IMG/VR virus record: IMGVR_UViG_3300047321_000238
Location: 62,001-126,000 of that record
Length of the DNA: 64,000 bases
Reading direction: 5' to 3' (one strand)
Part shown: positions 1 to 64,000 of the stretch, piece by piece
Layout: every line of letters begins with the position of its first letter
How positions within the stretch are numbered: position 1 is the first letter of the stretch
Program-made: the position numbers and the translations under genes
Notes under the pieces: model-generated
The model's database searches: none
Told to the model about the DNA's origin: nothing
What the model saw: the letters and a program-made list of their open reading frames with translations, nothing else

Positions 1-242
1 TTGAAGACTCTCTATTAGCTGAAGTTGAATCAGTTAGCACTCCTGACACTATAAGTGATTCATTTGGATTAGATGACTTAGAAGGATTCAGTAACTCAAT
101 AATAGATTATTCTTGTTATGATGTTACTCCAGTTCAAGAAAACTATGATGAAAAACAATTCGTTGCAATTACAACAAACTACGATATTCCTCAAGTTGAC
201 ATGTGCAATGACGAAAACTATTTAAATGGTTTAACTCAATAA
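1..242 (+). CDS. 3' end of an acidic hypothetical protein (partial)
   Basis: Open frame from nt 3 (EDSLLAEVES...GLTQ) to TAA at 240-242, followed by a terminator. Confidence 0.7.
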   Translation, partial: EDSLLAEVESVSTPDTISDSFGLDDLEGFSNSIIDYSCYDVTPVQENYDEKQFVAITTNYDIPQVDMCNDENYLNGLTQ

Positions 243-252
243 TATCAACATT

Positions 253-285
253 AGAGTCTCATTAATTTGAGGCTCTTTTTATTTT
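253..285 (+). terminator. Rho-independent terminator
   Basis: AGAGTCTCA/TGAGGCTCT stem followed by T-rich tail. Confidence 0.75.
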
Positions 286-297
286 AAATTTGAAAGG

Positions 298-1398
298 ATG
301 ATTATAATGAAAACAATTAATAACAAACAATTAGAAACAGGAAAGAAAATAGTAAATCAATTAGGAGTTAACAAAACTGCTATAGCACTAACTCATTATA
401 ATGTAGAAAAGAACAATATTGATATCAGAATGTTTTTGTACTCAGATGAAGACATTACAATATATACAACTGGTAGATTGTTTTTAGGAACATATAAAAA
501 GGAAGATAAAAAGTTCTCATTCGATCCTGCTACTAAACTACCTTATGTTGTAGGATGCAATAACATTAAGACTCGTAGAGAAGTTAAGGATGCTATTAAG
601 AAAGTATTATCTACTCATGCAGATGTATTAAAAATGAGTAATGGATACAAAAACTTAATTAATGATGTAGAGGATGTTTTACTTTATGTTATCAAGAGTG
701 GAATTATTAAAGGCAGCTACTTACCACTTGAGGCACAACTAAAACATAATTGGATCATGAATCCAGACACAATAATTGTAGAGGGTGAGTCAGTAGCTAA
801 ACATGAAATAGCAGTAACAACAGATACTAATACAAAAACAGAAGGAGAAGTCAAAATGAATATAATGAGTGCGGCACATAAACTAAGAAAAGAAATGGAA
901 ATAGAAGATAAAGAATATGCATCTTACAGCTATAAACTTAAAATGAAGATTGCATTAAAGTATGCATGGGATACATGTCATATTAATAAAGTAGTAGCTA
1001 TTAAAGAAGTAGCTATTACTGTAGATAAAGTGATAAACATAAATACACGTAGACCAGAGCCAACAGCTAAGGATGAAGTTATGGCAAGTAAGCTTGAACC
1101 ATTAACAGCTAAGTGCGACAATGGCAAGAAAAGAATCAAAGGAGAAACTTATATTGTATCCACACCAGGACACGTTAATATAGAAGATCACATTGGAACA
1201 GTGATTAAGGCTTTTGATATATCCACTCAAATATTAGGCAGAAAAACATTAGCTGAGTTAAATGTGAAATTCACTGAAAGAAAGTTTGCAGAGAGCAGAT
1301 TTTACAGAGAGAATGCACATAAGTTAATTATTGTTACTAGCCATAAAGATGAATATGAACAAATTAAAAACCCAAGAGGATTTATACTTGTTAAATAG
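298..1398 (+). CDS. hypothetical protein, 366 aa
   Basis: Long ORF; GAAAGG SD suggests alternative start at 307; no recognisable motif. Confidence 0.8.
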   Translation: MIIMKTINNKQLETGKKIVNQLGVNKTAIALTHYNVEKNNIDIRMFLYSDEDITIYTTGRLFLGTYKKEDKKFSFDPATKLPYVVGCNNIKTRREVKDAIKKVLSTHADVLKMSNGYKNLINDVEDVLLYVIKSGIIKGSYLPLEAQLKHNWIMNPDTIIVEGESVAKHEIAVTTDTNTKTEGEVKMNIMSAAHKLRKEMEIEDKEYASYSYKLKMKIALKYAWDTCHINKVVAIKEVAITVDKVININTRRPEPTAKDEVMASKLEPLTAKCDNGKKRIKGETYIVSTPGHVNIEDHIGTVIKAFDISTQILGRKTLAELNVKFTERKFAESRFYRENAHKLIIVTSHKDEYEQIKNPRGFILVK

Positions 1399-1403
1399 TA
1401 TTG

Positions 1404-1906
1404 CCCCCTTCGGGGATAGATCAGTGCCATTCCTTCGGATAAATATAAATAAGCTCCCTCCGCTCGCAGTCCCTTCGGGAACAAATAAACTAACTTCGTT
1501 AGTAGAAATAAGCTTCGCAGACTAATCGTGCGGATTCTATGAGAGCTATATTGAAACTAAGTTCTTATTGAACTATTTAGTTCTCATAATAAATTCGCTA
1601 CACTCATAGTCTTAGTCATGCGTGTTATCTGAGATTATCCTTAATCCCAAATCTCATCTTATCCCAATAAACTCACTACGTTCGTAGTTTTAATCATGCG
1701 GATATCTTGAGACATTTATATGCTTACTCATAGTTATAAACTTACTTACGAGTGACATTATAAATTCAATTAGCTATTAATTAGCTACTACATACATACA
1801 ACAAGGGGGAAATAATAGGAGACTTGCGTTTAATCCATTTCTCAGGTTAAATCTATATGCTCTGTATGTATAAAATAAGCTACGCAGTTTAATCATGCGT
1901 ATTATT
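1404..1906. repeat. Cluster of TTC-loop mini inverted repeats and AAATAAGCT(T/A)CGCAG...ATC(A/G)TGCG repeats
   Basis: CCCC-TTC-GGGG, TCC-TTC-GGA, TCCC-TTC-GGGA, ACTAAC-TTC-GTTAGT; repeat copies at 1506 and 1873, partial copies at 1447 and 1681. Confidence 0.75.
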
Positions 1907-2180
1907 CGTGTAACTCTAATGCTGAAAATAGAGTGTAGACTTAGCAGGTTCTTCTATTGCTTGCTATATGTTGAACGTATAAATGGAATCCTTATATATT
2001 ATTTATGTCTGTAATAATATAAGAAGTTAGCCCAAGACATGTTGTATATATATGAGAGTGCACGCTTATGTATATATTCCTAATTAAATTATTAAATATG
2101 TATACATCCCTACTTACGAGTGAATGTATATATATAAGAATGATTTAAGCGAAAACGAAAAAATCAAAATTTGAAAGGAA

Positions 2181-2741
2181 ATGATTAAAATGGAAAAGAG
2201 AATATTTTTAGCAACAAAGAAAGAACACACAGTAGGAGTAGTGTTTAATGTAACAGAGAATAAATGTAACAGAATTCCTACAATCGTATATGAACACGCT
2301 GGACAAATGAATGGCTTCAGTGACACAAGACTTAGTGCAATGAGTGCATTAATAAAAGTAATTGAAGAAAATAATAGTACTGAACTTACAAATGTAGTAC
2401 CAGTATTTGTTAATGAAGCATTAGCAAAGTTTATAACTGATGAAACATATAAGTTCTGGATTAAGACTGGTGCAAAAAGTACTGGTGAAGTAATTAGTGA
2501 AAATGAAATGACAATACTAAAGAAGTTCGTAGAAGTTTGGAAAGAAAAAGGAGATGACTTTGTAATCAGAGATATATTTACTTGTCGTATTAATGATAAA
2601 GTAAAAGCTGACCCTGCAAAGATATCTAAATTCAAACCATACAGCAGACAAAATGACGCATACTGCAGATACTGTTGGGACGAAATTGCTAAACTATATA
2701 ATGAAACAGTTGAAGCATCTATAGCATCAGTTGCAGTTTAA
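2181..2741 (+). CDS. hypothetical protein (possible degenerate RNase H-like fold)
   Basis: ORF with GAAAGGA SD; weak resemblance to the RNase H helix region. Confidence 0.75.
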   Translation: MIKMEKRIFLATKKEHTVGVVFNVTENKCNRIPTIVYEHAGQMNGFSDTRLSAMSALIKVIEENNSTELTNVVPVFVNEALAKFITDETYKFWIKTGAKSTGEVISENEMTILKKFVEVWKEKGDDFVIRDIFTCRINDKVKADPAKISKFKPYSRQNDAYCRYCWDEIAKLYNETVEASIASVAV

Positions 2742-2843
2742 ATAAATAGATATATGAGATTGATTACTTATCGTAGTCTTTCTCATATTTTTTATGTTAT
2801 TTATGTGAAAATAATAAAACAATAAGAGGAGAGAATAAATAAA

Positions 2844-3038
2844 ATGAAAATTAATCAATCAAGAAAGTCAACACATTCAATCATGGCTCATCAAAGTTTC
2901 GAAGGAGTATTACTAATTAAAGATGGTATCAAAATGTATATACCTAAAGAATGGATTACTCAAAAAGGTAAGATAAAGAAGTATGCATTAAAAGCATTTG
3001 ATAAGTTACAAAAGGAAGAACTAAGAAAGGCAATTTAA
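2844..3038 (+). CDS. small basic hypothetical protein
   Basis: ORF track; GAGGAG upstream. Confidence 0.65.
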   Translation: MKINQSRKSTHSIMAHQSFEGVLLIKDGIKMYIPKEWITQKGKIKKYALKAFDKLQKEELRKAI

Positions 3039-3041
3039 ATT

Positions 3042-3206
3042 ATGTTCAGAATAAAATATGTAGTAAGTGGTTTGGTTAAAGAACAATTATATGAAGACAC
3101 ATTCTATGCAGTCAGTTTAAGACAAGCATGGTATTACTTTGGTAAGAAGTACGGCTTCAATATTAGGGACTTTAAGAGACTGAATAGTGGGGGAATAGCA
3201 TCATGA
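3042..3206 (+). CDS. small hypothetical protein, 54 aa (not in ORF track)
   Basis: MFRIKYVVSG...GGIAS; ATGA overlap with rnhA start. Confidence 0.6.
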   Translation: MFRIKYVVSGLVKEQLYEDTFYAVSLRQAWYYFGKKYGFNIRDFKRLNSGGIAS

Positions 3207-3685
3207 AGAAACTTAATGTGTTCATAGATGGAGCATGTAAAGATGTAAAGAACAAAGAAAAAGCAATTGGTGGTTGGGGATACATAATCACTGATGAATA
3301 TTTTAATGTTATCAAACAAGATAATGGCAAAATAAGAGAAGGCATCCAAGATAGTAATCGTGCAGAACTTGAAGGACTGTATCAAGCATTACTTAAGATG
3401 AAGACGTTTAAAGGAAATAATAAGTTCCATATCTATACTGATTGTGAAAGCATAGCAGATAGTTTAAATGGATATTCAGAACGTAGAGCCAATAGAGATT
3501 ATTGGGATAATATAGAACCTATATGTAAAAGGTTAGCAGGACACTTTAGAATATCTCACATCGTAAGTCATCAAGTAAATGATAACGATGATAAATTTAT
3601 TGAGTATAATAATAAAGTAGACAAGCTAGCAAGAATTGGAGCAAATAGTCTAACTAAAGCACCAGTAACAAACATAGCAATATAA
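3203..3685 (+). CDS. rnhA: ribonuclease HI
   Basis: VFIDGAC, SNRAELEG, YTDCES, VSH, NKVDKLA = RNase HI catalytic D/E/D/H/D motifs. Confidence 0.9.
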   Translation: MKKLNVFIDGACKDVKNKEKAIGGWGYIITDEYFNVIKQDNGKIREGIQDSNRAELEGLYQALLKMKTFKGNNKFHIYTDCESIADSLNGYSERRANRDYWDNIEPICKRLAGHFRISHIVSHQVNDNDDKFIEYNNKVDKLARIGANSLTKAPVTNIAI

Positions 3686-3696
3686 AAATTTATGAG

Positions 3697-4020
3697 ATGA
3701 AAGAGGTAATCATTATGAAACTAGGATTTAAATTAGGAAATATAGAATATAACGAAATCAAATTAAGCAATGTAGAATTAAACGTACAATTCTCAGCAGA
3801 AGAATTAGTAGCAGAATATGATTTATTAAAAAGAATAGCTAAAGAACTTCCAGAGATATGTACAGATTTAGCTAATGGAGCAGTAGCATTTGCAGAAATA
3901 GATAAAGCATTTACTAAGTATACAACTGCAGTAGTAGCAGAAGATTCAACAGAAGAAACAAAAACAACTGCAATGGATCTAGTTAAGTCAGCTATTAATA
4001 AAATCAATCAAGCAGTATAA
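3697..4020 (+). CDS. hypothetical protein
   Basis: ORF; likely start 3715 after GAGGT. Confidence 0.75.
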   Translation: MKEVIIMKLGFKLGNIEYNEIKLSNVELNVQFSAEELVAEYDLLKRIAKELPEICTDLANGAVAFAEIDKAFTKYTTAVVAEDSTEETKTTAMDLVKSAINKINQAV

Positions 4021-4050
4021 TTAAAACAATAAGAAGGAAGTGTAATTAAT

Positions 4051-4875
4051 ATGTCAAAAATAGATATAGATATGAATTCAACAGTAAAAATAAACGGTGG
4101 AAAGTCTTTAAATATGGCAGAGTTTGCAGATAAGTTTGGAGTAGATTTAGCTAATCCTCAATTAGTAGTATCAACAGCTAATATATTAGAGAAACAAGGC
4201 AAGTTAATAGTAGTTGAAACTAAATCTAAAGAAGAACAAATCGTAGACCAAGCAATGGGACAAGAAGTATTCCAAAGTGTTGTAGAAAATTTAGATAATG
4301 AAGAACAAGCTTATAAAGAACAACTAAGAGAAGCTAAGAAAGCAGAATCAGATGTATTAAAAATAACATTAGCATTTATAACAACATTAGATGCAACAAA
4401 GTTTAATATGTGGTTAACTAGCTTAGGAGTAACTGAAGTATCTCAAATAATAAAGAATGGTTGTATTAAACTATTAATAGAAGATATAACTCCGCAAGAA
4501 TATACTAAGATATCAGCTAAGTATAAAGCAGAGAAAGCTATTAATGCAACAGTTAATACAACAAGTAAAGTAATGAATGGAACTACTAATGCTGTAAACT
4601 ATGGTTTAAGTGAAGTAGTCGCACCTGTAGCTAAAATAGCAGGAGAAGCTGGTATGAATTTAGGTAAAGGATTATTCCATACTCTAATTAAAACAGGAGC
4701 AGGTTTAATCAATAGTGGAGCTAAAGCAGTTACAGATACTAAAATAGCTTTAATGACAGATCCTGAATGTTTAAGAGCAACTAGTCAATTAATCGATGCA
4801 AAGAATAATATAACTAGAGGCGTTAATAAACAAATGAATAATAGAGGATTTGGATCAGGAATCGAAATACTATAA
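4051..4875 (+). CDS. hypothetical protein, 274 aa
   Basis: ORF with GAAGGAAG SD; Gly/Ala-rich C-terminal half. Confidence 0.8.
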   Translation: MSKIDIDMNSTVKINGGKSLNMAEFADKFGVDLANPQLVVSTANILEKQGKLIVVETKSKEEQIVDQAMGQEVFQSVVENLDNEEQAYKEQLREAKKAESDVLKITLAFITTLDATKFNMWLTSLGVTEVSQIIKNGCIKLLIEDITPQEYTKISAKYKAEKAINATVNTTSKVMNGTTNAVNYGLSEVVAPVAKIAGEAGMNLGKGLFHTLIKTGAGLINSGAKAVTDTKIALMTDPECLRATSQLIDAKNNITRGVNKQMNNRGFGSGIEIL

Positions 4876-4893
4876 TAGATAGGAGTTGTTGTA

Positions 4894-5007
4894 ATGGGAC
4901 AATTAATAGCTAAAGTACTATTTAATCAGAAGGTGATGAGCAGTATTGTTCCGCCTTCTCTACTTAGTAATTTAGGAAACATAATAACAAAAGCAGTATT
5001 AAAATAA
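4894..5007 (+). CDS. small hypothetical peptide, 37 aa
   Basis: AGGAG SD; MGQLIAKVLF...KAVLK. Confidence 0.45.
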   Translation: MGQLIAKVLFNQKVMSSIVPPSLLSNLGNIITKAVLK

Positions 5008-5022
5008 TAGGAGTGATATATA

Positions 5023-5259
5023 ATGTTAGAACATCAACCAATCTTGAGAGCATTAATAGAACAAGGATATAGTAGCAAGATGTTAGGTGCAGTTATTAAT
5101 GAGAAGACTCAAAGAGGAACTGCATTAATCAAACTAGACTCTATAGAAAAACCATTTAATATATACTGGAATAAACATAAATCACAATGGCAAGACGTAA
5201 AACCAGCAGAAGAAGTATCACCTGCAATAGTAGAAAGATACTACGCATCAGCAATATAA
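5023..5259 (+). CDS. hypothetical protein
   Basis: AGGAGTG SD, ORF track. Confidence 0.75.
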   Translation: MLEHQPILRALIEQGYSSKMLGAVINEKTQRGTALIKLDSIEKPFNIYWNKHKSQWQDVKPAEEVSPAIVERYYASAI

Positions 5260-5320
5260 GATTAAAATAGCTATTGGTAATCTACTTAATCTAATATATA
5301 AATAATAAAATCCTATATAT

Positions 5321-5355
5321 AAATAAGCTTCGCAGTTTTAATCATGCGTATTATT
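5321..5355. repeat. Third full copy of the AAATAAGCTTCGCAGTTTTAATCATGCGTATTATT element
   Basis: Near-identical to 1873-1906. Confidence 0.8.
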
Positions 5356-5800
5356 TGTATATAGGTTGGACCCTTAATCCATGAAAAGACGATTGGAGCA
5401 TCTACGTATGTTGGGTATCGCAAAGTTTTCATTAATCCATCCCGTTCCTTATAGTATTATGCAGGATTTAGAATTCATTCTTGCATTCCTACTATAGGGA
5501 ATACCCCTAAAAAGACTCAATCTTGCAAGAAAAAGAAAACCAACTTTCAGAATTACTATTATTGTGGAATAGATTATAATATATGCAAATATATTTTTAA
5601 GCTATCTTAACACAATTATGGTTAATTTTTTTCAGAGTTGGACACTAGTGTAATATATATAACACCAATTAACAGCTAACGCAGTTATGGAAATAACACT
5701 TTGATATAGCTTAAAGTATATTTGCTGTTAATACACAATTCGTACTTACGAGTGCCGTAGATGCATATGCGACATAAAGTTAAGATGGATTTGTGCTTCC

Positions 5801-5988
5801 GAGTGCGAGCGTTAGCGAGCACGTATAATTAAATAGCGTTAGCGTCAATTATATAATAGCGTTAGCGTCAAAATTAAATAAAGCGTTAGCGTAGATTTAT
5901 AAATAGATATAATCTTCTATAGTATACCCATACTATTATGAAGTATATCGTCCTACAATTCCATTCAGTGACAGTTATAGCGTTAGCG
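5801..5988. repeat. Five direct repeats of AGCGTTAGCG in AT-rich spacers (iteron-like)
   Basis: Copies at 5808, 5835, 5858, 5882, 5979. Confidence 0.85.
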
Positions 5989-6351
5989 TTTAATAACAAG
6001 CGTAGAATCGATTGTATCATCTATTAAGAGTAGCCATGTGTATACATACTACTAAACTTTAATAGATGCAACGTTGAACACGTAGTGCGAAACACAATAA
6101 AATTATAATAATTTCTCTATACCTACCTAGCAGAATGTAAGTGATGTGGTAGTAGAGGATTAGGAGTCATATCTCCGTTTTAAAGAAATGGCACTCGTAG
6201 ACCTGAACCAAGACGGTTTTGGGACGTAATCGGTGCTTTCACGTTATAATGGATATAAGCGTAGTGAGTAGTCTAAAAACGAACGGATTACTATTACAGT
6301 AGTATATATACTTATATACACACATGGAATAAAAATAAAGGAGATTATAAT

Positions 6352-6582
6352 ATGCCTAATTATAATAGAATAAAACAAGAATTAATTAATAAAAGAATTG
6401 AAGAAAGATATGATGGAGTAGATATGTTAACATCACGTCTTACTAATGGAGATATAGCTATTAAATGTAATGATATAGATAATAAGTGTAACCATCCTAA
6501 TGGTTGTTGTATATTAAGTTTACAAGAATTTCAAGAATGGAATTGTAAATGTGCATATCAAAATAAGTATTACTTTAGGTAA
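6352..6582 (+). CDS. Cys-containing hypothetical protein
   Basis: AAGGAG SD; six Cys in the C-terminal half. Confidence 0.7.
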   Translation: MPNYNRIKQELINKRIEERYDGVDMLTSRLTNGDIAIKCNDIDNKCNHPNGCCILSLQEFQEWNCKCAYQNKYYFR

Positions 6583-6599
6583 GAAAGGATATATAATAG

Positions 6600-6932
6600 A
6601 TGGAAGTATTAAAGTATATTAATGATACGTTAGTATCATATACATTAGCTGAACTATATGATAATAGAATAGGAATATCTGTAAGTAACGTAGAAGAGTT
6701 TATAGACATAATCGATAAATTAGATGCAACAGGTTTAGTGTATATGCCTACCGATGTAAAACGAGATAAGGTAGCATTGTACAATAGAGGTACAAGTAAA
6801 AATAGTTGTATATTAATAGAAAGAAGACCTGACCTAGGTAAATGTGAATATATATTAAGGTATTATTCAGAAGACTATGTAACTATGTATGCTGGCACTA
6901 TAAAGAAGTATAGTGAGGTGACATTAGTATAA
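6600..6932 (+). CDS. tag-array paralog 1 (MEVLKYIN)
   Basis: Shared N-terminal peptide and YT(L/I)..L...I.I.V..EEF core. Confidence 0.85.
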   Translation: MEVLKYINDTLVSYTLAELYDNRIGISVSNVEEFIDIIDKLDATGLVYMPTDVKRDKVALYNRGTSKNSCILIERRPDLGKCEYILRYYSEDYVTMYAGTIKKYSEVTLV

Positions 6933-7252
6933 TGGAGTTGTTAAAGCATATTAATGATATGGCAAATACGTATACTATAAGTAAGCTGTTAAATACAAAC
7001 GCTATAGTACAGTGTGATAGTAAAGAAGAGTTTATGCAGTTAATATATAAGATAAACTGTACATCGTATCTACATACAACCCTTAGTGGTAGTACATGGG
7101 ATATTTATAATAACCAGGATAGATATAATGGAAGTATGGCAATATACTTTAACAGTAGACATCTAGAGTTTTGTTACGTAGATTATTATAAAACATATAG
7201 ACGTAAGAACCCTAAGTATAAGTATAGTGAAGTAAATATAGTAACTATATAG
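6932..7252 (+). CDS. tag-array paralog 2 (MELLKHIN)
   Basis: TAATG overlap; family core and FC..DYY motif. Confidence 0.85.
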   Translation: MELLKHINDMANTYTISKLLNTNAIVQCDSKEEFMQLIYKINCTSYLHTTLSGSTWDIYNNQDRYNGSMAIYFNSRHLEFCYVDYYKTYRRKNPKYKYSEVNIVTI

Positions 7253-7260
7253 AGTATGCA

Positions 7261-7293
7261 GAGTTTTTCTTCTGCACGCGAACATATGTTTAT
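7261..7293 (+). promoter_or_regulatory. Repeated intergenic motif TTTTTC-T(C/T)TGCACGC-(G/A)AACATATGTT-TAT, copy 1
   Basis: Matches 9793-9826 and partly 9444-9462; contains the palindrome AACATATGTT. Confidence 0.6.
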
Positions 7294-7319
7294 TATATGA
7301 AAGGAGATTAAGCAAGTCT

Positions 7320-7667
7320 ATGAGTATAGAGTTATTAGATTATATAAATAAGAATAGTAAAAAGTCTTATACTATACAACAGATGATAGATGATAAGATA
7401 GCAATTCAAGTATGTAGTAGAGAAGAGTTGCAAAATCTTATAGATATAAGAAGTAGTCATGGTTGTATTGGGTGTACAGTAGAATCATGGGATACGTATG
7501 TAATAAAATATAACAAAAAGAGATATAATGGTCGGATGTGTTTAGCATTTCAAAGACCAGGATTTCTTGATTTCTGTGATACAGGATATTATCTAAACCA
7601 AGGATATACTATAGTGCCTTATACAAGTCTAGTTATAATAGATAGTGATAAGGTGGTGTTAATATAA
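7320..7667 (+). CDS. tag-array paralog 3 (MSIELLDYIN)
   Basis: KIAIQVCSREE, FCDTGYYLNQGY. Confidence 0.85.
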   Translation: MSIELLDYINKNSKKSYTIQQMIDDKIAIQVCSREELQNLIDIRSSHGCIGCTVESWDTYVIKYNKKRYNGRMCLAFQRPGFLDFCDTGYYLNQGYTIVPYTSLVIIDSDKVVLI

Positions 7668-7984
7668 TGGAAGTATTAAGTCATATTAATAATATACAAA
7701 GGTTTAGTATGTCAGACTTTATAGATAAAGGATATGTAATAAAGGTATGTCATAGAGCTGGACTAGAAGCTATAGTAGAGTATTTAGATAATCATGGTGT
7801 AGAAGTTAACGATGATATACGTGGAGCTGATGATAGAAGATGTGAATACTTATGTTTAAGACTAGGAGGATGGACAGATAAGAGTGGTAACATAACAGGT
7901 TATTGTGCATGGCAAGCAAACTATGAACACTATAAGAGTAGAGGATGTACTATGTACGATTATGATGAGGTGGTGTTAGTATAA
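7667..7984 (+). CDS. tag-array paralog 4 (MEVLSHIN)
   Basis: TAATG overlap; family pattern. Confidence 0.85.
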   Translation: MEVLSHINNIQRFSMSDFIDKGYVIKVCHRAGLEAIVEYLDNHGVEVNDDIRGADDRRCEYLCLRLGGWTDKSGNITGYCAWQANYEHYKSRGCTMYDYDEVVLV

Positions 7985-7985
7985 T

Positions 7986-8318
7986 ATGGAGTTATTAAAA
8001 GAAGTAAATGAATTTAATAAGTATAGAATACGAGATATAATACGTAATAGCATGGATATATTAATACATACACCTAAGGAAGAAGACTTAATTATATTAT
8101 ATAACAAGTTAATTGAATTAGGATATATAATAAGTGATCACATGTTGCATATATATAGTTCGTATAAAGAAGAGACATGTATAAGATTCTATAAGTATAC
8201 TAGTCAAAGTAGTGTAGCAAATGAATTAGGAATGAGTTATGCTGATAAACCATGGTATATCGAGAATGAAAAACAAATGAAGATAATAAACATGGGGGAC
8301 ATAGTATGGAAGTATTAA
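7986..8318 (+). CDS. tag-array paralog 5 (MELLKEVN)
   Basis: IHTPKEE, KEETCI, YADKPWY. Confidence 0.85.
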   Translation: MELLKEVNEFNKYRIRDIIRNSMDILIHTPKEEDLIILYNKLIELGYIISDHMLHIYSSYKEETCIRFYKYTSQSSVANELGMSYADKPWYIENEKQMKIINMGDIVWKY

Positions 8319-8620
8319 GATATATTAATGATGTAGTATATGGTATGTATACTATAGAAGAATTAATAAATAAGAAGATAGCAGTACATGTACCTACAAA
8401 AGAAAAATTTAATAATATGCAAGATATGCTTATATTATTATATGGCAATAAAATAAAAACATTATCTTATGATAAAATAGGTAGGTATGCAAAGTTAATG
8501 TGTATTAACGTAGAGAGTAGTACAGGACCATATCAATATGACATGGTTATAAGTTATTGCGATAAACAATGGTATCTGGATAATGGTTATACTGTTATAA
8601 GTATGGATAGTATAAGATGA
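8306..8620 (+). CDS. tag-array paralog 6 (MEVLRYIN)
   Basis: KIAVHVPTKE, YCDKQWYLDNGY. Confidence 0.85.
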   Translation: MEVLRYINDVVYGMYTIEELINKKIAVHVPTKEKFNNMQDMLILLYGNKIKTLSYDKIGRYAKLMCINVESSTGPYQYDMVISYCDKQWYLDNGYTVISMDSIR

Positions 8621-8808
8621 GTAAAGAATTATTAAGTTATATAATAGTAATGTTTATTACGGGTTTCTTAATAGGAATAATGGGAAACCTAATGGGCTCA
8701 CCAAGTAAAAATAATATATTTATAGATGCTATATTATTTGGAATATTCATGATATTTTATCCATTTTATATTATTATATATGAAATAAGAAACAATAGAA
8801 AGAAGTGA
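8617..8808 (+). CDS. small membrane protein with tag-like start (MSKELLSYI)
   Basis: Two hydrophobic segments; ATGA overlap. Confidence 0.7.
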   Translation: MSKELLSYIIVMFITGFLIGIMGNLMGSPSKNNIFIDAILFGIFMIFYPFYIIIYEIRNNRKK

Positions 8809-8815
8809 AAATATC

Positions 8816-9127
8816 ATGGAGATATTAAGTTATATAAATGATATAGCCTTTAACACGTATACTATAAAACAGTTAATAGGTAATAAGATAGCAGTGCATG
8901 TACCCACGCTTAAAGAATTCAAAGATATGCAAGAGATAGTTAAAGCACACAATAAAGATGTATATATAATGGATGATAGTATATATAATTGTATGAAAGA
9001 GGAGACATGTCTTAATATAGAAAATTGGAGCGGAGATTGTATATGTGATATACAAATAGAATATTGCGATAAACAATGGTATATAGATAATGGTTATAAG
9101 ATTATAAGTATGGAGGATATAAGATGA
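8816..9127 (+). CDS. tag-array paralog 7 (MEILSYIN)
   Basis: KIAVHVPTLKE, KEETCL, YCDKQWYIDNGY. Confidence 0.85.
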   Translation: MEILSYINDIAFNTYTIKQLIGNKIAVHVPTLKEFKDMQEIVKAHNKDVYIMDDSIYNCMKEETCLNIENWSGDCICDIQIEYCDKQWYIDNGYKIISMEDIR

Positions 9128-9438
9128 GTGTAGAACTATTAAATTATATAAACAAAGAAATGTTTAAGATTATAATAACAGTAGATGAACTAGTTAATAA
9201 TGGAGTAGTTATACATGTAAATAATAGAGAAGAACAGGAAGAGTTTTTCACCGCAGTATGTAATGTGGATATACATGTACCTGCTGATACTAGAATACAT
9301 TCATATAAAACACATGGAGATAAGCTGTTACACTTAATACAAAATCATAATGGTTTATATAGAGTAATGTATGGCACTAAGATGTCATTAGGTAAGTATA
9401 GAGTATTAGAGTATAAAGATATAAGTATAGTTAAGTAA
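9124..9438 (+). CDS. tag-array paralog 8 (MSVELLNYIN)
   Basis: VVIHVNNREE core. Confidence 0.85.
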   Translation: MSVELLNYINKEMFKIIITVDELVNNGVVIHVNNREEQEEFFTAVCNVDIHVPADTRIHSYKTHGDKLLHLIQNHNGLYRVMYGTKMSLGKYRVLEYKDISIVK

Positions 9439-9443
9439 ACAAC

Positions 9444-9462
9444 GGTTTTTTCTTTGCACGCG
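9444..9462 (+). promoter_or_regulatory. TTTGCACGC motif, copy 2 (truncated)
   Basis: GGTTTTTTCTTTGCACGCG. Confidence 0.5.
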
Positions 9463-9483
9463 TAATAAGAAGGAGTGAACGTA

Positions 9484-9783
9484 GTGATTGAGTTATTAAA
9501 GTATATTAACAATGACTTCGTAAAAGAAGAAACTGTTGAAGCTATTAATAAAAGAAATAAGTTATTCAACGAACATGTATTAACATTAAGAAAAGATATA
9601 GAAGAACTTAATGATAGAATAGAACTAGATAATAAAAGAAAAAGTAAAGCATTATTTATTATAGTATCTTCTACTATAGTTAATCTTATAATACAATTAA
9701 TATCTATAAGTCTTTATATTAAAGTATCATCAGCTATAGTATATGTATTGCTATTACAATTAGTTATATGGAAGAAAGATTAA
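9484..9783 (+). CDS. coiled-coil + transmembrane protein with tag (MIELLKYIN)
   Basis: GTG start at 9484, 9 nt after AAGGAG; unrelated body. Confidence 0.75.
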   Translation: MIELLKYINNDFVKEETVEAINKRNKLFNEHVLTLRKDIEELNDRIELDNKRKSKALFIIVSSTIVNLIIQLISISLYIKVSSAIVYVLLLQLVIWKKD

Positions 9784-9792
9784 GTAGAAAAA

Positions 9793-9826
9793 GGTTTTTC
9801 TTTGCACGCAAACATATGTTTATATT
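9793..9826 (+). promoter_or_regulatory. TTTGCACGC-AAACATATGTT motif, copy 3
   Basis: Matches 7261-7293. Confidence 0.6.
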
Positions 9827-9844
9827 AAGAAGGAGTGATAAGTC

Positions 9845-10312
9845 ATGGAAGAATTGTTAGAATTATTGGGAGATAGAAGAATACCTAAGTATGAGGAGAC
9901 GACAGCATTTAATAACATACCTATTACAGATGAGTATGTAAAACATCAAATTATAAGTGAAGATAAAAAAGAAGTGAAGGCAATATTAAAAAGAATAAGG
10001 ACTAGCGGATTTCATTGCAATAGTACGAACAATTTAATAACTGTCATATTAGAGAACAAAGCTCTCTTAGATAAAATTAGTTTAGTAAAGGATGGTAGTT
10101 ATTTAAATACAAAGATACTTTTAAAACGTAATAGCAAACCATATATACTTATATATAGTGGAATTAAAACTGTATTAGGTGATAAAGTATTCGATTTGAA
10201 ATTTGATTATAGTGAAATAGAAATGTTAAATCTTATTACTGATAGAAGTGAAAGAGTATATATTAATATAAGAGATTATATAGATAGAGATAGATATAGA
10301 TGGAACTATTAA
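9845..10312 (+). CDS. hypothetical protein (MEELLELL)
   Basis: AAGGAGTG SD. Confidence 0.8.
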   Translation: MEELLELLGDRRIPKYEETTAFNNIPITDEYVKHQIISEDKKEVKAILKRIRTSGFHCNSTNNLITVILENKALLDKISLVKDGSYLNTKILLKRNSKPYILIYSGIKTVLGDKVFDLKFDYSEIEMLNLITDRSERVYINIRDYIDRDRYRWNY

Positions 10313-10629
10313 ATTATATAAACAACGTGTTAAATAAGTATAACTTTGATTATCTATATGATAATAAAGTAGCAATAAGAGTACCAACAGCAGACGATTA
10401 TTATATATTAGAGAAGATGATAAATGATTATTGTAAGAGAAAATATATATCAGTAAGATTATTACCATTCTTAAGGAATAGTAATTATATAAAAATACAT
10501 GCTACATGTATTAATATAGGACCAGAAACTATAACAAATCATTATGATATAAATATAAACTATTGTGATCAAGAATATTATATACAACAAGGATATACTA
10601 TAGTTAATATATCTGACTGTTGTATATAG
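10300..10629 (+). CDS. tag-array paralog 9 (MELLNYIN)
   Basis: KVAIRVPT, ATCI, YCDQEYYIQQGY. Confidence 0.85.
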   Translation: MELLNYINNVLNKYNFDYLYDNKVAIRVPTADDYYILEKMINDYCKRKYISVRLLPFLRNSNYIKIHATCINIGPETITNHYDININYCDQEYYIQQGYTIVNISDCCI

Positions 10630-10641
10630 GAGAGTAGTATA

Positions 10642-10854
10642 ATGGAACTATTAAAGTATATAAACAATTATAAACACAAGATGATGTGTGGCAGTACTAG
10701 TAGACAAAAAAGAGGATGTGACAATATCGATATAAAAGCATGTTGTATAACATGTAATAAGAGAGACGATTGTTACTTTGAATGTGCAGGCTCACAGACA
10801 GAAAGACATTATCGAAATATAGATGAGCCATGTGATAAAGGAGTAGTACTATGA
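10642..10854 (+). CDS. Cys-rich protein with tag (MELLKYIN)
   Basis: CCxxCx5Cx3C pattern. Confidence 0.8.
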   Translation: MELLKYINNYKHKMMCGSTSRQKRGCDNIDIKACCITCNKRDDCYFECAGSQTERHYRNIDEPCDKGVVL

Positions 10855-10982
10855 TGGAATTATTACAAGCAGTTAATAAAATGAATATGTATACTTTAAC
10901 AGATGTAGTCTATGCATTTACAAGAGGAAAGAAAATAGCAATAGAAATAAAAGATATTATAATAAAGAAGGAGTATTTATGA
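10851..10982 (+). CDS. truncated tag-array paralog, 43 aa (not in ORF track)
   Basis: MMELLQAVNKMNMYTLTDVVYAFTRGKKIAIEIKD...; AAGGAG SD; overlaps both neighbours. Confidence 0.65.
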   Translation: MMELLQAVNKMNMYTLTDVVYAFTRGKKIAIEIKDIIIKKEYL

Positions 10983-11347
10983 CCGAACTATTAAGTATGA
11001 TTAATAATTATTCTATAGGATATAGTTTAAACGATTTATATAATAAACATATAATAATTAGAATATTAAACAAAAAAGATTTATGTGATTTCATTGAAAT
11101 TTCTAATTATAATAATACAGTTAGAACCTTTAATGCAGAAAAAGTATGGAATAAATATGTAGAACCACTTAATAATTGTAATAAAATTATATGCATAGAA
11201 TTAGAAGTAAATGACGAAGAAGATAATTATGATTTTATGTTTACATTTGGAAGTATAAGTTATTATACTGATCCAATACTACATCGTGAAAATAAATATG
11301 AAATAGTAGATTATCATAAAGATATAATAAATAATTGGGAGATATAA
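10979..11347 (+). CDS. tag-array paralog 10 (MTELLSMIN)
   Basis: Family pattern. Confidence 0.85.
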   Translation: MTELLSMINNYSIGYSLNDLYNKHIIIRILNKKDLCDFIEISNYNNTVRTFNAEKVWNKYVEPLNNCNKIICIELEVNDEEDNYDFMFTFGSISYYTDPILHRENKYEIVDYHKDIINNWEI

Positions 11348-11350
11348 TTT

Positions 11351-11698
11351 ATGATTGAATTATTAAGTTTTGTTAATGATGAAACAAACATAAAAGAAAC
11401 AGTATATGTAGACGACATAGCTGGAAACAAAATAACATTAGAATTTTCTACTAAAGAAAGTTATATGATATTTTGTAAAGCTATGGACGAAACATATGAT
11501 ACTTATACTGAATATACAAAGAATGATGCATGGGAAGACTATATAGAAGATGAAGAGCAGAACAAAGATTTTAAAGGTAAGCTTGGTTTGAATCTACATG
11601 ATAATAAAAAAGGTTGGAACTATTGTGAAATTGATTGGTATAAAGATAATGGCTATAAAGTATATAAGTACGATGATATTATATTAAAGTACAATTAA
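11351..11698 (+). CDS. tag-array paralog 11 (MIELLSFVN)
   Basis: YCEIDWYKDNGY. Confidence 0.85.
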   Translation: MIELLSFVNDETNIKETVYVDDIAGNKITLEFSTKESYMIFCKAMDETYDTYTEYTKNDAWEDYIEDEEQNKDFKGKLGLNLHDNKKGWNYCEIDWYKDNGYKVYKYDDIILKYN

Positions 11699-11715
11699 AA
11701 AGGAAATGAAGAATA

Positions 11716-12042
11716 ATGAGGGAATTATTAAAACATATACAAGAGAATCAATATAAAATAGAAGATATTATAAAAGATAATGTAGCGTTGTATATTGATA
11801 ATAGAAAAGATTTAGATACTATAATAGAAGTAGCAAATAGACATAATATATTTATTGGGCCATTTATAAGAACATCATTAACGGATTCATATTGTAAAAA
11901 AGGAATCTTTATAAAGATAATACACATTAAAGAAAATGATTATTATGTGAAAGGATATAAATATAGATTAGGATGGAATTTCGATGATAATGATAAATCA
12001 CTCTTAACTGTATATAGTAGAGAGGATTATATATTAGTATAA
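11716..12042 (+). CDS. tag-array paralog 12 (MRELLKHIQ)
   Basis: YKIEDII..VALYI core. Confidence 0.8.
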   Translation: MRELLKHIQENQYKIEDIIKDNVALYIDNRKDLDTIIEVANRHNIFIGPFIRTSLTDSYCKKGIFIKIIHIKENDYYVKGYKYRLGWNFDDNDKSLLTVYSREDYILV

Positions 12043-12054
12043 GGAGAGATTAAT

Positions 12055-12366
12055 ATGGCCGAGCTATTAAAATATGTAAATGAAAATATTAAAGACAAAT
12101 ATACCGTAAAGATGATTATAGACAAAAGATTAGTAGTTAATGTAAAAACTAAAGAAGCGTTTAATGATATGCAGGATAAAATATGGGATTATAATCATAA
12201 AGTATGCTTTATAGATAATGATGTTTATTCCATACACAAATCACAAACATGCATTAAAGTAGAAAGAATAAATACATCGGAATATGATTTAAATATAGAA
12301 TTTTGTGACAAACAATGGTATATAGATGAAGGCTATCAAATAATTGATATAGGAAAAGTAATATAA
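12055..12366 (+). CDS. tag-array paralog 13 (MAELLKYVN)
   Basis: QTCI, FCDKQWYIDEGY. Confidence 0.85.
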   Translation: MAELLKYVNENIKDKYTVKMIIDKRLVVNVKTKEAFNDMQDKIWDYNHKVCFIDNDVYSIHKSQTCIKVERINTSEYDLNIEFCDKQWYIDEGYQIIDIGKVI

Positions 12367-12545
12367 TGGAGCTATTAAAATACATTAATACTCACATATA
12401 TAAAAGAAAATGTAAGTATGGATGTAGATATAAAGAAGATGAAGATGAACATATATGTTGTCATGATTGTGATCGTATAGATATATGTGACGCAGTCTGT
12501 TTCTCTTTAGATGAAAAGGAATGTGACTTCACTATTAAGGAATAA
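12366..12545 (+). CDS. Cys-rich protein with tag, 59 aa (not in ORF track)
   Basis: MELLKYINTHIYKRKCKYGC...CCHDCDRIDICDAVC...; TAATG overlap. Confidence 0.75.
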   Translation: MELLKYINTHIYKRKCKYGCRYKEDEDEHICCHDCDRIDICDAVCFSLDEKECDFTIKE

Positions 12546-12559
12546 GAAGGAGATGTATT

Positions 12560-13084
12560 ATGAGCGTTAAAGATGATTTACTACAAGAATTAAATAAAGT
12601 TTTAGCATTACAAGAAGAAATGGCTAAAAGAGTAGAAATAGTAAAAACTAAAATATTAGAGGAAGAAAATAAGAAAGTATTTTGGACACCAACTCATGGG
12701 CAACAATATTACTATATAAATAACGAAGTGATCGTTCTAGGCTGTCCTTATGACAATAACTGGCGTAGTGATAAAGTAAGAATAAAAAATCTTAACTATT
12801 ACGAAACAGAAAAAAAATGTGAAAGAGCCATATTTGAACAAATTTTAAACAGAAAATTGAATAAATTTGCTCATGAAAACAATGAAGAAGAAATTGATTG
12901 GAGTAATCCAGTGCAAGCTAAATATATGATAATATATGACAATGATTCAAAAAAGCTTGAAGCTAGTATCTATAGTCATATTCAATCTTTTGGACAAGTA
13001 TATTTCACATCAAAAGAAATAGCAGAACGAGCAATTAAAAATTTTAAAGATGATTTAATAAGATCTTTTACTACTAAGGAGTAA
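12560..13084 (+). CDS. hypothetical phage protein
   Basis: AAGGAG SD; IDW.N..Q.KY and VYFTSKEIAERAI motifs typical of Firmicute phage proteins. Confidence 0.8.
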   Translation: MSVKDDLLQELNKVLALQEEMAKRVEIVKTKILEEENKKVFWTPTHGQQYYYINNEVIVLGCPYDNNWRSDKVRIKNLNYYETEKKCERAIFEQILNRKLNKFAHENNEEEIDWSNPVQAKYMIIYDNDSKKLEASIYSHIQSFGQVYFTSKEIAERAIKNFKDDLIRSFTTKE

Positions 13085-13090
13085 TAATCT

Positions 13091-13717
13091 ATGGAAATAT
13101 TAAAACATATAAATGAATTAAAAACTAAAGGAATAGCATATATATGTTACGATACTGGAGGTAGTGGAGAAGATGGTAGAAGATTATACGCACGCAATAT
13201 ATATGATTATTATAAAGAATTATACTTCGATGTAGTAGTATTAAGCTATAGTACTCACGCAAAATATAATAATATAGATAATATTCTACCACAAGGAACT
13301 GGTGGCACTTATATGTCATCGCCATTAACTTTATTAATGCAAGATGCAGAGAGAGTTAAAAACGATAAAGAACTATGTCATTATGCTTACAACTTCAATC
13401 CTAATAATATAATTGTATTAGTAGGGGATGGAGATAACTGGAGTGAAGATAATGATAGATTCTGTAGATGTATAGAAGAGATAACAAAAACTAATAGTGT
13501 TGTATATCATGAAATATTAGGAGGTTCACATCATGATAATACAATGTACAAGCGGTTAAAAGCTAAAAGATATTCAAAGGTTCATCTCTATAAAGTAGAG
13601 AAAGAACAAGATATATTTGGCAATAAGAAAAAACAAATAAAAGGTGCCGATTATTATACTGCTATAACTGAAGATTTAGTAGATAGTATATTTGATTGGG
13701 ATGTATCATATGAATAA
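13091..13717 (+). CDS. vWA-like protein resembling the YhbH/YeaH (DUF444) C-terminus, with tag (MEILKHIN)
   Basis: DTGGS, GGTYMSS, DGDNWSEDNDR, YHEI. Confidence 0.75.
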   Translation: MEILKHINELKTKGIAYICYDTGGSGEDGRRLYARNIYDYYKELYFDVVVLSYSTHAKYNNIDNILPQGTGGTYMSSPLTLLMQDAERVKNDKELCHYAYNFNPNNIIVLVGDGDNWSEDNDRFCRCIEEITKTNSVVYHEILGGSHHDNTMYKRLKAKRYSKVHLYKVEKEQDIFGNKKKQIKGADYYTAITEDLVDSIFDWDVSYE

Positions 13718-14054
13718 TAAAGAATAAATAATATAAAGGAGATGATTGCCATGAGTATATTACCGATGATATTAGTATTAGTAATTGGTTATATTTTAGG
13801 CAAAAATAACGCACACTTAAAATAAGAAAGGAGTATAAAGATTAAATGTCATGAAACTCAATTTGAAAACAGACTTAATAAAAGCATTTATATTAATAGG
13901 GATTTTTACCGCTATATATTTAGTATGGTGGTTTTTTGAATTGTTTATTAATTATAAAATAATGGAGATGGTAGTAAATGGAGGTTTAACTTATTGTATA
14001 TACTACATATTAAGAAGTAATAAGTAGGAATAAGCAAGAAAGGAGTAAATTATT

Positions 14055-14246
14055 ATGGCTGATGCAACTTTAATAAATACACCACCAACAGGAACACCAC
14101 CGCCAGGACCAACAGGTATGCCACCAAATCCTGCACAAGGACTAGGAATGGGATCATGTTTAAATTCTCATATGAATGGTTATTTTATAAATTCATTTGG
14201 CAGTGGACATAAAACTACTGCAAAGAAAAAGAAGAAGAAAAAATAA
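14055..14246 (+). CDS. Pro-rich small protein with poly-Lys tail
   Basis: AAGGAG SD; TPPTGTPPPGP...KKKKKK. Confidence 0.65.
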   Translation: MADATLINTPPTGTPPPGPTGMPPNPAQGLGMGSCLNSHMNGYFINSFGSGHKTTAKKKKKKK

Positions 14247-14258
14247 GGAGGATTTTAT

Positions 14259-14405
14259 ATGGATTCAAATATGTACAATTACTTATATGGAATTGGAGAT
14301 AGAACCTCCTTATCTAGTCAAAATAAGAAAAGTACTAAAAAATCTACTAAGAAAACGGCAGTTAAAAAAACAACAGCTAAGAAGACTGCAACTAAAAAGA
14401 AATAA
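14259..14405 (+). CDS. Lys-rich histone-H1-like small protein, 48 aa (not in ORF track)
   Basis: AAGGAGG SD; KKSTKKSTKKTAVKKTTAKKTATKKK. Confidence 0.7.
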   Translation: MDSNMYNYLYGIGDRTSLSSQNKKSTKKSTKKTAVKKTTAKKTATKKK

Positions 14406-14414
14406 CATATCGTG

Positions 14415-14452
14415 AAAGAATGTATTTGTTTAATATAGATACATTCTTTTTT
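14415..14452 (+). terminator. Rho-independent terminator
   Basis: AAAGAATGTAT/ATACATTCTTT followed by T run. Confidence 0.75.
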
Positions 14453-14591
14453 GTTATATACAAATAATAAGGAGAAATGAATATGTATATAAGCACAGGA
14501 GCAAGTATTGCAATAATTATTTTTTTATCTACATCACTTATTTGTAATGTAGTGTCATTAATTATTCAAATAAACCAACATAATAAAGGAA

Positions 14592-14867
14592 ATGAAAATT
14601 ATGATAAGAAAGAATGAGAAGAAAAAAGCTTTAAAAGTTAATTTAATCTGTATAACATATTGTATTGTAATGGGAATACCTATAGGTATTTTACTTGAAC
14701 ATGTTAACAATGAAAATATAGCAACTGCAATATTTATGTTTTTTAGTATTAGTGTAGTATTATTATCTATTTATTTAGACAATAAAGGCAAAACTACTAT
14801 CTATAAAAGTATTCCTTATAATGAAGAGTATGAAAAATTTATGAAACAAATAGAAATGATACATTAA
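14592..14867 (+). CDS. membrane protein
   Basis: Two hydrophobic segments. Confidence 0.7.
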   Translation: MKIMIRKNEKKKALKVNLICITYCIVMGIPIGILLEHVNNENIATAIFMFFSISVVLLSIYLDNKGKTTIYKSIPYNEEYEKFMKQIEMIH

Positions 14868-14868
14868 T

Positions 14869-15132
14869 ATGGAGATATTAAATCATATCAATAATGCTAT
14901 GAGTATAAACTTTCATGAAGATTCATTGCTTATAGCTAATATATTAGTAAACTACACGCTTGAATATCAAGATTATAGTGAGAATAAAAAAGCTGCAGAC
15001 TATATGGTAAAGGGAGTAAGTTATGTTATGGGAGATAGTCATTGGTCAATCAAAAATGTATATAACTTAGCAGAAACCGTTAAAGGATTGTATGTAGCAG
15101 GAGTTCCACTACATCAATATAGGAAGGGATAA
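14869..15132 (+). CDS. hypothetical protein with tag (MEILNHIN)
   Basis: Tag on an unrelated body. Confidence 0.75.
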   Translation: MEILNHINNAMSINFHEDSLLIANILVNYTLEYQDYSENKKAADYMVKGVSYVMGDSHWSIKNVYNLAETVKGLYVAGVPLHQYRKG

Positions 15133-15136
15133 TTGT

Positions 15137-15634
15137 ATGGAATATCATGTATTTGGAAAAGTAGTTCAAAGAAATTATGTATTAGAAGTAGATAACTTCT
15201 TTTTGTGTGACACAGTTAAATTACCAATAACAGTAGAGCAATATTTAAAAAAGAATTTAGCATGGGAGAAATATAATGAATCAAATGCATATATAGGCGG
15301 CAGCCATCCTAATAACAAATTCTTAAATGATTGCATATTAATACACAAAGATACTATTATTGAGCATAAAGAATTATTTGTAATAGATGTATGCAGAACG
15401 TTTATGGATGGAGATATATACGTATATAAGAATAAAGAATACAAAGCAAAATATAAATACAATGGCGATTTGAATCGACATGAATTATATATAGACTATA
15501 TATTAAAGTTACGTGAGAATGACTTGCAAAAAGCATCTAGCGAAATAATATTAAACTATATTAAGGAATACAATAAATCAATTAAGAATAAAAAAGAAAC
15601 TAAAAAAAAGAAACCCTGGTATAAAATATTTTGA
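15137..15634 (+). CDS. hypothetical protein
   Basis: ORF in operon. Confidence 0.75.
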   Translation: MEYHVFGKVVQRNYVLEVDNFFLCDTVKLPITVEQYLKKNLAWEKYNESNAYIGGSHPNNKFLNDCILIHKDTIIEHKELFVIDVCRTFMDGDIYVYKNKEYKAKYKYNGDLNRHELYIDYILKLRENDLQKASSEIILNYIKEYNKSIKNKKETKKKKPWYKIF

Positions 15635-15795
15635 AAATAACGAACAAGGAAAGGAGATGACAATATGTTAGCAATAATTGGAGCATTTTTATTAAAAGCA
15701 ATAGGTGTATTTAATATGGTATGTTCAACAGTTTCAAACTTAAGAATGATAGCATGCATAGGATACTAATATAAATAAAAAGAGAGGCAATATAT

Positions 15796-16002
15796 ATGAA
15801 AGTAACAACAGGATTAAAACCAATTATAAAAGCATTAAAACCAGTAACAAAAAATGTTACAAAAAAGGTGACAACAACTGTAACACAAATAGCTGGAACA
15901 GTTAATAAGAAATCAATAGATAGAGTAAAAGCACAAGTATCTTTAGTAGTAGCTCAAAAAGCAGTCGAAATTGCGAAAGTTGCATTAAAAGGATTTCTAT
16001 AA
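15796..16002 (+). CDS. small basic hypothetical protein
   Basis: GAGAGG SD; K/T/V-rich. Confidence 0.7.
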   Translation: MKVTTGLKPIIKALKPVTKNVTKKVTTTVTQIAGTVNKKSIDRVKAQVSLVVAQKAVEIAKVALKGFL

Positions 16003-16025
16003 AATAATCTAAGGGGTGATTAAAT

Positions 16026-16370
16026 ATGTTAAAAAGATATTATCAAAATAAAGAAAAAAGTTTCAGAATACAAAGTGAAGAAATACATGCATTTTTAGAA
16101 GATTATCGATATATATGTAAAGGAATAAGAGAAGGCAAAAAGATTTCAAAAGCAATGGAGGAACGTATGGATAGTACATTTAAAACCATAGCTTGTAAAA
16201 TAAGAAATGATGCAAAGATTAAAAACGTTATGTCGTTAATACCTATGTACAATGATATGGTATTAGTAGAAGTTTATGATTATGAATTACCAGATCCAAA
16301 TTGGAATGCATTTTGCGAACCAAAATTAGATGAAGATAAAGAGTTATGGTATTTTGAAATAGAAGAGTAA
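16026..16370 (+). CDS. hypothetical protein
   Basis: GGGGTG SD. Confidence 0.75.
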   Translation: MLKRYYQNKEKSFRIQSEEIHAFLEDYRYICKGIREGKKISKAMEERMDSTFKTIACKIRNDAKIKNVMSLIPMYNDMVLVEVYDYELPDPNWNAFCEPKLDEDKELWYFEIEE

Positions 16371-16392
16371 AAATAATCTTAGGGGGATTATT

Positions 16393-16632
16393 ATGGAATA
16401 CAGACGCAAAAGAGACGAAGAAACAAAGAAAATGCTTAAGAGTATAATACGTGAGATGGCTACAGTTGGAATTGTATTTATCTTATTGGGACTAATAGGT
16501 TTTGTAGTGTTTCATTACACTGGTAAATATCTAATACATCCTGCAGTATATTTTGTAGCAGTAGCTGGAGGTACTTTTACATCATTAACAGCTGGTATTA
16601 TGTATTTAAATTTAGTAGTAAGGAAAAGGTAA
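16393..16632 (+). CDS. membrane protein
   Basis: Two TM segments. Confidence 0.7.
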   Translation: MEYRRKRDEETKKMLKSIIREMATVGIVFILLGLIGFVVFHYTGKYLIHPAVYFVAVAGGTFTSLTAGIMYLNLVVRKR

Positions 16633-16637
16633 ATAAT

Positions 16638-16832
16638 ATGAAGAAGATACAAGCTTTTAATCAAATGATAAATGGCAATAGAATTAGACACGAATATTTC
16701 GGATCATCAGAGTATTTGTATATGGAGTATGGTATAATATATTCCGAAGAAGGATACAACTTCGAAGACGCATGGGATAATAGAAATGGCCCAGAATGGG
16801 AAGAAGGTTGGAGCTTATATGGAGCTGCTTAG
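16638..16832 (+). CDS. hypothetical protein
   Basis: ORF in operon. Confidence 0.7.
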   Translation: MKKIQAFNQMINGNRIRHEYFGSSEYLYMEYGIIYSEEGYNFEDAWDNRNGPEWEEGWSLYGAA

Positions 16833-17061
16833 TTTTATTAATAAATTAAGTGAAAGATATACTGAATATAGTATGGTATGTTCAAGAATAGATAATCTTG
16901 CTGACAATAAATACTATCCATTATTATTAGTTAGTGATAAAGATAATATAAAAGAAGCAATTAAAAAATGGTTTAATATTTATTGTTATGTAGATGAAAC
17001 TCAAATACTACAAGCTATAGATATTTATCTTGAAGTAAGAAAAGAAATAACAGGAGATTAA
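16819..17061 (+). CDS. hypothetical protein with tag (MELLSFIN)
   Basis: Start re-assigned to ATG 16819 after GGAG. Confidence 0.75.
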   Translation: MELLSFINKLSERYTEYSMVCSRIDNLADNKYYPLLLVSDKDNIKEAIKKWFNIYCYVDETQILQAIDIYLEVRKEITGD

Positions 17062-17083
17062 TTTTATCGGGGGATAGATATAT

Positions 17084-17518
17084 ATGAGTAAACATGAGAA
17101 AGAAATAGCAAATAAAATTGCATTATATGTTAGTTCAACATATGAAATAATAGACAAGGAAATAATGAAAATGGGCAAAGGACTTTTTAATCGAAAATGC
17201 CACTTGAATTCAGTTCAATGTCTTAAAGATGAATATAACAATGCAACAGAGGTTTATGCTTGTATAACATTAGATGCAGGTTGTATCTCTAATCCTGTAC
17301 TTCACTTCATAAATAAAACAAGTGAAGGATTCTATGTAGATAATACATTAGGATGGGAATATGCTTTATATGATTATTACATTATAAAGAAATTAAATGA
17401 AGATGAATGTAATCATGTGTGGGATTCATTACAAAACATAAGAGACTCGTTAGTTAACTTACAATGTGGTAAGTTATATCAAAAGATATTTTGTATCCAA
17501 AGTTATAATGTATTATAA
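17084..17518 (+). CDS. hypothetical protein
   Basis: GGGGGA SD. Confidence 0.75.
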   Translation: MSKHEKEIANKIALYVSSTYEIIDKEIMKMGKGLFNRKCHLNSVQCLKDEYNNATEVYACITLDAGCISNPVLHFINKTSEGFYVDNTLGWEYALYDYYIIKKLNEDECNHVWDSLQNIRDSLVNLQCGKLYQKIFCIQSYNVL

Positions 17519-17551
17519 ATATGTACAAGCCTAAACAATGGGAGGAAAGAT

Positions 17552-17827
17552 ATGAAGACAGTATTAAAAATCGTTGCTGTATGTACTTTAGGTATGTTTG
17601 ATAGTTTTTTAGCACGAACTTATGAAGCTATACAAACCTTAATTAACAGTCGTTCAGCTGTACAAGCTTTAAAGAACTCCAATGAAGGATATGTAGTAAG
17701 TCAAGTATTTCAATTTGATGGAACTGTATTCTATGGAGTAATGATATTAATAAATGTATTAATCCTTTATTTGATGTTTAGAACATCATTTAAAGTTAAT
17801 AAAGATAAAAATGAAGAAACAAAATAA
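17552..17827 (+). CDS. membrane protein upstream of SPFH gene
   Basis: GGGAGG SD; hydrophobic termini. Confidence 0.75.
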   Translation: MKTVLKIVAVCTLGMFDSFLARTYEAIQTLINSRSAVQALKNSNEGYVVSQVFQFDGTVFYGVMILINVLILYLMFRTSFKVNKDKNEETK

Positions 17828-17852
17828 TAAATATGATGGGGGAAAAATAATT

Positions 17853-18821
17853 ATGAAAAACGTAAATAAAAAAGTGTTAGCAGCAATCTTACTAGTAGGA
17901 ATATCTTCAACAGGACTTATGGCATGTAAGCCATATAACACTCCTGAATTTGTAGATATATCACCATCTCAAACAGCATTTGCTATTCCATTAAAGGGAA
18001 ATGGAGCAGATCAAGTTAAGTTAGATTCAGAAGAAGCTGTTAAAGCAAACTTAGTTACATCTAAAAGAGTACCAATCAGTAAAGAATGGTTACAAACAGG
18101 TAGAGCATTTATATTTGAAGAAGGTAAATGGATTGCAAATGAAGTAGTTATAGTAGTTGAGCGTAAGCCAGAAACTAGAGCTTGGACAGAAGCATCAGGA
18201 ACTGGAACTTCTGTAACAAATGAAGGAATAGAAGCAGAGACTAAAGGCTCAATAGCTTTTATAGCTGGCATGAATTGTACAGCTAGTATTCAAGAGTCTG
18301 ATGCTGCTAAGTATTTATTTAACTATAATGAAAAACCTTTAAAAGATGTAATGGATACAGAAATTAGAGCAGCAGTAGAATCTAAGTTTGGCGAAGAAAT
18401 AGCTAAACGTGATTTAGAAGTAGTTCTTGTTGAGAAAGAACAAATTATGACTGCAGTTAGAACTTATGTTGATGACATGTTTTCTAAGAAAGGAATCACT
18501 ATAAACCAATTAGGTTTAAAAGGTGAGTTCACATATAAAGATCCTAAAGTTCAAGCATCTTTAAATGCTAAATTTACAGCAGCTAAAGACCAAGAATCTC
18601 AAACAATTGTAAATGAAACAAATAAAGCTAAAGCAATTGCTGATGCAGAAGTTATTAGAACTCAAGCATCTACAATGTCTGACACTATTAAACTTAAACA
18701 AGCAGAAGCAGCAATCATTGAAGCAAATGCTAAATTAGAAATGGCTAAATCTATAGGTAACATGAAAGATGTAAAAGTATTAGGAAACAATCCTTTGTTT
18801 GGATCAGACATGTTAAAATAA
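17853..18821 (+). CDS. SPFH/band-7 family lipoprotein
   Basis: Lipobox LMAC; vmDteIRa, GITInqlgl and Ala-rich coiled tail typical of SPFH. Confidence 0.75.
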   Translation: MKNVNKKVLAAILLVGISSTGLMACKPYNTPEFVDISPSQTAFAIPLKGNGADQVKLDSEEAVKANLVTSKRVPISKEWLQTGRAFIFEEGKWIANEVVIVVERKPETRAWTEASGTGTSVTNEGIEAETKGSIAFIAGMNCTASIQESDAAKYLFNYNEKPLKDVMDTEIRAAVESKFGEEIAKRDLEVVLVEKEQIMTAVRTYVDDMFSKKGITINQLGLKGEFTYKDPKVQASLNAKFTAAKDQESQTIVNETNKAKAIADAEVIRTQASTMSDTIKLKQAEAAIIEANAKLEMAKSIGNMKDVKVLGNNPLFGSDMLK

Positions 18822-18828
18822 TAAATAC

Positions 18829-18863
18829 ATGCCAGTGTGAATACTTTTCACTCTGGTATTTTA
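18829..18863 (+). terminator. probable terminator
   Basis: CCAG.GTGAA/TTCAC.CTGG followed by TATTTT. Confidence 0.55.
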
Positions 18864-18963
18864 AAACACATAAACACATAAATACAGTAAATACTTTAAG
18901 GAAACATATAGCAGCAAAATTAAGCTCAGTAAGAACTAGACGAAAGAAACGAGGTGTAGCTTA

Positions 18964-19380
18964 GTGCTTAAAAACAAAGAAAGAAGAGACTATACAAAAA
19001 AACATAATAAAGCATATACGATTGTAGAAGGAATGTTATTAGGTAAAAATACAATACATGGTCTTCTTCATGATGTAGATAAAATAATTTTATATTGTTT
19101 TTTTAATTATAAAACAGTGCATGAATTTCATAGGAAACATTCGAAGCATCATGAGAAAGCTAAGACATTTGAAGATTATTTATCAATGGTAATAGATTGG
19201 GAATGTGCCCGATTTACTAAGCCAGATAAAGGTCTAAATGCATATGATACATTGTATAAATATTATCCAGAACTTGAAAGCAGGATCTTACCTATATTAG
19301 ACGCATTTAATTTAGCTAAGAGTGAAAGCAACTGGTTAGATCATTATAAAGACTATATAGAAGAAAGGTTGGCTGTCTAG
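18964..19380 (+). CDS. His-rich HD-like hypothetical protein
   Basis: LHDVDK, HRKHSKHH, MVIDWEC. Confidence 0.65.
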   Translation: MLKNKERRDYTKKHNKAYTIVEGMLLGKNTIHGLLHDVDKIILYCFFNYKTVHEFHRKHSKHHEKAKTFEDYLSMVIDWECARFTKPDKGLNAYDTLYKYYPELESRILPILDAFNLAKSESNWLDHYKDYIEERLAV

Positions 19381-19595
19381 TGAGATGGAAAAAGATAATC
19401 AAGAAATTTCCTAAGATAGGAGATACAAGAGTAATTAGTTATTTCGCATTACTTTTAGTAGAAATAGATAAAGAAGTAAGATGGCTTGAAAAAGTAACAG
19501 TAAAACAAATAAGAGCATATAAGTACTATGGTCCTTGTGGTCAATACGGTCCACATTGGAAGAATATAAAATTTATAGATGAAGAGGTGAAATAA
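19380..19595 (+). CDS. hypothetical protein
   Basis: Coupled ORF. Confidence 0.65.
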   Translation: MRWKKIIKKFPKIGDTRVISYFALLLVEIDKEVRWLEKVTVKQIRAYKYYGPCGQYGPHWKNIKFIDEEVK

Positions 19596-20371
19596 TGTTA
19601 AAGTTTATTGGAAGAGGATCTTGTTTTAATTCAAAAGAAGGAAACAATTCAGCTTATATAAAAAAAGGTGAAAGTTTCTTATTAATAGATTGTGGTTGTC
19701 TAACTGCAAATAAGATAATTGAATCAAATTTATTAGATGGAGTAAAGAAAGTTCATATATTAATAACGCATTTCCACGATGATCATGTTGGTAGCTTGGG
19801 AAGCTTACTATTATATTGTCGTTATGCATTAGATATAATACCAGATATATATTTTGAAGACAAACAGTATTTAGTTGATTTCTTAGCTATGCAAGGACTA
19901 TTAGAACATGAAGTTTATACGTATATGACAAATAGATATGTTGACGATATGAAATTAACTTATTCTCCAGTTCCAACAAAACATTATGAATTTTATAAGC
20001 CAATTCAAGAGACTGTTTATTCAAGTGAAATAACAAAGACTGTAGTCATGACAAATTACTTTAAATGCTATGGATATTATCTTGTAAAAAATAATATTGA
20101 AAGAACAAATCAACATGCATATTATTCTGGAGACAGCAATTCAATTCCAAAAAATATGTTAGATATATTAGAATTTTATGATTCAGCAATTTTATATCAA
20201 GATGTATGCTTATCAGATGAACATGGATATGCTCATTTACCTCTAAGTAAGTTATGTGAATTAATACCTAAAGAATTAAGACATAAAGTATATTGTATGC
20301 ATTTGAACTCAGATGAATTAATAACTAAATGTAAAGAAGAAGGATTCAACGTTGTTGAAGTGGAGGTTTAA
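19595..20371 (+). CDS. metallo-beta-lactamase fold hydrolase (RNase Z-like)
   Basis: LIDCG, THFHDDHVG, YSGDS, AH, MH motifs. Confidence 0.85.
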   Translation: MLKFIGRGSCFNSKEGNNSAYIKKGESFLLIDCGCLTANKIIESNLLDGVKKVHILITHFHDDHVGSLGSLLLYCRYALDIIPDIYFEDKQYLVDFLAMQGLLEHEVYTYMTNRYVDDMKLTYSPVPTKHYEFYKPIQETVYSSEITKTVVMTNYFKCYGYYLVKNNIERTNQHAYYSGDSNSIPKNMLDILEFYDSAILYQDVCLSDEHGYAHLPLSKLCELIPKELRHKVYCMHLNSDELITKCKEEGFNVVEVEV

Positions 20372-20373
20372 AA

Positions 20374-20604
20374 ATGGAACATGAACATTTATGTACAATA
20401 CAAATTGTAGAAAAATTTCAAGCACTGATTTCAGAAGTAAAAGATTTTGAATCAGCACTTAAAAGCCTTAGAGGAAACGGACCAGATTGGAACGTTGGTA
20501 TAGAAAAAGACGAAAGACCAGCTGTTAAAACTTTATATTTAGCTTATAAAGAAGCAAAAGAAAGAGCTAATGATTTCAATCAAATTATTTGGAAAGAGGC
20601 GTAA
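20374..20604 (+). CDS. hypothetical protein
   Basis: GGAGG SD. Confidence 0.7.
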   Translation: MEHEHLCTIQIVEKFQALISEVKDFESALKSLRGNGPDWNVGIEKDERPAVKTLYLAYKEAKERANDFNQIIWKEA

Positions 20605-20605
20605 G

Positions 20606-21367
20606 ATGAATAAGATATTAAAAAACAGTATAGTAATTATTGTTCTTCTTATGGCATATTCTTTTATAAGTAATTTTGCAAATATAAATGCTTTGTTTAT
20701 GCCAAAAGTAGATACAATATTCGAAGACTTTAAAACATTATTTGCTAATGGAATGCTAACAGAATCTATATTAAAATCATTTTTAAGGATAACAATAGCT
20801 ACAAGTATATCTTGTGCAATAAGTGTTCCTTTAGCATTACTTATATATAGTTCTAAAACATTAGATGATATTATATCACCTATAGCAAATATGTTTAGAT
20901 ATGTACCAATAACTGCTTTCGGCCCATTATTAATATTATGGGTTGGAATAGGCGAAGATATGAAGATAACATTCTTATTTTGTGCAACATTCTTTTATTT
21001 CTTACCAACATTGGTAATGAACATGAAAGAAATAGACATAAGACTTATAGAAACAGGTTACACAATGGGAATGAGTAAGTTCCAAGTAATAACTAAAATT
21101 GTAGTACCTTATACGTTACCAAGTATATGCCAAAGCATTCTTATGATGTATGGAATAGGTTGGTCGTATATAGTTGTAGCAGAAGCTACAAATGCAACAA
21201 GAGGCTTAGGGTATTTAATCAATATAGGTTCTGCAAGAGGTAGAACTGATATGGTATTTATGTCTATGATAACTATAATGGCAATAAGCTTTATAGTAGA
21301 CACAATTGGTAATAAATTAATAGCTAAATGTTTTAGCTGGAAGTTTAAAAAAATAGAGGAAAATTAA
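20606..21367 (+). CDS. ABC transporter permease (SsuC/TauC/NitT type)
   Basis: FRYVPITAFGPLLILWVGIGE, EtGyTMG EAA loop, WSYIVVAE, RGLGYLI. Confidence 0.9.
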   Translation: MNKILKNSIVIIVLLMAYSFISNFANINALFMPKVDTIFEDFKTLFANGMLTESILKSFLRITIATSISCAISVPLALLIYSSKTLDDIISPIANMFRYVPITAFGPLLILWVGIGEDMKITFLFCATFFYFLPTLVMNMKEIDIRLIETGYTMGMSKFQVITKIVVPYTLPSICQSILMMYGIGWSYIVVAEATNATRGLGYLINIGSARGRTDMVFMSMITIMAISFIVDTIGNKLIAKCFSWKFKKIEEN

Positions 21368-21368
21368 T

Positions 21369-21632
21369 ATGGATTCAAATAAATTTAGTAAAATATTATT
21401 AGAAAAAAACGATAAAGATTATGGCTTATGCCCACCACCTATAAATGCTCAAGAAGGATTAAATATCTTAATTGAGCATTTTTTAGGAGAAGATTGGTTT
21501 GTAACAATGCCAATGTGTCAAGAACAGGTAAATACAGCAGCCATTTATACAATATTAAATAAATATCAAAAAAAAGAATCATTAATCGAAATCGTTAAGA
21601 ACATGATAATAAGTAGAGGAAAAATGATATAA
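21369..21632 (+). CDS. hypothetical protein
   Basis: ORF in operon. Confidence 0.7.
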   Translation: MDSNKFSKILLEKNDKDYGLCPPPINAQEGLNILIEHFLGEDWFVTMPMCQEQVNTAAIYTILNKYQKKESLIEIVKNMIISRGKMI

Positions 21633-21663
21633 TAAATAATATAATTTGAGGAGGAAATAACAA

Positions 21664-23718
21664 ATGGGATTAGCATTTAGAAATTTTAAAAAAATATTTC
21701 AAGGAAATTTTGAGGGACTAGTAAAAGATGAAAGTAAATTATTTGAGGTAACAGTAGATAAAGATGAATTATGGTATTTATATCTTAATTCATTCCCAGC
21801 TGGCACTAATGAAATGTATAGAAACAGAAGAGAATTTGATTGTTCTTGCTGTAGACAATTCATGAGAGCTGTAGCTAGTGCCGTTACTATAAAAAATAAT
21901 AAAATAGTTACTATGTGGGACTTTGACGCACAAAGTACTACGTTCCAACCAGTAATTGATGCATTAGATGCTTATATCAAATCTAAAGCTATCAATAGTG
22001 TTTATGTTAGTAAGCTTAAGAAAATAGGTACTGACAGCAATAGAGAATTAGTAGATGGAAATGCAAACACTTGGGAACATTTCTTTTTAGAACTTCCAGA
22101 TAAGTTTGTTGATAGAAGTGATAAGTCTGAAGGAGATATCCAAGGAACTTATAGATCTACTAAAGATGTATTTAAAAGATCTTTAGAAGAATTAACAGTA
22201 GAATCAGTTGAAACATTATTGGAATTAATTGCTTCTAATTCTTTGTATAAAGGTGAAGAATGGAAAGCTGCATTAACAGAATTCTTAAAGCTTAAAAAAG
22301 AATATGAAAAATTACCAGAAGAAGAAAAAGATTTATACGCTTGGGTTAAATCAGTTGATGTCAATATGGCTGTTGGTAGAATAAGAAATCATTCTATCGG
22401 AGTACTTCTTGTTGATCTAAGTGAAGGTATGGATCTAGAAAAAGCTATTAATAAATATGAAACTGTAATTGTAGCACCAGAAAACTTCAAGAGAAAGAGA
22501 GTGTTATATACTTCTAGACAATTAGAAGAAGGTAAAACAAAATTAACTGAAGGAGGATATATGCCAGCACTTCCAAGAAGACATGCTAATCTTGATGATA
22601 TAAGTGTTAACAACATTTTATTTAGCAACAAAGATTCAGCTAAAAGAATGAAAGGAACTGACATATTTGATGAAATGGCAAGTGCTGTTCCAGTTAATCC
22701 TAAGAAGTTCAATAAAGTTGAAGAAATTGCTATAGAAGACTTTGTTAAAAATGTGCTTCCATTAACAAGAGAAGTTGAAGTATATTTAGAAAATAAACAT
22801 TCTAATAACATGATGTCATTGATAACTGCACAAGATGCAGAAGCACCATCTATGTTTAAATGGAATAATCCTTTCTCATGGGCATACTCAGGTAATATCA
22901 CTGACTCTTCTATGAAAGAAAGAGTAAAAGCAGCTGGTGGTGGTGTAGACGGTGTATTAAGATTTAGTATACAATGGAATTCAGGAACTGCCCATGATAG
23001 AAATGATTTAGATGCACATTGTAAAGAACCAGAAAATTATGAAATTTATTTCAACAATAGACACAAGATTAGTCCAACTGGAGGAAAATTAGATGTAGAT
23101 ATTACTAATCCTAGAATTGGAATTCCTGCAGTAGAAAATATAACATGGGCAAATACAAGCAGTATGAAAGAAGGAACTTATAGATTCTTCGTTGATGGTT
23201 TTGCTAATAGAGGAGGTCGTGATGGCTTTACTGCTGAAATAGAATTCAACGGTCAAATCTTCTCATTCGAATACAATAAAGAAGTAAGAGATAAAGAAAA
23301 AGTCATGGTTGCTGAAGTCACTTATAGCAAAGAAAATGGATTCAGTATTAAAGAATTATTACCATCTACTGTGTCTTCGAAAGAAGTATGGGGATTAAAT
23401 ACTAATCAATTTGTACCAGCAAGTGTTGTTATGTTCTCACCAAATTTTTGGGATGAACAAGAAGGAATTGGACATAAGCACTATTTCTTCATGTTGAAGA
23501 ATTGCGTTAACCCAGAGAAACCAAACGGTTTCTATAACGAATTCTTAAACAATGATTTAACACCTATTGCAAGAGTTACTGAATTCTTAGGAAGTAAAAT
23601 GGCTGTGCAAGATGTTAAGGATCAATTATCAGGAGTAGGATTCTCTTCTACTAAGAGGAACAATCTTATAGTAAAAGTAAAAGGTCAAACTGAAAGAGTA
23701 TTAAAAATAATATTTTAA
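21664..23718 (+). CDS. large conserved phage protein, 684 aa, with YfaP/DUF2135-like C-terminal segment
   Basis: FDCSCCRQF; LRFSIQWN...DLDAHC...GKLDVD. Confidence 0.7.
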
Positions 23719-23739
23719 TTAAGAGAGGAAAGATGTAAA

Positions 23740-24120
23740 ATGGAAAAAAATTTATTTGAATTAGCAACAAGAATGAGATTGAGGTTCCCACACAATGGGA
23801 TTGTAGATGTTGAAGGATTGTGGCAATTACCAGTCACTAAATTAGATGCAATATACAAGGTTTTAAATTCTGAAGCAAAGCAAACAAAAGAAGAAAGTCT
23901 TCTTGATACAAAAACAGCTAAAGATGAAGAACTTGAACTTAAAATTGAAATAGTAAAACACATTGTAAAGACAAAGCAAGATGAAGCTAAAACTTTAAAA
24001 AATGCTGCGGCTAAGAAAGAAGAAAAGGAAAAGCTTCTTAGTGTATTAGATAGAAAAGAAAATGAAGCTTTAGAATCTTTATCAGCTGAAGAACTTAAGA
24101 AAAGAATAGCAGAACTATAA
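23740..24120 (+). CDS. coiled-coil phage protein
   Basis: LFELATRMRLRFP...VEGLWQL; E/K-rich tail. Confidence 0.75.
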   Translation: MEKNLFELATRMRLRFPHNGIVDVEGLWQLPVTKLDAIYKVLNSEAKQTKEESLLDTKTAKDEELELKIEIVKHIVKTKQDEAKTLKNAAAKKEEKEKLLSVLDRKENEALESLSAEELKKRIAEL

Positions 24121-24197
24121 TTTTAACGAATTCATTATTTGATATGTAATGTATTGAATAATGAATTCATATTAATGAAAACTAGGAGGAATTTAGT

Positions 24198-24380
24198 ATG
24201 AAGAAAATAGTATCAAGTGATTTAATAGTATATGATGACATGCAAGAGTTTATGGATGAATATCAAAAACTAATAGATATTAAACAACTAAATGGAGAAG
24301 AAGTCGAAACACATTATGCTCATACCCCACAAGGTAATTTCTTTTCAGCATTAGTATTAGGTAGAAAGGATAGATATTAA
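24198..24380 (+). CDS. hypothetical protein
   Basis: AGGAGG SD. Confidence 0.7.
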   Translation: MKKIVSSDLIVYDDMQEFMDEYQKLIDIKQLNGEEVETHYAHTPQGNFFSALVLGRKDRY

Positions 24381-24486
24381 TATGGAACAGAGCAAAACGT
24401 TAGACCAAATATGTACAAAAAAAGGCTTTAAGCCTAATAAAATATATCTATTCAATACTAAATTAATTAAATAGAAGGGTGATAAT

Positions 24487-24705
24487 ATGGATTTGTATAT
24501 AAACATAATAAAAGCTCAGTTAGATAACATAATACAATCTAATAAACATTATGTCGCAGCTAAGGGCGATAAAGGTAAGAAACAGTCAGCTTTAGTACTG
24601 GCTACTAATATATGCAAACTAGAAAAAATTATAGAAGAATCATTAAAAGAGATTGAAAAAGCAGGAGTAGATGTAGATAGAGTAAGAATGAGGTTAGATT
24701 TATGA
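24487..24705 (+). CDS. hypothetical protein
   Basis: AAGGGTG SD. Confidence 0.7.
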   Translation: MDLYINIIKAQLDNIIQSNKHYVAAKGDKGKKQSALVLATNICKLEKIIEESLKEIEKAGVDVDRVRMRLDL

Positions 24706-25331
24706 TAGAATGTACTGGTTTATCTATGAAATATGGAAAACAAGAAATCTTTAAAAACTTTAATCATACCTTTAAAGATAACTCAATAACAGCAATTATG
24801 GGTGAGTCAGGTAAAGGCAAGACTACATTAATTAAATGTATAGCAGGGCTTAATAAAGCTTATGAAGGACAGATTCTATATAAGAAGTCAAAGGAGGATG
24901 CCGCAGGAGATACCATCACTAAACCACATAAGGATATATTTATGATGCATCAAAGCTATACTAATTTTCCTTGGAAAAATTGTTTAGAAAATGTATTGTT
25001 TCCATTAGAAATTAATGGTAAGATAAGTGAAGCAGATATACTAGAAGCAAAAGAGATTTTGGCTTCTGTTAATCTAAATGGATATGAAGATAAACATCCT
25101 AGTGAATTATCTGGAGGAATGAATCAAAGGTTAGCAATGGCAAGAATGCTAATGGCCAAGCCTAGAGTTCTTTTGATGGACGAGCCTATGAGTGCGTTAG
25201 ATAGCGTAACTAGAGGTAAAGTACAGGATTTATTGATGAATTTCCAAAGGAAACTAAAAAATACAATCATATTAATAACACATGATGAAAGCGAAGCTAA
25301 GAGAATATCAAGTGAGATAATAAATTTTTAG
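24702..25331 (+). CDS. ABC transporter ATP-binding protein
   Basis: Walker A GESGKGKTT, signature LSGGMNQR, Walker B LLMDEP, ITHD. Confidence 0.95.
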   Translation: MIECTGLSMKYGKQEIFKNFNHTFKDNSITAIMGESGKGKTTLIKCIAGLNKAYEGQILYKKSKEDAAGDTITKPHKDIFMMHQSYTNFPWKNCLENVLFPLEINGKISEADILEAKEILASVNLNGYEDKHPSELSGGMNQRLAMARMLMAKPRVLLMDEPMSALDSVTRGKVQDLLMNFQRKLKNTIILITHDESEAKRISSEIINF

Positions 25332-25343
25332 GAGGAAAAAATT

Positions 25344-25880
25344 ATGGGATTTATGGACAAAATTAAAAACGCATTAATAGAAGAGGACGTTACTTCGGTA
25401 AACGTAGGGCCTGCAGGGAGAGTAAATGTAACTCCAGTAGCAACGTATGAACCAATTATAGAAGTAGATACTACAAATGTATTAAGTATTGACAATATCT
25501 ATGAAGCTGGCTGTATTACAGACAGAGAAAGATCAATCTATAAAGTAGAAGAAATTAGAAAGATACTTCCAGATAGTCTTACAAAAGAAGCAAAGAAAGC
25601 TTCAGTTGTTGGAATGTTAAGTGTTTCAAAGATAACTGTAGAAGAAGTATGTTTAGATGCAGATAAGAGAACTGAATTGCTATTAAATACATTAGAACAA
25701 TTCACTCAAGAAACTGTAGCTATTAGACAACAAGCTCAAGTAGAAATTGATGAGTTAGAAGCTCAAGTTGAAGCAAAGAAAGCAGAAGTAACTGCAAGAA
25801 ACTTAGAACAAGAAAAACAAGGTGAAATTATAACTACAGAATTAGAAGCAATTAGAACAATAAATGAATTTATTAAATAA
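25344..25880 (+). CDS. hypothetical coiled-coil protein of the ABC/PspA module
   Basis: AGGAGG SD; between ATPase and PspA-like genes. Confidence 0.75.
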   Translation: MGFMDKIKNALIEEDVTSVNVGPAGRVNVTPVATYEPIIEVDTTNVLSIDNIYEAGCITDRERSIYKVEEIRKILPDSLTKEAKKASVVGMLSVSKITVEEVCLDADKRTELLLNTLEQFTQETVAIRQQAQVEIDELEAQVEAKKAEVTARNLEQEKQGEIITTELEAIRTINEFIK

Positions 25881-25896
25881 GAGAGGATGATGTAAA

Positions 25897-26625
25897 ATGA
25901 TAACTTTAATCGTTGGAGCATTAATTGTATTCGGAGGTATTTTAGTAGTATTTCCAAAGTCTAGAGTATTGTTAAAAGGAATGGTCAATGTCTTCATAGA
26001 AGATGCAGCTAAAACTCCTGAAGGAGCTAAAGCAGTATATAATGAAGCTATTGATCAAAAGAAGAAAGATTATACTAGAGCAGCTGATACATTACAAAAG
26101 TTCACGGGAGCTCTTGAAACAGCTAAGAATAATCAAATTAGAGCAGAAAAAGATTTAAAGAATGCTGAACATCAATGTGATGTATTAATGAGTCAAAACA
26201 ATGAAGCTGATGCACAAATCATGGTGCAAGAAGTAATGCTTCATAGAAAAGAAATCGAAACTTATTCAGCTCAAGTTGCTAAGTTAACACCAGCAGTTGA
26301 AGAAGCTAGAAATATAGCTACAACATTCCAAAAAGATGTTAAAGAACTTCAAGTCAAGAGAGAAATGAATGTTAAAGATCTTGAACTTAATATTCAAAAT
26401 AAAGAGTTATATGATAGTTTAGATGAGTTAAGACATTCTAAACCAATCAATAATCTTCTTAAATCAGTTGAAGAAGGTATTGTTGAAAAGAGAGAAATAG
26501 CTGTTGGAGCTAGAGAAGTTCATGAAAACAAACTTACAACAAAGATCGATAGAATTAACACTAAAGTAGCTGATGTCGAAAGTGATAATTATTTAGCTAG
26601 TTTAAGAGATAAATATAAGAAATAA
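25897..26625 (+). CDS. PspA/IM30-like coiled-coil protein with N-terminal TM
   Basis: TM then long heptad helix ending YLASLRDKY. Confidence 0.7.
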   Translation: MITLIVGALIVFGGILVVFPKSRVLLKGMVNVFIEDAAKTPEGAKAVYNEAIDQKKKDYTRAADTLQKFTGALETAKNNQIRAEKDLKNAEHQCDVLMSQNNEADAQIMVQEVMLHRKEIETYSAQVAKLTPAVEEARNIATTFQKDVKELQVKREMNVKDLELNIQNKELYDSLDELRHSKPINNLLKSVEEGIVEKREIAVGAREVHENKLTTKIDRINTKVADVESDNYLASLRDKYKK

Positions 26626-26655
26626 TTGTAACAAATATGAGGAGGATGTAATAAA

Positions 26656-28224
26656 ATGAAAAGATTTAAATTTACAAAAACAGCGAGGATTTTATTAGTA
26701 ATACTAGCTTTAGCTATAATAGGTGTGTTAGGTTGGAAAACTGGAGCAGCTAAAAAAGTAGTAACATTTGCAAAGAACGATGTATCTTCAGTATTTAGTA
26801 AAAATGATAGTACTGATGAAATGTATGCAAAAGCAGAAGCAATTAAAAAAGAAGATGGAGCTATTAATATATCATTAGATGAATGGGTTGGTTGGAAACC
26901 TATTATAGATGCTAACGGTGGTTTACAAACTGCTAAAGGAAGTATCTTAGATAAAAAAGGAATTAAATTAAACATTTCAGTAATTAATGATTATACTCAA
27001 TCAAGTAATGCTTTAATCAAAGGTGATCTTAATGCCGCTGGTTATACAGTAAATAGATATGCTTTTCTTTATGACAAATTTAAATCAGCTAATGTTGAAA
27101 CTAATATGGGTATCATAATTGATAACTCCAATGGTGGTAACGGAATTATAGCTAAAAAAGGTATTAATAGTTTAAGAGATTTAATAGGTAAGAAGATTGG
27201 TATTCCAAGATTCTCTGAATGTCAAGCAATGGTAGAATTCTTAATCCAAAAATCAGATTTAACAGCTGATGAAGCTACAAAATTAAGAGCAGGATTCGTT
27301 CCATTTGACTCTCCAGATGATACAGCTAAAGCATTCTATGCTGGAGAATTAGATGCAGCATCAACTTGGCAACCATATCTAACACAAGCAACATCTACAG
27401 TAGATGCACATATATTGTTCTCTACAAAAGATGCTCCAAACTTAATTATGGATGGTCTTGTGTTTAGAAAAGATTTCGCAGATAAGAATAAAGAAACTAT
27501 CGAAAAATTATTAGAAGGTATTTTAGAAGCACAAGCAATATATTCTACAGATGCAAAAGCTATATCTCAATCTTTCCCAATGTTTGCAACTCAAACAGAT
27601 AAAGAAACTTTAGATATGACTGGTGATTCACAACCAACTAATAGTGCAAGTATGTTAAATTATATGGATAAAAACGGAGCTGCTGTCAACTTATTCAGAG
27701 ATATGGCTAACATATGGTCTGGATTAGGAGAAAAATCAGATCCAGCAAATGCAGCAGTTGCATTTGATAACACTTATATTAAAGATGTTGCACCTAAATA
27801 TACTGATGCTAAGGTAGCAAAGCCAACATTTACTGCAGAACAAAAACAAACTGCACAATCTCAAGATAATAAACAAGCTTTATTAAGTCAAAAATTATCT
27901 ATTAGTTTTGATGTTGGTAGTGCAAGTATATCTTCAGATAGTTATGCATCATTAAAAGAATTCTTTAACACAGCGAATATATTAAACGGTACTGTTATCC
28001 AAATTGAGGGTAACACAGATAATACTGGAGATGCAACAGCTAACCAAGCATTATCTGAAAAGAGAGCACAAAGTATTGCAAAATACTTACAAGCTCAAGG
28101 TTTAGATGCAAGTAGATTCGTAGTTATTGGTAATGGACCTAATAAACCAGTTGCAGATAATAATTCTGCCGAAGGTCAAGCTGCTAATAGAAGAACAGAT
28201 ATGTACTTCAAAGTAGTTAAATAA
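26656..28224 (+). CDS. SsuA/THI5-like substrate-binding protein fused to an OmpA/MotB-like domain
   Basis: DNSNGGNGII, DLIGKKI, GELDAASTWQPY; IEGNTD, NQALSEKRA, NRRTD. Confidence 0.85.
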   Translation: MKRFKFTKTARILLVILALAIIGVLGWKTGAAKKVVTFAKNDVSSVFSKNDSTDEMYAKAEAIKKEDGAINISLDEWVGWKPIIDANGGLQTAKGSILDKKGIKLNISVINDYTQSSNALIKGDLNAAGYTVNRYAFLYDKFKSANVETNMGIIIDNSNGGNGIIAKKGINSLRDLIGKKIGIPRFSECQAMVEFLIQKSDLTADEATKLRAGFVPFDSPDDTAKAFYAGELDAASTWQPYLTQATSTVDAHILFSTKDAPNLIMDGLVFRKDFADKNKETIEKLLEGILEAQAIYSTDAKAISQSFPMFATQTDKETLDMTGDSQPTNSASMLNYMDKNGAAVNLFRDMANIWSGLGEKSDPANAAVAFDNTYIKDVAPKYTDAKVAKPTFTAEQKQTAQSQDNKQALLSQKLSISFDVGSASISSDSYASLKEFFNTANILNGTVIQIEGNTDNTGDATANQALSEKRAQSIAKYLQAQGLDASRFVVIGNGPNKPVADNNSAEGQAANRRTDMYFKVVK

Positions 28225-28235
28225 TAAAGATAATT

Positions 28236-28264
28236 GGGCTCATATAAATGGGCCCTTTGTTTTA
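28236..28264 (+). terminator. Rho-independent terminator
   Basis: GGGCTCAT/ATGGGCCC followed by TTTGTTTT. Confidence 0.8.
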
Positions 28265-28325
28265 TTAATATATGTATTCAGTAATATGAATATAAATATT
28301 AGTAAAAATAAAAGGAGTTATTATT

Positions 28326-28589
28326 ATGATATTGTTAAATATTTTTATCACTTTTTGCGTTTGGGCAATTGGTTGTTATGTTGTTCAAGAATATGAGTTT
28401 TTTAATGAATTTGCTGAAAAATTTCCAAGACCGATAGAATTATTCATTAAAATTTTGTATATGACTCCCTATGTAGGTCTTATAATAGTTGTTACTACTA
28501 TTTGTCTTTTGTTATGTGGATGTATAATTGGAATAATTATATTATATCCTATAAGTTGTATTACAAGTATATTTGAAAAAGATAAATAA
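28326..28589 (+). CDS. membrane protein
   Basis: AAGGAG SD; hydrophobic. Confidence 0.7.
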   Translation: MILLNIFITFCVWAIGCYVVQEYEFFNEFAEKFPRPIELFIKILYMTPYVGLIIVVTTICLLLCGCIIGIIILYPISCITSIFEKDK

Positions 28590-28604
28590 TAAGGTGGATG
28601 ATAG

Positions 28605-28946
28605 ATGGAATTATTAAAGTATATCAATAATCTAAATAACATTAGTAAACCTCGAACAGTTATAAAAATTAAAAGAGGAGTAATAAATAACTTACCTAAT
28701 AGATTAGAACCAAATGAAATATTTTATGTAACAGATGCCCATATATTAGGAGTAGCTGATAGCACAGGAAATCCTAATTTATTAGTAGCAGTCGAAGAAC
28801 TACCTTATATAGAAGATTTTCCTGTATATCCCGATAGAAATAAATTATACTATTCAATATTGAATGAGCAAGTATATTATTATGATTATCAGACTCAGAG
28901 ATATGAACCTGTTAGATTAAATACATTTAATTTAGATATTAGATAA
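28605..28946 (+). CDS. hypothetical protein with tag (MELLKYIN)
   Basis: Tag on an unrelated body, 11.5 kb from the array. Confidence 0.8.
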   Translation: MELLKYINNLNNISKPRTVIKIKRGVINNLPNRLEPNEIFYVTDAHILGVADSTGNPNLLVAVEELPYIEDFPVYPDRNKLYYSILNEQVYYYDYQTQRYEPVRLNTFNLDIR

Positions 28947-28957
28947 GGAGGAGTATT

Positions 28958-29167
28958 ATGGTAGAAAAGAAAATAGTTAATGTAAATTACTATAGAAGTT
29001 GGTTTGGTATAATTCATAAATGCACAATCATAGGACATGAAACCTTTTATCCTATAATATGTGATACGTATACAAGATATCTTATAAAAATAGAAAGTAA
29101 CGGCAAATTAAAATATGTTCATGAGAAAAGAATAGTCAGTGGAAAGGAAGAAGTTTATGATATCTAA
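28958..29167 (+). CDS. hypothetical protein
   Basis: AGGAGGAG SD. Confidence 0.7.
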   Translation: MVEKKIVNVNYYRSWFGIIHKCTIIGHETFYPIICDTYTRYLIKIESNGKLKYVHEKRIVSGKEEVYDI

Positions 29168-29472
29168 ATTGATATAGCAACTTCTCCAGTTCCTACTATT
29201 ACAATTGTATCACCAACATGAATAATCCCTAAATTTATAACTTCATCTTTATTATCAAATTTTTTTTGTACCCTTTCATTTCCATTAGAATCAAATATTG
29301 ATAAATACATAGTATTTGAAGACATTAGTTTGGCGGTAGCATTATATTCTTTTACAGCATCTATAGTATAGATGCCTTGTTTATATGTATTTGATATAAA
29401 AACTGCTTTTGCAGGACAAGCTAAAAAGAATACTGATAATGTAAGAATTATTAAAGGAATTTTAAATTTCAT
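29164..29472 (-). CDS. secreted Clostridium-type hypothetical protein (only credible minus-strand gene)
   Basis: GAGGTG SD 6 nt before ATG 29472; signal peptide; NTYKQGIY...IVGTGEV. Confidence 0.75.
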   Translation of the reverse strand: MKFKIPLIILTLSVFFLACPAKAVFISNTYKQGIYTIDAVKEYNATAKLMSSNTMYLSIFDSNGNERVQKKFDNKDEVINLGIIHVGDTIVIVGTGEVAISI

Positions 29473-29716
29473 AGTATGCACCTCATTTCATTATATTTTG
29501 TTTAATTTTAATAAGATGTATACATTTAAAATTATATGAGTTAAGGAGAAACAACTTATGAATAAATTTAAAGAAGGATCTATTAAAACATATGGGTGGG
29601 AATTATCTTACTCTAATGAACTAGGTAAGAATAAATTACCTAAAGACGAAAAGAAATATATTAGAAGATTATCAAGAAATAAATTGAAAAGAATTAAAAA
29701 TGAGGAGGAATAAATC

Positions 29717-30127
29717 ATGGCCATTAAAAAAGATTACTATTGTAAAGACTGCGGACATAACAATAATGGATGGTGTCCTAAGAAAAAGAAGAATGGATTA
29801 AAAGACATTACAGCAAAAGATTGTAATGAAAAGACATTAGAGAAGAACATAGACGGAATAGAAATAGAAATAGAAGTAGAAGACGACATATTAAGTAAAG
29901 CAAATAAAGAAATGGCTTGTACTAAACAATCTCTTTGTGATGACATAGACAAAGTAAACGATGTAGCTCAATCATTAAAAAATAAAGAGATGCTTGATTT
30001 CTTAAAAGAACATTTACGTTTAGACAGCGATACTAGATCAGGATTAATTCCAGGAAGTAAAATAGTAACGGTCACTTTAATGATTGACGATGAGCCAATC
30101 AGTGATATAGATTTTTTAACAAGATAA
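29717..30127 (+). CDS. hypothetical protein with N-terminal Cys cluster
   Basis: CKDC.H...WC...C. Confidence 0.75.
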   Translation: MAIKKDYYCKDCGHNNNGWCPKKKKNGLKDITAKDCNEKTLEKNIDGIEIEIEVEDDILSKANKEMACTKQSLCDDIDKVNDVAQSLKNKEMLDFLKEHLRLDSDTRSGLIPGSKIVTVTLMIDDEPISDIDFLTR

Positions 30128-30171
30128 TACGTAATATGTAGATATGGCGACTTAACTAAAAGGGGAATATC

Positions 30172-30429
30172 GTGATGAAAATTAACACAATAGCAGAGAT
30201 TGTCTTAAAATACAAAGAAAAGGAATATAAATTTAATTTTGATTTTGGGAGTTATATTCCAAGTGAAAATGCAGAATATTTGTTTGAAGATGGTAATTAT
30301 GCTTGTGATTGTAATAGGTCAATGTTTATAAAGAAATATTGTAATAAGGATTTTTTGGAATTACAATGCGGTGGAGATGAAATAGATTTAATAAGCTTCA
30401 CAATAATACAAGAGGGGCAAAAAGAATAA
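30172..30429 (+). CDS. hypothetical protein
   Basis: GNYACDCNRS motif. Confidence 0.7.
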   Translation: MMKINTIAEIVLKYKEKEYKFNFDFGSYIPSENAEYLFEDGNYACDCNRSMFIKKYCNKDFLELQCGGDEIDLISFTIIQEGQKE

Positions 30430-30479
30430 TGAGACGCAATACTAAAATATTACGCATAAAAAATAAGGAGGAAATTATT

Positions 30480-31157
30480 ATGAAAATTATCGCATTTATA
30501 GGGCCTACAGGCACAGGAAAGAGTTCTATACAAAAAGGAGTACAAGAATACTACAGAGATAGAGCAAGCTATACAAATGACAGCATGAATGACTACTTGC
30601 GAGTTAAAACAGTTGTTACAACTACAGACAGAGCAATAAGACATGGAGAAAAGAATGGAAAGGATTATCACTTCGTTATACCTGAAACATTTAAAACTGG
30701 AGTAGTCAATGACCACTTTATTGAAGTAAAGACAGTTAAAGATTATGAAGAGAAAGAAATTCATTATGGATTAAAAAAAGATGCTTTAGGTATCTTAAGT
30801 AATAATAATGACATATTATTGTTATCACTAGATATTGGTGGATTAATTAATCTACAACAGTATCTACAAGAACAAGAATTAGATTCAAATGAAATATTAT
30901 TCCCAATCTTCATTGAAACATCTGCTGAAAGAAGAATGAGAAGATGTATGATTAGAGCTACAGGAGATACTGGACAAGGGCCTCATATAAAATGTCCAGA
31001 TGAAACTGTATATAAGATTTGTGAAAGAATGATTCATGATGCAGAAGAAAACGAAGAAGCTAAAGATTATTGTATTTTAACAATTAAAAATGAAATGGAT
31101 TGTGATAAGCAAGAATGTGTTAGCTTTGTTATTAAGTTAATTCAAGGCATGCTTTAA
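30480..31157 (+). CDS. gmk: guanylate kinase-like protein
   Basis: GPTGTGKSS, TTTDRAIRHGEKNGKDYHFV; start re-assigned after AAGGAGG. Confidence 0.8.
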   Translation: MKIIAFIGPTGTGKSSIQKGVQEYYRDRASYTNDSMNDYLRVKTVVTTTDRAIRHGEKNGKDYHFVIPETFKTGVVNDHFIEVKTVKDYEEKEIHYGLKKDALGILSNNNDILLLSLDIGGLINLQQYLQEQELDSNEILFPIFIETSAERRMRRCMIRATGDTGQGPHIKCPDETVYKICERMIHDAEENEEAKDYCILTIKNEMDCDKQECVSFVIKLIQGML

Positions 31158-31173
31158 TTAGGAGGTGCAAACC

Positions 31174-31377
31174 ATGAAAAAAATAACAGAAGAACAGTTA
31201 ACAGAAATATCAGCACAAATATGCGACATATTTGAAGATGTTCTTGAAGAAAATGATGTTACTATTCCAGATGATGAAAGAGATGATAATCAAGAAGATC
31301 AAGCAAGATTATTTGGAGCTACTTATTATGAAGTAGAAGACAAAGTAAAAGAAATATTAAGAAAATTAGGGGAGTAA
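31174..31377 (+). CDS. acidic hypothetical protein
   Basis: AGGAGGTG SD. Confidence 0.7.
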   Translation: MKKITEEQLTEISAQICDIFEDVLEENDVTIPDDERDDNQEDQARLFGATYYEVEDKVKEILRKLGE

Positions 31378-31380
31378 ACT

Positions 31381-32022
31381 ATGAAAAAATTTAAAAGTTC
31401 ACTACTTATAGCTATAGTATTATGTTTTTTAATGTCAATGCCAGCGATTAGTGCACAAGCAGTAGGCACTTCGGTAGGAAGTAGTAGCAAGACTACAACA
31501 ACTACTAAGACACCTACAACAACGACTAAGACGCCACAAACAAGTACAAACAGTACAGGATTTAAAAGTGGTAGTTATTCAGGTACAGGTAGTCAGACTC
31601 AAACAAGTAAAACTGCTCCTGCACCAACTACACCTAAAACACAAACAGGTAGTACAGGAAGTACATCTACTAAAACACAAACAAGTGGAACTAGTGGTAC
31701 TCAAACAGGAAGTGTTAGTAAGAAGTCAATAGACACTAGCAGTCCTGCTTTAAAGAGTATTCCTTCAGATTATAGTGGTCATTCTACAAGCAACAATTAT
31801 TATTATCATGATAGCAGTAGTGGCTTTTATAATGCAATGAGTAGCTATTATTTCTGGAGAGCATTACATCCACAAGATAGAGTATATTATGTAGATGGAC
31901 ATGAGCAAATTGCACCAGCTAGCACTGGAGTAAGATCTATGTTTGCTGATATCTTTACGCTTATATTTTTAATAGCTTTAGGTTATGGAATATATTATTT
32001 TGGATTTAAAAAAAGGAGGTAA
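31381..32022 (+). CDS. secreted/membrane protein with Thr/Ser/Gly low-complexity region
   Basis: Signal peptide, TTTKTP/TQTSG repeats, C-terminal TM followed by KKRR. Confidence 0.8.
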   Translation: MKKFKSSLLIAIVLCFLMSMPAISAQAVGTSVGSSSKTTTTTKTPTTTTKTPQTSTNSTGFKSGSYSGTGSQTQTSKTAPAPTTPKTQTGSTGSTSTKTQTSGTSGTQTGSVSKKSIDTSSPALKSIPSDYSGHSTSNNYYYHDSSSGFYNAMSSYYFWRALHPQDRVYYVDGHEQIAPASTGVRSMFADIFTLIFLIALGYGIYYFGFKKRR

Positions 32023-32185
32023 TTATGAAAAGATTAATTGATTTTTTTGTTGGAGCAGGTATCCTGTTTATGATTAGTTATTCTGCATTTGAATGGAAGA
32101 GTCCAATATTAGTAATGGCTTTCTCATTAATCTTTGGAGTAAGAGGTTATTGGGAAGGATATTCAAAAGGAATGAATAATAGAAA

Positions 32186-32608
32186 ATGAATTTAGAATGT
32201 AGTTCTAAGGGTGATACTGATTATTCCGCTCTATTTGCAAAAGTAGACGGGGTATCCATTGAACATAGATATCAGTTATCTAAACGATTTCTATTTAATC
32301 AATGCATAGTTCACCCTGAGACATATAAACAAGCAAAGTATTGGCAAAGAAGAAATGAGTACTTCTTATTAGATTTTGTAGTAGACTCACATATATACTC
32401 ATTAGAATACCTTAGTATGTTTTATAACAGTCTATGGTATAAATACTTAATCAAGAATTCTAAGCTTATAAAGAACTTAGAGAAGTATGACACATTCACT
32501 GACTGCTTTAAAAACAGTAACACAATCAATAGTCAATGTGATATAATTGCTTTAGTAGCAAACAAAGGCATTGATGAATTAAAAAGACAAAGTGGAATAT
32601 TTATATAA
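32186..32608 (+). CDS. hypothetical phage protein
   Basis: LECSSKGD motif. Confidence 0.7.
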   Translation: MNLECSSKGDTDYSALFAKVDGVSIEHRYQLSKRFLFNQCIVHPETYKQAKYWQRRNEYFLLDFVVDSHIYSLEYLSMFYNSLWYKYLIKNSKLIKNLEKYDTFTDCFKNSNTINSQCDIIALVANKGIDELKRQSGIFI

Positions 32609-32619
32609 GGAGGAATCAC

Positions 32620-33081
32620 ATGGTAAAACAAGTTGAATCTAAATCAATGATTGATGCAATAGCAGCTGTTAAAGATGATGAAATAACTTTTGCTAAATTG
32701 AATAACTTCATAATTAAAAAGAATTCAAGTGGCGAAGTTAGAATATATCATGGAAAGCCAGCTCCAGTATCATTTCCTGTAGATCATGACTTTGCATGTT
32801 TTATTGAAACATTTGAAAAGAGTGATTTAAAAACAGGAATGATTGTTAGAACTAGAGATGGTTACAAATATATAGTTATAGATAATCGTTTAATGCATGA
32901 TACTGAAAATTTAGACTTAAGATATTATAAAGATGATTTAACTCATTCAGATATCAATAATAAAAAGATGGATATTATTAAAATATATAAATCAAAGCCA
33001 GACGAAGTGGAAGGTTTGGATGATTATTTTGATACTAAAAATCTTAATATTATAGCTTCAATAAATGTAATTAAAGACTAA
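32620..33081 (+). CDS. hypothetical phage protein
   Basis: AGGAGG SD; DLKTGMIV.TRDG motif. Confidence 0.75.
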   Translation: MVKQVESKSMIDAIAAVKDDEITFAKLNNFIIKKNSSGEVRIYHGKPAPVSFPVDHDFACFIETFEKSDLKTGMIVRTRDGYKYIVIDNRLMHDTENLDLRYYKDDLTHSDINNKKMDIIKIYKSKPDEVEGLDDYFDTKNLNIIASINVIKD

Positions 33082-33090
33082 ACACTAAAG

Positions 33091-34083
33091 GTGGGAAGAG
33101 AGATGAACTTAAAAAATATACTGGATAAGTATACGAAAGCAAGCTTAGTTGAGGCTTTTTTACACTTGTATCCACATCAGAAAACTTCAATATCTGGTTA
33201 CGAATATATAATAGATGAATTAAAAGATAAAGTTCAAGAAGAAACTGATACTATACTTCATATAGATATGTATATGAAAGATGGTAAAGATTCTTATGAA
33301 GTTTATGGACTTAACCAGAATAAAAGAATAGATCTTTCTTTTATGCCATGGAATAAATGGGTAACCATGGAGATAGATCCCGAAATACTTGAATATATAG
33401 ATGAGAAGGTTATATTTGGACATGCTCTATATGAAATATCATTTAATAGTTGCACCGAAGATATGGTACATGGATTAGGAATAGATATATCAGATGTAAT
33501 TGAAACTTTATTATCTAATCCTAACACTAAAGTTACTGCAGTTTCTTCTATGGAAGACTTATTTAAAGAAATGGATAAGTGGAAAGAAGAGTTAATGAAT
33601 AGCTTTACAATAGAAGAGCTAGGAACTTTTGAACTTCAATCTGATGAATTAGTATTAAGTGATGCAAATTGTTTTGATGATAAAATAATATTAGGCAATA
33701 TGAAACAAGGGACCTGGCATGCTTCTGTAGTTAATTGTAGTGCAAGTGATGAAATAGAAAATGATTATATTGAATTGGCAATTAAACATGAAGATATAAA
33801 AGATGTTGATATCTATGATTTATATTATACTGGACCTGTAGATCTGCATGAAGATAAATTAATTACAGACAATAAAAAAATTGTAGTTATGGATGCAAGC
33901 AAGTTGGATGAGAATAAAACGTTTAACATAGAAGACTTTGAGCCTTGTATATTAGAAAGTGGAGTTCTAGCAATTGCTGGCGTAGAGGAAGGGCCTTATG
34001 AAATCTATTTATTTAAAGATGAAGAAGGTAAAATAGTAGGCTTAAGAATAGCATTCATGCAAGAAGAAGATGATGAATATTAG
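33091..34083 (+). CDS. acidic two-domain hypothetical protein
   Basis: Long ORF; alternative start 33103. Confidence 0.8.
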   Translation: MGREMNLKNILDKYTKASLVEAFLHLYPHQKTSISGYEYIIDELKDKVQEETDTILHIDMYMKDGKDSYEVYGLNQNKRIDLSFMPWNKWVTMEIDPEILEYIDEKVIFGHALYEISFNSCTEDMVHGLGIDISDVIETLLSNPNTKVTAVSSMEDLFKEMDKWKEELMNSFTIEELGTFELQSDELVLSDANCFDDKIILGNMKQGTWHASVVNCSASDEIENDYIELAIKHEDIKDVDIYDLYYTGPVDLHEDKLITDNKKIVVMDASKLDENKTFNIEDFEPCILESGVLAIAGVEEGPYEIYLFKDEEGKIVGLRIAFMQEEDDEY

Positions 34084-34845
34084 AAATAATATAGCTTTGA
34101 GAATTTATTTTTCAAGGCTTCATTTTTGTATGGACAAGTACTAAATATTATTGTAAAATGTAAACAAGCATTAAATTTATACTGCATTGAGAAGTGCTCA
34201 ATATGGAGCATTGTTGTACAGGTACGAAGTGAGAAGAGAAGAATATACAGCAGTATTAAGATTAGTGCTTTTTTGACCAAAAAATTAAATATATTAATAT
34301 AAGAGTTGACATGGACAATCTCTATAAAATAACCTGTCGTAAAAGGCGTACCTCCCCACGTATTGAAAAAAGTATACAAAGGGCTAGGGATTATTCTATA
34401 CTTTTTGACTATATCCAAGAAGTATAAACCCCTCGTGTGAATAGTAGGGTGAGACTCCCAGACGAGGTTAAATAATAATATTAGGCGATAAGAACTGACG
34501 AACTTATCAATTGGATGTCCTAGTGATTGATTTCACGGCATTGTTATAGTAATACATTTATGTAGTTGTTTTAGGGTTAGGAATGGAACAATTAAAGCTA
34601 TAATGCTGATATAGATATGAAGACACAATTCAGAATATACTTAGCGTATATTTCATATGAAAACCTTTTTTGCTGATTATGCATTAAGGGTTTTTATATT
34701 CATCTGTGTCCACAGGAATTCCTTAGCATATATTCTGAAGAGCAACACGCAAGCAATATGACTTATAAATTTAGATATAAGCTATTAAATAAACGTTTAA
34801 TGGTTGATATGTAAATTTTATATTTTATAAGGGAGGATTATTAAG

Positions 34846-35124
34846 ATGAGTAATAATAACAGTAGTAGTTCCAGTTCTTCTGGACTAGGTTTCTTAGGAG
34901 CGTTAACATTACTATTCGTAGGGCTAAAGCTAACACACTTCATTGATTGGAGCTGGTGGTGGATAACTGTACCTATATGGGGACCAGTATTAGCAGTTAT
35001 AGCTTTCCTAGTTATAACATTCGTTTGTGCAATTCTTAAGAGCATGTATGATGATCATCGTCATGAAAAAAGAATGAAGATACTAAAAGAACAAATGGAA
35101 AAGTTAAAAGAAAAGACAAGATAG
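34846..35124 (+). CDS. phage membrane protein
   Basis: Poly-Ser, GLKLTHFIDWSWWW. Confidence 0.75.
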   Translation: MSNNNSSSSSSSGLGFLGALTLLFVGLKLTHFIDWSWWWITVPIWGPVLAVIAFLVITFVCAILKSMYDDHRHEKRMKILKEQMEKLKEKTR

Positions 35125-35316
35125 GGGAAACATACGAATGACAAATTACAGAGTAATGAAAGTAAAAGTAAAATGTTCTTGTTGTGAAACACCAACGATA
35201 TTATATCATTATTTAGATAAAGTAAGAAAGAAAGAACCATTAAAGCCTATGTACTGTTTTGTATGTAGAAAAAAGAAAGTATATATTTACTAAAACATAA
35301 TAAGGAGGAATATGGC

Positions 35317-35817
35317 ATGAGAACATATGATAGATTTATAAAGGACGAGAAAGATATACACGTACAATGTTATGATGATTTCGGAGGTTCCATGTCATCA
35401 TTCAAAATAGGAGAAAAAGTACCACAAGCTAAAATGAATAATGACTTTCAAATTTCAGCAACTTACGGTGAACATTATAATATATTTGACTACATGACAT
35501 CAGATACCATAATCTTAATTAGATATGGTATTTTTGTTGGCCTAAAATCGACTAAAACCATTGTAGAAACTGAAGTTAAAGATATTTTATGTATTGATAA
35601 ATATGGTAGTGAATTAGAATTAAATACCCAATCCGAGTATATTGAATTTAGAAATGAACAAAATTTAGAGCAACATATAAGAGTAGACTTTTATAAAAGA
35701 ATATGTGATAATTTTGATTCATCTGTAGACAAACCAAATACAAAACTTAATCGCCAAGGCATCTTAGATAGTATCGTAGCTAAACTTAGTGGTTTTAAGC
35801 ATGGGAGGACTAAATAG
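35317..35817 (+). CDS. hypothetical protein
   Basis: AAGGAGG SD. Confidence 0.75.
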   Translation: MRTYDRFIKDEKDIHVQCYDDFGGSMSSFKIGEKVPQAKMNNDFQISATYGEHYNIFDYMTSDTIILIRYGIFVGLKSTKTIVETEVKDILCIDKYGSELELNTQSEYIEFRNEQNLEQHIRVDFYKRICDNFDSSVDKPNTKLNRQGILDSIVAKLSGFKHGRTK

Positions 35818-35826
35818 TAAAAGAAG

Positions 35827-36054
35827 GTGATAATAATGGAAGAATTCAAACAAGAATTAAAAAATGCTTTAAAAATTAATAGTTCAGACAGTGTAGATGT
35901 TATAATAGATACTGAAAAGAAAACTGTATATGGAAGTTTTCATAGCAGGCATGATTCACATCCAGTTACAGAAACTTATACATTAACTGAAGAAGAATTA
36001 GAAGAATTAATTAGTTATTGCGAAACAAATGACATATGCTATTGTGAAGATTAA
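35827..36054 (+). CDS. hypothetical protein
   Basis: AAGGTG SD. Confidence 0.7.
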   Translation: MIIMEEFKQELKNALKINSSDSVDVIIDTEKKTVYGSFHSRHDSHPVTETYTLTEEELEELISYCETNDICYCED

Positions 36055-36079
36055 ATAAATAAATAAATAAATAAATAAA
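36052..36079 (+). repeat. (TAAA)7 simple sequence repeat
   Basis: Seven perfect copies directly before the NAMPT SD. Confidence 0.9.
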
Positions 36080-36093
36080 AAGGTGGAGATATT

Positions 36094-37524
36094 ATGTTAA
36101 AAGATATTAGAAAAAATCCAATTAAGTTAACTGATTGCTATAACTTATCACATGAGGAATTAAAATGTAATACAGACTTTGAAGTTTCTCATATGTATAA
36201 TAGAGCAGACGGAATGTTATTATATGGCTTTAAAGAAATTGCATTAGGTATTCTTAGTATAAAGATTACAGAAGAAATGGTTGAAGATGCAGCAGTTGAT
36301 GCTGAAGAATTAAACTTAACTTTCCCTAAAGATTTATGGATGAGAGTAGTTACAGAATGTAGAGGATATGTTCCATTAGAAGTTCAATCAGTTCCAGAAG
36401 GAACATGGTGCCCTAAAGGAACTCCATTTGCTCAAGTAAGAAATACCGTAGAAGGTTTCGGAGAAATGGTTACATGGTTTGAAGGCGTGTTTATGATGGC
36501 GTATTTCCCATCTACATGTGCAACTAGAGCATTTGAAATGAGAAACTATTTAGAAGAAAAGAAAGAACAATACGGATACGATGATAGCTTTCTATGGAGA
36601 TTTCATAGTTTTGGATTCAGAGGACATAAAAGCTTGGAAGATGCGTACTTCGCAGGAACTGCATGGTCAACATTCTTATTAGGAACAGATGATTTCCATA
36701 TAAGACAACACATGTCAGAAGATACTGTTATGGGAAGTATTGCAGCGTTAGCTCATAAAGTTACGCAACAATATGATAATGAATATGATTGTTTCATTCG
36801 TTCAATAGATTATGCAGCTGCAAGCGGTAAGAATATCGTAGCTTTAGTTATAGATACTTACAATGCATATAGAGTTATTCAAGAATATGTGTTAAAATTA
36901 GCTGAGTATGCTAAAGGAAAAGGAGTTCATATTGTATTTAGACCAGATAGTGGAGACATTTTTGGACAAGCAATGGCTATATATACAAGAGTTTCAACTG
37001 CAGGTTATAAAAATGTAAGTGTAATAATTGGAGAAGGTATGAGTTTTAATAATGCTAAATCAATGGATAAAAAATTTGAGTTAATGGGAGTGCCATTAAC
37101 ATTTATTGCTTATGGTATAGGAGCAGGATTCTATAAAGATATAGAAAGAGATACTTTAGGATGGGCAATGAAGACTGGTTATTCTAATGGAGCTCCAAGA
37201 ATGAAAGTAGTTAAGTCGGATCCATTTAAGCAATCAATACCTGGGATTGTAGATTTAATGTACGATGAAGATGATTTAATGACAGTATATATAGAAAAAG
37301 AAGATAATGCTGCTGATTCAATATATGAATGTATATATAGATATGATCTTGATCAAAATACAACACCTTCTATGAAAGACTTATCTTATATTCCTGCACA
37401 AGCTATTAAGGATAGAGCATACAATACTACAGGATATAGAGTTGGAGAAAAAATACAAGAAAGAATAATCATATCTAATGAAATTAAAGAACTTATAAAT
37501 GTAATAACAAAAAAATATGAATAA
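36094..37524 (+). CDS. nadV: nicotinamide phosphoribosyltransferase (NAMPT/NadV)
   Basis: TDCYNLSH, FHSFGFRG, GTD, AHKV, VIDTY, RPDSG, GEG, GIGAG. Confidence 0.85.
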   Translation: MLKDIRKNPIKLTDCYNLSHEELKCNTDFEVSHMYNRADGMLLYGFKEIALGILSIKITEEMVEDAAVDAEELNLTFPKDLWMRVVTECRGYVPLEVQSVPEGTWCPKGTPFAQVRNTVEGFGEMVTWFEGVFMMAYFPSTCATRAFEMRNYLEEKKEQYGYDDSFLWRFHSFGFRGHKSLEDAYFAGTAWSTFLLGTDDFHIRQHMSEDTVMGSIAALAHKVTQQYDNEYDCFIRSIDYAAASGKNIVALVIDTYNAYRVIQEYVLKLAEYAKGKGVHIVFRPDSGDIFGQAMAIYTRVSTAGYKNVSVIIGEGMSFNNAKSMDKKFELMGVPLTFIAYGIGAGFYKDIERDTLGWAMKTGYSNGAPRMKVVKSDPFKQSIPGIVDLMYDEDDLMTVYIEKEDNAADSIYECIYRYDLDQNTTPSMKDLSYIPAQAIKDRAYNTTGYRVGEKIQERIIISNEIKELINVITKKYE

Positions 37525-38245
37525 AACAGGAGATAAAACAATGGACATATATTTAATCTGTGAAAATAACAAAGACGTTGAAGATTACTTAACGGTTGGT
37601 AAAGAATATAAAGTAATAAGCATGTTTCCTAAAACTGGACTAATTCTAGTAAAAAGCGATACAGGATTAGTTGAACATGTAAAAGAAAGTAGATTCAAAG
37701 TAAGAAAGGATGATAGTATGAAAACATGTTATAAACCATTTATTATCGAGATAAACGTAGAAGGTAAAGAAGCTTCAGGACATATATCATATGTAGATGA
37801 AAATTTACCAACAATGGATTCAATGAATGAATTCTTAAATATACCATCACCATTTGGAATAGATTTAAAATTAACAAAAACAGGTAGAGGTACTAGAGTA
37901 TTCTTCTTTGATAAAGATGGATCAGATAAAGCTTTAGCTAACAATATGGAAGCTTTAGAGTTTGCTTATTTAATTAAGAAGACAATAGTATTGTATAATA
38001 TATTGCTACAAAACAAAGAATATGTAGTAAAGACAGTTTATGATGTACAATTTCAACCTGAAGGAAAACTATATACATTCAGAAGTACTGATAGCCCAAT
38101 AATTGGACAACTTGTAGTATGCAATAGTTGTAATGGTAAAGATTATGGTATGGTAGTAGCAATTAAAGAAGAATCAGAACATGAATATAATTCAAGAGCA
38201 TATTGTACAACATCTAATATTCTGTCACGAAGAGCACCATTTTAA
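37517..38245 (+). CDS. multi-domain hypothetical protein
   Basis: Coupled to NAMPT. Confidence 0.75.
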   Translation: MNKTGDKTMDIYLICENNKDVEDYLTVGKEYKVISMFPKTGLILVKSDTGLVEHVKESRFKVRKDDSMKTCYKPFIIEINVEGKEASGHISYVDENLPTMDSMNEFLNIPSPFGIDLKLTKTGRGTRVFFFDKDGSDKALANNMEALEFAYLIKKTIVLYNILLQNKEYVVKTVYDVQFQPEGKLYTFRSTDSPIIGQLVVCNSCNGKDYGMVVAIKEESEHEYNSRAYCTTSNILSRRAPF

Positions 38246-38257
38246 TTTAAATAGAAT

Positions 38258-38287
38258 AGCTGGAGACTTAAAACCTCTGGCTTTTTT
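38258..38287 (+). terminator. Rho-independent terminator
   Basis: AGCTGGAG/CTCTGGCT followed by T run. Confidence 0.65.
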
Positions 38288-38321
38288 ATAAAATAAATAG
38301 ATGAATAGGAGTGAATGTAAA

Positions 38322-38624
38322 ATGAATAAAAAGAAAAAATTTAGAGAAAACATAATAGTAAGAGCACAGGATTGTGGCAAACATATAACAGAGACAGGCG
38401 ATACTTTAAGAACAACAGCGAAATTATTTGGTTGTTCAAAATCAACAGTACACAAAGACATAAATGATAGATTATTATTCATCAATAAAAGATTGTATAA
38501 TAAAGCTAGAAAGGTACTAGAAAAGAATTTAGCTGAGAGAAATTTAAGAGGAGGATTAGCTACTAAGAATAAATATGCTAATTCAGGCAAAGACAATAAC
38601 ATATTAGATAAAAGCAAAAGCTAA
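38322..38624 (+). CDS. spoIIID: SpoIIID-like sporulation transcription regulator
   Basis: TLRTTAKLFGCSKSTVHKDI.DRL...L.KN..ER..RGG.AT..KY. Confidence 0.9.
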   Translation: MNKKKKFRENIIVRAQDCGKHITETGDTLRTTAKLFGCSKSTVHKDINDRLLFINKRLYNKARKVLEKNLAERNLRGGLATKNKYANSGKDNNILDKSKS

Positions 38625-38950
38625 TGGAACTATTGGCATACGTAAGGAAAATTTGGTTAAGAAAACATTCTAAAGGAAAGTGGGAGACTAAAGATGGATC
38701 AGAACAGTATGTTGAAGAACTTACTGATGACCATCTAATGAGGATCCCACATTTCATTTGGAAACAATATCGTAGCTATTCAAAAACAATGATTTCAGAT
38801 GTGATCAAAGAAGAAATAGAAGAAAGAAATATGTATATTGACTATGATAACGAATGTAAAGTAAGACGTAATCATCCAGCTCTTAAAGCAATTTCCTCTA
38901 AATCTAATGTCGCTAAAAAGAAAACACATAATAAAATATTTTATAAATAA
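38624..38950 (+). CDS. hypothetical protein with tag-like start (MELLAYVR)
   Basis: TAATG overlap with spoIIID. Confidence 0.75.
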   Translation: MELLAYVRKIWLRKHSKGKWETKDGSEQYVEELTDDHLMRIPHFIWKQYRSYSKTMISDVIKEEIEERNMYIDYDNECKVRRNHPALKAISSKSNVAKKKTHNKIFYK

Positions 38951-38971
38951 GAAATTAAATGAGGAAGCAAT

Positions 38972-39520
38972 ATGACAAAAGAAGAGTTTAAAGCGATGAT
39001 AATAGAAAACTATATAAAAGGGAAAAAAATAGTTTTTGTTAACATTGGAACAGAAAAATATATAGGAGATAGTTTTGCACCATTATTAGGTTCTATGCTA
39101 CAATGTAAACTAGATATTATTAAGATATATGGAACATTAGATGAAACAATTAATGGCAGAAACATGATAGAAGAATTAGAACATATTAATAAGAAATATA
39201 AGAATGATTTTATAATAGGAGTTGACGCAGCGTTTTCTGATGATTACGATAATTGTAATGAAGATTTTATAATACGTAAAGAATCTTTTAAGCCAGGCGA
39301 AGGAGTTGGTAAAAACCATCTACCACACATTGGAAATGCATGTATTAAATTTTGTATCAGAAATGACGAAGAAGATCATTTTGATTCATTAAAAAAACCA
39401 AACATCAAAGAAATATATAATAGAACAAAGAAAGCAGCAGACTTCATATTTGAAATAGATGAAGAACTAAAAGCGTTGGAGGTGCAATATGAAGACAGAG
39501 ATAGTCATTACACTGAGTAA
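38972..39520 (+). CDS. yyaC: spore protease YyaC-like protein
   Basis: IGTEKYIGDSFAPLLG, YGTLD, IIGVDAA, PGEGVGK.LP.IG. Confidence 0.85.
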   Translation: MTKEEFKAMIIENYIKGKKIVFVNIGTEKYIGDSFAPLLGSMLQCKLDIIKIYGTLDETINGRNMIEELEHINKKYKNDFIIGVDAAFSDDYDNCNEDFIIRKESFKPGEGVGKNHLPHIGNACIKFCIRNDEEDHFDSLKKPNIKEIYNRTKKAADFIFEIDEELKALEVQYEDRDSHYTE

Positions 39521-39692
39521 AGATGAATATGATCAAAAAATAGCAGAGCTTGAAGCATTAATAGCTGATCTTGATGTGCAGTATAATTTTATATTAAATC
39601 ACACAAACGATAGTGAAATCATACATGCTTTAATAAATATCAAGAAGGCTTTTATTAAGATGCGTGAAGAATTAATTATTTATGAAATTTAA
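39489..39692 (+). CDS. hypothetical protein
   Basis: GGAGGTG SD. Confidence 0.7.
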   Translation: MKTEIVITLSKDEYDQKIAELEALIADLDVQYNFILNHTNDSEIIHALINIKKAFIKMREELIIYEI

Positions 39693-40059
39693 AGTAATAG
39701 TAGCTGGAGGTAGACTTTTTGATGACTATGAGCTATTAAAAGAATGTTTGGACATGTTACTTACTTTATACGTAATGTACGGGTATGAAATAGTTATAGT
39801 ATCTGGCACAGCAAAAGGTGCAGATACACTAGGTGAAAGATATGCTAAAGAAAGAGGCTACGAAATTATACGAATGCCTGCAGACTGGAGTATCGGTAAA
39901 AGTGCTGGTTATAGACGCAATGCGGATATGGCTGACATAGCTGATGCTTCAGTTTGTTTTTGGTCAGGTTCTAAAGGAACGGGCCATATGATAGATTTAT
40001 CAAAAAGTAAAGGATTAGATTATAGAATAATAGAGTACGAGGAGGAAGAGTATGAATAG
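39682..40059 (+). CDS. SLOG superfamily (YspA/DUF2493-like) protein
   Basis: VAGGR.F.DY, SGTAKGADTLGERYA, FWSGSKGT.HMI. Confidence 0.85.
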   Translation: MKFKVIVAGGRLFDDYELLKECLDMLLTLYVMYGYEIVIVSGTAKGADTLGERYAKERGYEIIRMPADWSIGKSAGYRRNADMADIADASVCFWSGSKGTGHMIDLSKSKGLDYRIIEYEEEEYE

Positions 40060-40270
40060 CATGGATATATATAGCGAAGAAGGAACTAAAGTAAGATTTA
40101 GAAATAAAGGTGGATATGATAGTGAACCAAAAAATGCAGTTAAAGCAAGATTAGTTGAAGGAGAAATATATACTGTAAATTTTACTAATGTTGGTGGTTG
40201 GTCAAGTGACGTTATATTAAAAGAATTTCCAGGTAGAAGATTTAATACTGTAATGTTTGAGGAGGTATAA
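40052..40270 (+). CDS. hypothetical phage protein
   Basis: GAGGAGG SD. Confidence 0.7.
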   Translation: MNSMDIYSEEGTKVRFRNKGGYDSEPKNAVKARLVEGEIYTVNFTNVGGWSSDVILKEFPGRRFNTVMFEEV

Positions 40271-40271
40271 T

Positions 40272-40562
40272 ATGCAATATGAATTATCTGATGAAGAAAA
40301 ACTAGAAGTAGTAAAAAAAAGATTAAATGCTCTTAATTTAAATGTAACCAGAAGTGGATCTAATTTAACTTTATTTAACATGGACAATGGAGAAATCAAT
40401 CTAAGTATCTTTGATGAAGTAAACGATAGAGCTTATGCTATGTCATTAAATGATGAAGCTTTAGATGAAATGTATAAATATTTAAAACAAAGACATGAAT
40501 TAAAAAAAGAATTAGATTACTTAGAAAAACCTAGAGTAACAAGAAAAAGAGGACCTTTTTAA
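40272..40562 (+). CDS. hypothetical protein
   Basis: GAGGAGG SD; start re-assigned. Confidence 0.7.
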   Translation: MQYELSDEEKLEVVKKRLNALNLNVTRSGSNLTLFNMDNGEINLSIFDEVNDRAYAMSLNDEALDEMYKYLKQRHELKKELDYLEKPRVTRKRGPF

Positions 40563-40573
40563 ATAAAATAATT

Positions 40574-41056
40574 ATGGGGGAAAATAAAATGAATCACTTG
40601 ATTGTATATTTAGATGAAAACAAAAATATGATAAATGAGATACATGATAGTGCAGCAATAAGCCTATCAATAATACACGCAAATCTAATAGCATATAGGA
40701 ATAATAGACAAGTCTTAAATGTTAAGATGTTTAATGCAAAAGAACTTATACTTAAAGCAATTAAAGAAGAAAAAATAGATACTGTAATAAACACGATTAT
40801 AGCGTATAATGAAGATAATAAGTATATATTAAACAAGGTAGCAGATTTAGCTGTTAATGATGGAATAATATTTAAACAAGAAGAATTCGAAAATAGCGTG
40901 ATACAATTTTTAGAACTTGATGAGTATCTTATAGCTTTGTATGGAATATATAATGCGTATGGAATTATTGATTTCAAAAGTATCCATGTTAAGAATAAAA
41001 ATTTAGTAATAATAATGGACAAGGAGATAGATAATGGAGAGAAAAGAGCTGTTTAG
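40574..41056 (+). CDS. hypothetical protein
   Basis: ORF in operon. Confidence 0.7.
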   Translation: MGENKMNHLIVYLDENKNMINEIHDSAAISLSIIHANLIAYRNNRQVLNVKMFNAKELILKAIKEEKIDTVINTIIAYNEDNKYILNKVADLAVNDGIIFKQEEFENSVIQFLELDEYLIALYGIYNAYGIIDFKSIHVKNKNLVIIMDKEIDNGEKRAV

Positions 41057-41795
41057 AGCATTGTTTGGTTCAGATAATTATGATCTTTCAATGAAAGCAA
41101 ATGAAAAGTTAAAGATACCAGCTAGCGATAAAGACTATAAGGTATTCTTAGTGCCATCATTTGATGACCTATATACAAAAAAGGAATATTCTTTTGATGA
41201 AATTACCGAGACTGTAGATCTTGTATATAGTGATATAAGAAAGTTAGAAAGAGTTTCTACAAATCTTAATTGGTTAGAAATATTCTTTAGTAAAGAGATA
41301 ATATATAATCCAACTTTATCTATAAGAGAAAGACAATTATTAAATTTAATATTTAATATGAGACATGATATAGTACGTATGAATTTAGCATATTTCTTTG
41401 ATTCATGTATGGGAATGCATATAGAACGTGTAAAAAGATTACACAAATATTCTGCTTCATGTTTATATATGAAAGACTTATACGGATATAATATCAAAGA
41501 AGCATTACATGCTTATAGGGTGCCAGATACTGCAATTAGATTTGCAGATGGTGGATTTAAAGATTTAGGTGCTGCGTTGAGATATGAAGGTGAATCAAAA
41601 GACTTTATGATGAAGATCAGACACGGAGAGATATCTGAAGAAGTAATGATTAAAACATTAGATGGTATAAAAAATTATGCTAATGAAAAATATCAAGAAG
41701 CATATCATGCATTTGCTAAAAATGAAGAAGTTGAAGTAAAATTAAAAGCAATAATATATGAGTTAGTTAAAATAAATGTAGTTAAGGGGGAATAA
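41034..41795 (+). CDS. predicted nucleotidyltransferase (Pol-beta superfamily)
   Basis: LFGSDNY...SDKDY GS/DxD motif; N.N.LE.FF. Confidence 0.75.
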   Translation: MERKELFRALFGSDNYDLSMKANEKLKIPASDKDYKVFLVPSFDDLYTKKEYSFDEITETVDLVYSDIRKLERVSTNLNWLEIFFSKEIIYNPTLSIRERQLLNLIFNMRHDIVRMNLAYFFDSCMGMHIERVKRLHKYSASCLYMKDLYGYNIKEALHAYRVPDTAIRFADGGFKDLGAALRYEGESKDFMMKIRHGEISEEVMIKTLDGIKNYANEKYQEAYHAFAKNEEVEVKLKAIIYELVKINVVKGE

Positions 41796-41797
41796 CA

Positions 41798-42364
41798 TTG
41801 AGAGAATGTAATATATGCAAAAAGGAATTAAAAGAATCAGAGTACCAATTATGTGAAGGTTGTAAGACTGTTGGCAATGAATTTTTTAAAGTAAAAGGAT
41901 CTGTAAGTAAACCTACAAAGAAATTAAATAGAGAAGAATATTACTTAGGAATAGCTAAAGCTGTTTCAGTAGGTGGTACATGCCTTAGACGTAACTATGG
42001 TGCCATTATAGTAAACAACGATGAGATTATATCTACTGGTTATACAGGAGCTCCTAGAGGTAACGCTAACTGTTGTGACTTAGGAGTTTGTGAAAGGCAA
42101 AGATTAAAGATTGCTCCTGGAGAAAGATATGAATTATGCAAATCAGTTCATGCTGAACAAAATGCAATAATATCAGCATCTAGACAAGAAATGCTTGGAG
42201 CTACATTATATCTATATGGATATGATAAAGAAAAGGATTGTGAAATACTTGTAGCTCAACCGTGTGATTTATGTAGTAGAATGATTATAAATGCTGGAAT
42301 ATCTAAAGTAGTAGCAGCAAATTATATATGGTATCCATCAGCTAATAGAAAGTATATAGAATAG
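41798..42364 (+). CDS. dCMP/cytidine deaminase
   Basis: CLRRNYGA, TGYTG, VHAEQNAI, PCDLC. Confidence 0.9.
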   Translation: MRECNICKKELKESEYQLCEGCKTVGNEFFKVKGSVSKPTKKLNREEYYLGIAKAVSVGGTCLRRNYGAIIVNNDEIISTGYTGAPRGNANCCDLGVCERQRLKIAPGERYELCKSVHAEQNAIISASRQEMLGATLYLYGYDKEKDCEILVAQPCDLCSRMIINAGISKVVAANYIWYPSANRKYIE

Positions 42365-42374
42365 AGGTGATTGC

Positions 42375-42623
42375 ATGGATATAGAAATGAGAAGTCCTTA
42401 TCTTGAAGTAATTGAAATTAAAAGAAAGATTACTGCAGAATTATTTAAAGATTTAAAAGTCGGACATAAAATTAGATTATCTCAAATAATCGAAAAAGGA
42501 AGATCAGGATATGTAGCAAAAATAACAGTTACTAACGATGAAAACGGTAAAAAAATAACTAAAACTATGCATGAATTGTGCAATATTTTAGATAGTTTTA
42601 GATTAGTATCAGTAAATAGATAG
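42375..42623 (+). CDS. hypothetical protein
   Basis: GAGGTG SD. Confidence 0.7.
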   Translation: MDIEMRSPYLEVIEIKRKITAELFKDLKVGHKIRLSQIIEKGRSGYVAKITVTNDENGKKITKTMHELCNILDSFRLVSVNR

Positions 42624-42826
42624 GAGATGTTTATAATGAGTAATAAATTTCAAAGAGCTGTGAGTAAAGAAGTATTAAGAAGAGTGAGTAAAGAACTTGA
42701 TGTTGAAGGTTATGGTGTTAATAAGATTAGATCAATAATTAATCTTGATATTGGAAAAATTCAAAGAGAAGTTCGTAAAGAAATTAGAAAAGGTCCAAGG
42801 TTATAAAATATTAGGGGGAAATAATA

Positions 42827-43120
42827 TTGAACAAATATCAAAATAATATTAAGAAATTAACATTAAAAAAAATGGCAGATATATATAAAAATTTTATTAA
42901 AGAGCATGGAACTTATAGAGAAATGTTAAATAGTGTTACTACTGAAAAAGAATATGTATTTCATATTGATATGAAAAATCCAGTAGTAAGTAAATATTGT
43001 GACGCTGCTGATATTGCATTTAAATCTTTTGAAGTAACAAGAAAAGAAGTTCGTAAAGGTCTAAAAGATAACAAAAAGGCATTAAATTTATTAAAAAAAA
43101 TGGAGCCTGTAAATTATTAA
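42827..43120 (+). CDS. hypothetical protein
   Basis: AGGGGG SD, TTG start. Confidence 0.7.
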   Translation: MNKYQNNIKKLTLKKMADIYKNFIKEHGTYREMLNSVTTEKEYVFHIDMKNPVVSKYCDAADIAFKSFEVTRKEVRKGLKDNKKALNLLKKMEPVNY

Positions 43121-43141
43121 TAAATAAGACATTAGGGGGAA

Positions 43142-43831
43142 ATGATATTGAATAAAATAAATGATTTTTTTAAAGGATGGACAAAGCTAGATTTTGCTTG
43201 GCTATTAATAGCTAATGCAATCATGTTAGGATTATCTATCAGAAATGGTGATACAGTAGTATCTATGATATGTGCTGTAACAGGAATAGTTAGTGTTATA
43301 TTTGCAAGTAAGCAAATGACAGCTAATTATGTAGTAGGACTTATAAATGTAGCGTTATATGCTTATCTTTCATATCAAGCCAAATTATATGGAGATTTTC
43401 AATTAAATGCTTTCTTCTATGTACCAATGCAATTCATAGGATATTATATGTGGAATAAAGCTAAAAACAAATCATCAGAACATAAAGTTGAAGCTAAAAG
43501 ACTAACTGGAGAGCAAGCTATATTTATATCAGTAGGAACAATAGGAACTATATTGGTATACGCTAAAATATTAGATATGCTTAGAGGAAATATAACTTTA
43601 ATCGATTCAGCCTCTACAGTACTATCAGTGATAGCTATGATATTAATGGTTAAACAATATACTGAACAATGGTATATGTGGGTTCTTGTTAATATAGTAT
43701 CTATAGTAATGTGGGTAGTATCTTTATCACAAGGCACAGGAGATTTGGCTACATTATTAATGTGGGTAGTTTTCTTAATTAATTCTATATTTGGATTAGT
43801 TAATTGGAGAAAGGCTAGTAAGAAGGCTTAA
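43142..43831 (+). CDS. pnuC: nicotinamide riboside transporter PnuC
   Basis: LYGD, GYYMW, DSASTVLSVIAMILM, EQWYMWVLVNIVSI. Confidence 0.9.
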   Translation: MILNKINDFFKGWTKLDFAWLLIANAIMLGLSIRNGDTVVSMICAVTGIVSVIFASKQMTANYVVGLINVALYAYLSYQAKLYGDFQLNAFFYVPMQFIGYYMWNKAKNKSSEHKVEAKRLTGEQAIFISVGTIGTILVYAKILDMLRGNITLIDSASTVLSVIAMILMVKQYTEQWYMWVLVNIVSIVMWVVSLSQGTGDLATLLMWVVFLINSIFGLVNWRKASKKA

Positions 43832-43987
43832 ATGATAATTATTAAGATTATAGTAGCTGTCTTTATTGTTTCTTGGATATTAGCTAAGGATTCTGTAGAG
43901 AAATAGGAAGAAGGTTAAATTATGATCAAATTAATAATTGTAATATTTATTGTATTGTATGTAGTAAGTATTATGAATGAATAAGAT

Positions 43988-44012
43988 GGAGCTCTAATAG
44001 GCTCCTACTTTA
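43988..44012 (+). terminator. probable terminator
   Basis: GGAGC/GCTCC followed by TACTTTT. Confidence 0.55.
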
Positions 44013-44475
44013 TATGAGCTATTAATAATATAATGGTTGATATAAAGTATTACGTAATAAAGAAAGGGTGGAGTAATTATGGCATATGAAATTAAGTGTC
44101 TTCATTGTGGACAGGAATATGATGGCCTGGATTATGTTGAAACAGGAGGTATGATATGAATAATAAAAATGAGATATATGTTTGTAATGCTAATTGTCCC
44201 GAATTAGATAGTGATAATAGTAAGCACTGTACCTGTACCGTTAAAAATGAAGAAGATAAGTTTAATATGTTAAATAATGAATGTCCATGTGGAAATAATT
44301 CAAAATGGGCATTAAAAGAAAAGTTACAATAAACATGGAGGAATAAAATTATGAAGCTTGAATTAGCAATATGTAAAGAATGTAAACACAAATCCTTCTG
44401 TAAAAAGAAAAAAGTTCAATGTGAAGAGTATTCAATTTTAATAAGAGCATTAGAAAGCAAATAAGGAGGTTTAAT

Positions 44476-44664
44476 ATGTCAAATAAATTTCAAAGATTAG
44501 CTATTCAAGTGGCTAAAGATGATTCTAAAAAGGAGTATTATATAAATAGAAAGTTTAATATTAGAGAAACTAAGTCTTTAGTATTGGCAGGATTTAGAGA
44601 AGAACTAAGAACATATGAAGATGCAAGAAGATATAAAAATTGGAATAAAAATATAGAATTTTAA
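44476..44664 (+). CDS. hypothetical protein
   Basis: AAGGAGG SD. Confidence 0.7.
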   Translation: MSNKFQRLAIQVAKDDSKKEYYINRKFNIRETKSLVLAGFREELRTYEDARRYKNWNKNIEF

Positions 44665-44675
44665 GGAGGATTAAT

Positions 44676-44942
44676 ATGGACGAAGATAATAGAGTTTATT
44701 ACAAGATTTTTAAGTCTCCAGGGATAAACAATAAATTAACTATTATTACTATGCAATGGTTTGACGAAAATCAATATGAACAAAAGAGATTTTTTAAAGA
44801 TAAGCAAGGAAATCAATTAGAATTCGAAGACAAAGAGAAAGCAGTTGAATGGTTATTAGACAATATTAAAGAAGAACTTATAGATGAAGAGTATCTAAAA
44901 TGCAAAATAATGAAAGACGAAGATTATTTATTAAGTAAATAA
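44676..44942 (+). CDS. hypothetical protein
   Basis: AAGGAGG SD. Confidence 0.7.
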   Translation: MDEDNRVYYKIFKSPGINNKLTIITMQWFDENQYEQKRFFKDKQGNQLEFEDKEKAVEWLLDNIKEELIDEEYLKCKIMKDEDYLLSK

Positions 44943-44969
44943 ATTATATTAAAGATGGGGGAATAAGAA

Positions 44970-45848
44970 ATGAAAGTTCAAAGTTTAAGTATTAGTGTAC
45001 CAGCAAAGTGTACAAATAATTGCTATTTTTGTGTAGCACACATGCACAGGGAGGACTATTGTAATCAAATAGAAAACAATACAAGATTTATCGATTTATA
45101 TACTAAGGATTATAAAAAGAGATTAATGTTTGCAAGAGACAATGGATGCAATACAGTTATGTTAACTGGAAATGGTGAACCATTATTAAATAAAAGATTC
45201 TTAGAAAGATTTGCATTATGGAATGAATCATTGCCAAAGCCTTTTGTATGGATTGAAATTCAAACTTCAGGAACATTGTTAGATGATGAATATCTAAGAT
45301 ACTTAAGAAATACAGTAGGAGTTAATACTATTAGTTTATCATTATCGAATATTTTTGATTCAGATAAAAATGCAGAATATAATAGAACTCAAGCAGGAGT
45401 TAAAATTGATATCGATAAATTATGTGATGAAATAAAGAAATATGATTTCAATTTAAGATTATCACTTAATATGACAGACTATTATAATGACACTGAAATT
45501 AAGAGTATTTTTGAAAGAGCAAAACAATTAGGAGCAGATCAAATCACATTTAGAAAGCTATATACTAGTAGTATAAATGGAGAGAATGAACAAAATAAGT
45601 GGATTGAAAAGCATGCTTGTGCGTCTTCTAAGTATGAAGAATTAACACAGTATGTTAAAAAGAATAGTACACCTTTAGAAGTATTACCTTTTGGAGCAAT
45701 CAAGTATTCATTAGGCTCTTTTGCAGTAGTAGTTGATGATGATTCAATGAGTACTCAAATAAAAGATGATACAGTTAAATATTTAATACTTAGAGAAAAT
45801 TGCAAATTATATTCAAAATGGGAAGATAAAAATTCATTAATATTCTAG
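44970..45848 (+). CDS. radical SAM protein
   Basis: CTNNCYFC (CxxxCxxC), LTGNGEPLL. Confidence 0.9.
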   Translation: MKVQSLSISVPAKCTNNCYFCVAHMHREDYCNQIENNTRFIDLYTKDYKKRLMFARDNGCNTVMLTGNGEPLLNKRFLERFALWNESLPKPFVWIEIQTSGTLLDDEYLRYLRNTVGVNTISLSLSNIFDSDKNAEYNRTQAGVKIDIDKLCDEIKKYDFNLRLSLNMTDYYNDTEIKSIFERAKQLGADQITFRKLYTSSINGENEQNKWIEKHACASSKYEELTQYVKKNSTPLEVLPFGAIKYSLGSFAVVVDDDSMSTQIKDDTVKYLILRENCKLYSKWEDKNSLIF

Positions 45849-45860
45849 GAGGAATAATAA

Positions 45861-46301
45861 ATGAAAAGAGTACAATTTCTAAAAACAGAAGAAGATTTTA
45901 AGACATTAAAAATTGGAGATAATATCTTATTAAAATATAAAGATGGAAAGATATTTATGTTAAAAATAACTAAAATAGAGGAAAATCAATTAATTGTAAA
46001 AGAAGATGTTAGTTTTCTTCAAGAAACATACATAAATATTTCTTCTGTGATTAATAACGGATTAAATAAATATTTAGAATACATCATTGTAGAAAGAAAT
46101 ATAAAAAGTCCATATAGTACTCAACTTGATGGACTTATAAAGAGTATGAAAGAGCTTAGAGTAAGGTTAATGAAAGCTTATTATAGTAAGCAATTTTGTG
46201 ATAATAAAACAATATTACTTGATTTAAAGGCGATGTCAAAAGGAATTGCAACAATGATGAATGATAAGCTATTATATAACATATTAAAAGGAGCTAAATG
46301 A
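45861..46301 (+). CDS. hypothetical protein
   Basis: AGGAGG SD. Confidence 0.7.
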   Translation: MKRVQFLKTEEDFKTLKIGDNILLKYKDGKIFMLKITKIEENQLIVKEDVSFLQETYINISSVINNGLNKYLEYIIVERNIKSPYSTQLDGLIKSMKELRVRLMKAYYSKQFCDNKTILLDLKAMSKGIATMMNDKLLYNILKGAK

Positions 46302-46494
46302 TATGGTAGATAATAAAAAAGATAATGCATTTATTGAAAAAATTGCTAAAGAAATTGATGAAAATAAAATACACATAGGAATTGAAAATATATTAGAACT
46401 AGTTTATGATATGGGAGTTAAAGAAGGAAAAGCATTGGTAGTAAAAAATGCTGTTGAATTCATAAGTAAGTAAATAATCTTGAGGGGGATTAAA

Positions 46495-47553
46495 ATGAAT
46501 AAAATATCAGACATGCCAAAGAAAGGTGTATGGTTTGCTAAAGCATTACCACCACATAGAGGTCATTTAAGTACAATATTACAAGCTGCTACACAAGTAC
46601 AACAATTAGATGTAATTGTATCAGAGCATGAAGAAGGAAATGGTAAACTGTGTAGAAATGTCGGAATACCATATATGCCAGGAGCAAAAAGAGTACAATG
46701 GCTTAGTCAGGAATTAATGGACATGCCTCATATTACCGTTAAGTTACTTAATGAAAATAATATGCCTGTATATCCTAATGGATGGGATATGTGGACTCAA
46801 GAATTACAAAAAGTTGCAGGAGAAAAAATAGATATGTTTTTCTGCGGTAAAAAAGATATAGATGTATATGGACCAAAATTAAAGAGTTATTTTCCAGGAG
46901 TTAAAGTTACAGCGTATGATACAGATACTTGTTACTTTAATATATCAGCTACAGAGATCAGAAGTAATCCAATTAAGCATTGGGACTATATATTAGGACC
47001 AGCAAGACCATTCTTTGCTAAGAAAATATTAATAGCTGGAACTGAAAGCACAGGTAAGACTACTTTAACTAAAACTTTAGCTAAGATGTATCATACATCA
47101 TGGAGTGAAGAAGTAGGAAGATATTATGCAACGCAATATCTAGGAGGTAATGAAAATTACTTTACTGATGAAGACTTTACAAGAATAGCTCATTTGCAAG
47201 TTGAACAAGATCATCAAGCATTAAGAAACTGTAATAGAGTTTGTTTCTTTGATACAGACGCTACAGCAACAGATTACTTCAGTCAATTATATATGGGACA
47301 TAGCAATAGCATAGTTAGAAGCTATATAGATCCTGATAAGTATGACATAGTGTTCATGTTGAAGCCTGATGTTGAATGGGTAGATGATGGCATGAGATTA
47401 AATGGATCACAAGAGCAAAGAATTAAACTTCATAATAAATTAAAAGATATGTATGATAATTTAGGATTTAAAGTAGTTGAAGTAGGTGGAACATACCAAG
47501 AAAGACTTAAATTTATATTATCAAAAATAGATGAAATGATTGGGGGAAAATAA
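46495..47553 (+). CDS. nadR: NadR-like NMN adenylyltransferase / ribosylnicotinamide kinase
   Basis: PPHRGH (HxGH), NISATEIR, GTESTGKTT, FFDTD, WVDDGMR. Confidence 0.9.
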   Translation: MNKISDMPKKGVWFAKALPPHRGHLSTILQAATQVQQLDVIVSEHEEGNGKLCRNVGIPYMPGAKRVQWLSQELMDMPHITVKLLNENNMPVYPNGWDMWTQELQKVAGEKIDMFFCGKKDIDVYGPKLKSYFPGVKVTAYDTDTCYFNISATEIRSNPIKHWDYILGPARPFFAKKILIAGTESTGKTTLTKTLAKMYHTSWSEEVGRYYATQYLGGNENYFTDEDFTRIAHLQVEQDHQALRNCNRVCFFDTDATATDYFSQLYMGHSNSIVRSYIDPDKYDIVFMLKPDVEWVDDGMRLNGSQEQRIKLHNKLKDMYDNLGFKVVEVGGTYQERLKFILSKIDEMIGGK

Positions 47554-48132
47554 ATGAGAAAGCTATTAAGCGTAGATAAACAAACGGATAATAAATTCTT
47601 AAACATGTTTGTAGCAAACTATGAAGAAGACGGTGAAGAGTCTAAATACTTTATTGCATCAAGAAAAAAGAATGCAGAAGATTTAGATTGTATGACTGGT
47701 AAGATGGTAGCTGATGCAGTAATAATCGTTCCTGTATATACTAATGGAGATATATTATTTATTAAGCAATTTAGAAAACCTATAAATGATTATATATATG
47801 AATTTCCAGCAGGATTAATCGATGCAGGTGAAACTAGTAAACAAGCTGCAATAAGAGAGCTTCATGAAGAAACTGGATTAAGTGTAGTAAGTGCTAGAGA
47901 ATTAATCAAGCCTACGTATACATCAGTTGGAATGTCAGATGAAGCTGTAGGAATATATATAGCTGAAGTTCAAGGAGAACTATCTCAAGAATATCAAGAA
48001 AAAAGCGAGGATATAAATTTTGAAATAGTAAAAATAGATGACTTAGCAAAGTTCATTAAAGAAAACAAAGTAGCAATGCAAGCATCAATACTTTCTTTAT
48101 TCTTATATAGCATAGAAAAAGGAGAATATTAA
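47554..48132 (+). CDS. NUDIX hydrolase (ADP-ribose pyrophosphatase-like)
   Basis: KQFR, EFPAGLID.GE....AA.REL.EETG. Confidence 0.9.
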   Translation: MRKLLSVDKQTDNKFLNMFVANYEEDGEESKYFIASRKKNAEDLDCMTGKMVADAVIIVPVYTNGDILFIKQFRKPINDYIYEFPAGLIDAGETSKQAAIRELHEETGLSVVSARELIKPTYTSVGMSDEAVGIYIAEVQGELSQEYQEKSEDINFEIVKIDDLAKFIKENKVAMQASILSLFLYSIEKGEY

Positions 48133-48338
48133 TGGATATAGAAAATATTCCTGATGATATTTTTTATACTGAATATGAGAGAAGAAAATCAGAAAGAAAA
48201 TCAAACCAAGAAGCCAAAGAAAAACAAGAAGAGCGACAAAGAATTAGATGGTTAGAATCTAATGGAGGAACGTGTGGTAATGATCAATGTGCTACATCTT
48301 ATTGTAGAATAAATTGTTATGGTTGTGATGGTTTTTAA
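48132..48338 (+). CDS. hypothetical protein with C-terminal Cys cluster
   Basis: Coupled ORF. Confidence 0.65.
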   Translation: MDIENIPDDIFYTEYERRKSERKSNQEAKEKQEERQRIRWLESNGGTCGNDQCATSYCRINCYGCDGF

Positions 48339-48356
48339 TTTAAGGAGTGATATACA

Positions 48357-48662
48357 ATGTCATCTAATGTAATAAAATTTAATTTAAAAAAAGAAGTAGA
48401 ATTGGATAAAGAATTTCAACCAATAAATGAAGAAAAAATATCTCTTTATGCTAATTGTGATGCAGTATCTTCATGGGTAGCCTATGTTGAAAATTATGAA
48501 CAAGCAAAAGAACTTATTTTACCAGAAAATATAGATGATTTATTTAATAGTTCATTAAGTTGTGATGAATTAGAAATATTTGTTGCAGTTTTAAATAATC
48601 ATTCAGAATATTATTTTTTTAATGAAGTATTTGATTATGAAGATTACAAAAATAAGGAGTGA
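48357..48662 (+). CDS. hypothetical protein
   Basis: AAGGAGTG SD. Confidence 0.7.
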   Translation: MSSNVIKFNLKKEVELDKEFQPINEEKISLYANCDAVSSWVAYVENYEQAKELILPENIDDLFNSSLSCDELEIFVAVLNNHSEYYFFNEVFDYEDYKNKE

Positions 48663-48667
48663 TGTAA

Positions 48668-49120
48668 ATGGAAATAAAAGAAGTGAAAGGCAATTTATTA
48701 GAAGCAAGTGAAGATCTAATATGTCATCAAGTAAACTGCCAAGGTAGAATGGGTAGTGGAGTAGCTTTAGCTATTAAAGAAAAGTATCCACAAGTATATA
48801 AGCAATATAAAACTATGTGTAAATTAACGAATCCTTTAGGAGAAGCACAAGCAATCCAAGTATCAGAAAAACAAATAGTAATTAATATGTATGCACAAGA
48901 ATTCTATGGATATGATAAAAAGCAATATACTAGTTACGAAGCGTTTGAGAAGTGTTGTAAGAAGATTCGAGATATTGCAATTCAATTTAACTTAAGTGTA
49001 GCAATGCCATATAAGATTGGTAGTGTACGCGGAGGAGCTGAATGGGACGAGATATACAAGATATTAGTAAAGTATTTTGGACCACTAAGTAAAGTAAATT
49101 TAACGCTGTATAAATTATAA
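48668..49120 (+). CDS. macro domain (Appr-1-p processing) protein
   Basis: KGNLL, HQVNCQGRMGSGVA, MPYKIGS.RGG..W. Confidence 0.9.
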   Translation: MEIKEVKGNLLEASEDLICHQVNCQGRMGSGVALAIKEKYPQVYKQYKTMCKLTNPLGEAQAIQVSEKQIVINMYAQEFYGYDKKQYTSYEAFEKCCKKIRDIAIQFNLSVAMPYKIGSVRGGAEWDEIYKILVKYFGPLSKVNLTLYKL

Positions 49121-49162
49121 AAGAATGAGTTAAGAGAGGAGCATTATATAAACTTAAATAAT

Positions 49163-49450
49163 ATGGATGTATTAAAGCATATAAATCGAATTAGTAGTAA
49201 AAAAATTGCTGTAGTAATGTTCAGTCGTGGTACTATGTGTTATTTTAAAACTACATTAGATGATCTAGAAGAAAATGATATGGTCTTAGTTCACACTAAG
49301 CAGGGATATGAAATAGCACATTTTTATGAATATACAACCTATGAATTTGATGTTGAAAAAGCTATTCATTGGATAGTACAAAAAATAGATACAACAGAAT
49401 ATGAAGAAAATAAAAAATTATTTGAGGAGGATAACAATGTTAATAACTAG
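49163..49450 (+). CDS. hypothetical protein with tag (MDVLKHIN)
   Basis: Tag on an unrelated body. Confidence 0.7.
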   Translation: MDVLKHINRISSKKIAVVMFSRGTMCYFKTTLDDLEENDMVLVHTKQGYEIAHFYEYTTYEFDVEKAIHWIVQKIDTTEYEENKKLFEEDNNVNN

Positions 49451-49700
49451 AATAGGAAATGAAGATATAACAGTTGAAATAACAAACTCTAGCTATTGTT
49501 CTATACCAAAATATACGATTGCATTAGGAGAAGCTGATGATTTAAGTGCAGTTCCTGAAATTAAATATGAAGATATAGATAAAACTGTAGCTATAATGCT
49601 AGAAGCTAAAAAAATGATAGAAGATGAAATGGAATTAGACGCTAAAAATAAAGCTGAAGCAGAAAAAGCTAAGGAATTAGCAAACAAAACAATAGATTAG
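49437..49700 (+). CDS. hypothetical protein
   Basis: GAGGAGG SD; start re-assigned. Confidence 0.7.
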   Translation: MLITRIGNEDITVEITNSSYCSIPKYTIALGEADDLSAVPEIKYEDIDKTVAIMLEAKKMIEDEMELDAKNKAEAEKAKELANKTID

Positions 49701-49709
49701 GGGGAATAC

Positions 49710-50204
49710 ATGTTAATAGAAATCGTACAAGCATTCATGACAAAAATTATGGATAATGGCTTAGGGACGTTTAAAAGTATTTATATTAATAAAGAACAAT
49801 ACGTTAGAGGATCCTTATTTGCATCAGCTTCTACATTCTTTTATCTTGTAGGAGTCAAACAGGTTGCTACAAGTGGTTGGTTAGTCATTGGAGTAATGAC
49901 ATTTGCCACTTTTATAGGGACATTGTTCCCTGGAATTTTCATGAAGAAAATAGAAAAAGATAAAACATGGACTTTTAATGTAATGGCAACATCTTTTGAA
50001 GAAGGTATTGAATTTGCAGATAAAATAAGAGAGCTTGATAATAGTTACAATATAGATATTAATACAACTATAAGTTATGATATTAATTTAAATAAAGTAG
50101 TTAGTTGTTCAATAGATTGTCCAACGAAAGAATCAAGTAAAATAGTATTAAATTTATTACCAGAAGATTTCAGTAAAAAGGTTAATATACCATTAGAAAT
50201 ATAA
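49710..50204 (+). CDS. membrane protein
   Basis: Hydrophobic N-terminal half. Confidence 0.75.
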   Translation: MLIEIVQAFMTKIMDNGLGTFKSIYINKEQYVRGSLFASASTFFYLVGVKQVATSGWLVIGVMTFATFIGTLFPGIFMKKIEKDKTWTFNVMATSFEEGIEFADKIRELDNSYNIDINTTISYDINLNKVVSCSIDCPTKESSKIVLNLLPEDFSKKVNIPLEI

Positions 50205-50212
50205 CAGGAGGA

Positions 50213-50773
50213 ATGTTTATGGGAATTATACACGGAATATATACAAAGTTTATGGATTTATATTGGTGGCAAATGTTATTGTGTGGAGCATATTTTTTAT
50301 ACTTCGTAACAAGAACATGCCAATTTTGGGATGCAACAGATGATGCTGGATTATGGAAAGGTTATAAAAAATTAATCTTTAGATATGAGAAAGCTTTTAA
50401 AATATATCATATTGTAAGAATAATATTTGATATGCCTCCAGCAGTAATAGGAATATTCTTTCCATTTTTAAAAAAAGTATTAGGGCATGAAATATATAAA
50501 TTCAAACCAGACGTACTACCAAAATATGAGTATTTAGTTACAGTATCAAGTACTATAATAAGAGATACACAAATGGTAGATACATCACAAGAAGGATTCA
50601 ATACTTTATGGAACGTTGAAGATGAACGTGATAAATTAATATGGAGTGATATAGATAATAAGGATATTGTATTAGGAACTGTTTATACAACATCTGGATC
50701 AGAAGCTGAAAAGGAAATGTCAGAGAAATATACCACAGATTCAAGATTTCTACACTCATATAGAATAAGGTAG
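50213..50773 (+). CDS. membrane-associated hypothetical protein
   Basis: AGGAGG SD. Confidence 0.75.
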   Translation: MFMGIIHGIYTKFMDLYWWQMLLCGAYFLYFVTRTCQFWDATDDAGLWKGYKKLIFRYEKAFKIYHIVRIIFDMPPAVIGIFFPFLKKVLGHEIYKFKPDVLPKYEYLVTVSSTIIRDTQMVDTSQEGFNTLWNVEDERDKLIWSDIDNKDIVLGTVYTTSGSEAEKEMSEKYTTDSRFLHSYRIR

Positions 50774-50783
50774 GTAAAAGTAA

Positions 50784-51251
50784 ATGAGTTTTTTAGGAAA
50801 ACAATTAAAACACGCATGGGCTTTTCTTAATGCAAAAGATACAAGAGAAGTTGATAGCGAAGTTCATACAATGCCTATAGATACTAAAGCTAATAATGAA
50901 GCTTTAGAAAGATTAATGGCTATAAGACATGACGGACCTGAAAGAGAGCAAGCTATTAATAATATTGTTAATATGGAACATGATATGATTAAATTACAAA
51001 TGCCAATGGAAGTAAAACCTAATGTTAAAGCTTATCTTATAACTTATCATGCATATTATCATTCACCTAGTAGTAAAGTAGCTATACCGATAATATGTAA
51101 AGATGAAAAAGAGATGTTAATGATACTAGAAGAAACAACAGGCTGTAAAGCACCTAGACTAGAAATAAAAAATCAACTAGAAATTCCTTTAGCTATGGTA
51201 AAAATAAAAGATTTAGATGCACAAAGTTTCTATAATCTAATGAAAGCGTGA
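50784..51251 (+). CDS. hypothetical protein (C-terminus paralogous to 52565-52798)
   Basis: IKDLDAQSFYNLMK. Confidence 0.75.
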   Translation: MSFLGKQLKHAWAFLNAKDTREVDSEVHTMPIDTKANNEALERLMAIRHDGPEREQAINNIVNMEHDMIKLQMPMEVKPNVKAYLITYHAYYHSPSSKVAIPIICKDEKEMLMILEETTGCKAPRLEIKNQLEIPLAMVKIKDLDAQSFYNLMKA

Positions 51252-51422
51252 TAAGTATGTTTCAATATATAGTAGGAGCAATATTATTTGCATGGATGTT
51301 AACTTGGTTTGGATTTGATAATTTTATATTAGGTGTTATTAATAGCTTTTTTGGAACTAGATTCGATATAAATGCATATTATATATCAGCAATTATATTA
51401 GCGATATTAGATAGGTGGTAGT

Positions 51423-51647
51423 ATGCAAGATAAAATAGTATTTATATTAGCTAATCTTGTTATAATTTTATTTGTATTTTTGAATAGTATATGTCTATTA
51501 AAATTATTAACATGGATACAAGGTGATAGATTTGAAGATAACAAGTATATTGACTTATTAAAAACAATAATAGCAGCATTTTTAAATATGTTATTATTAT
51601 ATCCAGAATTACATGGCTTAGGATTTATATTCAAAATAATAAAATAA
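51423..51647 (+). CDS. membrane protein
   Basis: AGGTGG SD; hydrophobic. Confidence 0.65.
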   Translation: MQDKIVFILANLVIILFVFLNSICLLKLLTWIQGDRFEDNKYIDLLKTIIAAFLNMLLLYPELHGLGFIFKIIK

Positions 51648-51663
51648 AAAAGATTTGACTAAC

Positions 51664-51695
51664 AAGGAGGAGCTTAATGCTCCTTCTTTTATTTT
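51664..51695 (+). terminator. Rho-independent terminator
   Basis: AAGGAGGAGC/GCTCCTTCTT followed by TTATTTT. Confidence 0.8.
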
Positions 51696-51715
51696 AAAGA
51701 AAGAGGTGAATTAAG

Positions 51716-51940
51716 TTGAACACTTTATTTGTATTAAAGGATTGTTCAGAAAAAAATGTCACTTATGGAGTTTTAATTATTAAAGCAGAAGTAACGCAAT
51801 TAGAAGTTGAAATAGCTATTAGCAATATAAAAGCAGATATGGATGATGAATTAGAAACTTCTTTTACAATAAATGAACACATATTACCTAAATTGCCATG
51901 GGAAGTCGAATTAGTAAAAGCTCCCATAGTAACAGTTTAG
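51716..51940 (+). CDS. hypothetical protein
   Basis: GAGGTG SD, TTG start. Confidence 0.65.
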   Translation: MNTLFVLKDCSEKNVTYGVLIIKAEVTQLEVEIAISNIKADMDDELETSFTINEHILPKLPWEVELVKAPIVTV

Positions 51941-51951
51941 TAGGTGATTAT

Positions 51952-52239
51952 ATGAAAAATTTATATATGTTATTATGCATTTTGGTTATAACAATTCCAT
52001 TATTAATTTATGGAGAAAATAGTAATAAAGCAGAAATAAATAAACAAGTACATGCGATTAATGGAGAAGTAATTTCTATTGACGGTCTAGGACTTTTTGA
52101 ACACGATCCGTTACCATGGGGAGGAAAAGGAACTACCAAATATAAATTTCTTTATAAACAAAATGGACAACTTAAAACAGGATATGTAATGTTCTCTTTT
52201 GGAGAAACATGGATTATGAATATTGAGGAAGTGAAATAA
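51952..52239 (+). CDS. small exported/membrane protein
   Basis: AGGTG SD; N-terminal hydrophobic segment. Confidence 0.7.
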   Translation: MKNLYMLLCILVITIPLLIYGENSNKAEINKQVHAINGEVISIDGLGLFEHDPLPWGGKGTTKYKFLYKQNGQLKTGYVMFSFGETWIMNIEEVK

Positions 52240-52565
52240 TGAAAAAAAAAGCAATGGAATTCAATGTAAGTGGACTTAAGTGTGATAATCCATTATGTGA
52301 TTATAAAGACATGTCAATTTTATCAAGTCGTTATAAACAATATGTTAATGCCCCATGTCCAAAATGTGGAGAAAACTTATTAACTGAAGCAGATTATAAA
52401 TCTCTAAAAGTACTTAGAGGCATAGCTAGATTTGTAAACTTTATATATTTCTTTATTCCTAAAAGTATGATAAAAAAAGATAGAGCAACAATGAAAGTAA
52501 CACACGATGGCTCAGGTGTTCCAACATTTGGACCAATAGAAATCATTAAAGAAGAGGTGAAATAA
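52239..52565 (+). CDS. Zn-ribbon-like hypothetical protein
   Basis: CDNPLC...CPKCG. Confidence 0.75.
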   Translation: MKKKAMEFNVSGLKCDNPLCDYKDMSILSSRYKQYVNAPCPKCGENLLTEADYKSLKVLRGIARFVNFIYFFIPKSMIKKDRATMKVTHDGSGVPTFGPIEIIKEEVK

Positions 52566-52798
52566 TGAAAGCATATAGTATATATTTTAATGCACCTGGA
52601 GTTAATGGAAGCACTACTTTAATTTGTAAAGAGAACGATTCGGCTATTCTTTCAATGTTAGCTAAGAAATATGACTGTAAAGAAGAACATATGAAAATTG
52701 AACAAGTATCGGAAGTAAATTTAGAAGAAATTAATATTAAAAATTTAGATGCAAGAAGTTTCTTAAATTTAATGAAAATTGGAATATTGGAAGGATAA
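52565..52798 (+). CDS. hypothetical protein
   Basis: IKNLDARSFLNLMK. Confidence 0.7.
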   Translation: MKAYSIYFNAPGVNGSTTLICKENDSAILSMLAKKYDCKEEHMKIEQVSEVNLEEINIKNLDARSFLNLMKIGILEG

Positions 52799-52850
52799 TA
52801 AATATTTTAAATAAATTTACCCAAAATATAAAAAATATTCAAAAAAGGTG

Positions 52851-52879
52851 TTGACAACTTGTCCATTGTTTGGTATATT
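52851..52879 (+). promoter_or_regulatory. sigma-A promoter driving the RNA cluster
   Basis: TTGACA-17 nt-TATATT with TG extension and A-rich UP-like region. Confidence 0.85.
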
Positions 52880-53086
52880 GGTTATATCGTAGCTAACGGT
52901 AACGGTTACGAGACAATGACTTTTAGAATTCTTCTTATTGGATAATTCTTTTCATGGTACACCTCCTTTCGAATATAATATATATAAGCTATGCTGTTCA
53001 GCCTTTCAGCATAAGAGGTAAAGTCCTCGACATAATAAAAGAGTGTAGTAACTTCAGGGCGTGGATGTTACTACGCAAATACATAT

Positions 53087-53173
53087 GGAAGAGTGGCCGA
53101 GATGGTTGATGGCGGCAGACTGTAAATCTGTTCTGTAAAAAGCACGTTGGTTCGAATCCAACCTTTTCCACCA
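53087..53173 (+). tRNA. tRNA-Tyr(GTA)
   Basis: Cloverleaf, long variable arm, CCA. Confidence 0.95.
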
Positions 53174-53412
53174 AAGTCTAAGGTTAAGATATATTCACTC
53201 AATTGACTTGAATTGAATAAAGTTACACATTAGGTTAGTAATACTTTGATTAAAGATATATTCATCAGAATATTGATAGTCAATTATAACTATACGTAAT
53301 ATGGATGTTTCTGAACTTCAGCCCCTGTGGTACATAAATATGTGAGAAATATCGGAGTATTCTAATTAGGAATATGTGTCTAGTAGTAGGTCGGGACTAG
53401 ACAAAATAATAT

Positions 53413-53488
53413 GGATAGATAGCTCAGATGGTAGAGCAGTGGATTGAAGATCCGCGTGTCCAAGGTTCGATTCCTTGTCTGTCCACCA
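53413..53488 (+). tRNA. tRNA-Phe(GAA)
   Basis: Cloverleaf, 76 nt, CCA. Confidence 0.95.
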
Positions 53489-53557
53489 GTAGGTTTTTGT
53501 TAGCTTTTGCCGTAGAACTCCTAGAGAGAGTCAAATCAAAAACTATCTCCACCATAT

Positions 53558-53634
53558 GGCTCTGTAGCTCAGTTGGAAGAGCATCCGTATTATTAAACGG
53601 AGTGTCGGAGGTTCAATTCCTCCCAAAGTCTCCA
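53558..53634 (+). tRNA. tRNA-like gene with 8-nt anticodon loop ATTATTAA (Asn-like?)
   Basis: D and T arms and CCA intact; TCCGT/ACGGA stem. Confidence 0.7.
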
Positions 53635-53697
53635 TTCATCCTTTTTATATTTTTATATTGTAGATACTCTCTATTATTGGGAGGGTATTTGCAACAT

Positions 53698-53772
53698 GGC
53701 TCATTAGTATAGCGGTTAGTACACTGCCCTGTCACGGCAGAAGCGGGAGTTCGATTCTCCCATAAGTCGCCA
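53698..53772 (+). tRNA. tRNA-Asp(GTC)
   Basis: Cloverleaf, CCA, one acceptor mismatch. Confidence 0.9.
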
Positions 53773-53831
53773 TAGGATTTTCTTTTGTCAGTTTCTTTCT
53801 AGATCAAAAAAGTAAACTGTAAAACCTATAT

Positions 53832-53920
53832 GGAGCAATACTCAAGTGGCTTAAGAGTCCAGTCTTGAAAACTGGTAGGCTGTAACAGGTGCGTAGGTTC
53901 GAATCCTACTTGCTCCGCCA
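53832..53920 (+). tRNA. tRNA-Ser(TGA)
   Basis: Cloverleaf, long variable arm, GCCA. Confidence 0.95.
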
Positions 53921-53986
53921 AGGCGTTAAGCCTATGTTTTCTTTAGACGTAAGTTTCTTTTCTCAAAAGCAAACACGTTGAATTAT

Positions 53987-54063
53987 GGGTTCTTAGCTCA
54001 GATGGCTAGAGCACTGGCCTCCAAATCCAGGTGTCCTAGGTTCGATTCCTAGAGGGCTCGCCA
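53987..54063 (+). tRNA. tRNA-Trp(CCA)
   Basis: Loop CT-CCA-AA, G73, CCA. Confidence 0.9.
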
Positions 54064-54140
54064 ATAAAGAGTAAAGTTGTACCGCTCTAATGTTAGTTAT
54101 TAGTGTACATCGCAAAGGAGAATGACTAACAAAACAATAT

Positions 54141-54231
54141 GGAACTGTACTCAAGAGGTTTAAGAGGAGCCCTTGCTAAGGGTTTAGACGAATTTATTCG
54201 TGCTAGGGTTCGAATCCCTACGATTCCGCCA
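54141..54231 (+). tRNA. tRNA-Ser(GCT)
   Basis: Cloverleaf, long variable arm, GCCA. Confidence 0.9.
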
Positions 54232-54570
54232 AGGGTAGTTCAACACACTTCTAGTAGAGTTTCTACAAGTGGCAAGAGTAAATGTATGCAGTTAACTTAT
54301 AAGAACATTGCATAGCAGTATAGAACCAGTGGTAATGATCCACCGATACTGCAAAAGGTTTTAATGCTTAGTAGGAACAACTAAGTAGTGTACGCTATCT
54401 ACAAAAGAGTATCCTCATGGTGCTGATACTTGAAAGATGGATAAGGGTGAACCACTTGAAACCCGATAGCAAAAGACCTAATAAGTAGCAAAATTAGGTT
54501 TAAAACTCTAAATATAATTAGGGATTAAAGCAATTACAAATGCAAGTTTAGGACTTTTATAATAGTCCTT
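54232..54570 (+). ncRNA. candidate structured ncRNA (~340 nt)
   Basis: Many nested stems (GCAGTAT/ATACTGC, GCTATC/GATAGC, ACCTAAT/ATTAGGT); no ORF. Confidence 0.45.
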
Positions 54571-54575
54571 TATAT

Positions 54576-54651
54576 GCTGAATTAGCACAATTGGCAGTGC
54601 ATCTGACTTGTAATCAGAAGGTTAAGAGTTCGAATCTCTTATTCAGCTCCA
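54576..54651 (+). tRNA. tRNA-Thr(TGT)
   Basis: Perfect cloverleaf, CCA. Confidence 0.95.
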
Positions 54652-54780
54652 AAACCAGTATTCGGTGGCAATCTAATTGCACTAGCTGACGAGGTTTGTC
54701 ACACAGAGATAGACGTTAATTCTCGGAGTCTTTATTAGGAAGACATCTAGACAGTATGGTAGGGACTGTCCAACCGATAT

Positions 54781-54855
54781 AGCATTGTTGAGGAGTGGTT
54801 TCTCGCTAGCTCAAAAAGCTAGAGCACACTGGTTCGATTCCAGTCTTTGCGACCA
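54781..54855 (+). tRNA. degenerate tRNA-like gene (loop TCAAAAA)
   Basis: D, anticodon and T stems paired, ACCA end; acceptor has 3 mismatches; no U33. Confidence 0.6.
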
Positions 54856-54993
54856 TAATCTATGTAAGTCTTCACAGATTCTAATTGTGTGAAGCCGAAA
54901 CTTATATCAACGCGGTAAGGATAAAGTATTAGATAAACCATCCTATTAGCAGAGATTACGGGTGCAGAAGTTCGTAGTTATAGCATCCACCAA

Positions 54994-55069
54994 CAGGATA
55001 TAGGACAGTTGGTAGTCCGCCACATTTGGGATGTGGAGATCCTAGGTTCGAGTCCTAGTATCCTGACCA
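54994..55069 (+). tRNA. tRNA-Pro(TGG)
   Basis: C1-G72, A73, TT-TGG-GA loop, CCA. Confidence 0.95.
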
Positions 55070-55305
55070 AGGTCGTCTGTAGTTTAAGCGAATTCTTTAC
55101 TAACTAGCTTAACAAAAAACTTACTGTTGATTCAAAGCATGCCTGCGATCATGGCCAATGATTTGTTAGTTTTAATCATAAGCTGAATCAAAGTGTTCTT
55201 AGGAAGTACAATATGCATATCGTTCAAAAGCGAAAGATTTCATAGATGGCGTTTATAATAAGAACAACAATAAAGTAATGAGCCACCTGCCATTACTTTA
55301 AATAT

Positions 55306-55383
55306 CAGGATGTAGCTCAGTTGGTAGAGTGCTGGCACGATTATAGCCAGAAGTCGTAGGTTCAATCCCTACTGTCCTGACCA
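55306..55383 (+). tRNA. tRNA-Pro-like body with 9-nt anticodon loop ACGATTATA
   Basis: CAGGATG/TGTCCTG-ACCA; CTGGC/GCCAG stem. Confidence 0.8.
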
Positions 55384-55390
55384 AAGTGTG

Positions 55391-55471
55391 GGGAGCACAT
55401 ATTGCGGAAAGCTTTGTAACCAAAAGTAAGGAATGTTGTTCTGGCATAAAGTTCCTTTGCTCCCATGGTTA
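55391..55471 (+). ncRNA. novel ~74-nt branched RNA, copy 1, plus ATGGTTA tail
   Basis: GGGAGCA/TGCTCCC closing stem; covaries with copy 2. Confidence 0.75.
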
Positions 55472-55667
55472 TTTACTTGGTAGCTATACCAAGACTATAA
55501 AATAGTCGTATCTTAGGAACGTAAGCACTAAGCGTCATCAGGCTAAAGACTAATAATTAATTTATTAGAGATGAGAACCCTGACCAATGTATTGAAAGCT
55601 TAACGGATGTTGGAAACGTTAGTTTTTAGGGTGATAACCTTGAGTAGTGTCTAAATAATCATAATAT

Positions 55668-55746
55668 CAGGATGTAGCTCAGTTGGTAGAGCACTGGCAT
55701 TAATAGGAGCCAGAGGTCGTAGGTTTGAGTCCTACTGTCCTGACCA
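55668..55746 (+). tRNA. tRNA-Pro-like body with 10-nt anticodon loop ATTAATAGGA
   Basis: Same acceptor and anticodon stems as 55306. Confidence 0.8.
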
Positions 55747-55754
55747 TATCTGTC

Positions 55755-55836
55755 GAGAGTACAGTTTGCAGAAAAGCTTAAGAACCTAAAGCAGGGAATG
55801 TTGTTCTGGTATAAAGTTCCCTTACTCTCATGGTTA
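55755..55836 (+). ncRNA. novel ~74-nt branched RNA, copy 2, plus ATGGTTA tail
   Basis: GAGAGTA/TACTCTC closing stem. Confidence 0.75.
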
Positions 55837-55840
55837 ACAA

Positions 55841-55915
55841 TGGGGAATAGTCAAGCGGAAAGACAGTGGATTTTGATTCCACGATGCGAAGGTTCGAACC
55901 CTTCTTCCTCAGCCA
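55841..55915 (+). tRNA. tRNA-Gln(TTG)
   Basis: U1-A72, G73, TT-TTG-AT loop, CCA. Confidence 0.95.
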
Positions 55916-56010
55916 CCTACAATAGTAGGAGTTTATTATAAGTCCGATTTCAATCTTTTATTAGCTATTAATGGCTCGCCAAAGTAATCATTAATAGCTA
56001 ATATAATATC

Positions 56011-56086
56011 ATGAAGGTAGGATAGTTGGTAGTCCACCAGTTTGTGGCACTGGTTTACGCGAGTTCGAGTCTCGTCCTTCATTCCA
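56011..56086 (+). tRNA. tRNA-His(GTG), atypical acceptor end
   Basis: TT-GTG-GC loop; A1-U72, U73, no genomic G-1. Confidence 0.85.
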
Positions 56087-56087
56087 T

Positions 56088-56164
56088 GGCTTCATAGCTC
56101 AGTTGGCTAGAGCAATCGGTTCATACCCGAAAGATCATTGGTTCAAGTCCAATTGAAGCCACCA
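56088..56164 (+). tRNA. tRNA-Met(CAT), elongator type
   Basis: GGTTCATACCCG arm as in Firmicute elongator Met; CCA. Confidence 0.9.
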
Positions 56165-56372
56165 TAATAAAGAAGATATTCAATATTTGTAAATAATTTC
56201 TCCCGTAGAATGTGTTTATGTGTGTGGTTGAATGTCTTTTTTATTTTCTAAATATTTACCGTTTATACTTAAACTTATTAGATACTTGCAAACAATACTG
56301 AATAAAACTGTTGTGGCAAGAGTATATAAATGGTATGGTGTAAGTATCTAATAATACAAAAAGGAGTATACT

Positions 56373-56696
56373 ATGAGAGAACACACTTTAATATTAGAAA
56401 AAGTAACACCTAGTAAAACTGAATTAGTAGATAACAAATTTTACAGATTAGAATTCACTGGTTTAAATAATCAAATATATACTGCATTTGTTGACAAAAA
56501 AGATGTTGATAATGAAGTTATACTTTTGAATGATACATTTGATGTAATAAAAGTAGATATATTTAGAGATAATTTAAATGAATCAGTTAATGATAATATA
56601 TTTGAGACACAACCTCATTTAAAGTATGAAGGAGTCTATTCTTATATTACAATAGATATAAATCATACAGATCCAGCAGTGTTCAATAGAATATAA
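56373..56696 (+). CDS. hypothetical protein embedded in the tRNA cluster
   Basis: AAGGAG SD. Confidence 0.75.
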   Translation: MREHTLILEKVTPSKTELVDNKFYRLEFTGLNNQIYTAFVDKKDVDNEVILLNDTFDVIKVDIFRDNLNESVNDNIFETQPHLKYEGVYSYITIDINHTDPAVFNRI

Positions 56697-56869
56697 TGAA
56701 AAATCACCGAGAAATAAGCCTGATTATGCCAATTAGTTCGTCACCTCTAGTTGAAGGTTCATTCTAATAGGTACGAGTTTGCTACGTTAAATGTTTGTAA
56801 TCAGTAAAAGTTCTAAAATGTTATTATGAATTCGAATAGTAATGACGTGCTAGTGTGCACAGGTTGACT

Positions 56870-56990
56870 AGTAACATGGAGAAGGCGGTCCATCTTCGAT
56901 AGAAGACCAGGGGTTCGATTCCCTTTGTTATCGCCACAAAACGGTAATAGTTTGGTACGGATTAGAGATTCGACTCCTCTACTCTCCACA
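56870..56990 (+). ncRNA. tRNA-like element with two T-loop hairpins
   Basis: AGGGG-TTCGATT-CCCTT and TAGAG-ATTCGACTC-CTCTA; internal GCCA. Confidence 0.6.
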
Positions 56991-56996
56991 AAATAT

Positions 56997-57091
56997 GTGG
57001 GTATGGTGAAATTGGCAGACACAGGCAAAAAGCGGCAACTCAGATGATATGCTCAGTTGTGTGAAGGTTCGAATCCTTCTACCCTACATCA
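56997..57091 (+). tRNA. tRNA-Leu-like body with collapsed anticodon arm
   Basis: GTGAAATTGGCAGACAC D arm, long variable stem, perfect T arm; no anticodon stem; ends ATCA. Confidence 0.65.
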
Positions 57092-57092
57092 T

Positions 57093-57173
57093 GGGTTAAT
57101 AGTTCAATTGGTTAGAATACCGTTTGCTTACAAACAACGGAGATGTAGGTTCGAGTCCTACAAGGGCCTGCCA
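57093..57173 (+). tRNA. tRNA-like gene with 11-nt loop containing CTTACAA (Val-like)
   Basis: CCGTT/AACGG stem, T arm, GCCA; weak acceptor. Confidence 0.65.
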
Positions 57174-57187
57174 AATAAATATAATAT

Positions 57188-57256
57188 GGGCCGATAGCTC
57201 AGTGGCAGAGCATATGACTTTTACTCATATACGTGGGTTCGATTCCCAATAGCCTA
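57188..57256 (+). pseudogene. degenerate tRNA-Lys-like gene, 8-nt loop CTTTTTAC, no CCA
   Basis: D and T arms present; acceptor mismatched. Confidence 0.6.
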
Positions 57257-57429
57257 TAATAGTTATTATCACAATTATAAGAATCACAGAGTGGGTTCTT
57301 GGTATTTAGGAATGACGTCAAAGGTAATGCATGTTAGTGGGACGTTGAAGGGTGCTCGTAACTTTAGCTAAGTTAGGAAGAGCATACCTAGTAGTTGTCT
57401 GAGGGTTGGCAATCACAAAAAAATAATAT

Positions 57430-57500
57430 GAGTTTGTAGCTCAGTGGTAGAGCATAGGAATTTTAATCCTAGACATAGGTTCGATTCCTGTCATAGCTCA
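57430..57500 (+). tRNA. tRNA-Lys(TTT), somewhat degenerate, CCA not encoded
   Basis: TAGGA-ATTTTAA-TCCTA arm; T arm intact. Confidence 0.7.
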
Positions 57501-57862
57501 AAAACAAAAGGACATTAATCATGAGGAGGTAAATAGGTCTTATGATTTAAATTTTTGGAGTTATAATTGAGGGAATATAAATAGCCAAAAACCCGTTTCT
57601 CCTTAGTGCCTATTTGCTAATGCGAGAAGGTTATAACTTGTGAGTATAGAAAGTCCTCTATACTTGATAATGAGAATAGTTGCCCGTATTCCCTTGTGGT
57701 TAAGACAATTATTCAATAGTTCGTGAGGCTACCAGTCTGGCAACAGATGAGAGTTTGTGGTAATCTCGAAACCACCAAATCGACAAGTGAGTGAAAAGCT
57801 CACAAAAAAAATCCTAATTCTCTTCTAATCGAAAGAGCAAGTTTTAGTATGCTTGCTCTTTT
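57501..57862 (+). ncRNA. candidate structured ncRNA ending in a terminator
   Basis: AGTATAGA/TCTATACT, GAATAGTTG/CAATTATTC, TCTG-GCAA-CAGA, GTGAG/CTCAC; AAAGAGCAAG/CTTGCTCTTT hairpin. Confidence 0.45.
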
Positions 57863-57869
57863 ATATTAT

Positions 57870-57952
57870 GCCGATATAGTTCAAGGTGAGCACTAAGGGA
57901 GCTCCGCTAACGTGGCTTAGAAGTGTAGGTTCGATTCCTATAGTCGGCACCA
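57870..57952 (+). tRNA. tRNA-Thr-like body with 18-nt insertion-type anticodon loop
   Basis: GCCGATA...AGTCGGC-ACCA; CTAAG/CTTAG stem around GGAGCTCCGCTAACGTGG. Confidence 0.75.
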
Positions 57953-58194
57953 TTGACATACTATTAATTTTATGGTAATGTCAAATATATAATATTAATT
58001 TGTTGCAAATACATAGTATATATTTCTTGAGTAAGATTAATGATAACGATTAATTTTGCTAGGTTAAAAGCCACATGTAAATATATACTTTGTGTTTTTA
58101 ATAACATTATCAAAAAAAATAAATTATTAAGAGTAAAGTATTTTTATATGATTAGTGTTGACTTATTTGTAAACTAATAACATGAGTGATGAGA

Positions 58195-58226
58195 AGAGAG
58201 CGGCTGTACCCCGTCTCTCTTTTTAT
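58195..58226 (+). terminator. Rho-independent terminator
   Basis: AGAGAG.CGG/CCGTCTCTCT followed by T run. Confidence 0.7.
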
Positions 58227-58374
58227 TATGCAAAAACTAAGTATTTTTAATTACAATTGGTAGCTTACTGTAAAAAGAGGTTCCTATTTTGTTAAATTAA
58301 AGGTAAAATAGAGGTAATATTAAAATGTTACTTGTATTTTAACTTTAAATTAAAAAGCAAAGGAGAAAATTAAT

Positions 58375-59175
58375 ATGATTAAAAAAACAATAGCAATTCT
58401 ATTAATGATTGTTGTAACAATACCATCATTGAAAACAAATGCTACTGTTTTAGTACCTGAGCAAAACAGTACAACAACAATTAAAGTTGAGGACAAATTA
58501 TTAAATCCTACAAGTTATCAGTACCTTACAGTGACAGATTTCAGATTGAAGAATTTTATTGAAATTGTCGAAGAAGCGAAAAAACTAAAAGAGGAGATAA
58601 AAGCAGCACAAGAAAAACAAGCAGCAATAGATAAAGCAAGACAAGCCGTAATCGATGACAATAGTAGAAAGAATAATGTTCATGTTTATCAAGAAAATCT
58701 TACTAGTGTGTCAGGAATTACAGTAGAAGAATTAAATCAAGTATTTTATAAAATTGGAAAACCAAAAATGGCAAAGTATTCTCAAGCATTTATTGATGCA
58801 GAGAAACAATACGGAGTCAATGCACTATTTATAGCTTCAATAGTTGCACAAGAATCTGGCTGGGCCACCAAAGCTGGTGGAACTAATGGTACTAACTTAA
58901 CTGGGCATGCAGTATATAATGCTCAAGCGACAGGAACTACTTTCAATTCAGGTTATGAAGGTATACTAGAAACCGCAAGACTATTAAAAGAAGATTACTT
59001 GACATCAAGTGGAAAATATTTTAATGGATATAGCGTAGAAGATGTAAATCTACATTATTGTTTATTACAAGATATGAAGACTACTGATTATAAATGGTCG
59101 GTAGCTATTACAAATATAGAAAATACTTTTGAAAAAGTTTATCAACACGATGTAAAAACATTAGAACAAATCTAA
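58375..59175 (+). CDS. secreted glucosaminidase (GH73-like) cell-wall hydrolase
   Basis: Signal peptide; AEKQYGVNALFIASIVAQESGW, NLTG. Confidence 0.85.
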   Translation: MIKKTIAILLMIVVTIPSLKTNATVLVPEQNSTTTIKVEDKLLNPTSYQYLTVTDFRLKNFIEIVEEAKKLKEEIKAAQEKQAAIDKARQAVIDDNSRKNNVHVYQENLTSVSGITVEELNQVFYKIGKPKMAKYSQAFIDAEKQYGVNALFIASIVAQESGWATKAGGTNGTNLTGHAVYNAQATGTTFNSGYEGILETARLLKEDYLTSSGKYFNGYSVEDVNLHYCLLQDMKTTDYKWSVAITNIENTFEKVYQHDVKTLEQI

Positions 59176-59200
59176 TACAACAATATCTGATGGAGGATTT

Positions 59201-59869
59201 ATGGCAAAAGAAATCAAAGAAAAACAGATTGATTTTATAATAGACGATATAATGACTTCAGAACAAGTTGCCAATTATTATGAAGTTGGAATAGATGCAA
59301 TTCAAATTATGATTACTAGACATAGAAAAGAATTCGATAAAAGTGGACTAAAAGTTCTTAAATCAAATGAACTAAAAGAATTTAAGAAAAACTTACAAAA
59401 TAAATCTATTGTTGAAAAATTAAAGTTTGTATCTAAATTAACAATATTAAATTATGATTCGATATTGTTAACAGCATTTTATCTTCAAAATAATCATGTA
59501 GCAAATAAAGTTAAAATAGAAATATTGAAAGTCAATTCAGAACTATATAAATATTATGAAGATATAACAATATCTAAAGGATACAAAAAAAGATTTGAAA
59601 AGGGTTTTGAAGAAGTTATATATCCATTATTTAATAAGCATAACAAGATAGAAAAACAAGTTCAATGTGGCAAATATTTTATAGATTTTGTTATCAATGA
59701 TAAGATAGCTATTGAAATAGATGAAAATGGTCATAAAGACTATGATGTTCTAAATGAAATAAAAAGAGAAAGAGCCATAAAAGCAAAAGGATATAAGCTA
59801 TTAAGATTCAATCCAGAAGAACAAGATTGCCTGGAATTCATAGGTGAAATTATTGAGTTGTTAAAATAG
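59201..59869 (+). CDS. ORF6N-like DNA-binding domain fused to DUF559/Vsr-like PD-(D/E)xK nuclease
   Basis: MTSEQVANYYEV...RHRKEF; KYFIDFVI...AIEIDENGH. Confidence 0.75.
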   Translation: MAKEIKEKQIDFIIDDIMTSEQVANYYEVGIDAIQIMITRHRKEFDKSGLKVLKSNELKEFKKNLQNKSIVEKLKFVSKLTILNYDSILLTAFYLQNNHVANKVKIEILKVNSELYKYYEDITISKGYKKRFEKGFEEVIYPLFNKHNKIEKQVQCGKYFIDFVINDKIAIEIDENGHKDYDVLNEIKRERAIKAKGYKLLRFNPEEQDCLEFIGEIIELLK

Positions 59870-59920
59870 CATTTCAATATTTACAATATATAAATAATAT
59901 AAATCAAGGGGGAAAATATC

Positions 59921-61084
59921 ATGAAAAACGCAAAAATGATTAATTTAGTAGAGGACAAACAAGCAAGGGAAGGTTTAATCGCTCGTACAGAGGTATTAGA
60001 TAGAGTAAAGGTTATACCTTACTTAACATCTGATTTAGTAATTGATACAAAAACCGTATCAGATTATTATGGAGTTGGGAAAAAAGCAATTGATTCATTA
60101 TTAATAAGACATAAAGATGAATTAGAATTAAACGGTCTAACAATCCTTAAGGGAGATGAATTAAAAGAGTTTAAGACTCACCTTCAAAATGAAGGCGACT
60201 CCGTAAGATTAAAAAGAGTAGCTACTTTGGCTTTATTTACAAAAAGAGCTTTATTAAATGTTGGTATGTTATTAACTGATTCAGAAGTTGCTGAAAAAGT
60301 AAGAGATTATCTTTTAAATATTGAAGAAAATTCTACTGATGAACAAAAAACAGCAGCAGCAGATGAAACTATTAAGAAAGCTACAATGACTAAAGAAGAA
60401 TTAAAAGAACACAATGCTAAGAAATTATTAAACAAGCAACACAGAGAAAAAAGTAAATTAGTTAAAATACAAGCAACAATAGATAGATGTACTCTTTATG
60501 GAATTCCTAAAGAAGAGGCTAGTTTCTTAGTTCAAAAAGCATTAGCTGAAGGTGTAAAAGTAGAAACAGTTATACTTGGACAAGTAGAAAAGAATAAAGA
60601 ATTAGCTGTTAATGTTAATAGAGGCATTGTAAGAGAGAAGATTGATTATGTTGCAAATAATTGTTATGATGGCGATTATGAAATAGTATATCATTTAATG
60701 TCTGAAAAAATGAGATTTGAAATAGGATTTAATATGAGAGCTCATAGAAGTAGACTTAAAGCTGCTAATGAAAAGAGAGTTGCTAAAGGAGAAAAGAAGT
60801 TAGATGTTCCATCTTATTTAGACATCATCGTTGAATACAATGCTTTTGCATCAGCAGATAAAGTAATAAATGCATTGATTGATGAAAAGGACGAGATGAA
60901 AGTTAAAGTAGCGGAAATGAGAGCAGAGAAAATAGAAGCTGAAAAAGCTGAAAAAGCTAAAATAGCAAAAGCAAAGGCTAAAGCTGAAGAAGCTAAAACT
61001 ATTAAAGTAACTTATGTAGAACCAAAACCTACTGGAAAAGCTTCTCAAAAACCAAAGAATCCTAAGAAAGATTTTACATTTTAA
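59921..61084 (+). CDS. ORF6N-like antirepressor-type DNA-binding protein
   Basis: TKTVSDYYGVG...RHKDEL; LFTKRALLNVGMLLTDSEVA.KVRDYLL. Confidence 0.75.
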   Translation: MKNAKMINLVEDKQAREGLIARTEVLDRVKVIPYLTSDLVIDTKTVSDYYGVGKKAIDSLLIRHKDELELNGLTILKGDELKEFKTHLQNEGDSVRLKRVATLALFTKRALLNVGMLLTDSEVAEKVRDYLLNIEENSTDEQKTAAADETIKKATMTKEELKEHNAKKLLNKQHREKSKLVKIQATIDRCTLYGIPKEEASFLVQKALAEGVKVETVILGQVEKNKELAVNVNRGIVREKIDYVANNCYDGDYEIVYHLMSEKMRFEIGFNMRAHRSRLKAANEKRVAKGEKKLDVPSYLDIIVEYNAFASADKVINALIDEKDEMKVKVAEMRAEKIEAEKAEKAKIAKAKAKAEEAKTIKVTYVEPKPTGKASQKPKNPKKDFTF

Positions 61085-61101
61085 ATAAAAGGTATAAGAC
61101 T

Positions 61102-61144
61102 CTCTTTCTTAAGTAATGTATATTGAAATTTACTTAAGAAAGAG
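61102..61144. promoter_or_regulatory. Perfect 15-bp inverted repeat overlapping the protease SD
   Basis: CTCTTTCTTAAGTAA-13 nt-TTACTTAAGAAAGAG. Confidence 0.7.
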
Positions 61145-61155
61145 GGTTCTTTATT

Positions 61156-61875
61156 ATGATTTATAATTTAAGAAAACAAAAAGAAGACGAAAGGGATTTC
61201 ATGCTTTCAGCTATTGTGGCTCCGCAAGCAAAATTACCTAAGTCGGTTGACTTAAGAAGTCAATGTCCACCAATTTTTGATCAAGGGCAATTAGGCTCAT
61301 GTTCAGCTAATGCAGGATGTGCTAGTATTGCTACATTGCTCAAAAAACCAACCCTTACACTTTCTAGATTATATATGTATTATAGAGAAAGAGAAAAGGA
61401 AGGTACAATTTCACAAGACAGTGGTGCTCAAATGAGAGATATATGTAAAGTTGCAGCTGTAGGTGTATGTGAAGAAAAATACATGCCTTATGTAATTGCT
61501 GACTTTGCTAAGATTCCATCAACTGAAGCTACTGCAAATGCTGTAAACTACAAAGCAAATGGTTATCATGCAGTTAGAACATTAAATGAAATTAAACAAG
61601 TTTTAGCTTTAGGTTCAACAGTTCTTACTGGTATGCAAGTCTTTGAAAGTTTTGAATCAGCAACTGTTGCAAAAACAGGAGTAGTTCCAATGCCAAAATC
61701 TAACGAACAAAACTTAGGCGGACATGCTGTAGAGTTCGTAGGTTATGAAGATGCTAAGAAAAGACTTATTGTAAGAAATTCTTGGGGAACTGCATGGGGA
61801 GATAAGGGATATTTCTATATGCCTTACGACTTCATAACACAAGGATTCGCATTCGATTTTTGGGTGCTAGTTTAA
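61156..61875 (+). CDS. papain-like (C1) cysteine peptidase
   Basis: DQGQLGSCSANA, GGHAV, RNSWG..WGDKGYF. Confidence 0.95.
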   Translation: MIYNLRKQKEDERDFMLSAIVAPQAKLPKSVDLRSQCPPIFDQGQLGSCSANAGCASIATLLKKPTLTLSRLYMYYREREKEGTISQDSGAQMRDICKVAAVGVCEEKYMPYVIADFAKIPSTEATANAVNYKANGYHAVRTLNEIKQVLALGSTVLTGMQVFESFESATVAKTGVVPMPKSNEQNLGGHAVEFVGYEDAKKRLIVRNSWGTAWGDKGYFYMPYDFITQGFAFDFWVLV

Positions 61876-61896
61876 AATTGAATAGAGAATGATTCT

Positions 61897-61928
61897 AAAA
61901 CCCTACATGTTAATTCGTGTAGGGTTTT
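61897..61928 (+). terminator. Rho-independent terminator
   Basis: AAAACCCTACA/TGTAGGGTTTT. Confidence 0.8.
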
Positions 61929-62001
61929 AATATTATTCTTTTATAGAATAAATATAAAATAAATGATAGAATATAAACATATAAAACAAGGAGGAAACAT
62001 A

Positions 62002-62601
62002 ATGAATACAAGCAATTTAGTGCCAATGGTTATAGAAAGAGAAGGTAACTCTGAAAGGGCAATGGATTTAATCAGTAGAATGATGAAAGACAGGATTATA
62101 TTTCTTAATGGAGAAGTAAATGATATGTCAGCAAATCTATTAGTATCACAACTAATATTTTTAGAAGCAGATAGCCCAAACCAACCAATAACAATGTATA
62201 TCAACAGTCCAGGTGGTTCAGTTACTGCAGGACTTGCAATCAAAAATACAATGCATTACGTAAAAAGTCCAGTATGGACAGTAGGAATGGGAATGTGTGC
62301 CTCTATGGGAGCATTCTTACTAGCGTCAGGGGAGCCAGGACATAGATCGGTATTGCCAGATACAACGGTAATGATACATCAAGTATTAGGTGGTGCAGAA
62401 GGACAAGTTACCGATATGAAATTAAGAGTAGAATTTGCAGAAAGTCTTAAGATTAAATTAAATAAATACCTTTCACAATATACACAAGGAAAAGTAGACT
62501 ATGATACAATGGTAGCTCTGTGTGAAAGAGATAATTTTTTAACAGCTGAAAAAGCGTTAGAATTAGGATTAATAGATGAAATAGTAGAAAAACAAGTATA
62601 A
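62002..62601 (+). CDS. clpP: ATP-dependent Clp protease proteolytic subunit
   Basis: YINSPGGSVTAG, CASMGAFLL, MIHQ, RDNFL; start after AAGGAGG. Confidence 0.95.
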   Translation: MNTSNLVPMVIEREGNSERAMDLISRMMKDRIIFLNGEVNDMSANLLVSQLIFLEADSPNQPITMYINSPGGSVTAGLAIKNTMHYVKSPVWTVGMGMCASMGAFLLASGEPGHRSVLPDTTVMIHQVLGGAEGQVTDMKLRVEFAESLKIKLNKYLSQYTQGKVDYDTMVALCERDNFLTAEKALELGLIDEIVEKQV

Positions 62602-62616
62602 GAGGAGGCATAACTA

Positions 62617-63873
62617 ATGAGTAATGAAAAGAAAATTTGTGGATTTTGTGGCAAAACAGAAGGAGCAATGATAAGAGGAGTTTCTAGTTTTATATGCTTC
62701 GATTGTTTAGGGATTTGTAATGAAAAAATCAAAGGCGTAAAATCTAAAGGAAAACAATTAAAGCTTATAGCTAATTTAAAGCCATCAGCTATTAAAAATA
62801 TGTTAAACGAGTACGTAATTGATCAAGATATTGCTAAGGAAAAATTAGCAGTAGCTATTTATAATCATTATAAGATGAATAAGTACTTTGATGAACATGA
62901 TGGCAATCCACCAATCGAGATTGAAAAATCTAATGTAATTTTACTAGGTCCAACAGGTTCAGGTAAAACACATATAGTTAAGACATTAGCAAAAGAATTA
63001 GGGATTCCACTTGGAATTGCAGATGCTACTGGATTAACTGAAGCAGGATACGTTGGAGAAGACGTTGAAAATTGTATAAGAAAGTTAATTGAAAATGCAG
63101 ATGGAGACGTAGAAAAAGCAGCTAGAGGAATAATCTATATAGATGAAATCGATAAGATTTGCCGTAAAGGTGAAAATGTCTCTGTTTCAAGAGACGTATC
63201 TGGAGAAGGAGTTCAACAAGCTCTATTAAAATTAGTTGAAGGTACGATTGCAGAAGTTCCACCAAAGGGAGGAAGAAAGCATCCAGATCAAGAATGTATT
63301 AAGATTGATACATCAAGAATACTATTTATAGTAGGAGGATCTTTTGAAGGTATAGAAAAAACTATAGCTAAAAGAAAACAAGGTAAATCTACTATGGGAT
63401 TTGGTTCTAAAATAGTAGATACAAAGAAAGCTGAATTTAATGAATACATCCACGATGTAGTTGTTGATGATATAAAGAAGTTTGGAATGTTACCTGAATT
63501 CTTAGGAAGATTCCCTGTTATAGCTACACTGAATGAATTGAATGAAGAAGCTTTAATTAAAATATTAACCGAGCCAAAAAATTCTTTAGTTAAGCAATAT
63601 ACAGAACTATTAAAGATGGATTCAATCGATCTTATTATTGAACCTGGAGCACTTGCAGCAATAGCACATAAAGCTATTGAAAGAAAAACTGGTGCAAGAA
63701 GTTTAAGAGCAATAGTAGATGAAAAATTACTAGACTACATGTACAAGTTGCCAGATGATGAGTTGGCAGACACGATTACTATAACAAAAGAAGTAATTGA
63801 AGAAAATGCAGAAGCTGTTATAACTCATAGAGAACCAACACCAGAAGAAGAAATTGAACAAATAGCAGAATAA
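62617..63873 (+). CDS. clpX: ATP-dependent Clp protease ATPase subunit
   Basis: CGFCG..C..C zinc domain, GPTGSGKT, YIDEIDK, RDVSGEGVQQ, GGRKHP, MGF loop, GARSLR. Confidence 0.95.
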   Translation: MSNEKKICGFCGKTEGAMIRGVSSFICFDCLGICNEKIKGVKSKGKQLKLIANLKPSAIKNMLNEYVIDQDIAKEKLAVAIYNHYKMNKYFDEHDGNPPIEIEKSNVILLGPTGSGKTHIVKTLAKELGIPLGIADATGLTEAGYVGEDVENCIRKLIENADGDVEKAARGIIYIDEIDKICRKGENVSVSRDVSGEGVQQALLKLVEGTIAEVPPKGGRKHPDQECIKIDTSRILFIVGGSFEGIEKTIAKRKQGKSTMGFGSKIVDTKKAEFNEYIHDVVVDDIKKFGMLPEFLGRFPVIATLNELNEEALIKILTEPKNSLVKQYTELLKMDSIDLIIEPGALAAIAHKAIERKTGARSLRAIVDEKLLDYMYKLPDDELADTITITKEVIEENAEAVITHREPTPEEEIEQIAE

Positions 63874-63927
63874 AAATTATCAAAATATAAAAATAATAAT
63901 ATGAAGAAATTCGAGGAGGAATTAACA

Positions 63928-64000
63928 ATGAATAAATTATCACAAAACTTTTACAACATGATGCAAGAAGGATACAAAATGGCGAAAGGAATTACTGACG
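63928..64000 (+). CDS. 5' end of a hypothetical protein (partial)
   Basis: GAGGAGG SD; MNKLSQNF... runs off the window. Confidence 0.6.
   Translation, partial: MNKLSQNFYNMMQEGYKMAKGITD

Follow-up and report, generated by a model that had tools for sequence, protein, structure and literature searches.

A conserved array of DNA mini-hairpins and promoter-like repeats near a predicted two-barrel RNA polymerase gene of a jumbo phage

What is the role of a non-coding gap, with co-oriented genes on both sides, that holds a series of tiny inverted repeats and a repeated element in a phage genome? The window analysed here is a stretch of 64,000 nucleotides (positions 62,001 to 126,000 of IMG/VR record IMGVR_UViG_3300047321_000238), and lies in a complete genome of 247,883 bp and 30.5% GC. 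This is the genome of a jumbo phage from a rhizosphere metagenome; it encodes a tail sheath, and is therefore a myovirus. The record ends in a 127-bp direct repeat, and no alternative genetic code was needed. The ribosome-binding sites are strong, from which a Bacillus- or Clostridium-like host is only a guess. A sequence-only reading of the gap had noted four inverted repeats closing a TTC loop and three copies of a repeated element, and had proposed, by reference to coliphage N4 and to the stable d(GCGNAGC) hairpins, that they may be single-stranded DNA hairpin promoters or else primase or origin signals. We find that the observation is correct in all its parts, whereas the interpretation is supported only in part: the repeated element behaves like a promoter, but kinship with N4 is not supported.

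The array and its repeated units

The four inverted repeats are present, and the first half of the repeated element, AATAAGCT(T/A)CGCAG, occurs at 1507, 1874 and 5322. Its second half, TA(A/G)TC(A/G)TGCG, occurs at 1523, 1613, 1691, 1890 and 5339, which makes five units rather than three, the two additional copies (1588, 1666) being degenerate. All five are on the + strand, and the TAATCRTGCG units occur nowhere else in the genome: a search allowing 2 mismatches found no further convincing copy. The hairpin cores read GC-TTC-GC at 1512-1518 and 5327-5333, and GC-TAC-GC at 1879-1885. The genes on both sides are also on the + strand, so that the G-N-A reading of the loops is indeed on the template strand, as the sequence-only reading had it. 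The features of the region are as follows (window coordinates; L followed by a number designates a lineage or its locus, and G000 the complete genome).

1..242, + strand: 3' end of the gene for a 1,672-aa predicted single-chain two-barrel RNA polymerase (whole ORF G000 57224-62242, locus L005, protein P0016), containing the stretch HDGMDFDIDAMQFF.
298..1398, + strand: 366-aa gene of unknown function, between the polymerase gene and the array in the nine lineages whose contig covers it; no Pfam or PHROG family was found for it, and its structural model is poor (pLDDT 61) and has no fold match.
1405..1415, + strand: hairpin H1, CCCC-TTC-GGGG (C-GAA-G on the minus strand), 7 nt after the stop codon.
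1431..1439, + strand: hairpin H2, TCC-TTC-GGA.
1449..1480, + strand: decayed unit head (AATAAGCTCCCTCCGCTCGCAG) followed by hairpin H3, TCCC-TTC-GGGA (1470-1480).
1489..1503, + strand: hairpin H4, ACTAAC-TTC-GTTAGT, which aligns with the head of the long-form units (compare AAATAAACTCACTACGTTCGTAG of unit 3).
1506..1545, + strand: unit 1, with AAATAA, GC-TTC-GC (1512-1518), TAATCGTGCG (1523-1532) and TATGAGA (1538-1544).
1588..1634, + strand: unit 2, degenerate, hairpin lost, with TAGTCATGCG (1613-1622) and TCTGAGA (1628-1634); its ortholog in L016 is at about 11729-11770.
1666..1712, + strand: unit 3, long form, with AC-TAC-GT (1675-1681), TAATCATGCG (1691-1700) and CTTGAGA (1706-1712).
1872..1914, + strand: unit 4, with GC-TAC-GC (1879-1885) and TAATCATGCG (1890-1899), the last unit before the gene at 2181.
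2181..2741, + strand: 186-aa gene, the first downstream of the array, with twelve homologs; where the upstream DNA is on the contig, its last unit lies about 80-300 nt before the start of this gene.
5321..5364, + strand: unit 5, with GC-TTC-GC (5327-5333), TAATCATGCG (5339-5348) and TTTGTATATAGG, directly before a conserved non-coding block; L017 has the same arrangement at 13154-13190.
5365..5610, + strand: conserved non-coding block (GGTTGGACCCTTAATCCATGAAAAGACGATTGGAGC ... TTAAGCTATCT), the candidate RNA made from unit 5; it is conserved in 5 lineages whose flanking proteins are far more diverged, and 9 of 43 predicted pairs show compensatory changes.

The array thus has two kinds of element: free-standing, G+C-rich mini-hairpins with a TTC loop closed by C-G (1405, 1431, 1470 and 1489), and five units of about 45 nt. 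Each unit is built of an A-rich run, a 2-3-bp hairpin with a T-N-C loop closed by C-G, a TAAT...GCG box ending 16-17 nt after the hairpin, and a TTGAGA / TGTGA-type box 8-9 nt further on.

Could such small dyads arise by chance? The pentamer C-TNC-G is 13 times denser in 1396-2185 than in the rest of the genome. Outside the region, 74% of 193 such pentamers have no further base pair, while inside it 7 of 8 have at least 2 bp and 3 of 8 at least 4 bp. Only one other C-TTC-G triloop hairpin of 4 bp or more exists in the whole genome. The stability of the hairpins is another matter. The nearest-neighbour DNA energies that we used (ViennaRNA DNA parameters) have no bonus for GNA loops; they give about 0 to -3.6 kcal/mol for either strand, about 0 for the short unit stems, and do not separate the strands. 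The exceptional stability of such hairpins therefore rests on the literature, where d(GCGNAGC) is reported to melt at about 76 C (PMC13037366). That heptamer, two G-C pairs plus a G-N-A loop, is found exactly on the minus strand in units 1, 4 and 5, but not in unit 3 (AC/GT), nor in many units of relatives, such as ATC/GAT and AAC/GTT.

Several other identities were considered and dropped: a CRISPR-like mini-array (the repeats are degenerate, and spaced by 78-199 bp), type III toxin-antitoxin RNA repeats (no exact tandem), REP/IS200-type hairpins (not dispersed, and no transposase) and DnaA boxes (only 7-of-9 matches by eye).

Conservation of stems and loops in related lineages

No close relative was found among GenBank phages by megablast, blastn and tblastn with the region, the 366-aa protein, the polymerase core and protein P0067. 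In IMG/VR, a search for related loci with three flanking proteins returned nothing, and an exact-motif scan of viral contigs gave only three hits, in contigs of 49-56% GC, which we discarded as due to chance. Ten related lineages nevertheless keep the array. On 70 C-TNC-G sites from these 10 lineages (61 distinct), the covariation score of the stems is 0.473, against 0.134 +/- 0.026 in shuffles (0 of 500 as high), with 63 cells changed on both sides against 24.6, and every slid register scores lower. In 7 lineages, the second pair is Watson-Crick in 56 of 59 sites, using all four pair types, against 28% in the genome background. For instance, the ortholog of H3 in L016 is ATTTCC-TTC-GGAAAT: the stem changed on both sides and the loop was kept.

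Conservation of the loops as GNA in related phages had been named beforehand as a point on which the proposal could fail, and it held: of 30 units chosen by their downstream box, 25 have T-N-C loops (T 14, A 8 and G 3 in the middle position), although five lack the T-N-C hairpin. The loop thus stays T-N-C on the coding strand, G-N-A on the template strand, and in the hairpins it is always closed by C-G. The bias is strand-specific, as C-NNN-G with G-N-A on the + strand (7 of 18 with a second pair) or with other loops (34 of 92) is at background level. The 11-mer of H1 is identical in all nine lineages that include the end of the orthologous gene, within about 40 nt of its stop codon, and a second CC-TTC-GG hairpin follows it at 22-27 nt in eight of these nine, L029 showing none there.

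Do the hairpins act in DNA, or in the RNA of the + strand? In the latter case, they would be short UUC/UNC-loop stem-loops, partly of the C(UUCG)G type, serving as 3'-end stabilisers, terminators or processing sites for the polymerase operon, or as binding sites for an RNA-binding regulator, in an antiterminator-like boxA/boxB arrangement, and the repeated boxes would be part of the RNA signal. H1-H3 and most free-standing hairpins in relatives contain CTTCGG or CTACGG, the hexamer of the very stable C(UNCG)G RNA tetraloops, and C(UUCG)G hairpins occur in intercistronic regions of phage T4; H1 likewise directly follows a gene. The + strand of the gap also folds as RNA better than shuffles (z -4.7), more so than the minus strand (z -2.0), and one unit in L015 changes GCG to GTG in a way that keeps only a wobble pair with CGTA. 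However, the tetraloop fits H1-H3 only among the hairpins of the window: in H4, in the L016 hairpin ATTTTC-TGC-GAAAAT (L016:11377) and in all unit hairpins it would be closed by C.U or C.A, and only the triloop with C-G closure fits every case. Stems of 2-3 bp with A-U pairs and a triloop are not stable RNA structures, and AUC-UAC-GAU-type stems would, by our estimate from nearest-neighbour rules, be unstable as RNA. No G.U or G.T pairs occur in the two inner variable pairs, as expected for DNA pairing. No U-run consistently follows the hairpins, the tails after H1 differ between lineages, and the only intrinsic terminator predicted in 1-7000 is at 253-276, upstream of the gap. No Rfam 15 family gave a relevant match in 1200-6500, at the gathering threshold or at E up to 5, and units sit before ORFs in L020 and L023 and between ORFs in L028. 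We therefore consider a role in RNA unlikely, although it is the least unlikely of the alternatives.

The predicted polymerase upstream of the array

If the units are promoters, which enzyme reads them? N4 promoters are read by a giant T7-like virion RNA polymerase. No PF00940 match was found in the present genome, although control genomes gave none either, and the ten largest proteins (906-3,081 aa) matched no polymerase family in Pfam or PHROGs; no beta or beta-prime family of multisubunit polymerases was found in the genome. However, the previously unannotated 1,672-aa ORFan that ends at 242 is, on its sequence and predicted fold, a single-chain two-barrel RNA polymerase. Its motif G869-x-D871-F-D873-I-D875 is invariant in 34 full-length relatives and in 25 distant ones, in an invariant R-x-P ... 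G-x-D-F-D-I-D context. While a full-length polymerase profile gave no hit among PDB sequences, a narrower superfamily profile reached QDE-1 at its GGDYDGD catalytic motif, and the only PF05183 trace in the genome lies in this ORF. The AlphaFold model is confident (pLDDT 86, pTM 0.82), and its top 22 Foldseek hits, those with E <= 1e-3, are all QDE-1 (E 1.5e-9), RDR2 or gp66 of crAss-like phage phi14:2 (E 5.6e-6). TM-scores are only 0.25-0.44, as expected for multi-domain proteins at 10% identity. The invariant Q570-x-R572 ... K577 (FQARGGGLK) is, from conservation alone, a candidate for the basic residues that the second barrel supplies in this class. The analysis thereby annotates this ORFan, and 34 metagenomic relatives, as a predicted polymerase of a family that has no member among 50,697 GenBank phage records by tblastn.

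The order polymerase gene, gene of about 370-470 aa, CCCC-TTC-GGGG was kept in all nine lineages whose contig reaches that far, down to 26-34% polymerase identity. This linkage is by position only. The units are also always on the gene strand and always intergenic: in L020 they sit 60, 67 and 137 nt before ORF starts, in L023 80 nt, and in L028 they lie between ORFs. Their position relative to conserved blocks of the second gap differs between lineages, so the unit is modular.

An alternative is that the units are promoters read by the host RNA polymerase together with a phage sigma factor, or sites of a double-strand DNA-binding regulator, the small dyad being incidental to a spacer. The phage does encode a sigma-70-family protein (a region-2 match above the curated cut-off at G000:132600), the TAAT(A/C)AT box resembles a -10 hexamer, and by our reading an A/T-rich, TATA-like stretch often lies about 17 nt upstream of it. 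However, a spacer or a sequence-specific duplex site would not keep base-pairing while changing sequence (AGC/GCT, ATC/GAT, ACC/GGT, AAC/GTT), nor keep a fixed loop polarity. A consensus scan for -35 and -10 hexamers 16-18 nt apart gave 33 hits against 44.5 expected from shuffles, none on the unit cores, apart from one weak 9-of-12 match downstream of unit 3, and there are only five sites in 248 kb. We tend to consider this scenario improbable.

Promoters, or an origin of replication?

The array might also be an origin or priming site, as the sequence-only reading suggested. Mini-hairpins on the displaced or lagging-strand template would resist SSB coating and mark where the phage primase, or the two-barrel polymerase acting as a primer-maker, starts, as at the phage G4 origin and plasmid ssiA sites. 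GCGAAGC-type mini-hairpins, with strand-specific function on single-stranded DNA, are described at the G4, ST-1 and alpha3 origins and at ssiA (PMC13037366), and the minus-strand heptamers of units 1, 4 and 5 (GC-GAA-GC, GC-GTA-GC) are identical to the d(GCGNAGC) form. The phage has its own DnaG-type primase, DnaB-type helicase and DnaE polymerase, the units sit in the two longest non-tRNA gaps of the genome, and tandem promoters next to A+T-rich DNA are an origin design in T7. The known sites, however, are priming signals on single-stranded replicons, whereas here the elements carry downstream boxes, are strictly co-oriented with genes, and are interleaved with ORFs in L020 and L028. The cumulative GC- and AT-skew minimum is at 52-53 kb, at the strand switch 10 kb upstream of the array, without inflection at 63-68 kb; the intervals between units (90, 78, 199 and 3449 bp) show no iteron-like regularity; and the linkage is to the polymerase gene rather than to the replication genes, which lie 90-135 kb away. 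An origin is not excluded, but seems unlikely.

The explanation that we favour, with a probability of about 0.55, is that the gap is a cis-regulatory array belonging to the neighbouring predicted polymerase, and that the units are its promoters. In this view, the hairpin would form on the template strand once the DNA is unwound or supercoiled, and would be part of what the enzyme recognises. Transcription would run rightwards into the gene at 2181 and, from unit 5, into the conserved non-coding block at 5365. The free-standing hairpins would be either decayed units or extra binding or termination signals for the same enzyme. The analysis itself establishes the hairpins, their covariation and strand bias, their restriction to this locus, the linkage to the polymerase gene and, as a model with its matches, the fold of the polymerase. 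Promoter function, the activity of the polymerase, its being the enzyme that reads the units, and formation of the hairpin in template-strand DNA rather than in RNA are inferred.

A number of points speak against this reading. The only sequencing run found to contain this DNA is the source metagenome, kept as contigs, which cannot show RNA ends, and no RNA run was found, so that the proposal is made without transcript 5' ends. Many unit stems are only 2-3 bp and contain A-T pairs, and extrusion of so short a hairpin from duplex DNA is physically doubtful without a protein. Units 1-3 of the window are not followed by ORFs, the free-standing hairpins have no downstream boxes and are not accounted for, and five promoters are few for a 248-kb genome. 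The sigma-70-family protein could read these sites with the host enzyme.

How does the array compare with known systems? In N4, a template-strand hairpin with a 3-nt G-N-A loop closed by C-G is an early promoter (P1-P3; PMC4496689), the outer loop bases forming a sheared G.A pair; here the corresponding sequence pattern, C-GNA-G on the minus strand, is kept in 10 lineages with covarying stems. As in N4, non-conserved stem bases vary while pairing is kept, copies are very few per genome and clustered in one region, and the reader would be a phage-encoded polymerase rather than the host enzyme. The enzyme classes are unrelated, however: a 3,500-aa T7-like virion protein in N4, against a 1,672-aa QDE-1/gp66-like protein here. 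N4 is a podovirus and not a jumbo myovirus. Stems are 5-7 bp in N4, against 2-6 bp here (2-3 bp in the units), and N4 conserves -17 to +1 with the start 11 nt from the loop centre, whereas here two further boxes lie 8-17 and 25-33 nt beyond the hairpin, so that conservation reaches about 30 nt past the loop.

In Thermus phage P23-45, a two-barrel polymerase fused to the tape measure has its own short AT-rich promoter motif upstream of pre-early genes, conserved only in relatives that carry the polymerase (10.1101/2022.12.01.518664). No hairpin is described there, and that polymerase is a weaker fold match (P74 gp62 / P32 gp64, E about 0.01).

We found no hairpin promoter described for the two-barrel class. 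Phage and eukaryotic RdRP-like two-barrel polymerases (gp66, QDE-1, YonO) work on single-stranded DNA, and how they choose start sites is a question that the present candidate signal, compact, conserved, covarying and physically linked to such a predicted polymerase in ten lineages, allows to be addressed directly with one recombinant protein and short oligonucleotide templates. Tentatively, and with somewhat less confidence than in the promoter reading itself, a family of uncultivated jumbo myophages may carry a QDE-1/crAss-like polymerase that recognises its promoters through a template-strand G-N-A mini-hairpin plus two downstream boxes. This would be an independent invention of the N4 strategy by an unrelated enzyme class, and the first defined promoter for the RdRP-like branch. 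Hairpin promoters would then have arisen twice, in T7-like and in two-barrel enzymes, d(GCGNAGC)-type mini-hairpins would have a second biological role, in transcription, and a small orthogonal polymerase-promoter pair could be obtained.

The closest enzymes, the virion RNA polymerase gp66 of phi14:2 and Neurospora QDE-1, share with the present protein the predicted single-chain two-barrel fold and a DFDxD / DYDGD catalytic loop, at about 10% sequence identity; gp66 is longer (2,180 aa) and lies in the structural module. It transcribes single-stranded or denatured DNA well and duplex DNA poorly, and no common motif was found upstream of gp66-dependent early transcripts (10.1101/2020.03.07.982082). 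Preference for single-stranded DNA templates, shared by gp66 and QDE-1, would fit a promoter that includes a single-strand hairpin. In phi14:2, two long intergenic regions are highly transcribed early, and it is in the two longest gaps that the units sit here.

The genome and its hairpin-bearing gap

The complete virus record, of which the window covers bases 62001-126000, is 247,883 bp long, has 30.5% G+C and a 127-bp terminal overlap, and comes from a rhizosphere metagenome. It is a jumbo myophage, as it contains tail-sheath and major-head PHROG families, a DnaE-type polymerase, a DnaG-type primase, a DnaB-type helicase and a sigma-70-family gene. The latter is a 416-aa ORF matching sigma-70 region 2 above the Pfam cut-off, at window ~70600-70743 (132600-132743 of the complete record, G000); the phage also carries its own sigma factor. 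A cluster of 16 (ARAGORN) to 19 (Rfam) tRNA genes lies at window 53087-57952; ARAGORN reports two of them with irregular anticodon loops (53558, 55668), and one as tRNA-Asn with anticodon ATT (55306). Genes run leftwards up to 52.9 kb, rightwards from 53.4 to 185.4 kb, and leftwards again after that, and GC and AT skew follow this pattern, with the minimum at 52-53 kb.

The observation made in the sequence-only reading, namely four TTC-loop inverted repeats and a repeated element in three copies, is entirely confirmed. The features concerned are, in window coordinates:

1399-2180: the longest non-tRNA gap of the genome
1405, 1431, 1470 and 1489: four inverted repeats, each closing a TTC loop
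1507, 1874 and 5322: the repeated element, AATAAGCT(T/A)CGCAG
1523, 1613, 1691, 1890 and 5339, + strand: the second half of the element, TA(A/G)TC(A/G)TGCG
1588 and 1666: two more, degenerate, units
5260-6351: the second gap, opened by the third copy of the repeated element

The second half of the element occurs five times, always on +, and nowhere else in 248 kb, which is how the two degenerate units were recognized. C-TNC-G is 13-fold enriched in the gap, where it nearly always continues into a stem (7 of 8 sites, against 26% elsewhere). Only one other C-TTC-G triloop hairpin of 4 bp or more exists in the whole genome.

Conservation in relatives and anatomy of the unit

Nothing similar was found in GenBank phages or, by close-relative scans, in IMG/VR. 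However, word-based protein searches with the two flanking proteins found homologs on metagenomic contigs, and these contigs are syntenic. Together with three more distant contigs reached through the predicted polymerase described below, ten lineages could be compared (individual contigs are designated by L numbers). In all nine lineages whose contig includes the end of the orthologous gene, the gap opens within about 40 nt of that stop codon with the same CCCC-TTC-GGGG, and in eight of them a second CC-TTC-GG hairpin follows. Other hairpins change their stems on both sides but keep the loop: for example, TCCC/GGGA in the window corresponds to ATTTCC/GGAAAT in L016, and AGC/GCT, ATC/GAT, AAC/GTT, ACC/GGT and GACC/GGTC are found among the units of L017, L020 and L022. 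Loops are TTC, TAC or TGC, rarely TCC.

On 70 sites (61 distinct), the covariation score is 0.473, against 0.134 +/- 0.026 in shuffles (0 of 500 as high), and all slid registers score lower. Because these sites had been picked by the pentamer, we also looked at 30 units picked only by their downstream box, and 25 of these have a T-N-C loop closed by C-G. The opposite polarity (G-N-A on the + strand) and other loops are at background, and there are no G.T pairs in the inner positions. Absence of GNA conservation in related phages had been named in advance as a refuting condition; the loops proved to be conserved.

The repeated unit consists, in order, of an A-rich run, the mini-hairpin, a first box ending 16-17 nt after the hairpin, and, 8-9 nt further on, TTGAGA, TGTGA(A/G) or TTGTATA. 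The first box is TTTTAATCATGCG in the window lineage, TATCTAATAT(C/A)(G/A)CG in L017 and L022, and TATATTTTAGACGAG in L020. The window also has a long form in which eight bases are inserted, and the GC-TTC-GC core singled out in the sequence-only reading is the hairpin position of the short form. The hairpins at 1470 and 1489 sit in or after sequences that look like decayed unit heads.

Units are always on the gene strand and intergenic. In L020 three of them lie 60-137 nt before ORF starts, and in L023 one lies 80 nt before the ortholog of the gene that starts at window 2181. In L028, longer hairpins tipped by GC-TAC-GC or AC-TTC-GT are followed by a TAAT...TATGAAAAT box before ORFs. The fifth unit of the window and its L017 counterpart end about 10 nt before a conserved non-coding block (GGTTGGACCC...). 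In L020 the unit has moved elsewhere in that gap, and L016 has none there, so the unit behaves as a module.

The neighbouring gene and the possible reader of the units

The ORF that ends at window 242 encodes 1,672 aa with no Pfam or PHROG family. It contains ...RHPVS...IIPASHYYMEKHDGMDFDIDAMQFF, a stretch that is invariant in four syntenic homologs and, for G-x-D-x-D-x-D, in 34 full-length and 25 distant relatives found by an exhaustive profile search. One distant relative passes Pfam's RdRP model, and the only trace of that model in the genome lies in this ORF. A superfamily profile hits QDE-1 at GGDYDGD. The AlphaFold model of residues 380-1480 is confident (pLDDT 86, pTM 0.82), and all 22 of its significant Foldseek matches are QDE-1, plant RDR2 or the virion polymerase gp66 of crAss-like phage phi14:2, followed by the P74/P32 phage polymerases. 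By motif and predicted fold, it is therefore a single-chain two-barrel RNA polymerase. No T7/N4-type enzyme was found among the large proteins of the phage, and no beta or beta-prime subunits were found in the genome.

The question arises as to which molecule forms the hairpins. The covariation shows intramolecular pairing; a duplex-binding protein would not tolerate changing sequence while demanding complementarity. The fixed loop polarity, co-oriented with transcription, points to a single strand, either the RNA (UNC loops) or the template DNA (GNA loops). We favour template DNA for four reasons. Only the triloop with C-G closure fits all copies; 2-3-bp stems with A-U pairs are not credible RNA structures; no wobble pairs occur; and C-GNA-G, which in three window units is exactly d(GC-GNA-GC), is the DNA motif known for anomalous stability and for promoter function in N4, although short A-T-containing stems should be much less stable than GCGAAGC. 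The free-standing hairpins may be a different matter: three of the four contain CTTCGG, and they, especially the invariant CCCC-TTC-GGGG after the stop codon, may equally be RNA-level 3' structures, termination signals or extra binding sites.

Relatives of this polymerase class transcribe single-stranded DNA well and duplex DNA poorly. The positional linkage, the restriction to one locus and the placement before ORFs and a conserved non-coding block make promoters of the neighbouring polymerase the best reading, to which we give a probability of about 0.55. What the sequence comparison establishes is the existence of the hairpins, their pairing, their polarity and their linkage to the gene; in the absence of RNA data, the promoter function, the start sites and even the direction of use are inferred, as are the activity of the predicted polymerase, its role as reader and the formation of the hairpin in template DNA. 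The phage sigma factor is an alternative reader, and the linked 366-aa protein has no Pfam or PHROG family, a poor structural model and no fold match. An origin or priming role is less likely, because of the position of the skew minimum and the interleaving of units with ORFs, but is not excluded.

The sequence-only reading, which had invoked N4 and proposed ssDNA-hairpin promoters or primase/origin signals, is thus supported in part. The array would work like N4 early promoters but is not a member of that family, as the enzyme class, stem length and downstream architecture all differ. Full-text searches found no description of a hairpin promoter for a two-barrel phage polymerase. YonO-like enzymes are known in two other jumbo phages (PMC7824862), promoters are known for the P23-45 enzymes, without a hairpin, and for gp66 no motif was found. 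What would be new here is the attachment of a hairpin promoter, already known in N4, to a different polymerase class.

Other elements of the two gaps and their surroundings

The non-coding block that follows the fifth unit lies at window 5365-5610 and is conserved across five lineages (also L016:14976-15236, L017:13190-13439, L020:12944-13145 and L023:3460-3740), much better than the flanking proteins. It begins GGTTGGACCCTT(A/T)ATCCATGAAAAGACGATTGGAGC. RNAalifold gives 43 pairs, 9 with compensatory changes, for example GGACCC/GGGU(A/G/U). It is probably a structured RNA, and it has no Rfam match. Further on, at window 5808-5988, AGCGTTAGCG occurs five times within 180 bp and nowhere else in the genome, preceded by the conserved CTT(C/T)CGAG(T/G)GCGAGCGTTAGCGAGC. 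These repeats are conserved in three relatives (L016:15436-15500 and 15753, L017 and L020) and look like binding sites for a regulator.

Another word, CTTACGAGTG, occurs four times in the genome (window 1745-1754, 2113-2122, 5745-5754 and 123506-123515), three of them in the two gaps. The copy about 60 nt before the gene at 2181 (TACTTACGAGTGAATGTATATATATAAG) is conserved at the same place in L015, L016, L017 and L018, and may be a second class of promoter or an operator. The fourth copy sits at the convergence point of the + and - gene blocks. Between the two gaps, an RNase H gene (Pfam PF00075, PHROG 531) at window 3203-3685 is syntenic in all relatives.

Outside the window, on locus L011 of the same genome, the divergent region between the leftward and rightward gene blocks (L011:1080-1145, G000 ~53080-53145) keeps (A/T)AGGTATATAT and, about 25-40 nt further on, AGCCCC(N1-2)GGG(G)TA in three lineages (also L028:4920-4990 and L029:5000-5045). 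This is a possible early-promoter or regulatory signal different from the units. The first gene of the rightward block (L011:1397-1852, G000 53396-53851) encodes a small protein containing RYGGDEFIIIF, that is, a GGDEF (diguanylate-cyclase-like) motif. Just upstream of the predicted polymerase gene (L011:4720-5160, G000 56720-57160), about seven copies of AGGAGGT(T/G)GAT-like, Shine-Dalgarno-like words are spread over roughly 450 nt, whose ORF content was left out of account. Finally, the precomputed annotation gives a Rho_N (PF07498) hit for the polymerase homolog at L029:6001-10683. The N-terminus of the window's protein has two copies of NEGMDV(Q/K)MVN, the first followed by VAKIVGVSNEEVVALAIRLGLEV. 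This may be a nucleic-acid-binding helix-extended-helix module.

What the first reader, a model, noticed from the sequence alone, without database searches (positions are those of the whole stretch)
5801..5991. Iteron-like AGCGTTAGCG array that doubles as GNNA mini-hairpins
Seen: five exact copies (start-to-start spacing 27, 23, 24, 97 nt) in A/T-only spacers within a 1.1-kb non-coding region. Each contains GC-GTTA-GC. The first is embedded in GTGC-GA-GC-GTTA-GC-GA-GCAC, which can fold with tandem sheared G.A pairs. Known: d(GCGNNAGC) hairpins are very stable, and one occurs in the phage G4 complementary-strand origin. Inference: a replication origin, packaging/terminus signal or protein-binding array just before the tag-gene array.
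Basis: partly seen in the sequence, partly recalled or inferred. Interest (0 to 1): 0.6.

Follow-up and report, generated by a model that had tools for sequence, protein, structure and literature searches.

The report
Conserved one-strand mini-hairpin array
A 248-kb uncultured phage and all 12 fetched relatives keep, on one DNA strand only, a row of tiny very stable hairpins of the kind that marks primer-start sites in small phages; it probably marks where copying of single-stranded DNA begins, though a role in RNA is not excluded.

Summary
AGCGTTAGCG occurs five times (window 5808, 5835, 5858, 5882, 5979), all on the + strand, against 0.01 expected, and nowhere else in the 247,883-bp phage genome. 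The spacers are A/T-rich, not A/T-only.

In 12 relatives, whose neighbouring gene is 40-84% identical in protein, the same non-coding gap holds 2-5 + strand copies of GCGTTAGC, GCGTCAGC or GCGAAGC. That is 48 + strand copies against 4 on the - strand, with 1.2 expected per strand.

The first copy always caps a 4-7 bp stem that covaries, and different stems occur within one genome. So a folded single strand is selected, not a fixed double-stranded binding site.

The sequence rules are those of DNA mini-hairpins, and the 8-mer is the one at the primase-dependent origins of phages St-1 and alpha3. The phage encodes a DnaG-type primase, DnaE and an RNase HI.

Best reading (about 0.4): a strand-specific single-stranded-DNA initiation signal inside an origin-like control region. 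Close rival (about 0.3): hairpins acting in a non-coding transcript. Classical iterons, a packaging end and N4-type promoters are disfavoured. GC skew is uninformative here.

The same capped hairpin is enriched in intergenic DNA of unrelated viral contigs.

The parts
5803..5822 (+). Long hairpin (copy 1): GTGC / GA / GC-GTTA-GC / GA / GCAC. It is a 4-bp outer stem, tandem G.A mismatches, and a mini-hairpin cap.
   Evidence: Predicted as the minimum-energy fold for DNA and RNA. The outer stem covaries in 17 homologous hairpins from 13 genomes: 85% of cells paired against 71% in shuffles (0 of 500), and 6 of 9 pairs carry changes on both sides. A covariance model finds it only once in the 248-kb genome.
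5835..5844 (+). Mini-hairpin copy 2 (A-GC-GTTA-GC-G)
   Evidence: Conserved in position in L136-L140 and L143.
5858..5867 (+). Mini-hairpin copy 3
5882..5891 (+). Mini-hairpin copy 4 (present only in the window and its closest relative L136)
5979..5988 (+). Distal mini-hairpin copy 5. Relatives have a distal module here, either a second long hairpin plus a simple copy or a single copy, 190-350 nt after the proximal array.
5892..5978 (.). A/T-rich stretch (26% G+C) between the proximal and distal copies, with an inverted repeat at 5906-5925 / 5930-5949.
5743..5806 (+). CGAGTG(A/C)C repeats (TACTTACGAGTGCC at 5743-5756; CGAGTGC at 5800-5806, which forms the 5' arm of the long hairpin). Across relatives these sit on an exact 17-nt lattice.
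   Evidence: In 13 genomes the motif starts at -7, -24, -41, -58, -75 and -92 relative to the hairpin core. The same motif recurs at window 1743 and 2111, at genome 185,468 and 185,504, and inverted at window 6190.
5586..5724 (.). Inverted repeat unique in the genome, AGCTTAA(N3-4)TATATTTG. The arms lie at 5586-5603 (- strand) and 5708-5724 (+ strand).
   Evidence: It is the only pair in the genome. Both arms are conserved in the closer relatives.
5669..5731 (+). Stem TTAACAGC (5669-5676) / GCTGTTAA (5724-5731) with one covarying pair among relatives. The inverted 8-mer core GCTAACGC (5675-5682) lies in its loop.
   Evidence: by eye on alignment A3; not formally counted.
5364..5422 (+). Conserved three-way-junction element with an invariant loop.
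   Evidence: 7 of 15 predicted pairs carry compensatory changes, and there are conserved G.U pairs on the + strand. Rfam has no match.
5260..6351 (.). The whole conserved non-coding control region that holds the array.
   Evidence: No conserved ORF. It is as well or better conserved than the flanking genes. Against L136 the array is 0.91 and the 5361-5640 block 0.93 identical, compared with 0.86 for the 274-aa gene. A soil relative keeps the region at 94-96% against 84-91% in the genes.
3203..3685 (+). RNase HI gene, syntenic with the region in 10 of the 12 relatives. Context only, possibly functionally linked.
   Evidence: PF00075, E 1.2e-12. PF00075 was called on the syntenic gene in 9 of the 10 relatives fetched (none in L144).
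4051..4875 (+). 274-aa protein of unknown function, the marker gene used to find relatives.
   Evidence: 72 homologues. No Pfam or PHROG match. The model has pLDDT 67.5 and no PDB fold match at E <= 0.001.

Best explanation
The five AGCGTTAGCG copies are this phage's version of a conserved array of DNA-type mini-hairpins that lies on one strand only. Each unit is two G-C pairs closed by a G(N)NA loop with a sheared G.A, flanked by an A.G mismatch.

The first unit caps a longer stem. Upstream lies a 17-nt lattice of CGAGTG(A/C)C repeats. Downstream lies an A/T-rich stretch and a distal copy. Everything sits in a 1.1-kb conserved non-coding region.

Proposed mechanism. The array acts when the + strand is single-stranded. 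The + strand is the non-template strand for rightward transcription and the lagging-strand template for a rightward fork. It would be exposed by an R-loop or by local unwinding. The hairpins then snap shut, keep single-strand-binding protein off, hold the bubble open, and offer a start site for primer synthesis. The primer would be made by the phage DnaG-type primase, or by host RNA polymerase as at plasmid single-strand origins. In short, it is a single-strand initiation signal belonging to a replication origin.

Shown: the array exists, is unique in the genome, is conserved, is strand-specific, has a covarying stem, obeys the mini-hairpin sequence rules, and the phage carries primase, DnaE and RNase HI genes.

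Inferred: that the + strand is exposed, that single-strand-binding protein is excluded, that a primase or RNA polymerase is recruited, and that the region is an origin.
For: Statistics and uniqueness. Five copies against 0.01 expected, and none elsewhere in 248 kb.

Conservation. All 12 relatives fetched, whose neighbouring gene is 40-84% identical in protein, keep 2-5 + strand copies in the same gap. The totals are 48 on the + strand and 4 on the - strand, with 1.2 expected per strand.

The core follows DNA mini-hairpin rules, not RNA rules:
- The core varies only within the mini-hairpin set: loops TT 37, TC 7, and the GAA tri-loop 3.
- 8-mer and 7-mer cores co-occur in one genome (L142, L145).
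- Only GC/GC stems carry the GTTA or GTCA loops.
- In RNA the third loop base should be a purine, and tri-loops are poor.

The structure is selected. The outer stem of the long hairpin covaries, with 0 of 500 shuffles as good and slid controls at 19-48% paired. Different stems occur within one genome.

Literature (PMC13037366):
- d(GCGTTAGC) melts at 69.5 C, whereas r(GCGAAAGC) melts at only 39 C.
- GCGTTAGC caps hairpin I of the DnaG-dependent complementary-strand origins of St-1 and alpha3.
- Mini-hairpins bind single-strand-binding protein poorly.

Gene content. The phage encodes a DnaG-type primase with zinc ribbon, catalytic core and Toprim domains, plus DnaE, gyrase and ligase. An RNase HI gene lies near the region in the window and 10 of the 12 relatives, with two genes (window 3697-4020 and 4051-4875) between it and the gap.

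The architecture resembles origins that combine repeats, an A/T-rich stretch and single-strand initiation hairpins.

The region is at least as conserved as the flanking genes.
Against: - There is no direct evidence of initiation or of single-stranded DNA here. Only contigs were available, with no read ends or depth profile.
- The gap is probably transcribed rightward. A three-way-junction element 380 nt upstream keeps G.U pairs on the + strand. Two relatives carry a hammerhead-like core in the gap. The neighbouring gap holds UUCG-loop hairpins, an RNA hallmark. The hairpins will therefore also exist as RNA.
- The long hairpin is also stable as RNA, at -9.9 kcal/mol.
- Nearest-neighbour models give the short copies only -0.8 kcal/mol as DNA. 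Their stability rests on published measurements of oligonucleotides.
- No E. coli-type CTG start site follows the long hairpin.
- No DnaA boxes lie in the gap, and no initiator gene was identified.
- In unrelated viral contigs the same capped hairpin is mostly co-oriented with genes and often sits about 23 nt after a stop codon, which also fits an RNA 3'-end role.
Confidence: 0.4

Rival explanations
1. The hairpins act in RNA. The gap is transcribed rightward into a structured non-coding RNA or long leader. The long GUUA-capped hairpin and its short copies then serve as protein-binding sites, processing or stability elements, or an antitermination signal ahead of the long rightward gene block.
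For: - All copies are in the sense orientation of the flanking genes.
- The gap holds other covarying structures: a three-way junction with conserved G.U pairs and hammerhead-like cores in the L006 and L007 gaps.
- UUCG-loop hairpins lie in the neighbouring gap.
- The long hairpin folds at -9.9 kcal/mol as RNA, z -2.3.
- In unrelated contigs the capped hairpin is intergenic in 46% of cases, and mostly co-oriented with the flanking genes (15 against 6), often just after a stop codon.
Against: - The short copies have only two base pairs. The RNA form of such a hairpin melts near 39 C, against about 70-76 C for DNA.
- The loops are GUUA or GUCA, with a pyrimidine at the third position, so they are not GNRA. 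They interchange with a GAA tri-loop, which is typical of DNA mini-hairpins.
- The inner two pairs never covary, although the outer stem does.
- No T-run follows any hairpin, so they are not intrinsic terminators.
- Rfam has no match.
- No RNA data were available.
Confidence: 0.3
2. The repeats are double-stranded DNA binding sites (iterons or operators) for a phage initiator, regulator or small terminase subunit. The hairpin potential is incidental.
For: - The copies are direct repeats in one orientation, with 19-30 bp spacing, next to an A/T-rich stretch.
- The 10-mer AGCGTTAGCG is more conserved than the 8-mer hairpin core alone.
- The upstream CGAGTG(A/C)C repeats look iteron-like.
Against: - 8-mer and 7-mer cores, and quite different outer stems, co-occur in one genome.
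- The core is unchanged across relatives whose proteins are only 40% identical, whereas iterons normally co-evolve with their initiator.
- The spacing is not fixed.
- No DNA-binding protein was identified next to the region.
Confidence: 0.12
3. The array marks a packaging site or a physical genome end, for example a terminase recognition array or nuclease-resistant hairpin-forming ends.
For: - It is a unique site in the genome.
- It lies in a long non-coding region just before a block of small early-type genes.
- Mini-hairpins resist exonucleases.
- The record's 127-bp end repeat is only an assembly overlap, so the true ends are unknown.
Against: - No contig of the 12 relatives ends at the array. 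Five end 0.1-0.7 kb into the downstream gene array, which is a 12-member paralogue family and so a likely assembly break.
- The source-run contig crosses the site without a break.
- No terminase gene was seen in this early-gene arm; the arm was sampled, not fully annotated.
Confidence: 0.07
4. The hairpins are N4-type single-stranded promoters for a hairpin-recognising RNA polymerase.
For: - N4 early promoters are DNA hairpins capped by GCGGAGC or GCGAAGC-type mini-hairpins.
- The phage has three giant proteins of 2,066-3,081 aa with unknown function.
Against: - No T7-like polymerase domain was found in the genome, although that search's controls did not ring either.
- No virion-polymerase family matched the giant proteins.
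- The loops are mostly four bases, not three.
- The hairpins lie on the non-template strand for the downstream genes, so transcription from them would run leftward.
- The phage carries its own sigma factor, which points to use of the host polymerase.
Confidence: 0.05

Closest known systems
Hairpin I of the DnaG-dependent complementary-strand origins of microviruses St-1 and alpha3 (G4 type)
   Same: The same 8-mer GCGTTAGC caps a longer stem on the strand that serves as template. A DnaG-type primase is available. The element is orientation-specific (PMC13037366).
   Different: Those are single hairpins in small single-stranded DNA genomes, with an E. coli-type CTG start site. Here there is an array of 3-5 units in a 248-kb double-stranded phage. 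It has tandem G.A flanks and a 17-nt repeat lattice, and no CTG follows the hairpin. Priming has not been tested.
DNA mini-hairpins d(GCGNNAGC) / d(GCGNAGC) (Hirao and co-workers)
   Same: The sequence rules are obeyed in all 48 copies: GC/GC stem, G...A loop ends, and interchange of four-base and three-base loops.
   Different: That is a physico-chemical class, not a biological system. Stability in this flanking context and formation in vivo are untested.
Single-strand initiation signals next to iterons in plasmid origins (RSF1010 oriV ssiA/ssiB; pAMbeta1 ssiA after a transcription-primed origin)
   Same: They show the same combination of direct repeats, an A/T-rich stretch and hairpin signals read on single-stranded DNA. 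ssiA of RSF1010 contains a CCGAAGG mini-hairpin. A possible link to RNase H and transcription is shared with R-loop origins.
   Different: RSF1010 has signals on both strands and a dedicated RepB' primase. Here all units are on one strand and no initiator is known. The comparison with pAMbeta1 rests on my own knowledge and was not tested.
ssoA-type single-strand origins of rolling-circle plasmids of Gram-positive bacteria
   Same: The conserved CS-6 hexamer is TAGCGT. The window's unit A-TAGCGT-TAGCGT reads as two tandem CS-6-like hexamers. The host is probably Gram-positive. Both are orientation-specific.
   Different: No RSB element is present. No 130-160-nt imperfect palindrome surrounds the hexamers, and they are not in the loop of a long hairpin. 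A six-base match is weak evidence.
Phage N4 early promoters (hairpins recognised by the virion RNA polymerase)
   Same: A mini-hairpin-capped DNA hairpin acts as a polymerase signal.
   Different: N4 uses a three-base loop, the template strand and a giant T7-like virion polymerase. None of these was found here.

Membership tests
DNA mini-hairpin (GCGNNAGC / GCGNAGC) | Two G-C pairs in the order GC...GC around a loop that begins with G and ends with A | tested here: met
   All five window copies and 48 copies in 13 genomes fit. Only GC/GC stems carry the GTTA or GTCA loops.
DNA mini-hairpin (GCGNNAGC / GCGNAGC) | Four-base and three-base loop forms are interchangeable | tested here: met
   GCGTTAGC, GCGTCAGC and GCGAAGC replace one another among relatives and within L142 and L145.
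DNA mini-hairpin (GCGNNAGC / GCGNAGC) | Extraordinary thermal stability and nuclease resistance as single-stranded DNA | not testable with these tools
   The published Tm is 69.5 C for d(GCGTTAGC). Nearest-neighbour folding gives only -0.8 kcal/mol, and the review says such models fail for this motif.
G4/St-1-type primase-dependent single-strand origin | A mini-hairpin caps a longer hairpin on the template strand | tested here: met
   The hairpin is at window 5803-5822, and its outer stem covaries.
G4/St-1-type primase-dependent single-strand origin | Primase start trinucleotide (CTG for E. coli DnaG) just 3' of the hairpin | tested here: not met
   No CTG occurs in the 28 bases after the hairpin. 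The trinucleotide preferred by this phage's primase is unknown.
G4/St-1-type primase-dependent single-strand origin | A DnaG-type primase is available | tested here: met
   Genome 154,202-155,344 encodes a protein with zinc ribbon, catalytic core and Toprim domains.
G4/St-1-type primase-dependent single-strand origin | Primer synthesis starts at the site on single-stranded DNA coated with single-strand-binding protein | not testable with these tools
   This needs biochemistry or a single-strand-initiation cloning assay.
ssoA single-strand origin | CS-6 hexamer TAGCGT in the terminal loop of a long imperfect palindrome | tested here: inconclusive
   TAGCGT occurs twice per unit (consensus). It is not in the loop of a 130-160-nt palindrome.
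ssoA single-strand origin | RSB element | tested here: not met
   No match with up to 3 mismatches anywhere in the window.
Iterons (double-stranded initiator-binding repeats) | One fixed repeat sequence and length within a genome, at regular spacing | tested here: not met
   8-mer and 7-mer cores and different flanks co-occur within one genome, and spacing ranges from 19 to 30.
Iterons (double-stranded initiator-binding repeats) | An initiator gene next to the repeats | tested here: inconclusive
   The neighbouring proteins have no recognisable DNA-binding family or fold.
N4-type hairpin promoter | A giant virion RNA polymerase with a T7-like core | tested here: not met
   PF00940 was not found, although the controls did not ring either. 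The giant proteins match no polymerase PHROG.
N4-type hairpin promoter | 5-7 bp stem, three-base loop, on the template strand of the genes served | tested here: not met
   44 of 48 loops are four-base GTTA or GTCA loops. The hairpins lie on the non-template strand of the downstream genes.
Intrinsic transcription terminator | G+C-rich hairpin followed by a T-run | tested here: not met
   No terminator-like site was found in 4800-6800.
Known RNA families (Rfam 15) | Match to a covariance model | tested here: not met
   Nothing at gathering score, and nothing better than E 8.8 in 5200-6400. Nothing was found at the hairpins of 17 other contigs.

The most novel reading that the evidence does not exclude
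Arrays of DNA mini-hairpins are an unrecognised, widespread class of strand-specific cis-acting signal in double-stranded DNA phages. They would mark where single-stranded DNA is exposed and primed, at an R-loop or primase-entry origin. This jumbo-phage family would be the clearest case, combining a covarying long hairpin, a 17-nt repeat lattice and a linked RNase HI gene. The CGA-GCGTTAGC-GAG-capped hairpins and GAGCG(N)NAGCGAG clusters seen in unrelated viral contigs would be members of the same class.
Probability: 0.25. Interest if true: 0.8.

Novelty: new variant of a known kind. Interest (0 to 1): 0.65.

Why it matters
- Replication origins and other cis-acting sites of large uncultured phages are almost wholly unknown. 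Sequence features that point to them are scarce, and GC skew fails here.
- If the array is a single-strand initiation signal, the old G4/St-1 mini-hairpin principle extends from 5-kb single-stranded phages to 250-kb double-stranded ones.
- It would also give a simple, searchable signature for such sites: GC-G(N)NA-GC units on one strand, with A.G flanks.
- The same capped hairpin is intergenic in 46% of unrelated viral contigs that carry it, against 10% for a reversed control. The motif may therefore be general and worth a family description.
- If it acts in RNA instead, it defines a new hairpin motif and a large structured non-coding region in a new jumbo-phage family.

Tried and rejected
- GC skew as an origin test. 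Bulk skew flips at about 53 kb and 185 kb with gene orientation, but four-fold-site skew is about zero everywhere, so it says nothing about replication.
- DNA search of cultured phages: no match in near or distant mode. The neighbouring protein has no match in cultured phages either.
- Rfam: nothing at the array.
- Terminator scan: none found.
- Sigma-70 promoter scan: no more sites than in shuffles.
- DnaA boxes: none in the gap.
- RSB of ssoA: absent.
- Retron or reverse-transcription idea: no reverse transcriptase in the genome.
- N4-like or T7-like polymerase: not found.
- The 274-aa neighbouring protein: no Pfam or PHROG match, a moderate model (pLDDT 67.5) and no PDB fold match.
- Reads: only Logan contigs were available, with no read starts, no local depth and no RNA run.
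- Groups of IMG/VR hits to the 14-mer without flanking stems: the two groups checked (L017, L059) lie inside ORFs and are coding coincidences, and overall 56 of the 104 contexts are coding.
- A Bacteroidota-type promoter reading of the TATATTTG motif was dropped. The genes have AGGAG ribosome-binding sites and the endolysin has choline-binding repeats, which point to a Gram-positive host.
- Literature search for the extended motif found nothing relevant.

Full report
**1. The observation**

The window is bases 62,001-126,000 of a 247,883-bp IMG/VR virus record. Its 127-bp end repeat is an assembly overlap.

AGCGTTAGCG occurs at 5808, 5835, 5858, 5882 and 5979, all on the + strand. Shuffles expect 0.01, and the motif occurs nowhere else in the genome on either strand.

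Copy 1 lies in GTGC-GA-GCGTTAGC-GA-GCAC (5803-5822). This is the minimum-energy fold as DNA and as RNA.

The region 5260-6351 has no conserved ORF. The spacers are A/T-rich but not A/T-only.

**2. The organism**

- The genome is about 30% G+C.
- Genes run leftward from 0 to 52.9 kb and from 185.5 to 247.8 kb, and rightward from 53.4 to 185 kb.
- It encodes DnaE, gyrase A and B, a sigma factor, NrdD, an NAD-dependent ligase and UvrD.
- It also encodes a DnaG-type primase and a DnaB_C-like protein, an RNase HI and a tRNA array.
- An endolysin with choline-binding repeats and AGGAG ribosome-binding sites point to a Gram-positive host.
- The source run is a rhizosphere metagenome.
- No cultured relative exists in the phage collection. 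DnaE is only 32% identical to those of Bacillus and Moorella phages.

**3. Conservation in relatives**

The 274-aa protein upstream (4051-4875) has 72 homologues. I fetched 12 syntenic loci with 40-84% protein identity.

Every one keeps the order: the 274-aa gene (preceded by an RNase HI gene in 10 of the 12), a 1.0-1.9-kb non-coding gap, then small genes. In 9 of the 12 one to three short ORFs also lie between the 274-aa gene and the gap.

Every gap holds 2-5 + strand copies of GCGTTAGC, GCGTCAGC or GCGAAGC, 19-30 nt apart, often with a distal copy 190-350 nt further on.

The totals in 19.8 kb are 48 on the + strand and 4 on the - strand, with 1.2 expected per strand. The base before the core is A in 45 of 48 copies, and the base after it is G in 42 of 48.

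The region is conserved at least as well as the neighbouring genes:
- Against the closest relative, the array is 91% identical, compared with 86% for the 274-aa gene and 72-75% for the small genes downstream.
- A soil relative keeps 5364-6314 at 94-96%, compared with 84-91% in the flanking genes.

**4. Structure, not sequence**

In 17 long hairpins from the 13 genomes the outer stem differs but stays complementary. Examples are GTGC/GCAC, GAGC/GCTC, GGGC/GCCC, TGCC/GGCA, AAAGCC/GGCTTT, TATGAGC/GCTCATA, ATATGC/GCATAT and CAATGC/GCATTG.

- 85% of cells pair, against 71% in shuffles (0 of 500 as high).
- Six of nine pairs have changes on both sides.
- Slid controls pair at only 19-48%.
- Different stems occur within one genome (L138, L139, L142, L145). 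A single sequence-specific duplex-binding protein cannot explain them.
- A covariance model finds the long hairpin once in the 248-kb genome and once or twice per relative.

**5. DNA or RNA?**

The inner core never covaries. Only GC/GC stems carry the GTTA or GTCA loops, and the four-base loop interchanges with a GAA tri-loop. These are the published rules for DNA mini-hairpins.

From the review PMC13037366:
- d(GCGTTAGC) melts at 69.5 C, and r(GCGAAAGC) at 39 C.
- GCGTTAGC is the cap of hairpin I in the primase-dependent origins of St-1 and alpha3.
- Mini-hairpins bind single-strand-binding protein poorly.
- N4 promoters and RSF1010 ssiA also use mini-hairpins.

The unit also reads as two tandem TAGCGT hexamers. 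TAGCGT is the CS-6 consensus of plasmid ssoA origins. However, the RSB element is absent.

The gap is nevertheless probably transcribed rightward:
- A three-way-junction element at 5364-5422 has 7 of 15 compensatory pairs and conserved G.U pairs on the + strand.
- L006 and L007 carry a hammerhead-like core in their gaps.
- The neighbouring gap has UUCG-loop hairpins.

An RNA role therefore stays a close rival.

**6. Architecture**

- Upstream of the long hairpin, CGAGTG(A/C)C repeats sit on an exact 17-nt lattice (-7, -24, -41, -58, -75, -92). The last one forms the 5' arm of the hairpin.
- The same motif occurs in the gap at window 1400-2180 and at the convergent gene junction near 185.5 kb.
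- Further upstream lies an inverted repeat that is unique in the genome.
- Between the proximal and distal copies lies a stretch of 26% G+C.
- There are no DnaA boxes in the gap.
- GC skew cannot locate an origin, because four-fold-site skew is about zero.

**7. Beyond this family**

The 14-mer CGAGCGTTAGCGAG hits more than 115 stretches of IMG/VR. Table: the real 14-mer against its reversed control.

| Motif | Distinct contexts | Intergenic | Three or more further complementary flanking pairs |
|---|---|---|---|
| CGAGCGTTAGCGAG | 104 | 48 | 16 (1.6 expected) |
| Reversed 14-mer (control) | 106 | 11 | 3 |

Several unrelated contigs show clusters of GAGCG(N)NAGCGAG units. I found no paper describing this.

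**8. Verdict**

The finding is real and unusual. The best reading is a strand-specific single-stranded-DNA signal, a single-strand initiation site in an origin-like region (about 0.4). RNA-level hairpins are second (about 0.3). Duplex iterons (0.12), a packaging end (0.07) and N4-type promoters (0.05) follow.

Noticed in passing
window 5364-5422 (also L136-L140, L143, L007): A conserved element of about 60 nt forms a three-way junction with an invariant 12-nt loop. 7 of 15 pairs are compensatory, and G.U pairs are conserved on the + strand. Rfam has no match. It is a candidate new small structured RNA.
   Followed up: partly
L006 10926-10980, L007 10958-11012; L006 1500-1558: Rfam calls a type III hammerhead in L006 at 1500-1558. 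The non-coding gaps of L006 and L007 hold sequences with the same architecture (GUC site, CUGAUGA, GAAAC, three stems), although Rfam did not list them at E <= 1. The window has none.
   Followed up: partly
window 1404-1480: Three hairpins with C-TTCG-G loops (UUCG type, an RNA hallmark) lie directly after the stop codon of the 366-aa gene. The same is seen in relative L137.
   Followed up: no
window 1449, 1508, 1875, 5323: A module ATAAGCT...CGCAG plus a hairpin with a TAATC-type loop occurs four times, all on the + strand, and only in the two non-coding gaps. Three of the four modules (window 1508, 1875, 5323) contain a mini-hairpin (GCGAAGC or GCGTAGC) on the - strand.
   Followed up: partly
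window 1743, 2111, 5743, 5800, 6190(-); genome 185,468 and 185,504: The motif TACTTACGAGTG(A/C)C recurs in three non-coding places, including two direct copies at the convergent junction of the two gene arms. In relatives it forms a strict 17-nt lattice before the long hairpin. Some copies resemble SP6/T7-type promoter cores (GTGACACTA).
   Followed up: partly
window 5586-5603 (-) and 5708-5724 (+): An inverted repeat AGCTTAA(N3-4)TATATTTG, unique in the genome, has arms about 105 bp apart and is conserved in the closer relatives.
   Followed up: partly
window 6600-12042: Twelve of the 17 small ORFs after the gap are paralogues of one 103-122-aa family with no Pfam or PHROG match. Five of the 12 relatives' contigs end 0.1-0.7 kb into this array, which suggests assembly breaks at repeats or a hypervariable region.
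   Followed up: partly
window 53087-57952: A tRNA array of 16-19 genes. ARAGORN reports two with odd anticodon loops, a two-base 'at' at 53558 and a four-base 'aata' at 55668.
   Followed up: no
IMG/VR loci L013, L034, L039, L043, L062, L066, L075, L085, L091, L103, L118, L121: Unrelated viral contigs (21-69% G+C) carry hairpins capped by CGA-GCGTTAGC-GAG, or clusters of GAGCG(N)NAGCGAG units, in intergenic DNA. In a 719-kb contig of 21% G+C the hairpin recurs upstream of genes on the opposite strand.
   Followed up: partly
genome 38-25050 (- strand) and 57224-62242 (+ strand): Four giant ORFs of 3,081, 2,867, 2,066 and 1,672 aa have almost no family matches. The exception is one lysis-type PHROG and DUF6046 in the largest.
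   Followed up: partly

Follow-up and report, generated by a model that had tools for sequence, protein, structure and literature searches.

We found that at least 32 small and mostly unrelated proteins of an uncultivated jumbo phage begin with the same eight-residue peptide (M-E-L-L-K-Y-I-N), which is predicted to be a helix and is kept by selection at the protein level. The peptide therefore looks like a portable address label, although its destination remains unresolved. The analysed DNA, referred to here as the window, is a stretch of 64,000 nucleotides (positions 62,001 to 126,000) of the 247,883-bp contig IMGVR_UViG_3300047321_000238. The features are listed in Table 1.

In order to clarify whether the shared N-terminus is real, we searched all frames of the window for the strict motif E[LVI]Lx[YHF][IV]N. 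The motif occurred 17 times, and every hit was on the + strand and lay 0-2 residues after a start codon; there were no internal hits and none in minus frames. Codon shuffles gave a mean of 0.06 hits and a maximum of 1, and the expectation from residue frequencies was 0.0006 at N-termini. A looser form of the motif gave 25 N-terminal cases in the window, against 2 internal + strand matches and 2 minus-frame matches. Seven more tagged genes were found at three other places in the same contig, so that the tag reaches beyond positions 6600-17061 and beyond the window. Among the 32 proteins, Glu was present in 31, the invariant Leu in 32, and Asn in 26, and the offset from Met was 0 in 22 proteins, 1 in 7, and 2 in 3. 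One carrier (labelled L150) may be an exception, because its motif lies nine residues inside the protein if the upstream ATG, which has the better ribosome-binding site, is used. The information content dropped sharply after the eighth residue.

The observation made in the preliminary description is thus confirmed, and its list of carriers (13 full paralogs, one truncated paralog, and a set of unrelated bodies) was correct. Three of the cases are weak, however, namely the genes at 8617, 9845, and 38624. The gene at 9475 most likely starts at the GTG at 9484, as had been proposed.

Table 1. Tagged genes and the candidate partner genes in the window (L091, L095, and L097 are sequences of related phages)
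Position	Strand	Product	N-terminus	Remarks
6600..6932	+	Tagged paralog (110 aa)	MEVLKYIN	
6932..7252	+	Tagged paralog (106 aa)	MELLKHIN	Orthologues P0021 and P0018 occur in other phages
7320..7667	+	Tagged paralog (115 aa)	MSIELLDYIN	
7667..7984	+	Tagged paralog (105 aa)	MEVLSHIN	
7986..8318	+	Tagged paralog (110 aa)	MELLKEVN	
8306..8620	+	Tagged paralog (104 aa)	MEVLRYIN	
8617..8808	+	Membrane protein (63 aa)	MSKELLSYII	Weak tag that runs straight into a transmembrane segment; possibly a chance match
8816..9127	+	Tagged paralog (103 aa)	MEILSYIN	
9124..9438	+	Tagged paralog (104 aa)	MSVELLNYIN	
9484..9783	+	99-aa protein, GTG start	M-I-ELLKYIN	Tag, then a charged helical stretch, then C-terminal transmembrane segments (tail-anchored)
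9845..10312	+	155-aa protein	MEELLELLG	Doubtful, degenerate tag
10300..10629	+	Tagged paralog (109 aa)	MELLNYIN	
10642..10854	+	Tagged Cys-rich mini-protein (70 aa, 8 Cys)	MELLKYIN	
10851..10982	+	Truncated paralog (43 aa)	MMELLQAVN	
10979..11347	+	Tagged paralog (122 aa)	MTELLSMIN	
11351..11698	+	Tagged paralog (115 aa)	MIELLSFVN	
11716..12042	+	Tagged paralog (108 aa)	MRELLKHIQ	
12055..12366	+	Tagged paralog (103 aa)	MAELLKYVN	Modelled with AlphaFold2
12366..12545	+	Tagged Cys-rich mini-protein (59 aa, 8 Cys)	MELLKYIN	Tagged orthologues in L091, L095, and L097
13091..13717	+	Tag joined to the C-terminal half of a DUF444/YhbH-like domain (208 aa)	MEILKHIN	Pfam E 6.7e-9; tagged orthologues in L091 and L095
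14869..15132	+	Tagged 87-aa protein	MEILNHIN	Tagged orthologue at L095:14151
16819..17061	+	Tagged 80-aa protein	MELLSFIN	Start at the internal ATG of ORF 16786; tagged orthologues in L095 and L097
28605..28946	+	Tagged 113-aa protein	MELLKYIN	Away from the array
38624..38950	+	Basic 108-aa protein	MELLAYVR	Weaker tag
49163..49450	+	95-aa protein	MDVLKHIN	Body homologous to Clostridium phage phiCT453A gp13 and phrog_20007, both of which begin where the tag ends
61963..63873	+	ClpP (61963-62601) and ClpX with an N-terminal Cys-rich domain (62617-63873)		Candidate partner only; no link to the tag is shown

Then we examined whether the DNA or the peptide is conserved. The preliminary description had claimed that the codons of the tag vary synonymously, and this variation is real: the fraction of same-residue pairs with the same codon was 0.60 against 0.58 expected from genome codon usage. 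The exception was the invariant Leu, which is TTA in 23 of 25 genes (65% expected). Upstream of the genes, only a ribosome-binding site was shared. These results indicate that the peptide is conserved, not the DNA. The constraint on the tag was also stronger than that on the bodies, that is, the pairwise identity was 64% in the tag against 21% in the paralog bodies.

We next examined whether the tag can be separated from the proteins that carry it. A profile search with the paralog body found homologues of about 90 aa, including tandem-repeat proteins, that start directly after the tag position. The body of the gene at 49163 aligned to untagged phage families from residue 13 onward, and both the gene at 13091 and the sequence labelled L143 are the tag joined to the C-terminal domain of longer families. 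When the tag was trimmed, the other bodies gave no HMM or BLAST matches to the paralogs or to each other, whereas positive controls scored 1e-24 and 2.5e-15; the tag lies on at least 10 unrelated bodies. Tagged and untagged members of the Cys-rich family coexist in the same genomes, and the tag is therefore not obligatory for that fold.

The tag was also found in related phages from other metagenomes. The related arrays in L090-L097 carry it on paralogs, on Cys-rich mini-proteins, on the DUF444-like protein, and on the 87-aa and 80-aa proteins. Orthologues in L091, L095, and L097 keep 4-7 of the 7 tag residues while their bodies are only 25-46% identical. In contrast, the sister phage IMGVR_UViG_3300045988_148940, which has ClpXP (its ClpX is 59% identical), has no tag in the syntenic small-ORF region and no match to the tag DNA patterns.

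AlphaFold2 models the tag as an amphipathic helix. In the model of the paralog at 12055 (mean pLDDT 96), residues 2-12 form a helix with a pLDDT of about 88, and a helix appeared again at residues 2-10 in the Cys-rich model. The high pLDDT of the helix in the confident paralog model means, however, that it may pack on its own body instead of being free for a partner.

Taken together, these results suggest that the tag M-(0-2 residues)-E-[LIV]-L-x-[YHF]-[IV]-N is a portable docking helix that is maintained by purifying selection on the peptide and gives small accessory proteins of unrelated folds one common recognition handle, so that it most likely docks them all to a single shared partner. 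We place the probability of this reading at about 0.6. Our analysis shows directly that the tag sits at the extreme N-terminus, that its conservation is at the peptide level, that it is separable from the bodies, that it is kept on the same mix of bodies across diverged phages, and that it is predicted to be a helix. On the other hand, we only infer that a single receptor reads it, and that it spread from the paralog family to other genes by exchange of 5' ends inside the small-gene arrays. Binding to a hub, packaging, and degradation are likewise inferences by analogy, and no partner was identified. The interpretation offered in the preliminary description, a portable address label under selection on the peptide, is therefore supported in part: peptide-level selection, portability, and conservation on unrelated bodies hold and make an address label the most economical reading, whereas none of the destinations that it proposed (virion packaging and injection, docking on one hub protein, or a site for the phage ClpXP) is demonstrated. 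The same findings argue against DNA-level repeats and translation-initiation bias, which had been named beforehand as results that would overturn it.

As to the destination, we consider loading into the virion and a link to the phage's own ClpXP to be equally possible, each only tentatively, and another phage or host hub or scaffold to be slightly less likely. If the tag serves virion loading, it would bind the prohead core or scaffold, and diverse small proteins would be packaged and co-injected to act before phage genes are expressed. The genomic signature is the same as that of the T-even internal-protein loci (PMC9026906, PMC3012670): in both cases, tandem arrays of small, diverse ORFs share only a roughly 10-residue N-terminus. 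In addition, the array differs in composition between related phages, and anti-defence genes, namely an Apyc1-like protein and NAD salvage genes, lie nearby. Several features fit this analogy poorly. The carriers are mostly acidic (median pI 5.5; of 31 proteins, 20 are below 6.5 and 5 are above 8.5), whereas the T-even internal proteins are described as basic (PMC9026906). The information content falls below 1.5 bits right after the tag, where the next residue is a mix of D, N, K, E, and T, and thus no conserved position for cleavage by a prohead protease was found, although this result is weak because the protease of this phage and its specificity are unknown. One carrier is a tail-anchored membrane protein. 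Every tagged gene seen lies in a replication, nucleotide-metabolism, or anti-defence neighbourhood, not next to structural genes, and many paralogs are kept as old orthologues instead of turning over quickly.

In the ClpXP-linked reading, the tag would be either an N-terminal degron that gives early proteins a timed lifespan, or a tethering peptide by which the tagged proteins act as interchangeable adaptors that deliver targets to ClpX. The phage encodes ClpP and ClpX in the window, ClpX recognises short terminal degrons including three N-terminal classes (PMC12723719), and the tag needs the extreme N-terminus. The order polar-hydrophobic-hydrophobic-basic-hydrophobic resembles one N-terminal class reportedly described by Flynn et al. 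2003, but the basic position is Lys or Arg in only 15 of 32 tags. Known degrons are unstructured, whereas the tag is predicted to be a confident helix, although a prediction cannot exclude undocking. The invariance of Glu, Leu, and Asn over eight residues is also tighter than in known ClpX N-motifs. ClpXP is present both in the source phage and in the tag-less sister phage, the only two genomes compared in this respect, and the idea is therefore neither helped nor excluded. We also consider a more speculative and unlikely form of this reading, in which the tagged proteins are not cargo but a library of interchangeable substrate receptors. Each variable body would bind a different host or defence protein, and the common helix would plug them all into one phage machine, for which the phage's own ClpXP is the obvious candidate. 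This would be a viral targeted-degradation system that works like F-box families but is built on an 8-residue docking peptide.

It is less likely that the tag is an expression or stability module without a partner, which is kept because it gives efficient early elongation or protects small proteins from host N-terminal quality control. The strictly N-terminal position fits this reading, Glu at position 2 would keep the initiator Met in view of the specificity of methionine aminopeptidase, the TTA bias at the invariant Leu hints at some constraint at the nucleotide or tRNA level, and only ORFs of 210 aa or fewer carry the tag. However, conservation reaches residue 8-9 with invariant polar residues, no large or recognisably highly expressed gene carries the tag (0 of 23 ORFs above 210 aa), the codons are free to vary overall, and most small genes in the same operons do well without it. 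Finally, a functionless relic of repeated 5'-end exchange or duplication is very unlikely, because, although most carriers are packed head-to-tail in arrays where such exchange is easy and the tagged state is clustered on the body tree with a single origin not excluded, there is no DNA-level identity beyond what codon bias explains, the tag is three times more conserved than the bodies and survives in orthologues whose bodies are only 25-46% identical, it also sits on dispersed genes at 28605, 38624, and 49163 and at three other loci, and the present data already point toward a dN/dS for the tag codons well below that of the bodies.

Short, transferable address peptides are rare and useful; the T4 capsid-targeting sequence, for example, became a tool for packaging foreign proteins into virions. 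The present tag marks at least 32 proteins of unknown function as one functional set, and finding its receptor would therefore assign a pathway to a large block of phage dark matter in one step and could provide a new minimal targeting or tethering peptide. The finding also shows that a shared terminal peptide can be used to discover functionally linked orphan genes.

We found no prior description of this tag, but peptides of a comparable kind are known. Two classes do not fit. A RiPP leader precedes short, unfolded, modified cores with a maturase next to them, whereas the carriers here are predicted folded domains of up to 208 aa, the only radical SAM gene (44970-45848) lies about 30 kb away, and the tag has only 8 residues. 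A Sec, Tat, or lipoprotein signal peptide has a basic n-region followed by a hydrophobic h-region of 10 or more residues, whereas the tag starts with Glu, has only 3-4 hydrophobic residues, and the maximum 19-residue hydropathy is 0.25-0.56 in soluble carriers. The capsid-targeting sequences of T-even internal proteins (IPI-III and related proteins) are, like the tag, short N-terminal peptides (10-19 residues; PMC9026906) that are shared by otherwise unrelated small proteins, encoded in many cases by tandem, variable small ORFs of a large myovirus-like phage, and transferable between bodies (PMC9026906, PMC3012670); apart from charge and cleavage, the tag differs in having far more carriers, including a membrane-anchored one. 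ClpX N-terminal degrons and adaptor tethering peptides are likewise short terminal peptides and confer recognition by one machine whatever the attached protein is, as the tag would, but the tag is predicted to be helical and is much more strictly conserved. The encapsulation peptides of bacterial microcompartment enzymes and the cargo-loading peptides of encapsulins are likewise short amphipathic helices at a terminus, joined by a variable linker to unrelated cargo proteins, that dock them to one shell; however, no shell or encapsulin gene was seen in about 100 kb of the genome examined, and the invariant polar residues of the tag (Glu and Asn) are not needed by encapsulation peptides. The F-box and other docking-motif gene families of large viruses and intracellular bacteria resemble the present set, as we read it, in having one conserved docking element at the N-terminus, many variable binding domains, and an expanded multigene family, but the tag has 8 residues instead of a domain of roughly 40 residues, and there is no homology.

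To learn in what kind of genome the tagged genes lie, we first examined the composition and the recognizable genes of the window. The window is AT-rich (about 29% GC) and is coded almost entirely on the + strand. It is positions 62001-126000 of the IMG/VR contig IMGVR_UViG_3300047321_000238. This contig is 247,883 bp long, and its source is therefore an uncultivated jumbo phage. The recognizable genes of the window have functions in replication, nucleotide metabolism and anti-defence. That is, they include RNase H, an Apyc1-like metallo-beta-lactamase, NAD salvage genes, a Nudix protein, a macro-domain protein, ClpP and ClpX, and Rfam finds a cluster of 19 tRNA genes in the region of raised GC content. 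Several of these form a neighbourhood with an anti-defence flavour, to which a PnuC-like membrane protein, judged by eye only, may be added. The phage also appears to encode parts of an ABC transporter, although the ATPase and the binding-protein-like protein among these parts were judged by eye. An SPFH protein lies at 17811-18821. The flanks hold a 1667-aa protein upstream and SSB-like, topoisomerase II and RecA-like genes downstream. Megablast of the array and tblastn of a paralog against 50,697 phage records gave no match, and no phage in the GenBank collection is similar at the DNA level. The coordinates of the features mentioned in this part are listed in the following table.

Coordinates of the features considered in this part; positions are in the window unless another contig is named
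Location	Strand	Feature
5260-6350		Non-coding gap just upstream of the array
5808-5989		Repeated 13-nt unit inside this gap
6600-12366; proteins P0013, P0016, P0020 and P0022		Paralog body, an uncharacterised alpha/beta domain of about 90 aa
6352-6582, 10642-10854, 12366-12545; L095:12277, L097:11970		Cys-rich mini-protein family
14055-14405		Two separate genes at a poly-A tract
19595-20371, 36094-37524, 39682-40059, 43142-43831, 46480-48132, 48668-49120		Neighbourhood with an Apyc1-like metallo-beta-lactamase, a NAPRTase/NAMPT-like enzyme, a YAcAr/SLOG protein, a NadR-like AAA_28 protein, a Nudix protein and a macro-domain protein
20570-21367, 24702-25331, 26656-28224		Possible ABC transporter parts: a permease-like protein (its L097 counterpart hits BPD_transp_1), an ATPase, and a 522-aa binding-protein-like protein with an OmpA-like C-terminus
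53087-57949		Cluster of 19 tRNA genes
L143:3-356 (source contig, outside the window)	-	Tagged 117-aa ORF right after a complete RecJ-like gene
L150:1371-1922 (source contig, outside the window)		Carrier whose tag may lie nine residues inside the protein
L114:990-1712 (source contig, outside the window)		240-aa protein, SIR2-like by eye, immediately preceding the second cluster of tagged ORFs

The gap upstream of the array is a gene-free stretch of 1.1 kb. In this stretch the unit ATAGCGTTAGCGT, or a close variant, occurs four to five times at a spacing of 23-24 nt, and one copy is 97 nt further on. The relatives L095 and L097, which are contigs from other samples, have gaps of 1.1-1.7 kb at the same place. 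The repeated unit could be an operator, an origin or a genome-end feature. A scan of the array for sigma-70 promoters and terminators was at chance level (116 sites against 109 expected) and gave no information on timing.

We next counted the occurrences of the tag. The strict motif E[LVI]Lx[YHF][IV]N occurs 17 times in the window. Every hit is in a + frame and lies 0-2 residues after a start codon, and no hit is internal or in a minus frame. Codon shuffles give a mean of 0.06 hits, and the number expected at N-termini from residue frequencies is 0.0006. A looser motif raises the count to 25 N-terminal cases in the window, against 2 internal + strand matches and 2 minus-frame matches. Thus, the shared N-terminal peptide noticed in the preliminary description is real, and all the genes named there were confirmed, although the cases at 8617, 9845 and 38624 (genes are named by their start positions) are weak. 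Only ORFs of 210 aa or fewer are tagged, that is, 25 of 100, against 0 of 23 larger ORFs (Fisher p = 0.004). A poly-A frameshift was also considered in the window, but the ORFs concerned are two separate genes and the second has its own ribosome-binding site.

In order to clarify whether the peptide or the DNA is conserved, we compared the upstream regions and the codons of the tagged genes. Upstream of the tag the genes share only a ribosome-binding site. Across the seven tag columns, pairs with the same residue use the same codon 60% of the time, whereas genome codon usage predicts 58%. The one exception is the invariant Leu, the third tag codon, which is TTA in 23 of 25 genes (65% expected), while the preceding Leu uses CTA 7 times, against 11% expected. 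This is the only hint of a constraint at the nucleotide or tRNA level. Within the 13 full paralogs, the pairwise identity is 64% in the tag and 21% in the body. These results indicate that the peptide is conserved and not the DNA.

We then examined whether the tag can be separated from the bodies. Word-indexed protein searches with the paralog profile and with gene 49163 returned only the window's own proteins, and only an exhaustive profile search with the paralog alignment found relatives. The latter search found 93 proteins in two classes. The first class is single-domain proteins of about 105 aa from other metagenomes, and these begin with the tag. The second class matches only from profile position 13-16 onward; in other words, these proteins have the same body without the tag, and they include proteins with two or three tandem copies and, in some proteins, a C-terminal membrane anchor. 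Two ankyrin-repeat proteins among the profile hits are spurious repeat matches.

Other bodies gave the same result. The body of gene 49163 matches phrog_20007 and gp13 of Clostridium phage phiCT453A from its residue 13, and both of these start where the tag ends. Gene 13091 is the tag joined to the C-terminal half of a DUF444-like family (profile positions 196-353 of 378). The tagged ORF next to the RecJ-like gene, in the source-contig locus L143, is the tag joined to the C-terminal domain of a 653-aa family, and its body matches only the C-terminal roughly 90 residues of two long PHROG families of unknown function (phrog_22549 and phrog_20698). We considered a split RecJ gene as the origin of this carrier, but the RecJ-like gene is complete and the idea was dropped. 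When the tag was trimmed off, none of the non-paralog carriers matched the paralog-body HMM, whereas positive controls scored 1e-24 and 2.5e-15, and none matched another carrier by BLAST. The Cys-rich mini-proteins form one family (CC-x2-C-x5-C-x3-C), which has both tagged and untagged members in the same genomes.

To determine the distribution of the tag, we scanned all of IMG/VR with two codon-limited DNA patterns. Only the source contig has multiple matches, and every other contig has a single background hit. The scan revealed three further places in the same genome. At the first, five consecutive tagged ORFs lie between a SIR2-like gene (locus L114) and the HU and NrdD genes; HU, anaerobic ribonucleotide reductase (NrdD) and its activase follow the cluster, which suggests an anaerobic host. 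At the second, one ORF lies between an AAA ATPase and a UvrD-like helicase, and at the third, one ORF follows the RecJ-like gene. The census is therefore 32 carriers. In one carrier outside the window, at locus L150, the upstream ATG has the better ribosome-binding site and the ATG before the tag has none. If the upstream ATG is the start, this is the only carrier whose tag is not at the extreme N-terminus. Pattern scans of bacterial genomes and JGI metagenome contigs gave only single background matches and no arrays, and so no clue to the host emerged.

Contigs from other samples were found through the tagged homologues, namely L090-L094, L095/L096 (ENA, 136.7 kb) and L097 (ENA, 258.8 kb). 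L095 and L097 share gene order with the window. The complete relatives are ENA ERZ15232962 NODE_1 and ERZ18242522 NODE_22. All these contigs hold arrays in which the tag again sits on paralogs and on Cys-rich mini-proteins and, where present, also on the DUF444-like protein and on the 87-aa and 80-aa proteins. The orthologues keep 4-7 of the 7 tag residues while their bodies are 25-46% identical. On a poorly resolved tree of the body domain, the tagged state is clustered (6 changes against 15.6 in shuffles). Window paralogs pair with orthologues from other phages, so the array is old. In contrast, a more distant sister phage (IMGVR_UViG_3300045988_148940) has ClpXP and a small-ORF region at the same place, but no tag. 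Its anchor protein is 44% identical and its ClpX 59% identical to those of the window, and the tag-trimmed carriers have no homologue in the loci available from it. IMGVR_UViG_3300045988_128707 is another sister phage without the tag.

The structure of the tag was considered from AlphaFold2 models. A paralog was modelled with a mean pLDDT of 96. In this model the tag is a helix at residues 2-12 with a pLDDT of about 88, followed by an alpha/beta body, and the body has no significant PDB match and only weak matches to uncharacterised viral proteins. The model of a Cys-rich mini-protein had low confidence (pLDDT 60), so only its secondary structure was used; it also begins with a helix, at residues 2-10. 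From our reading of the consensus on a helical wheel, residues L3, L4 and I7 form one hydrophobic face with Tyr at its edge, and the nearly invariant Glu and Asn lie on the polar side. The carriers are 59-208 aa long and mostly acidic (median pI 5.5), and one is tail-anchored in the membrane. No conserved position follows the tag. A RiPP leader and a secretion signal were also considered as identities of the tag and were dropped.

Taken together, five features point to a recognition handle read by one common partner: an eight-residue helix with invariant polar and hydrophobic residues, a fixed position at the extreme N-terminus, attachment to unrelated folds, absence from the homologues of those folds elsewhere, and retention across diverged phages while the bodies drift. 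These features come from the analysis itself, although the helix is a prediction, whereas the recognition and the common partner are inferred from them. We give this general reading a probability of about 0.6. It corresponds to the address label proposed in the preliminary description, and that proposal is partly supported, since the label is the likely reading but no partner was identified.

As to the partner, we regard two candidates as equally tentative. Loading into the virion has the best precedent, the capsid-targeting sequences of the T-even phages (PMC9026906, PMC3012670). However, it fits poorly with the acidic carriers, the missing cleavage site, the membrane-anchored carrier and the gene neighbourhoods. 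A link to the phage ClpXP is attractive because the machine is encoded here and ClpX reads short terminal peptides (PMC12723719). However, the sister phage without the tag also has ClpXP, and the tag is predicted to be structured. Another hub seems slightly less likely than either of these. A pure expression or stability role is unlikely and a functionless relic of 5'-end exchange still more so, and both fit the conservation pattern poorly.

Full-text searches of the literature for four variants of the tag returned nothing, and topical searches found no description of such a system. The paralog body has no Pfam family, and PHROGs gave only two weak single-member hits for the 14 paralogs. The concept of a short N-terminal targeting peptide on diverse phage proteins is already known from T4. 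We therefore think that the tag is a variant of this concept, whose destination would still have to be assigned, and that it is distinguished by its unusual breadth, with at least 32 carriers and at least 10 unrelated bodies.
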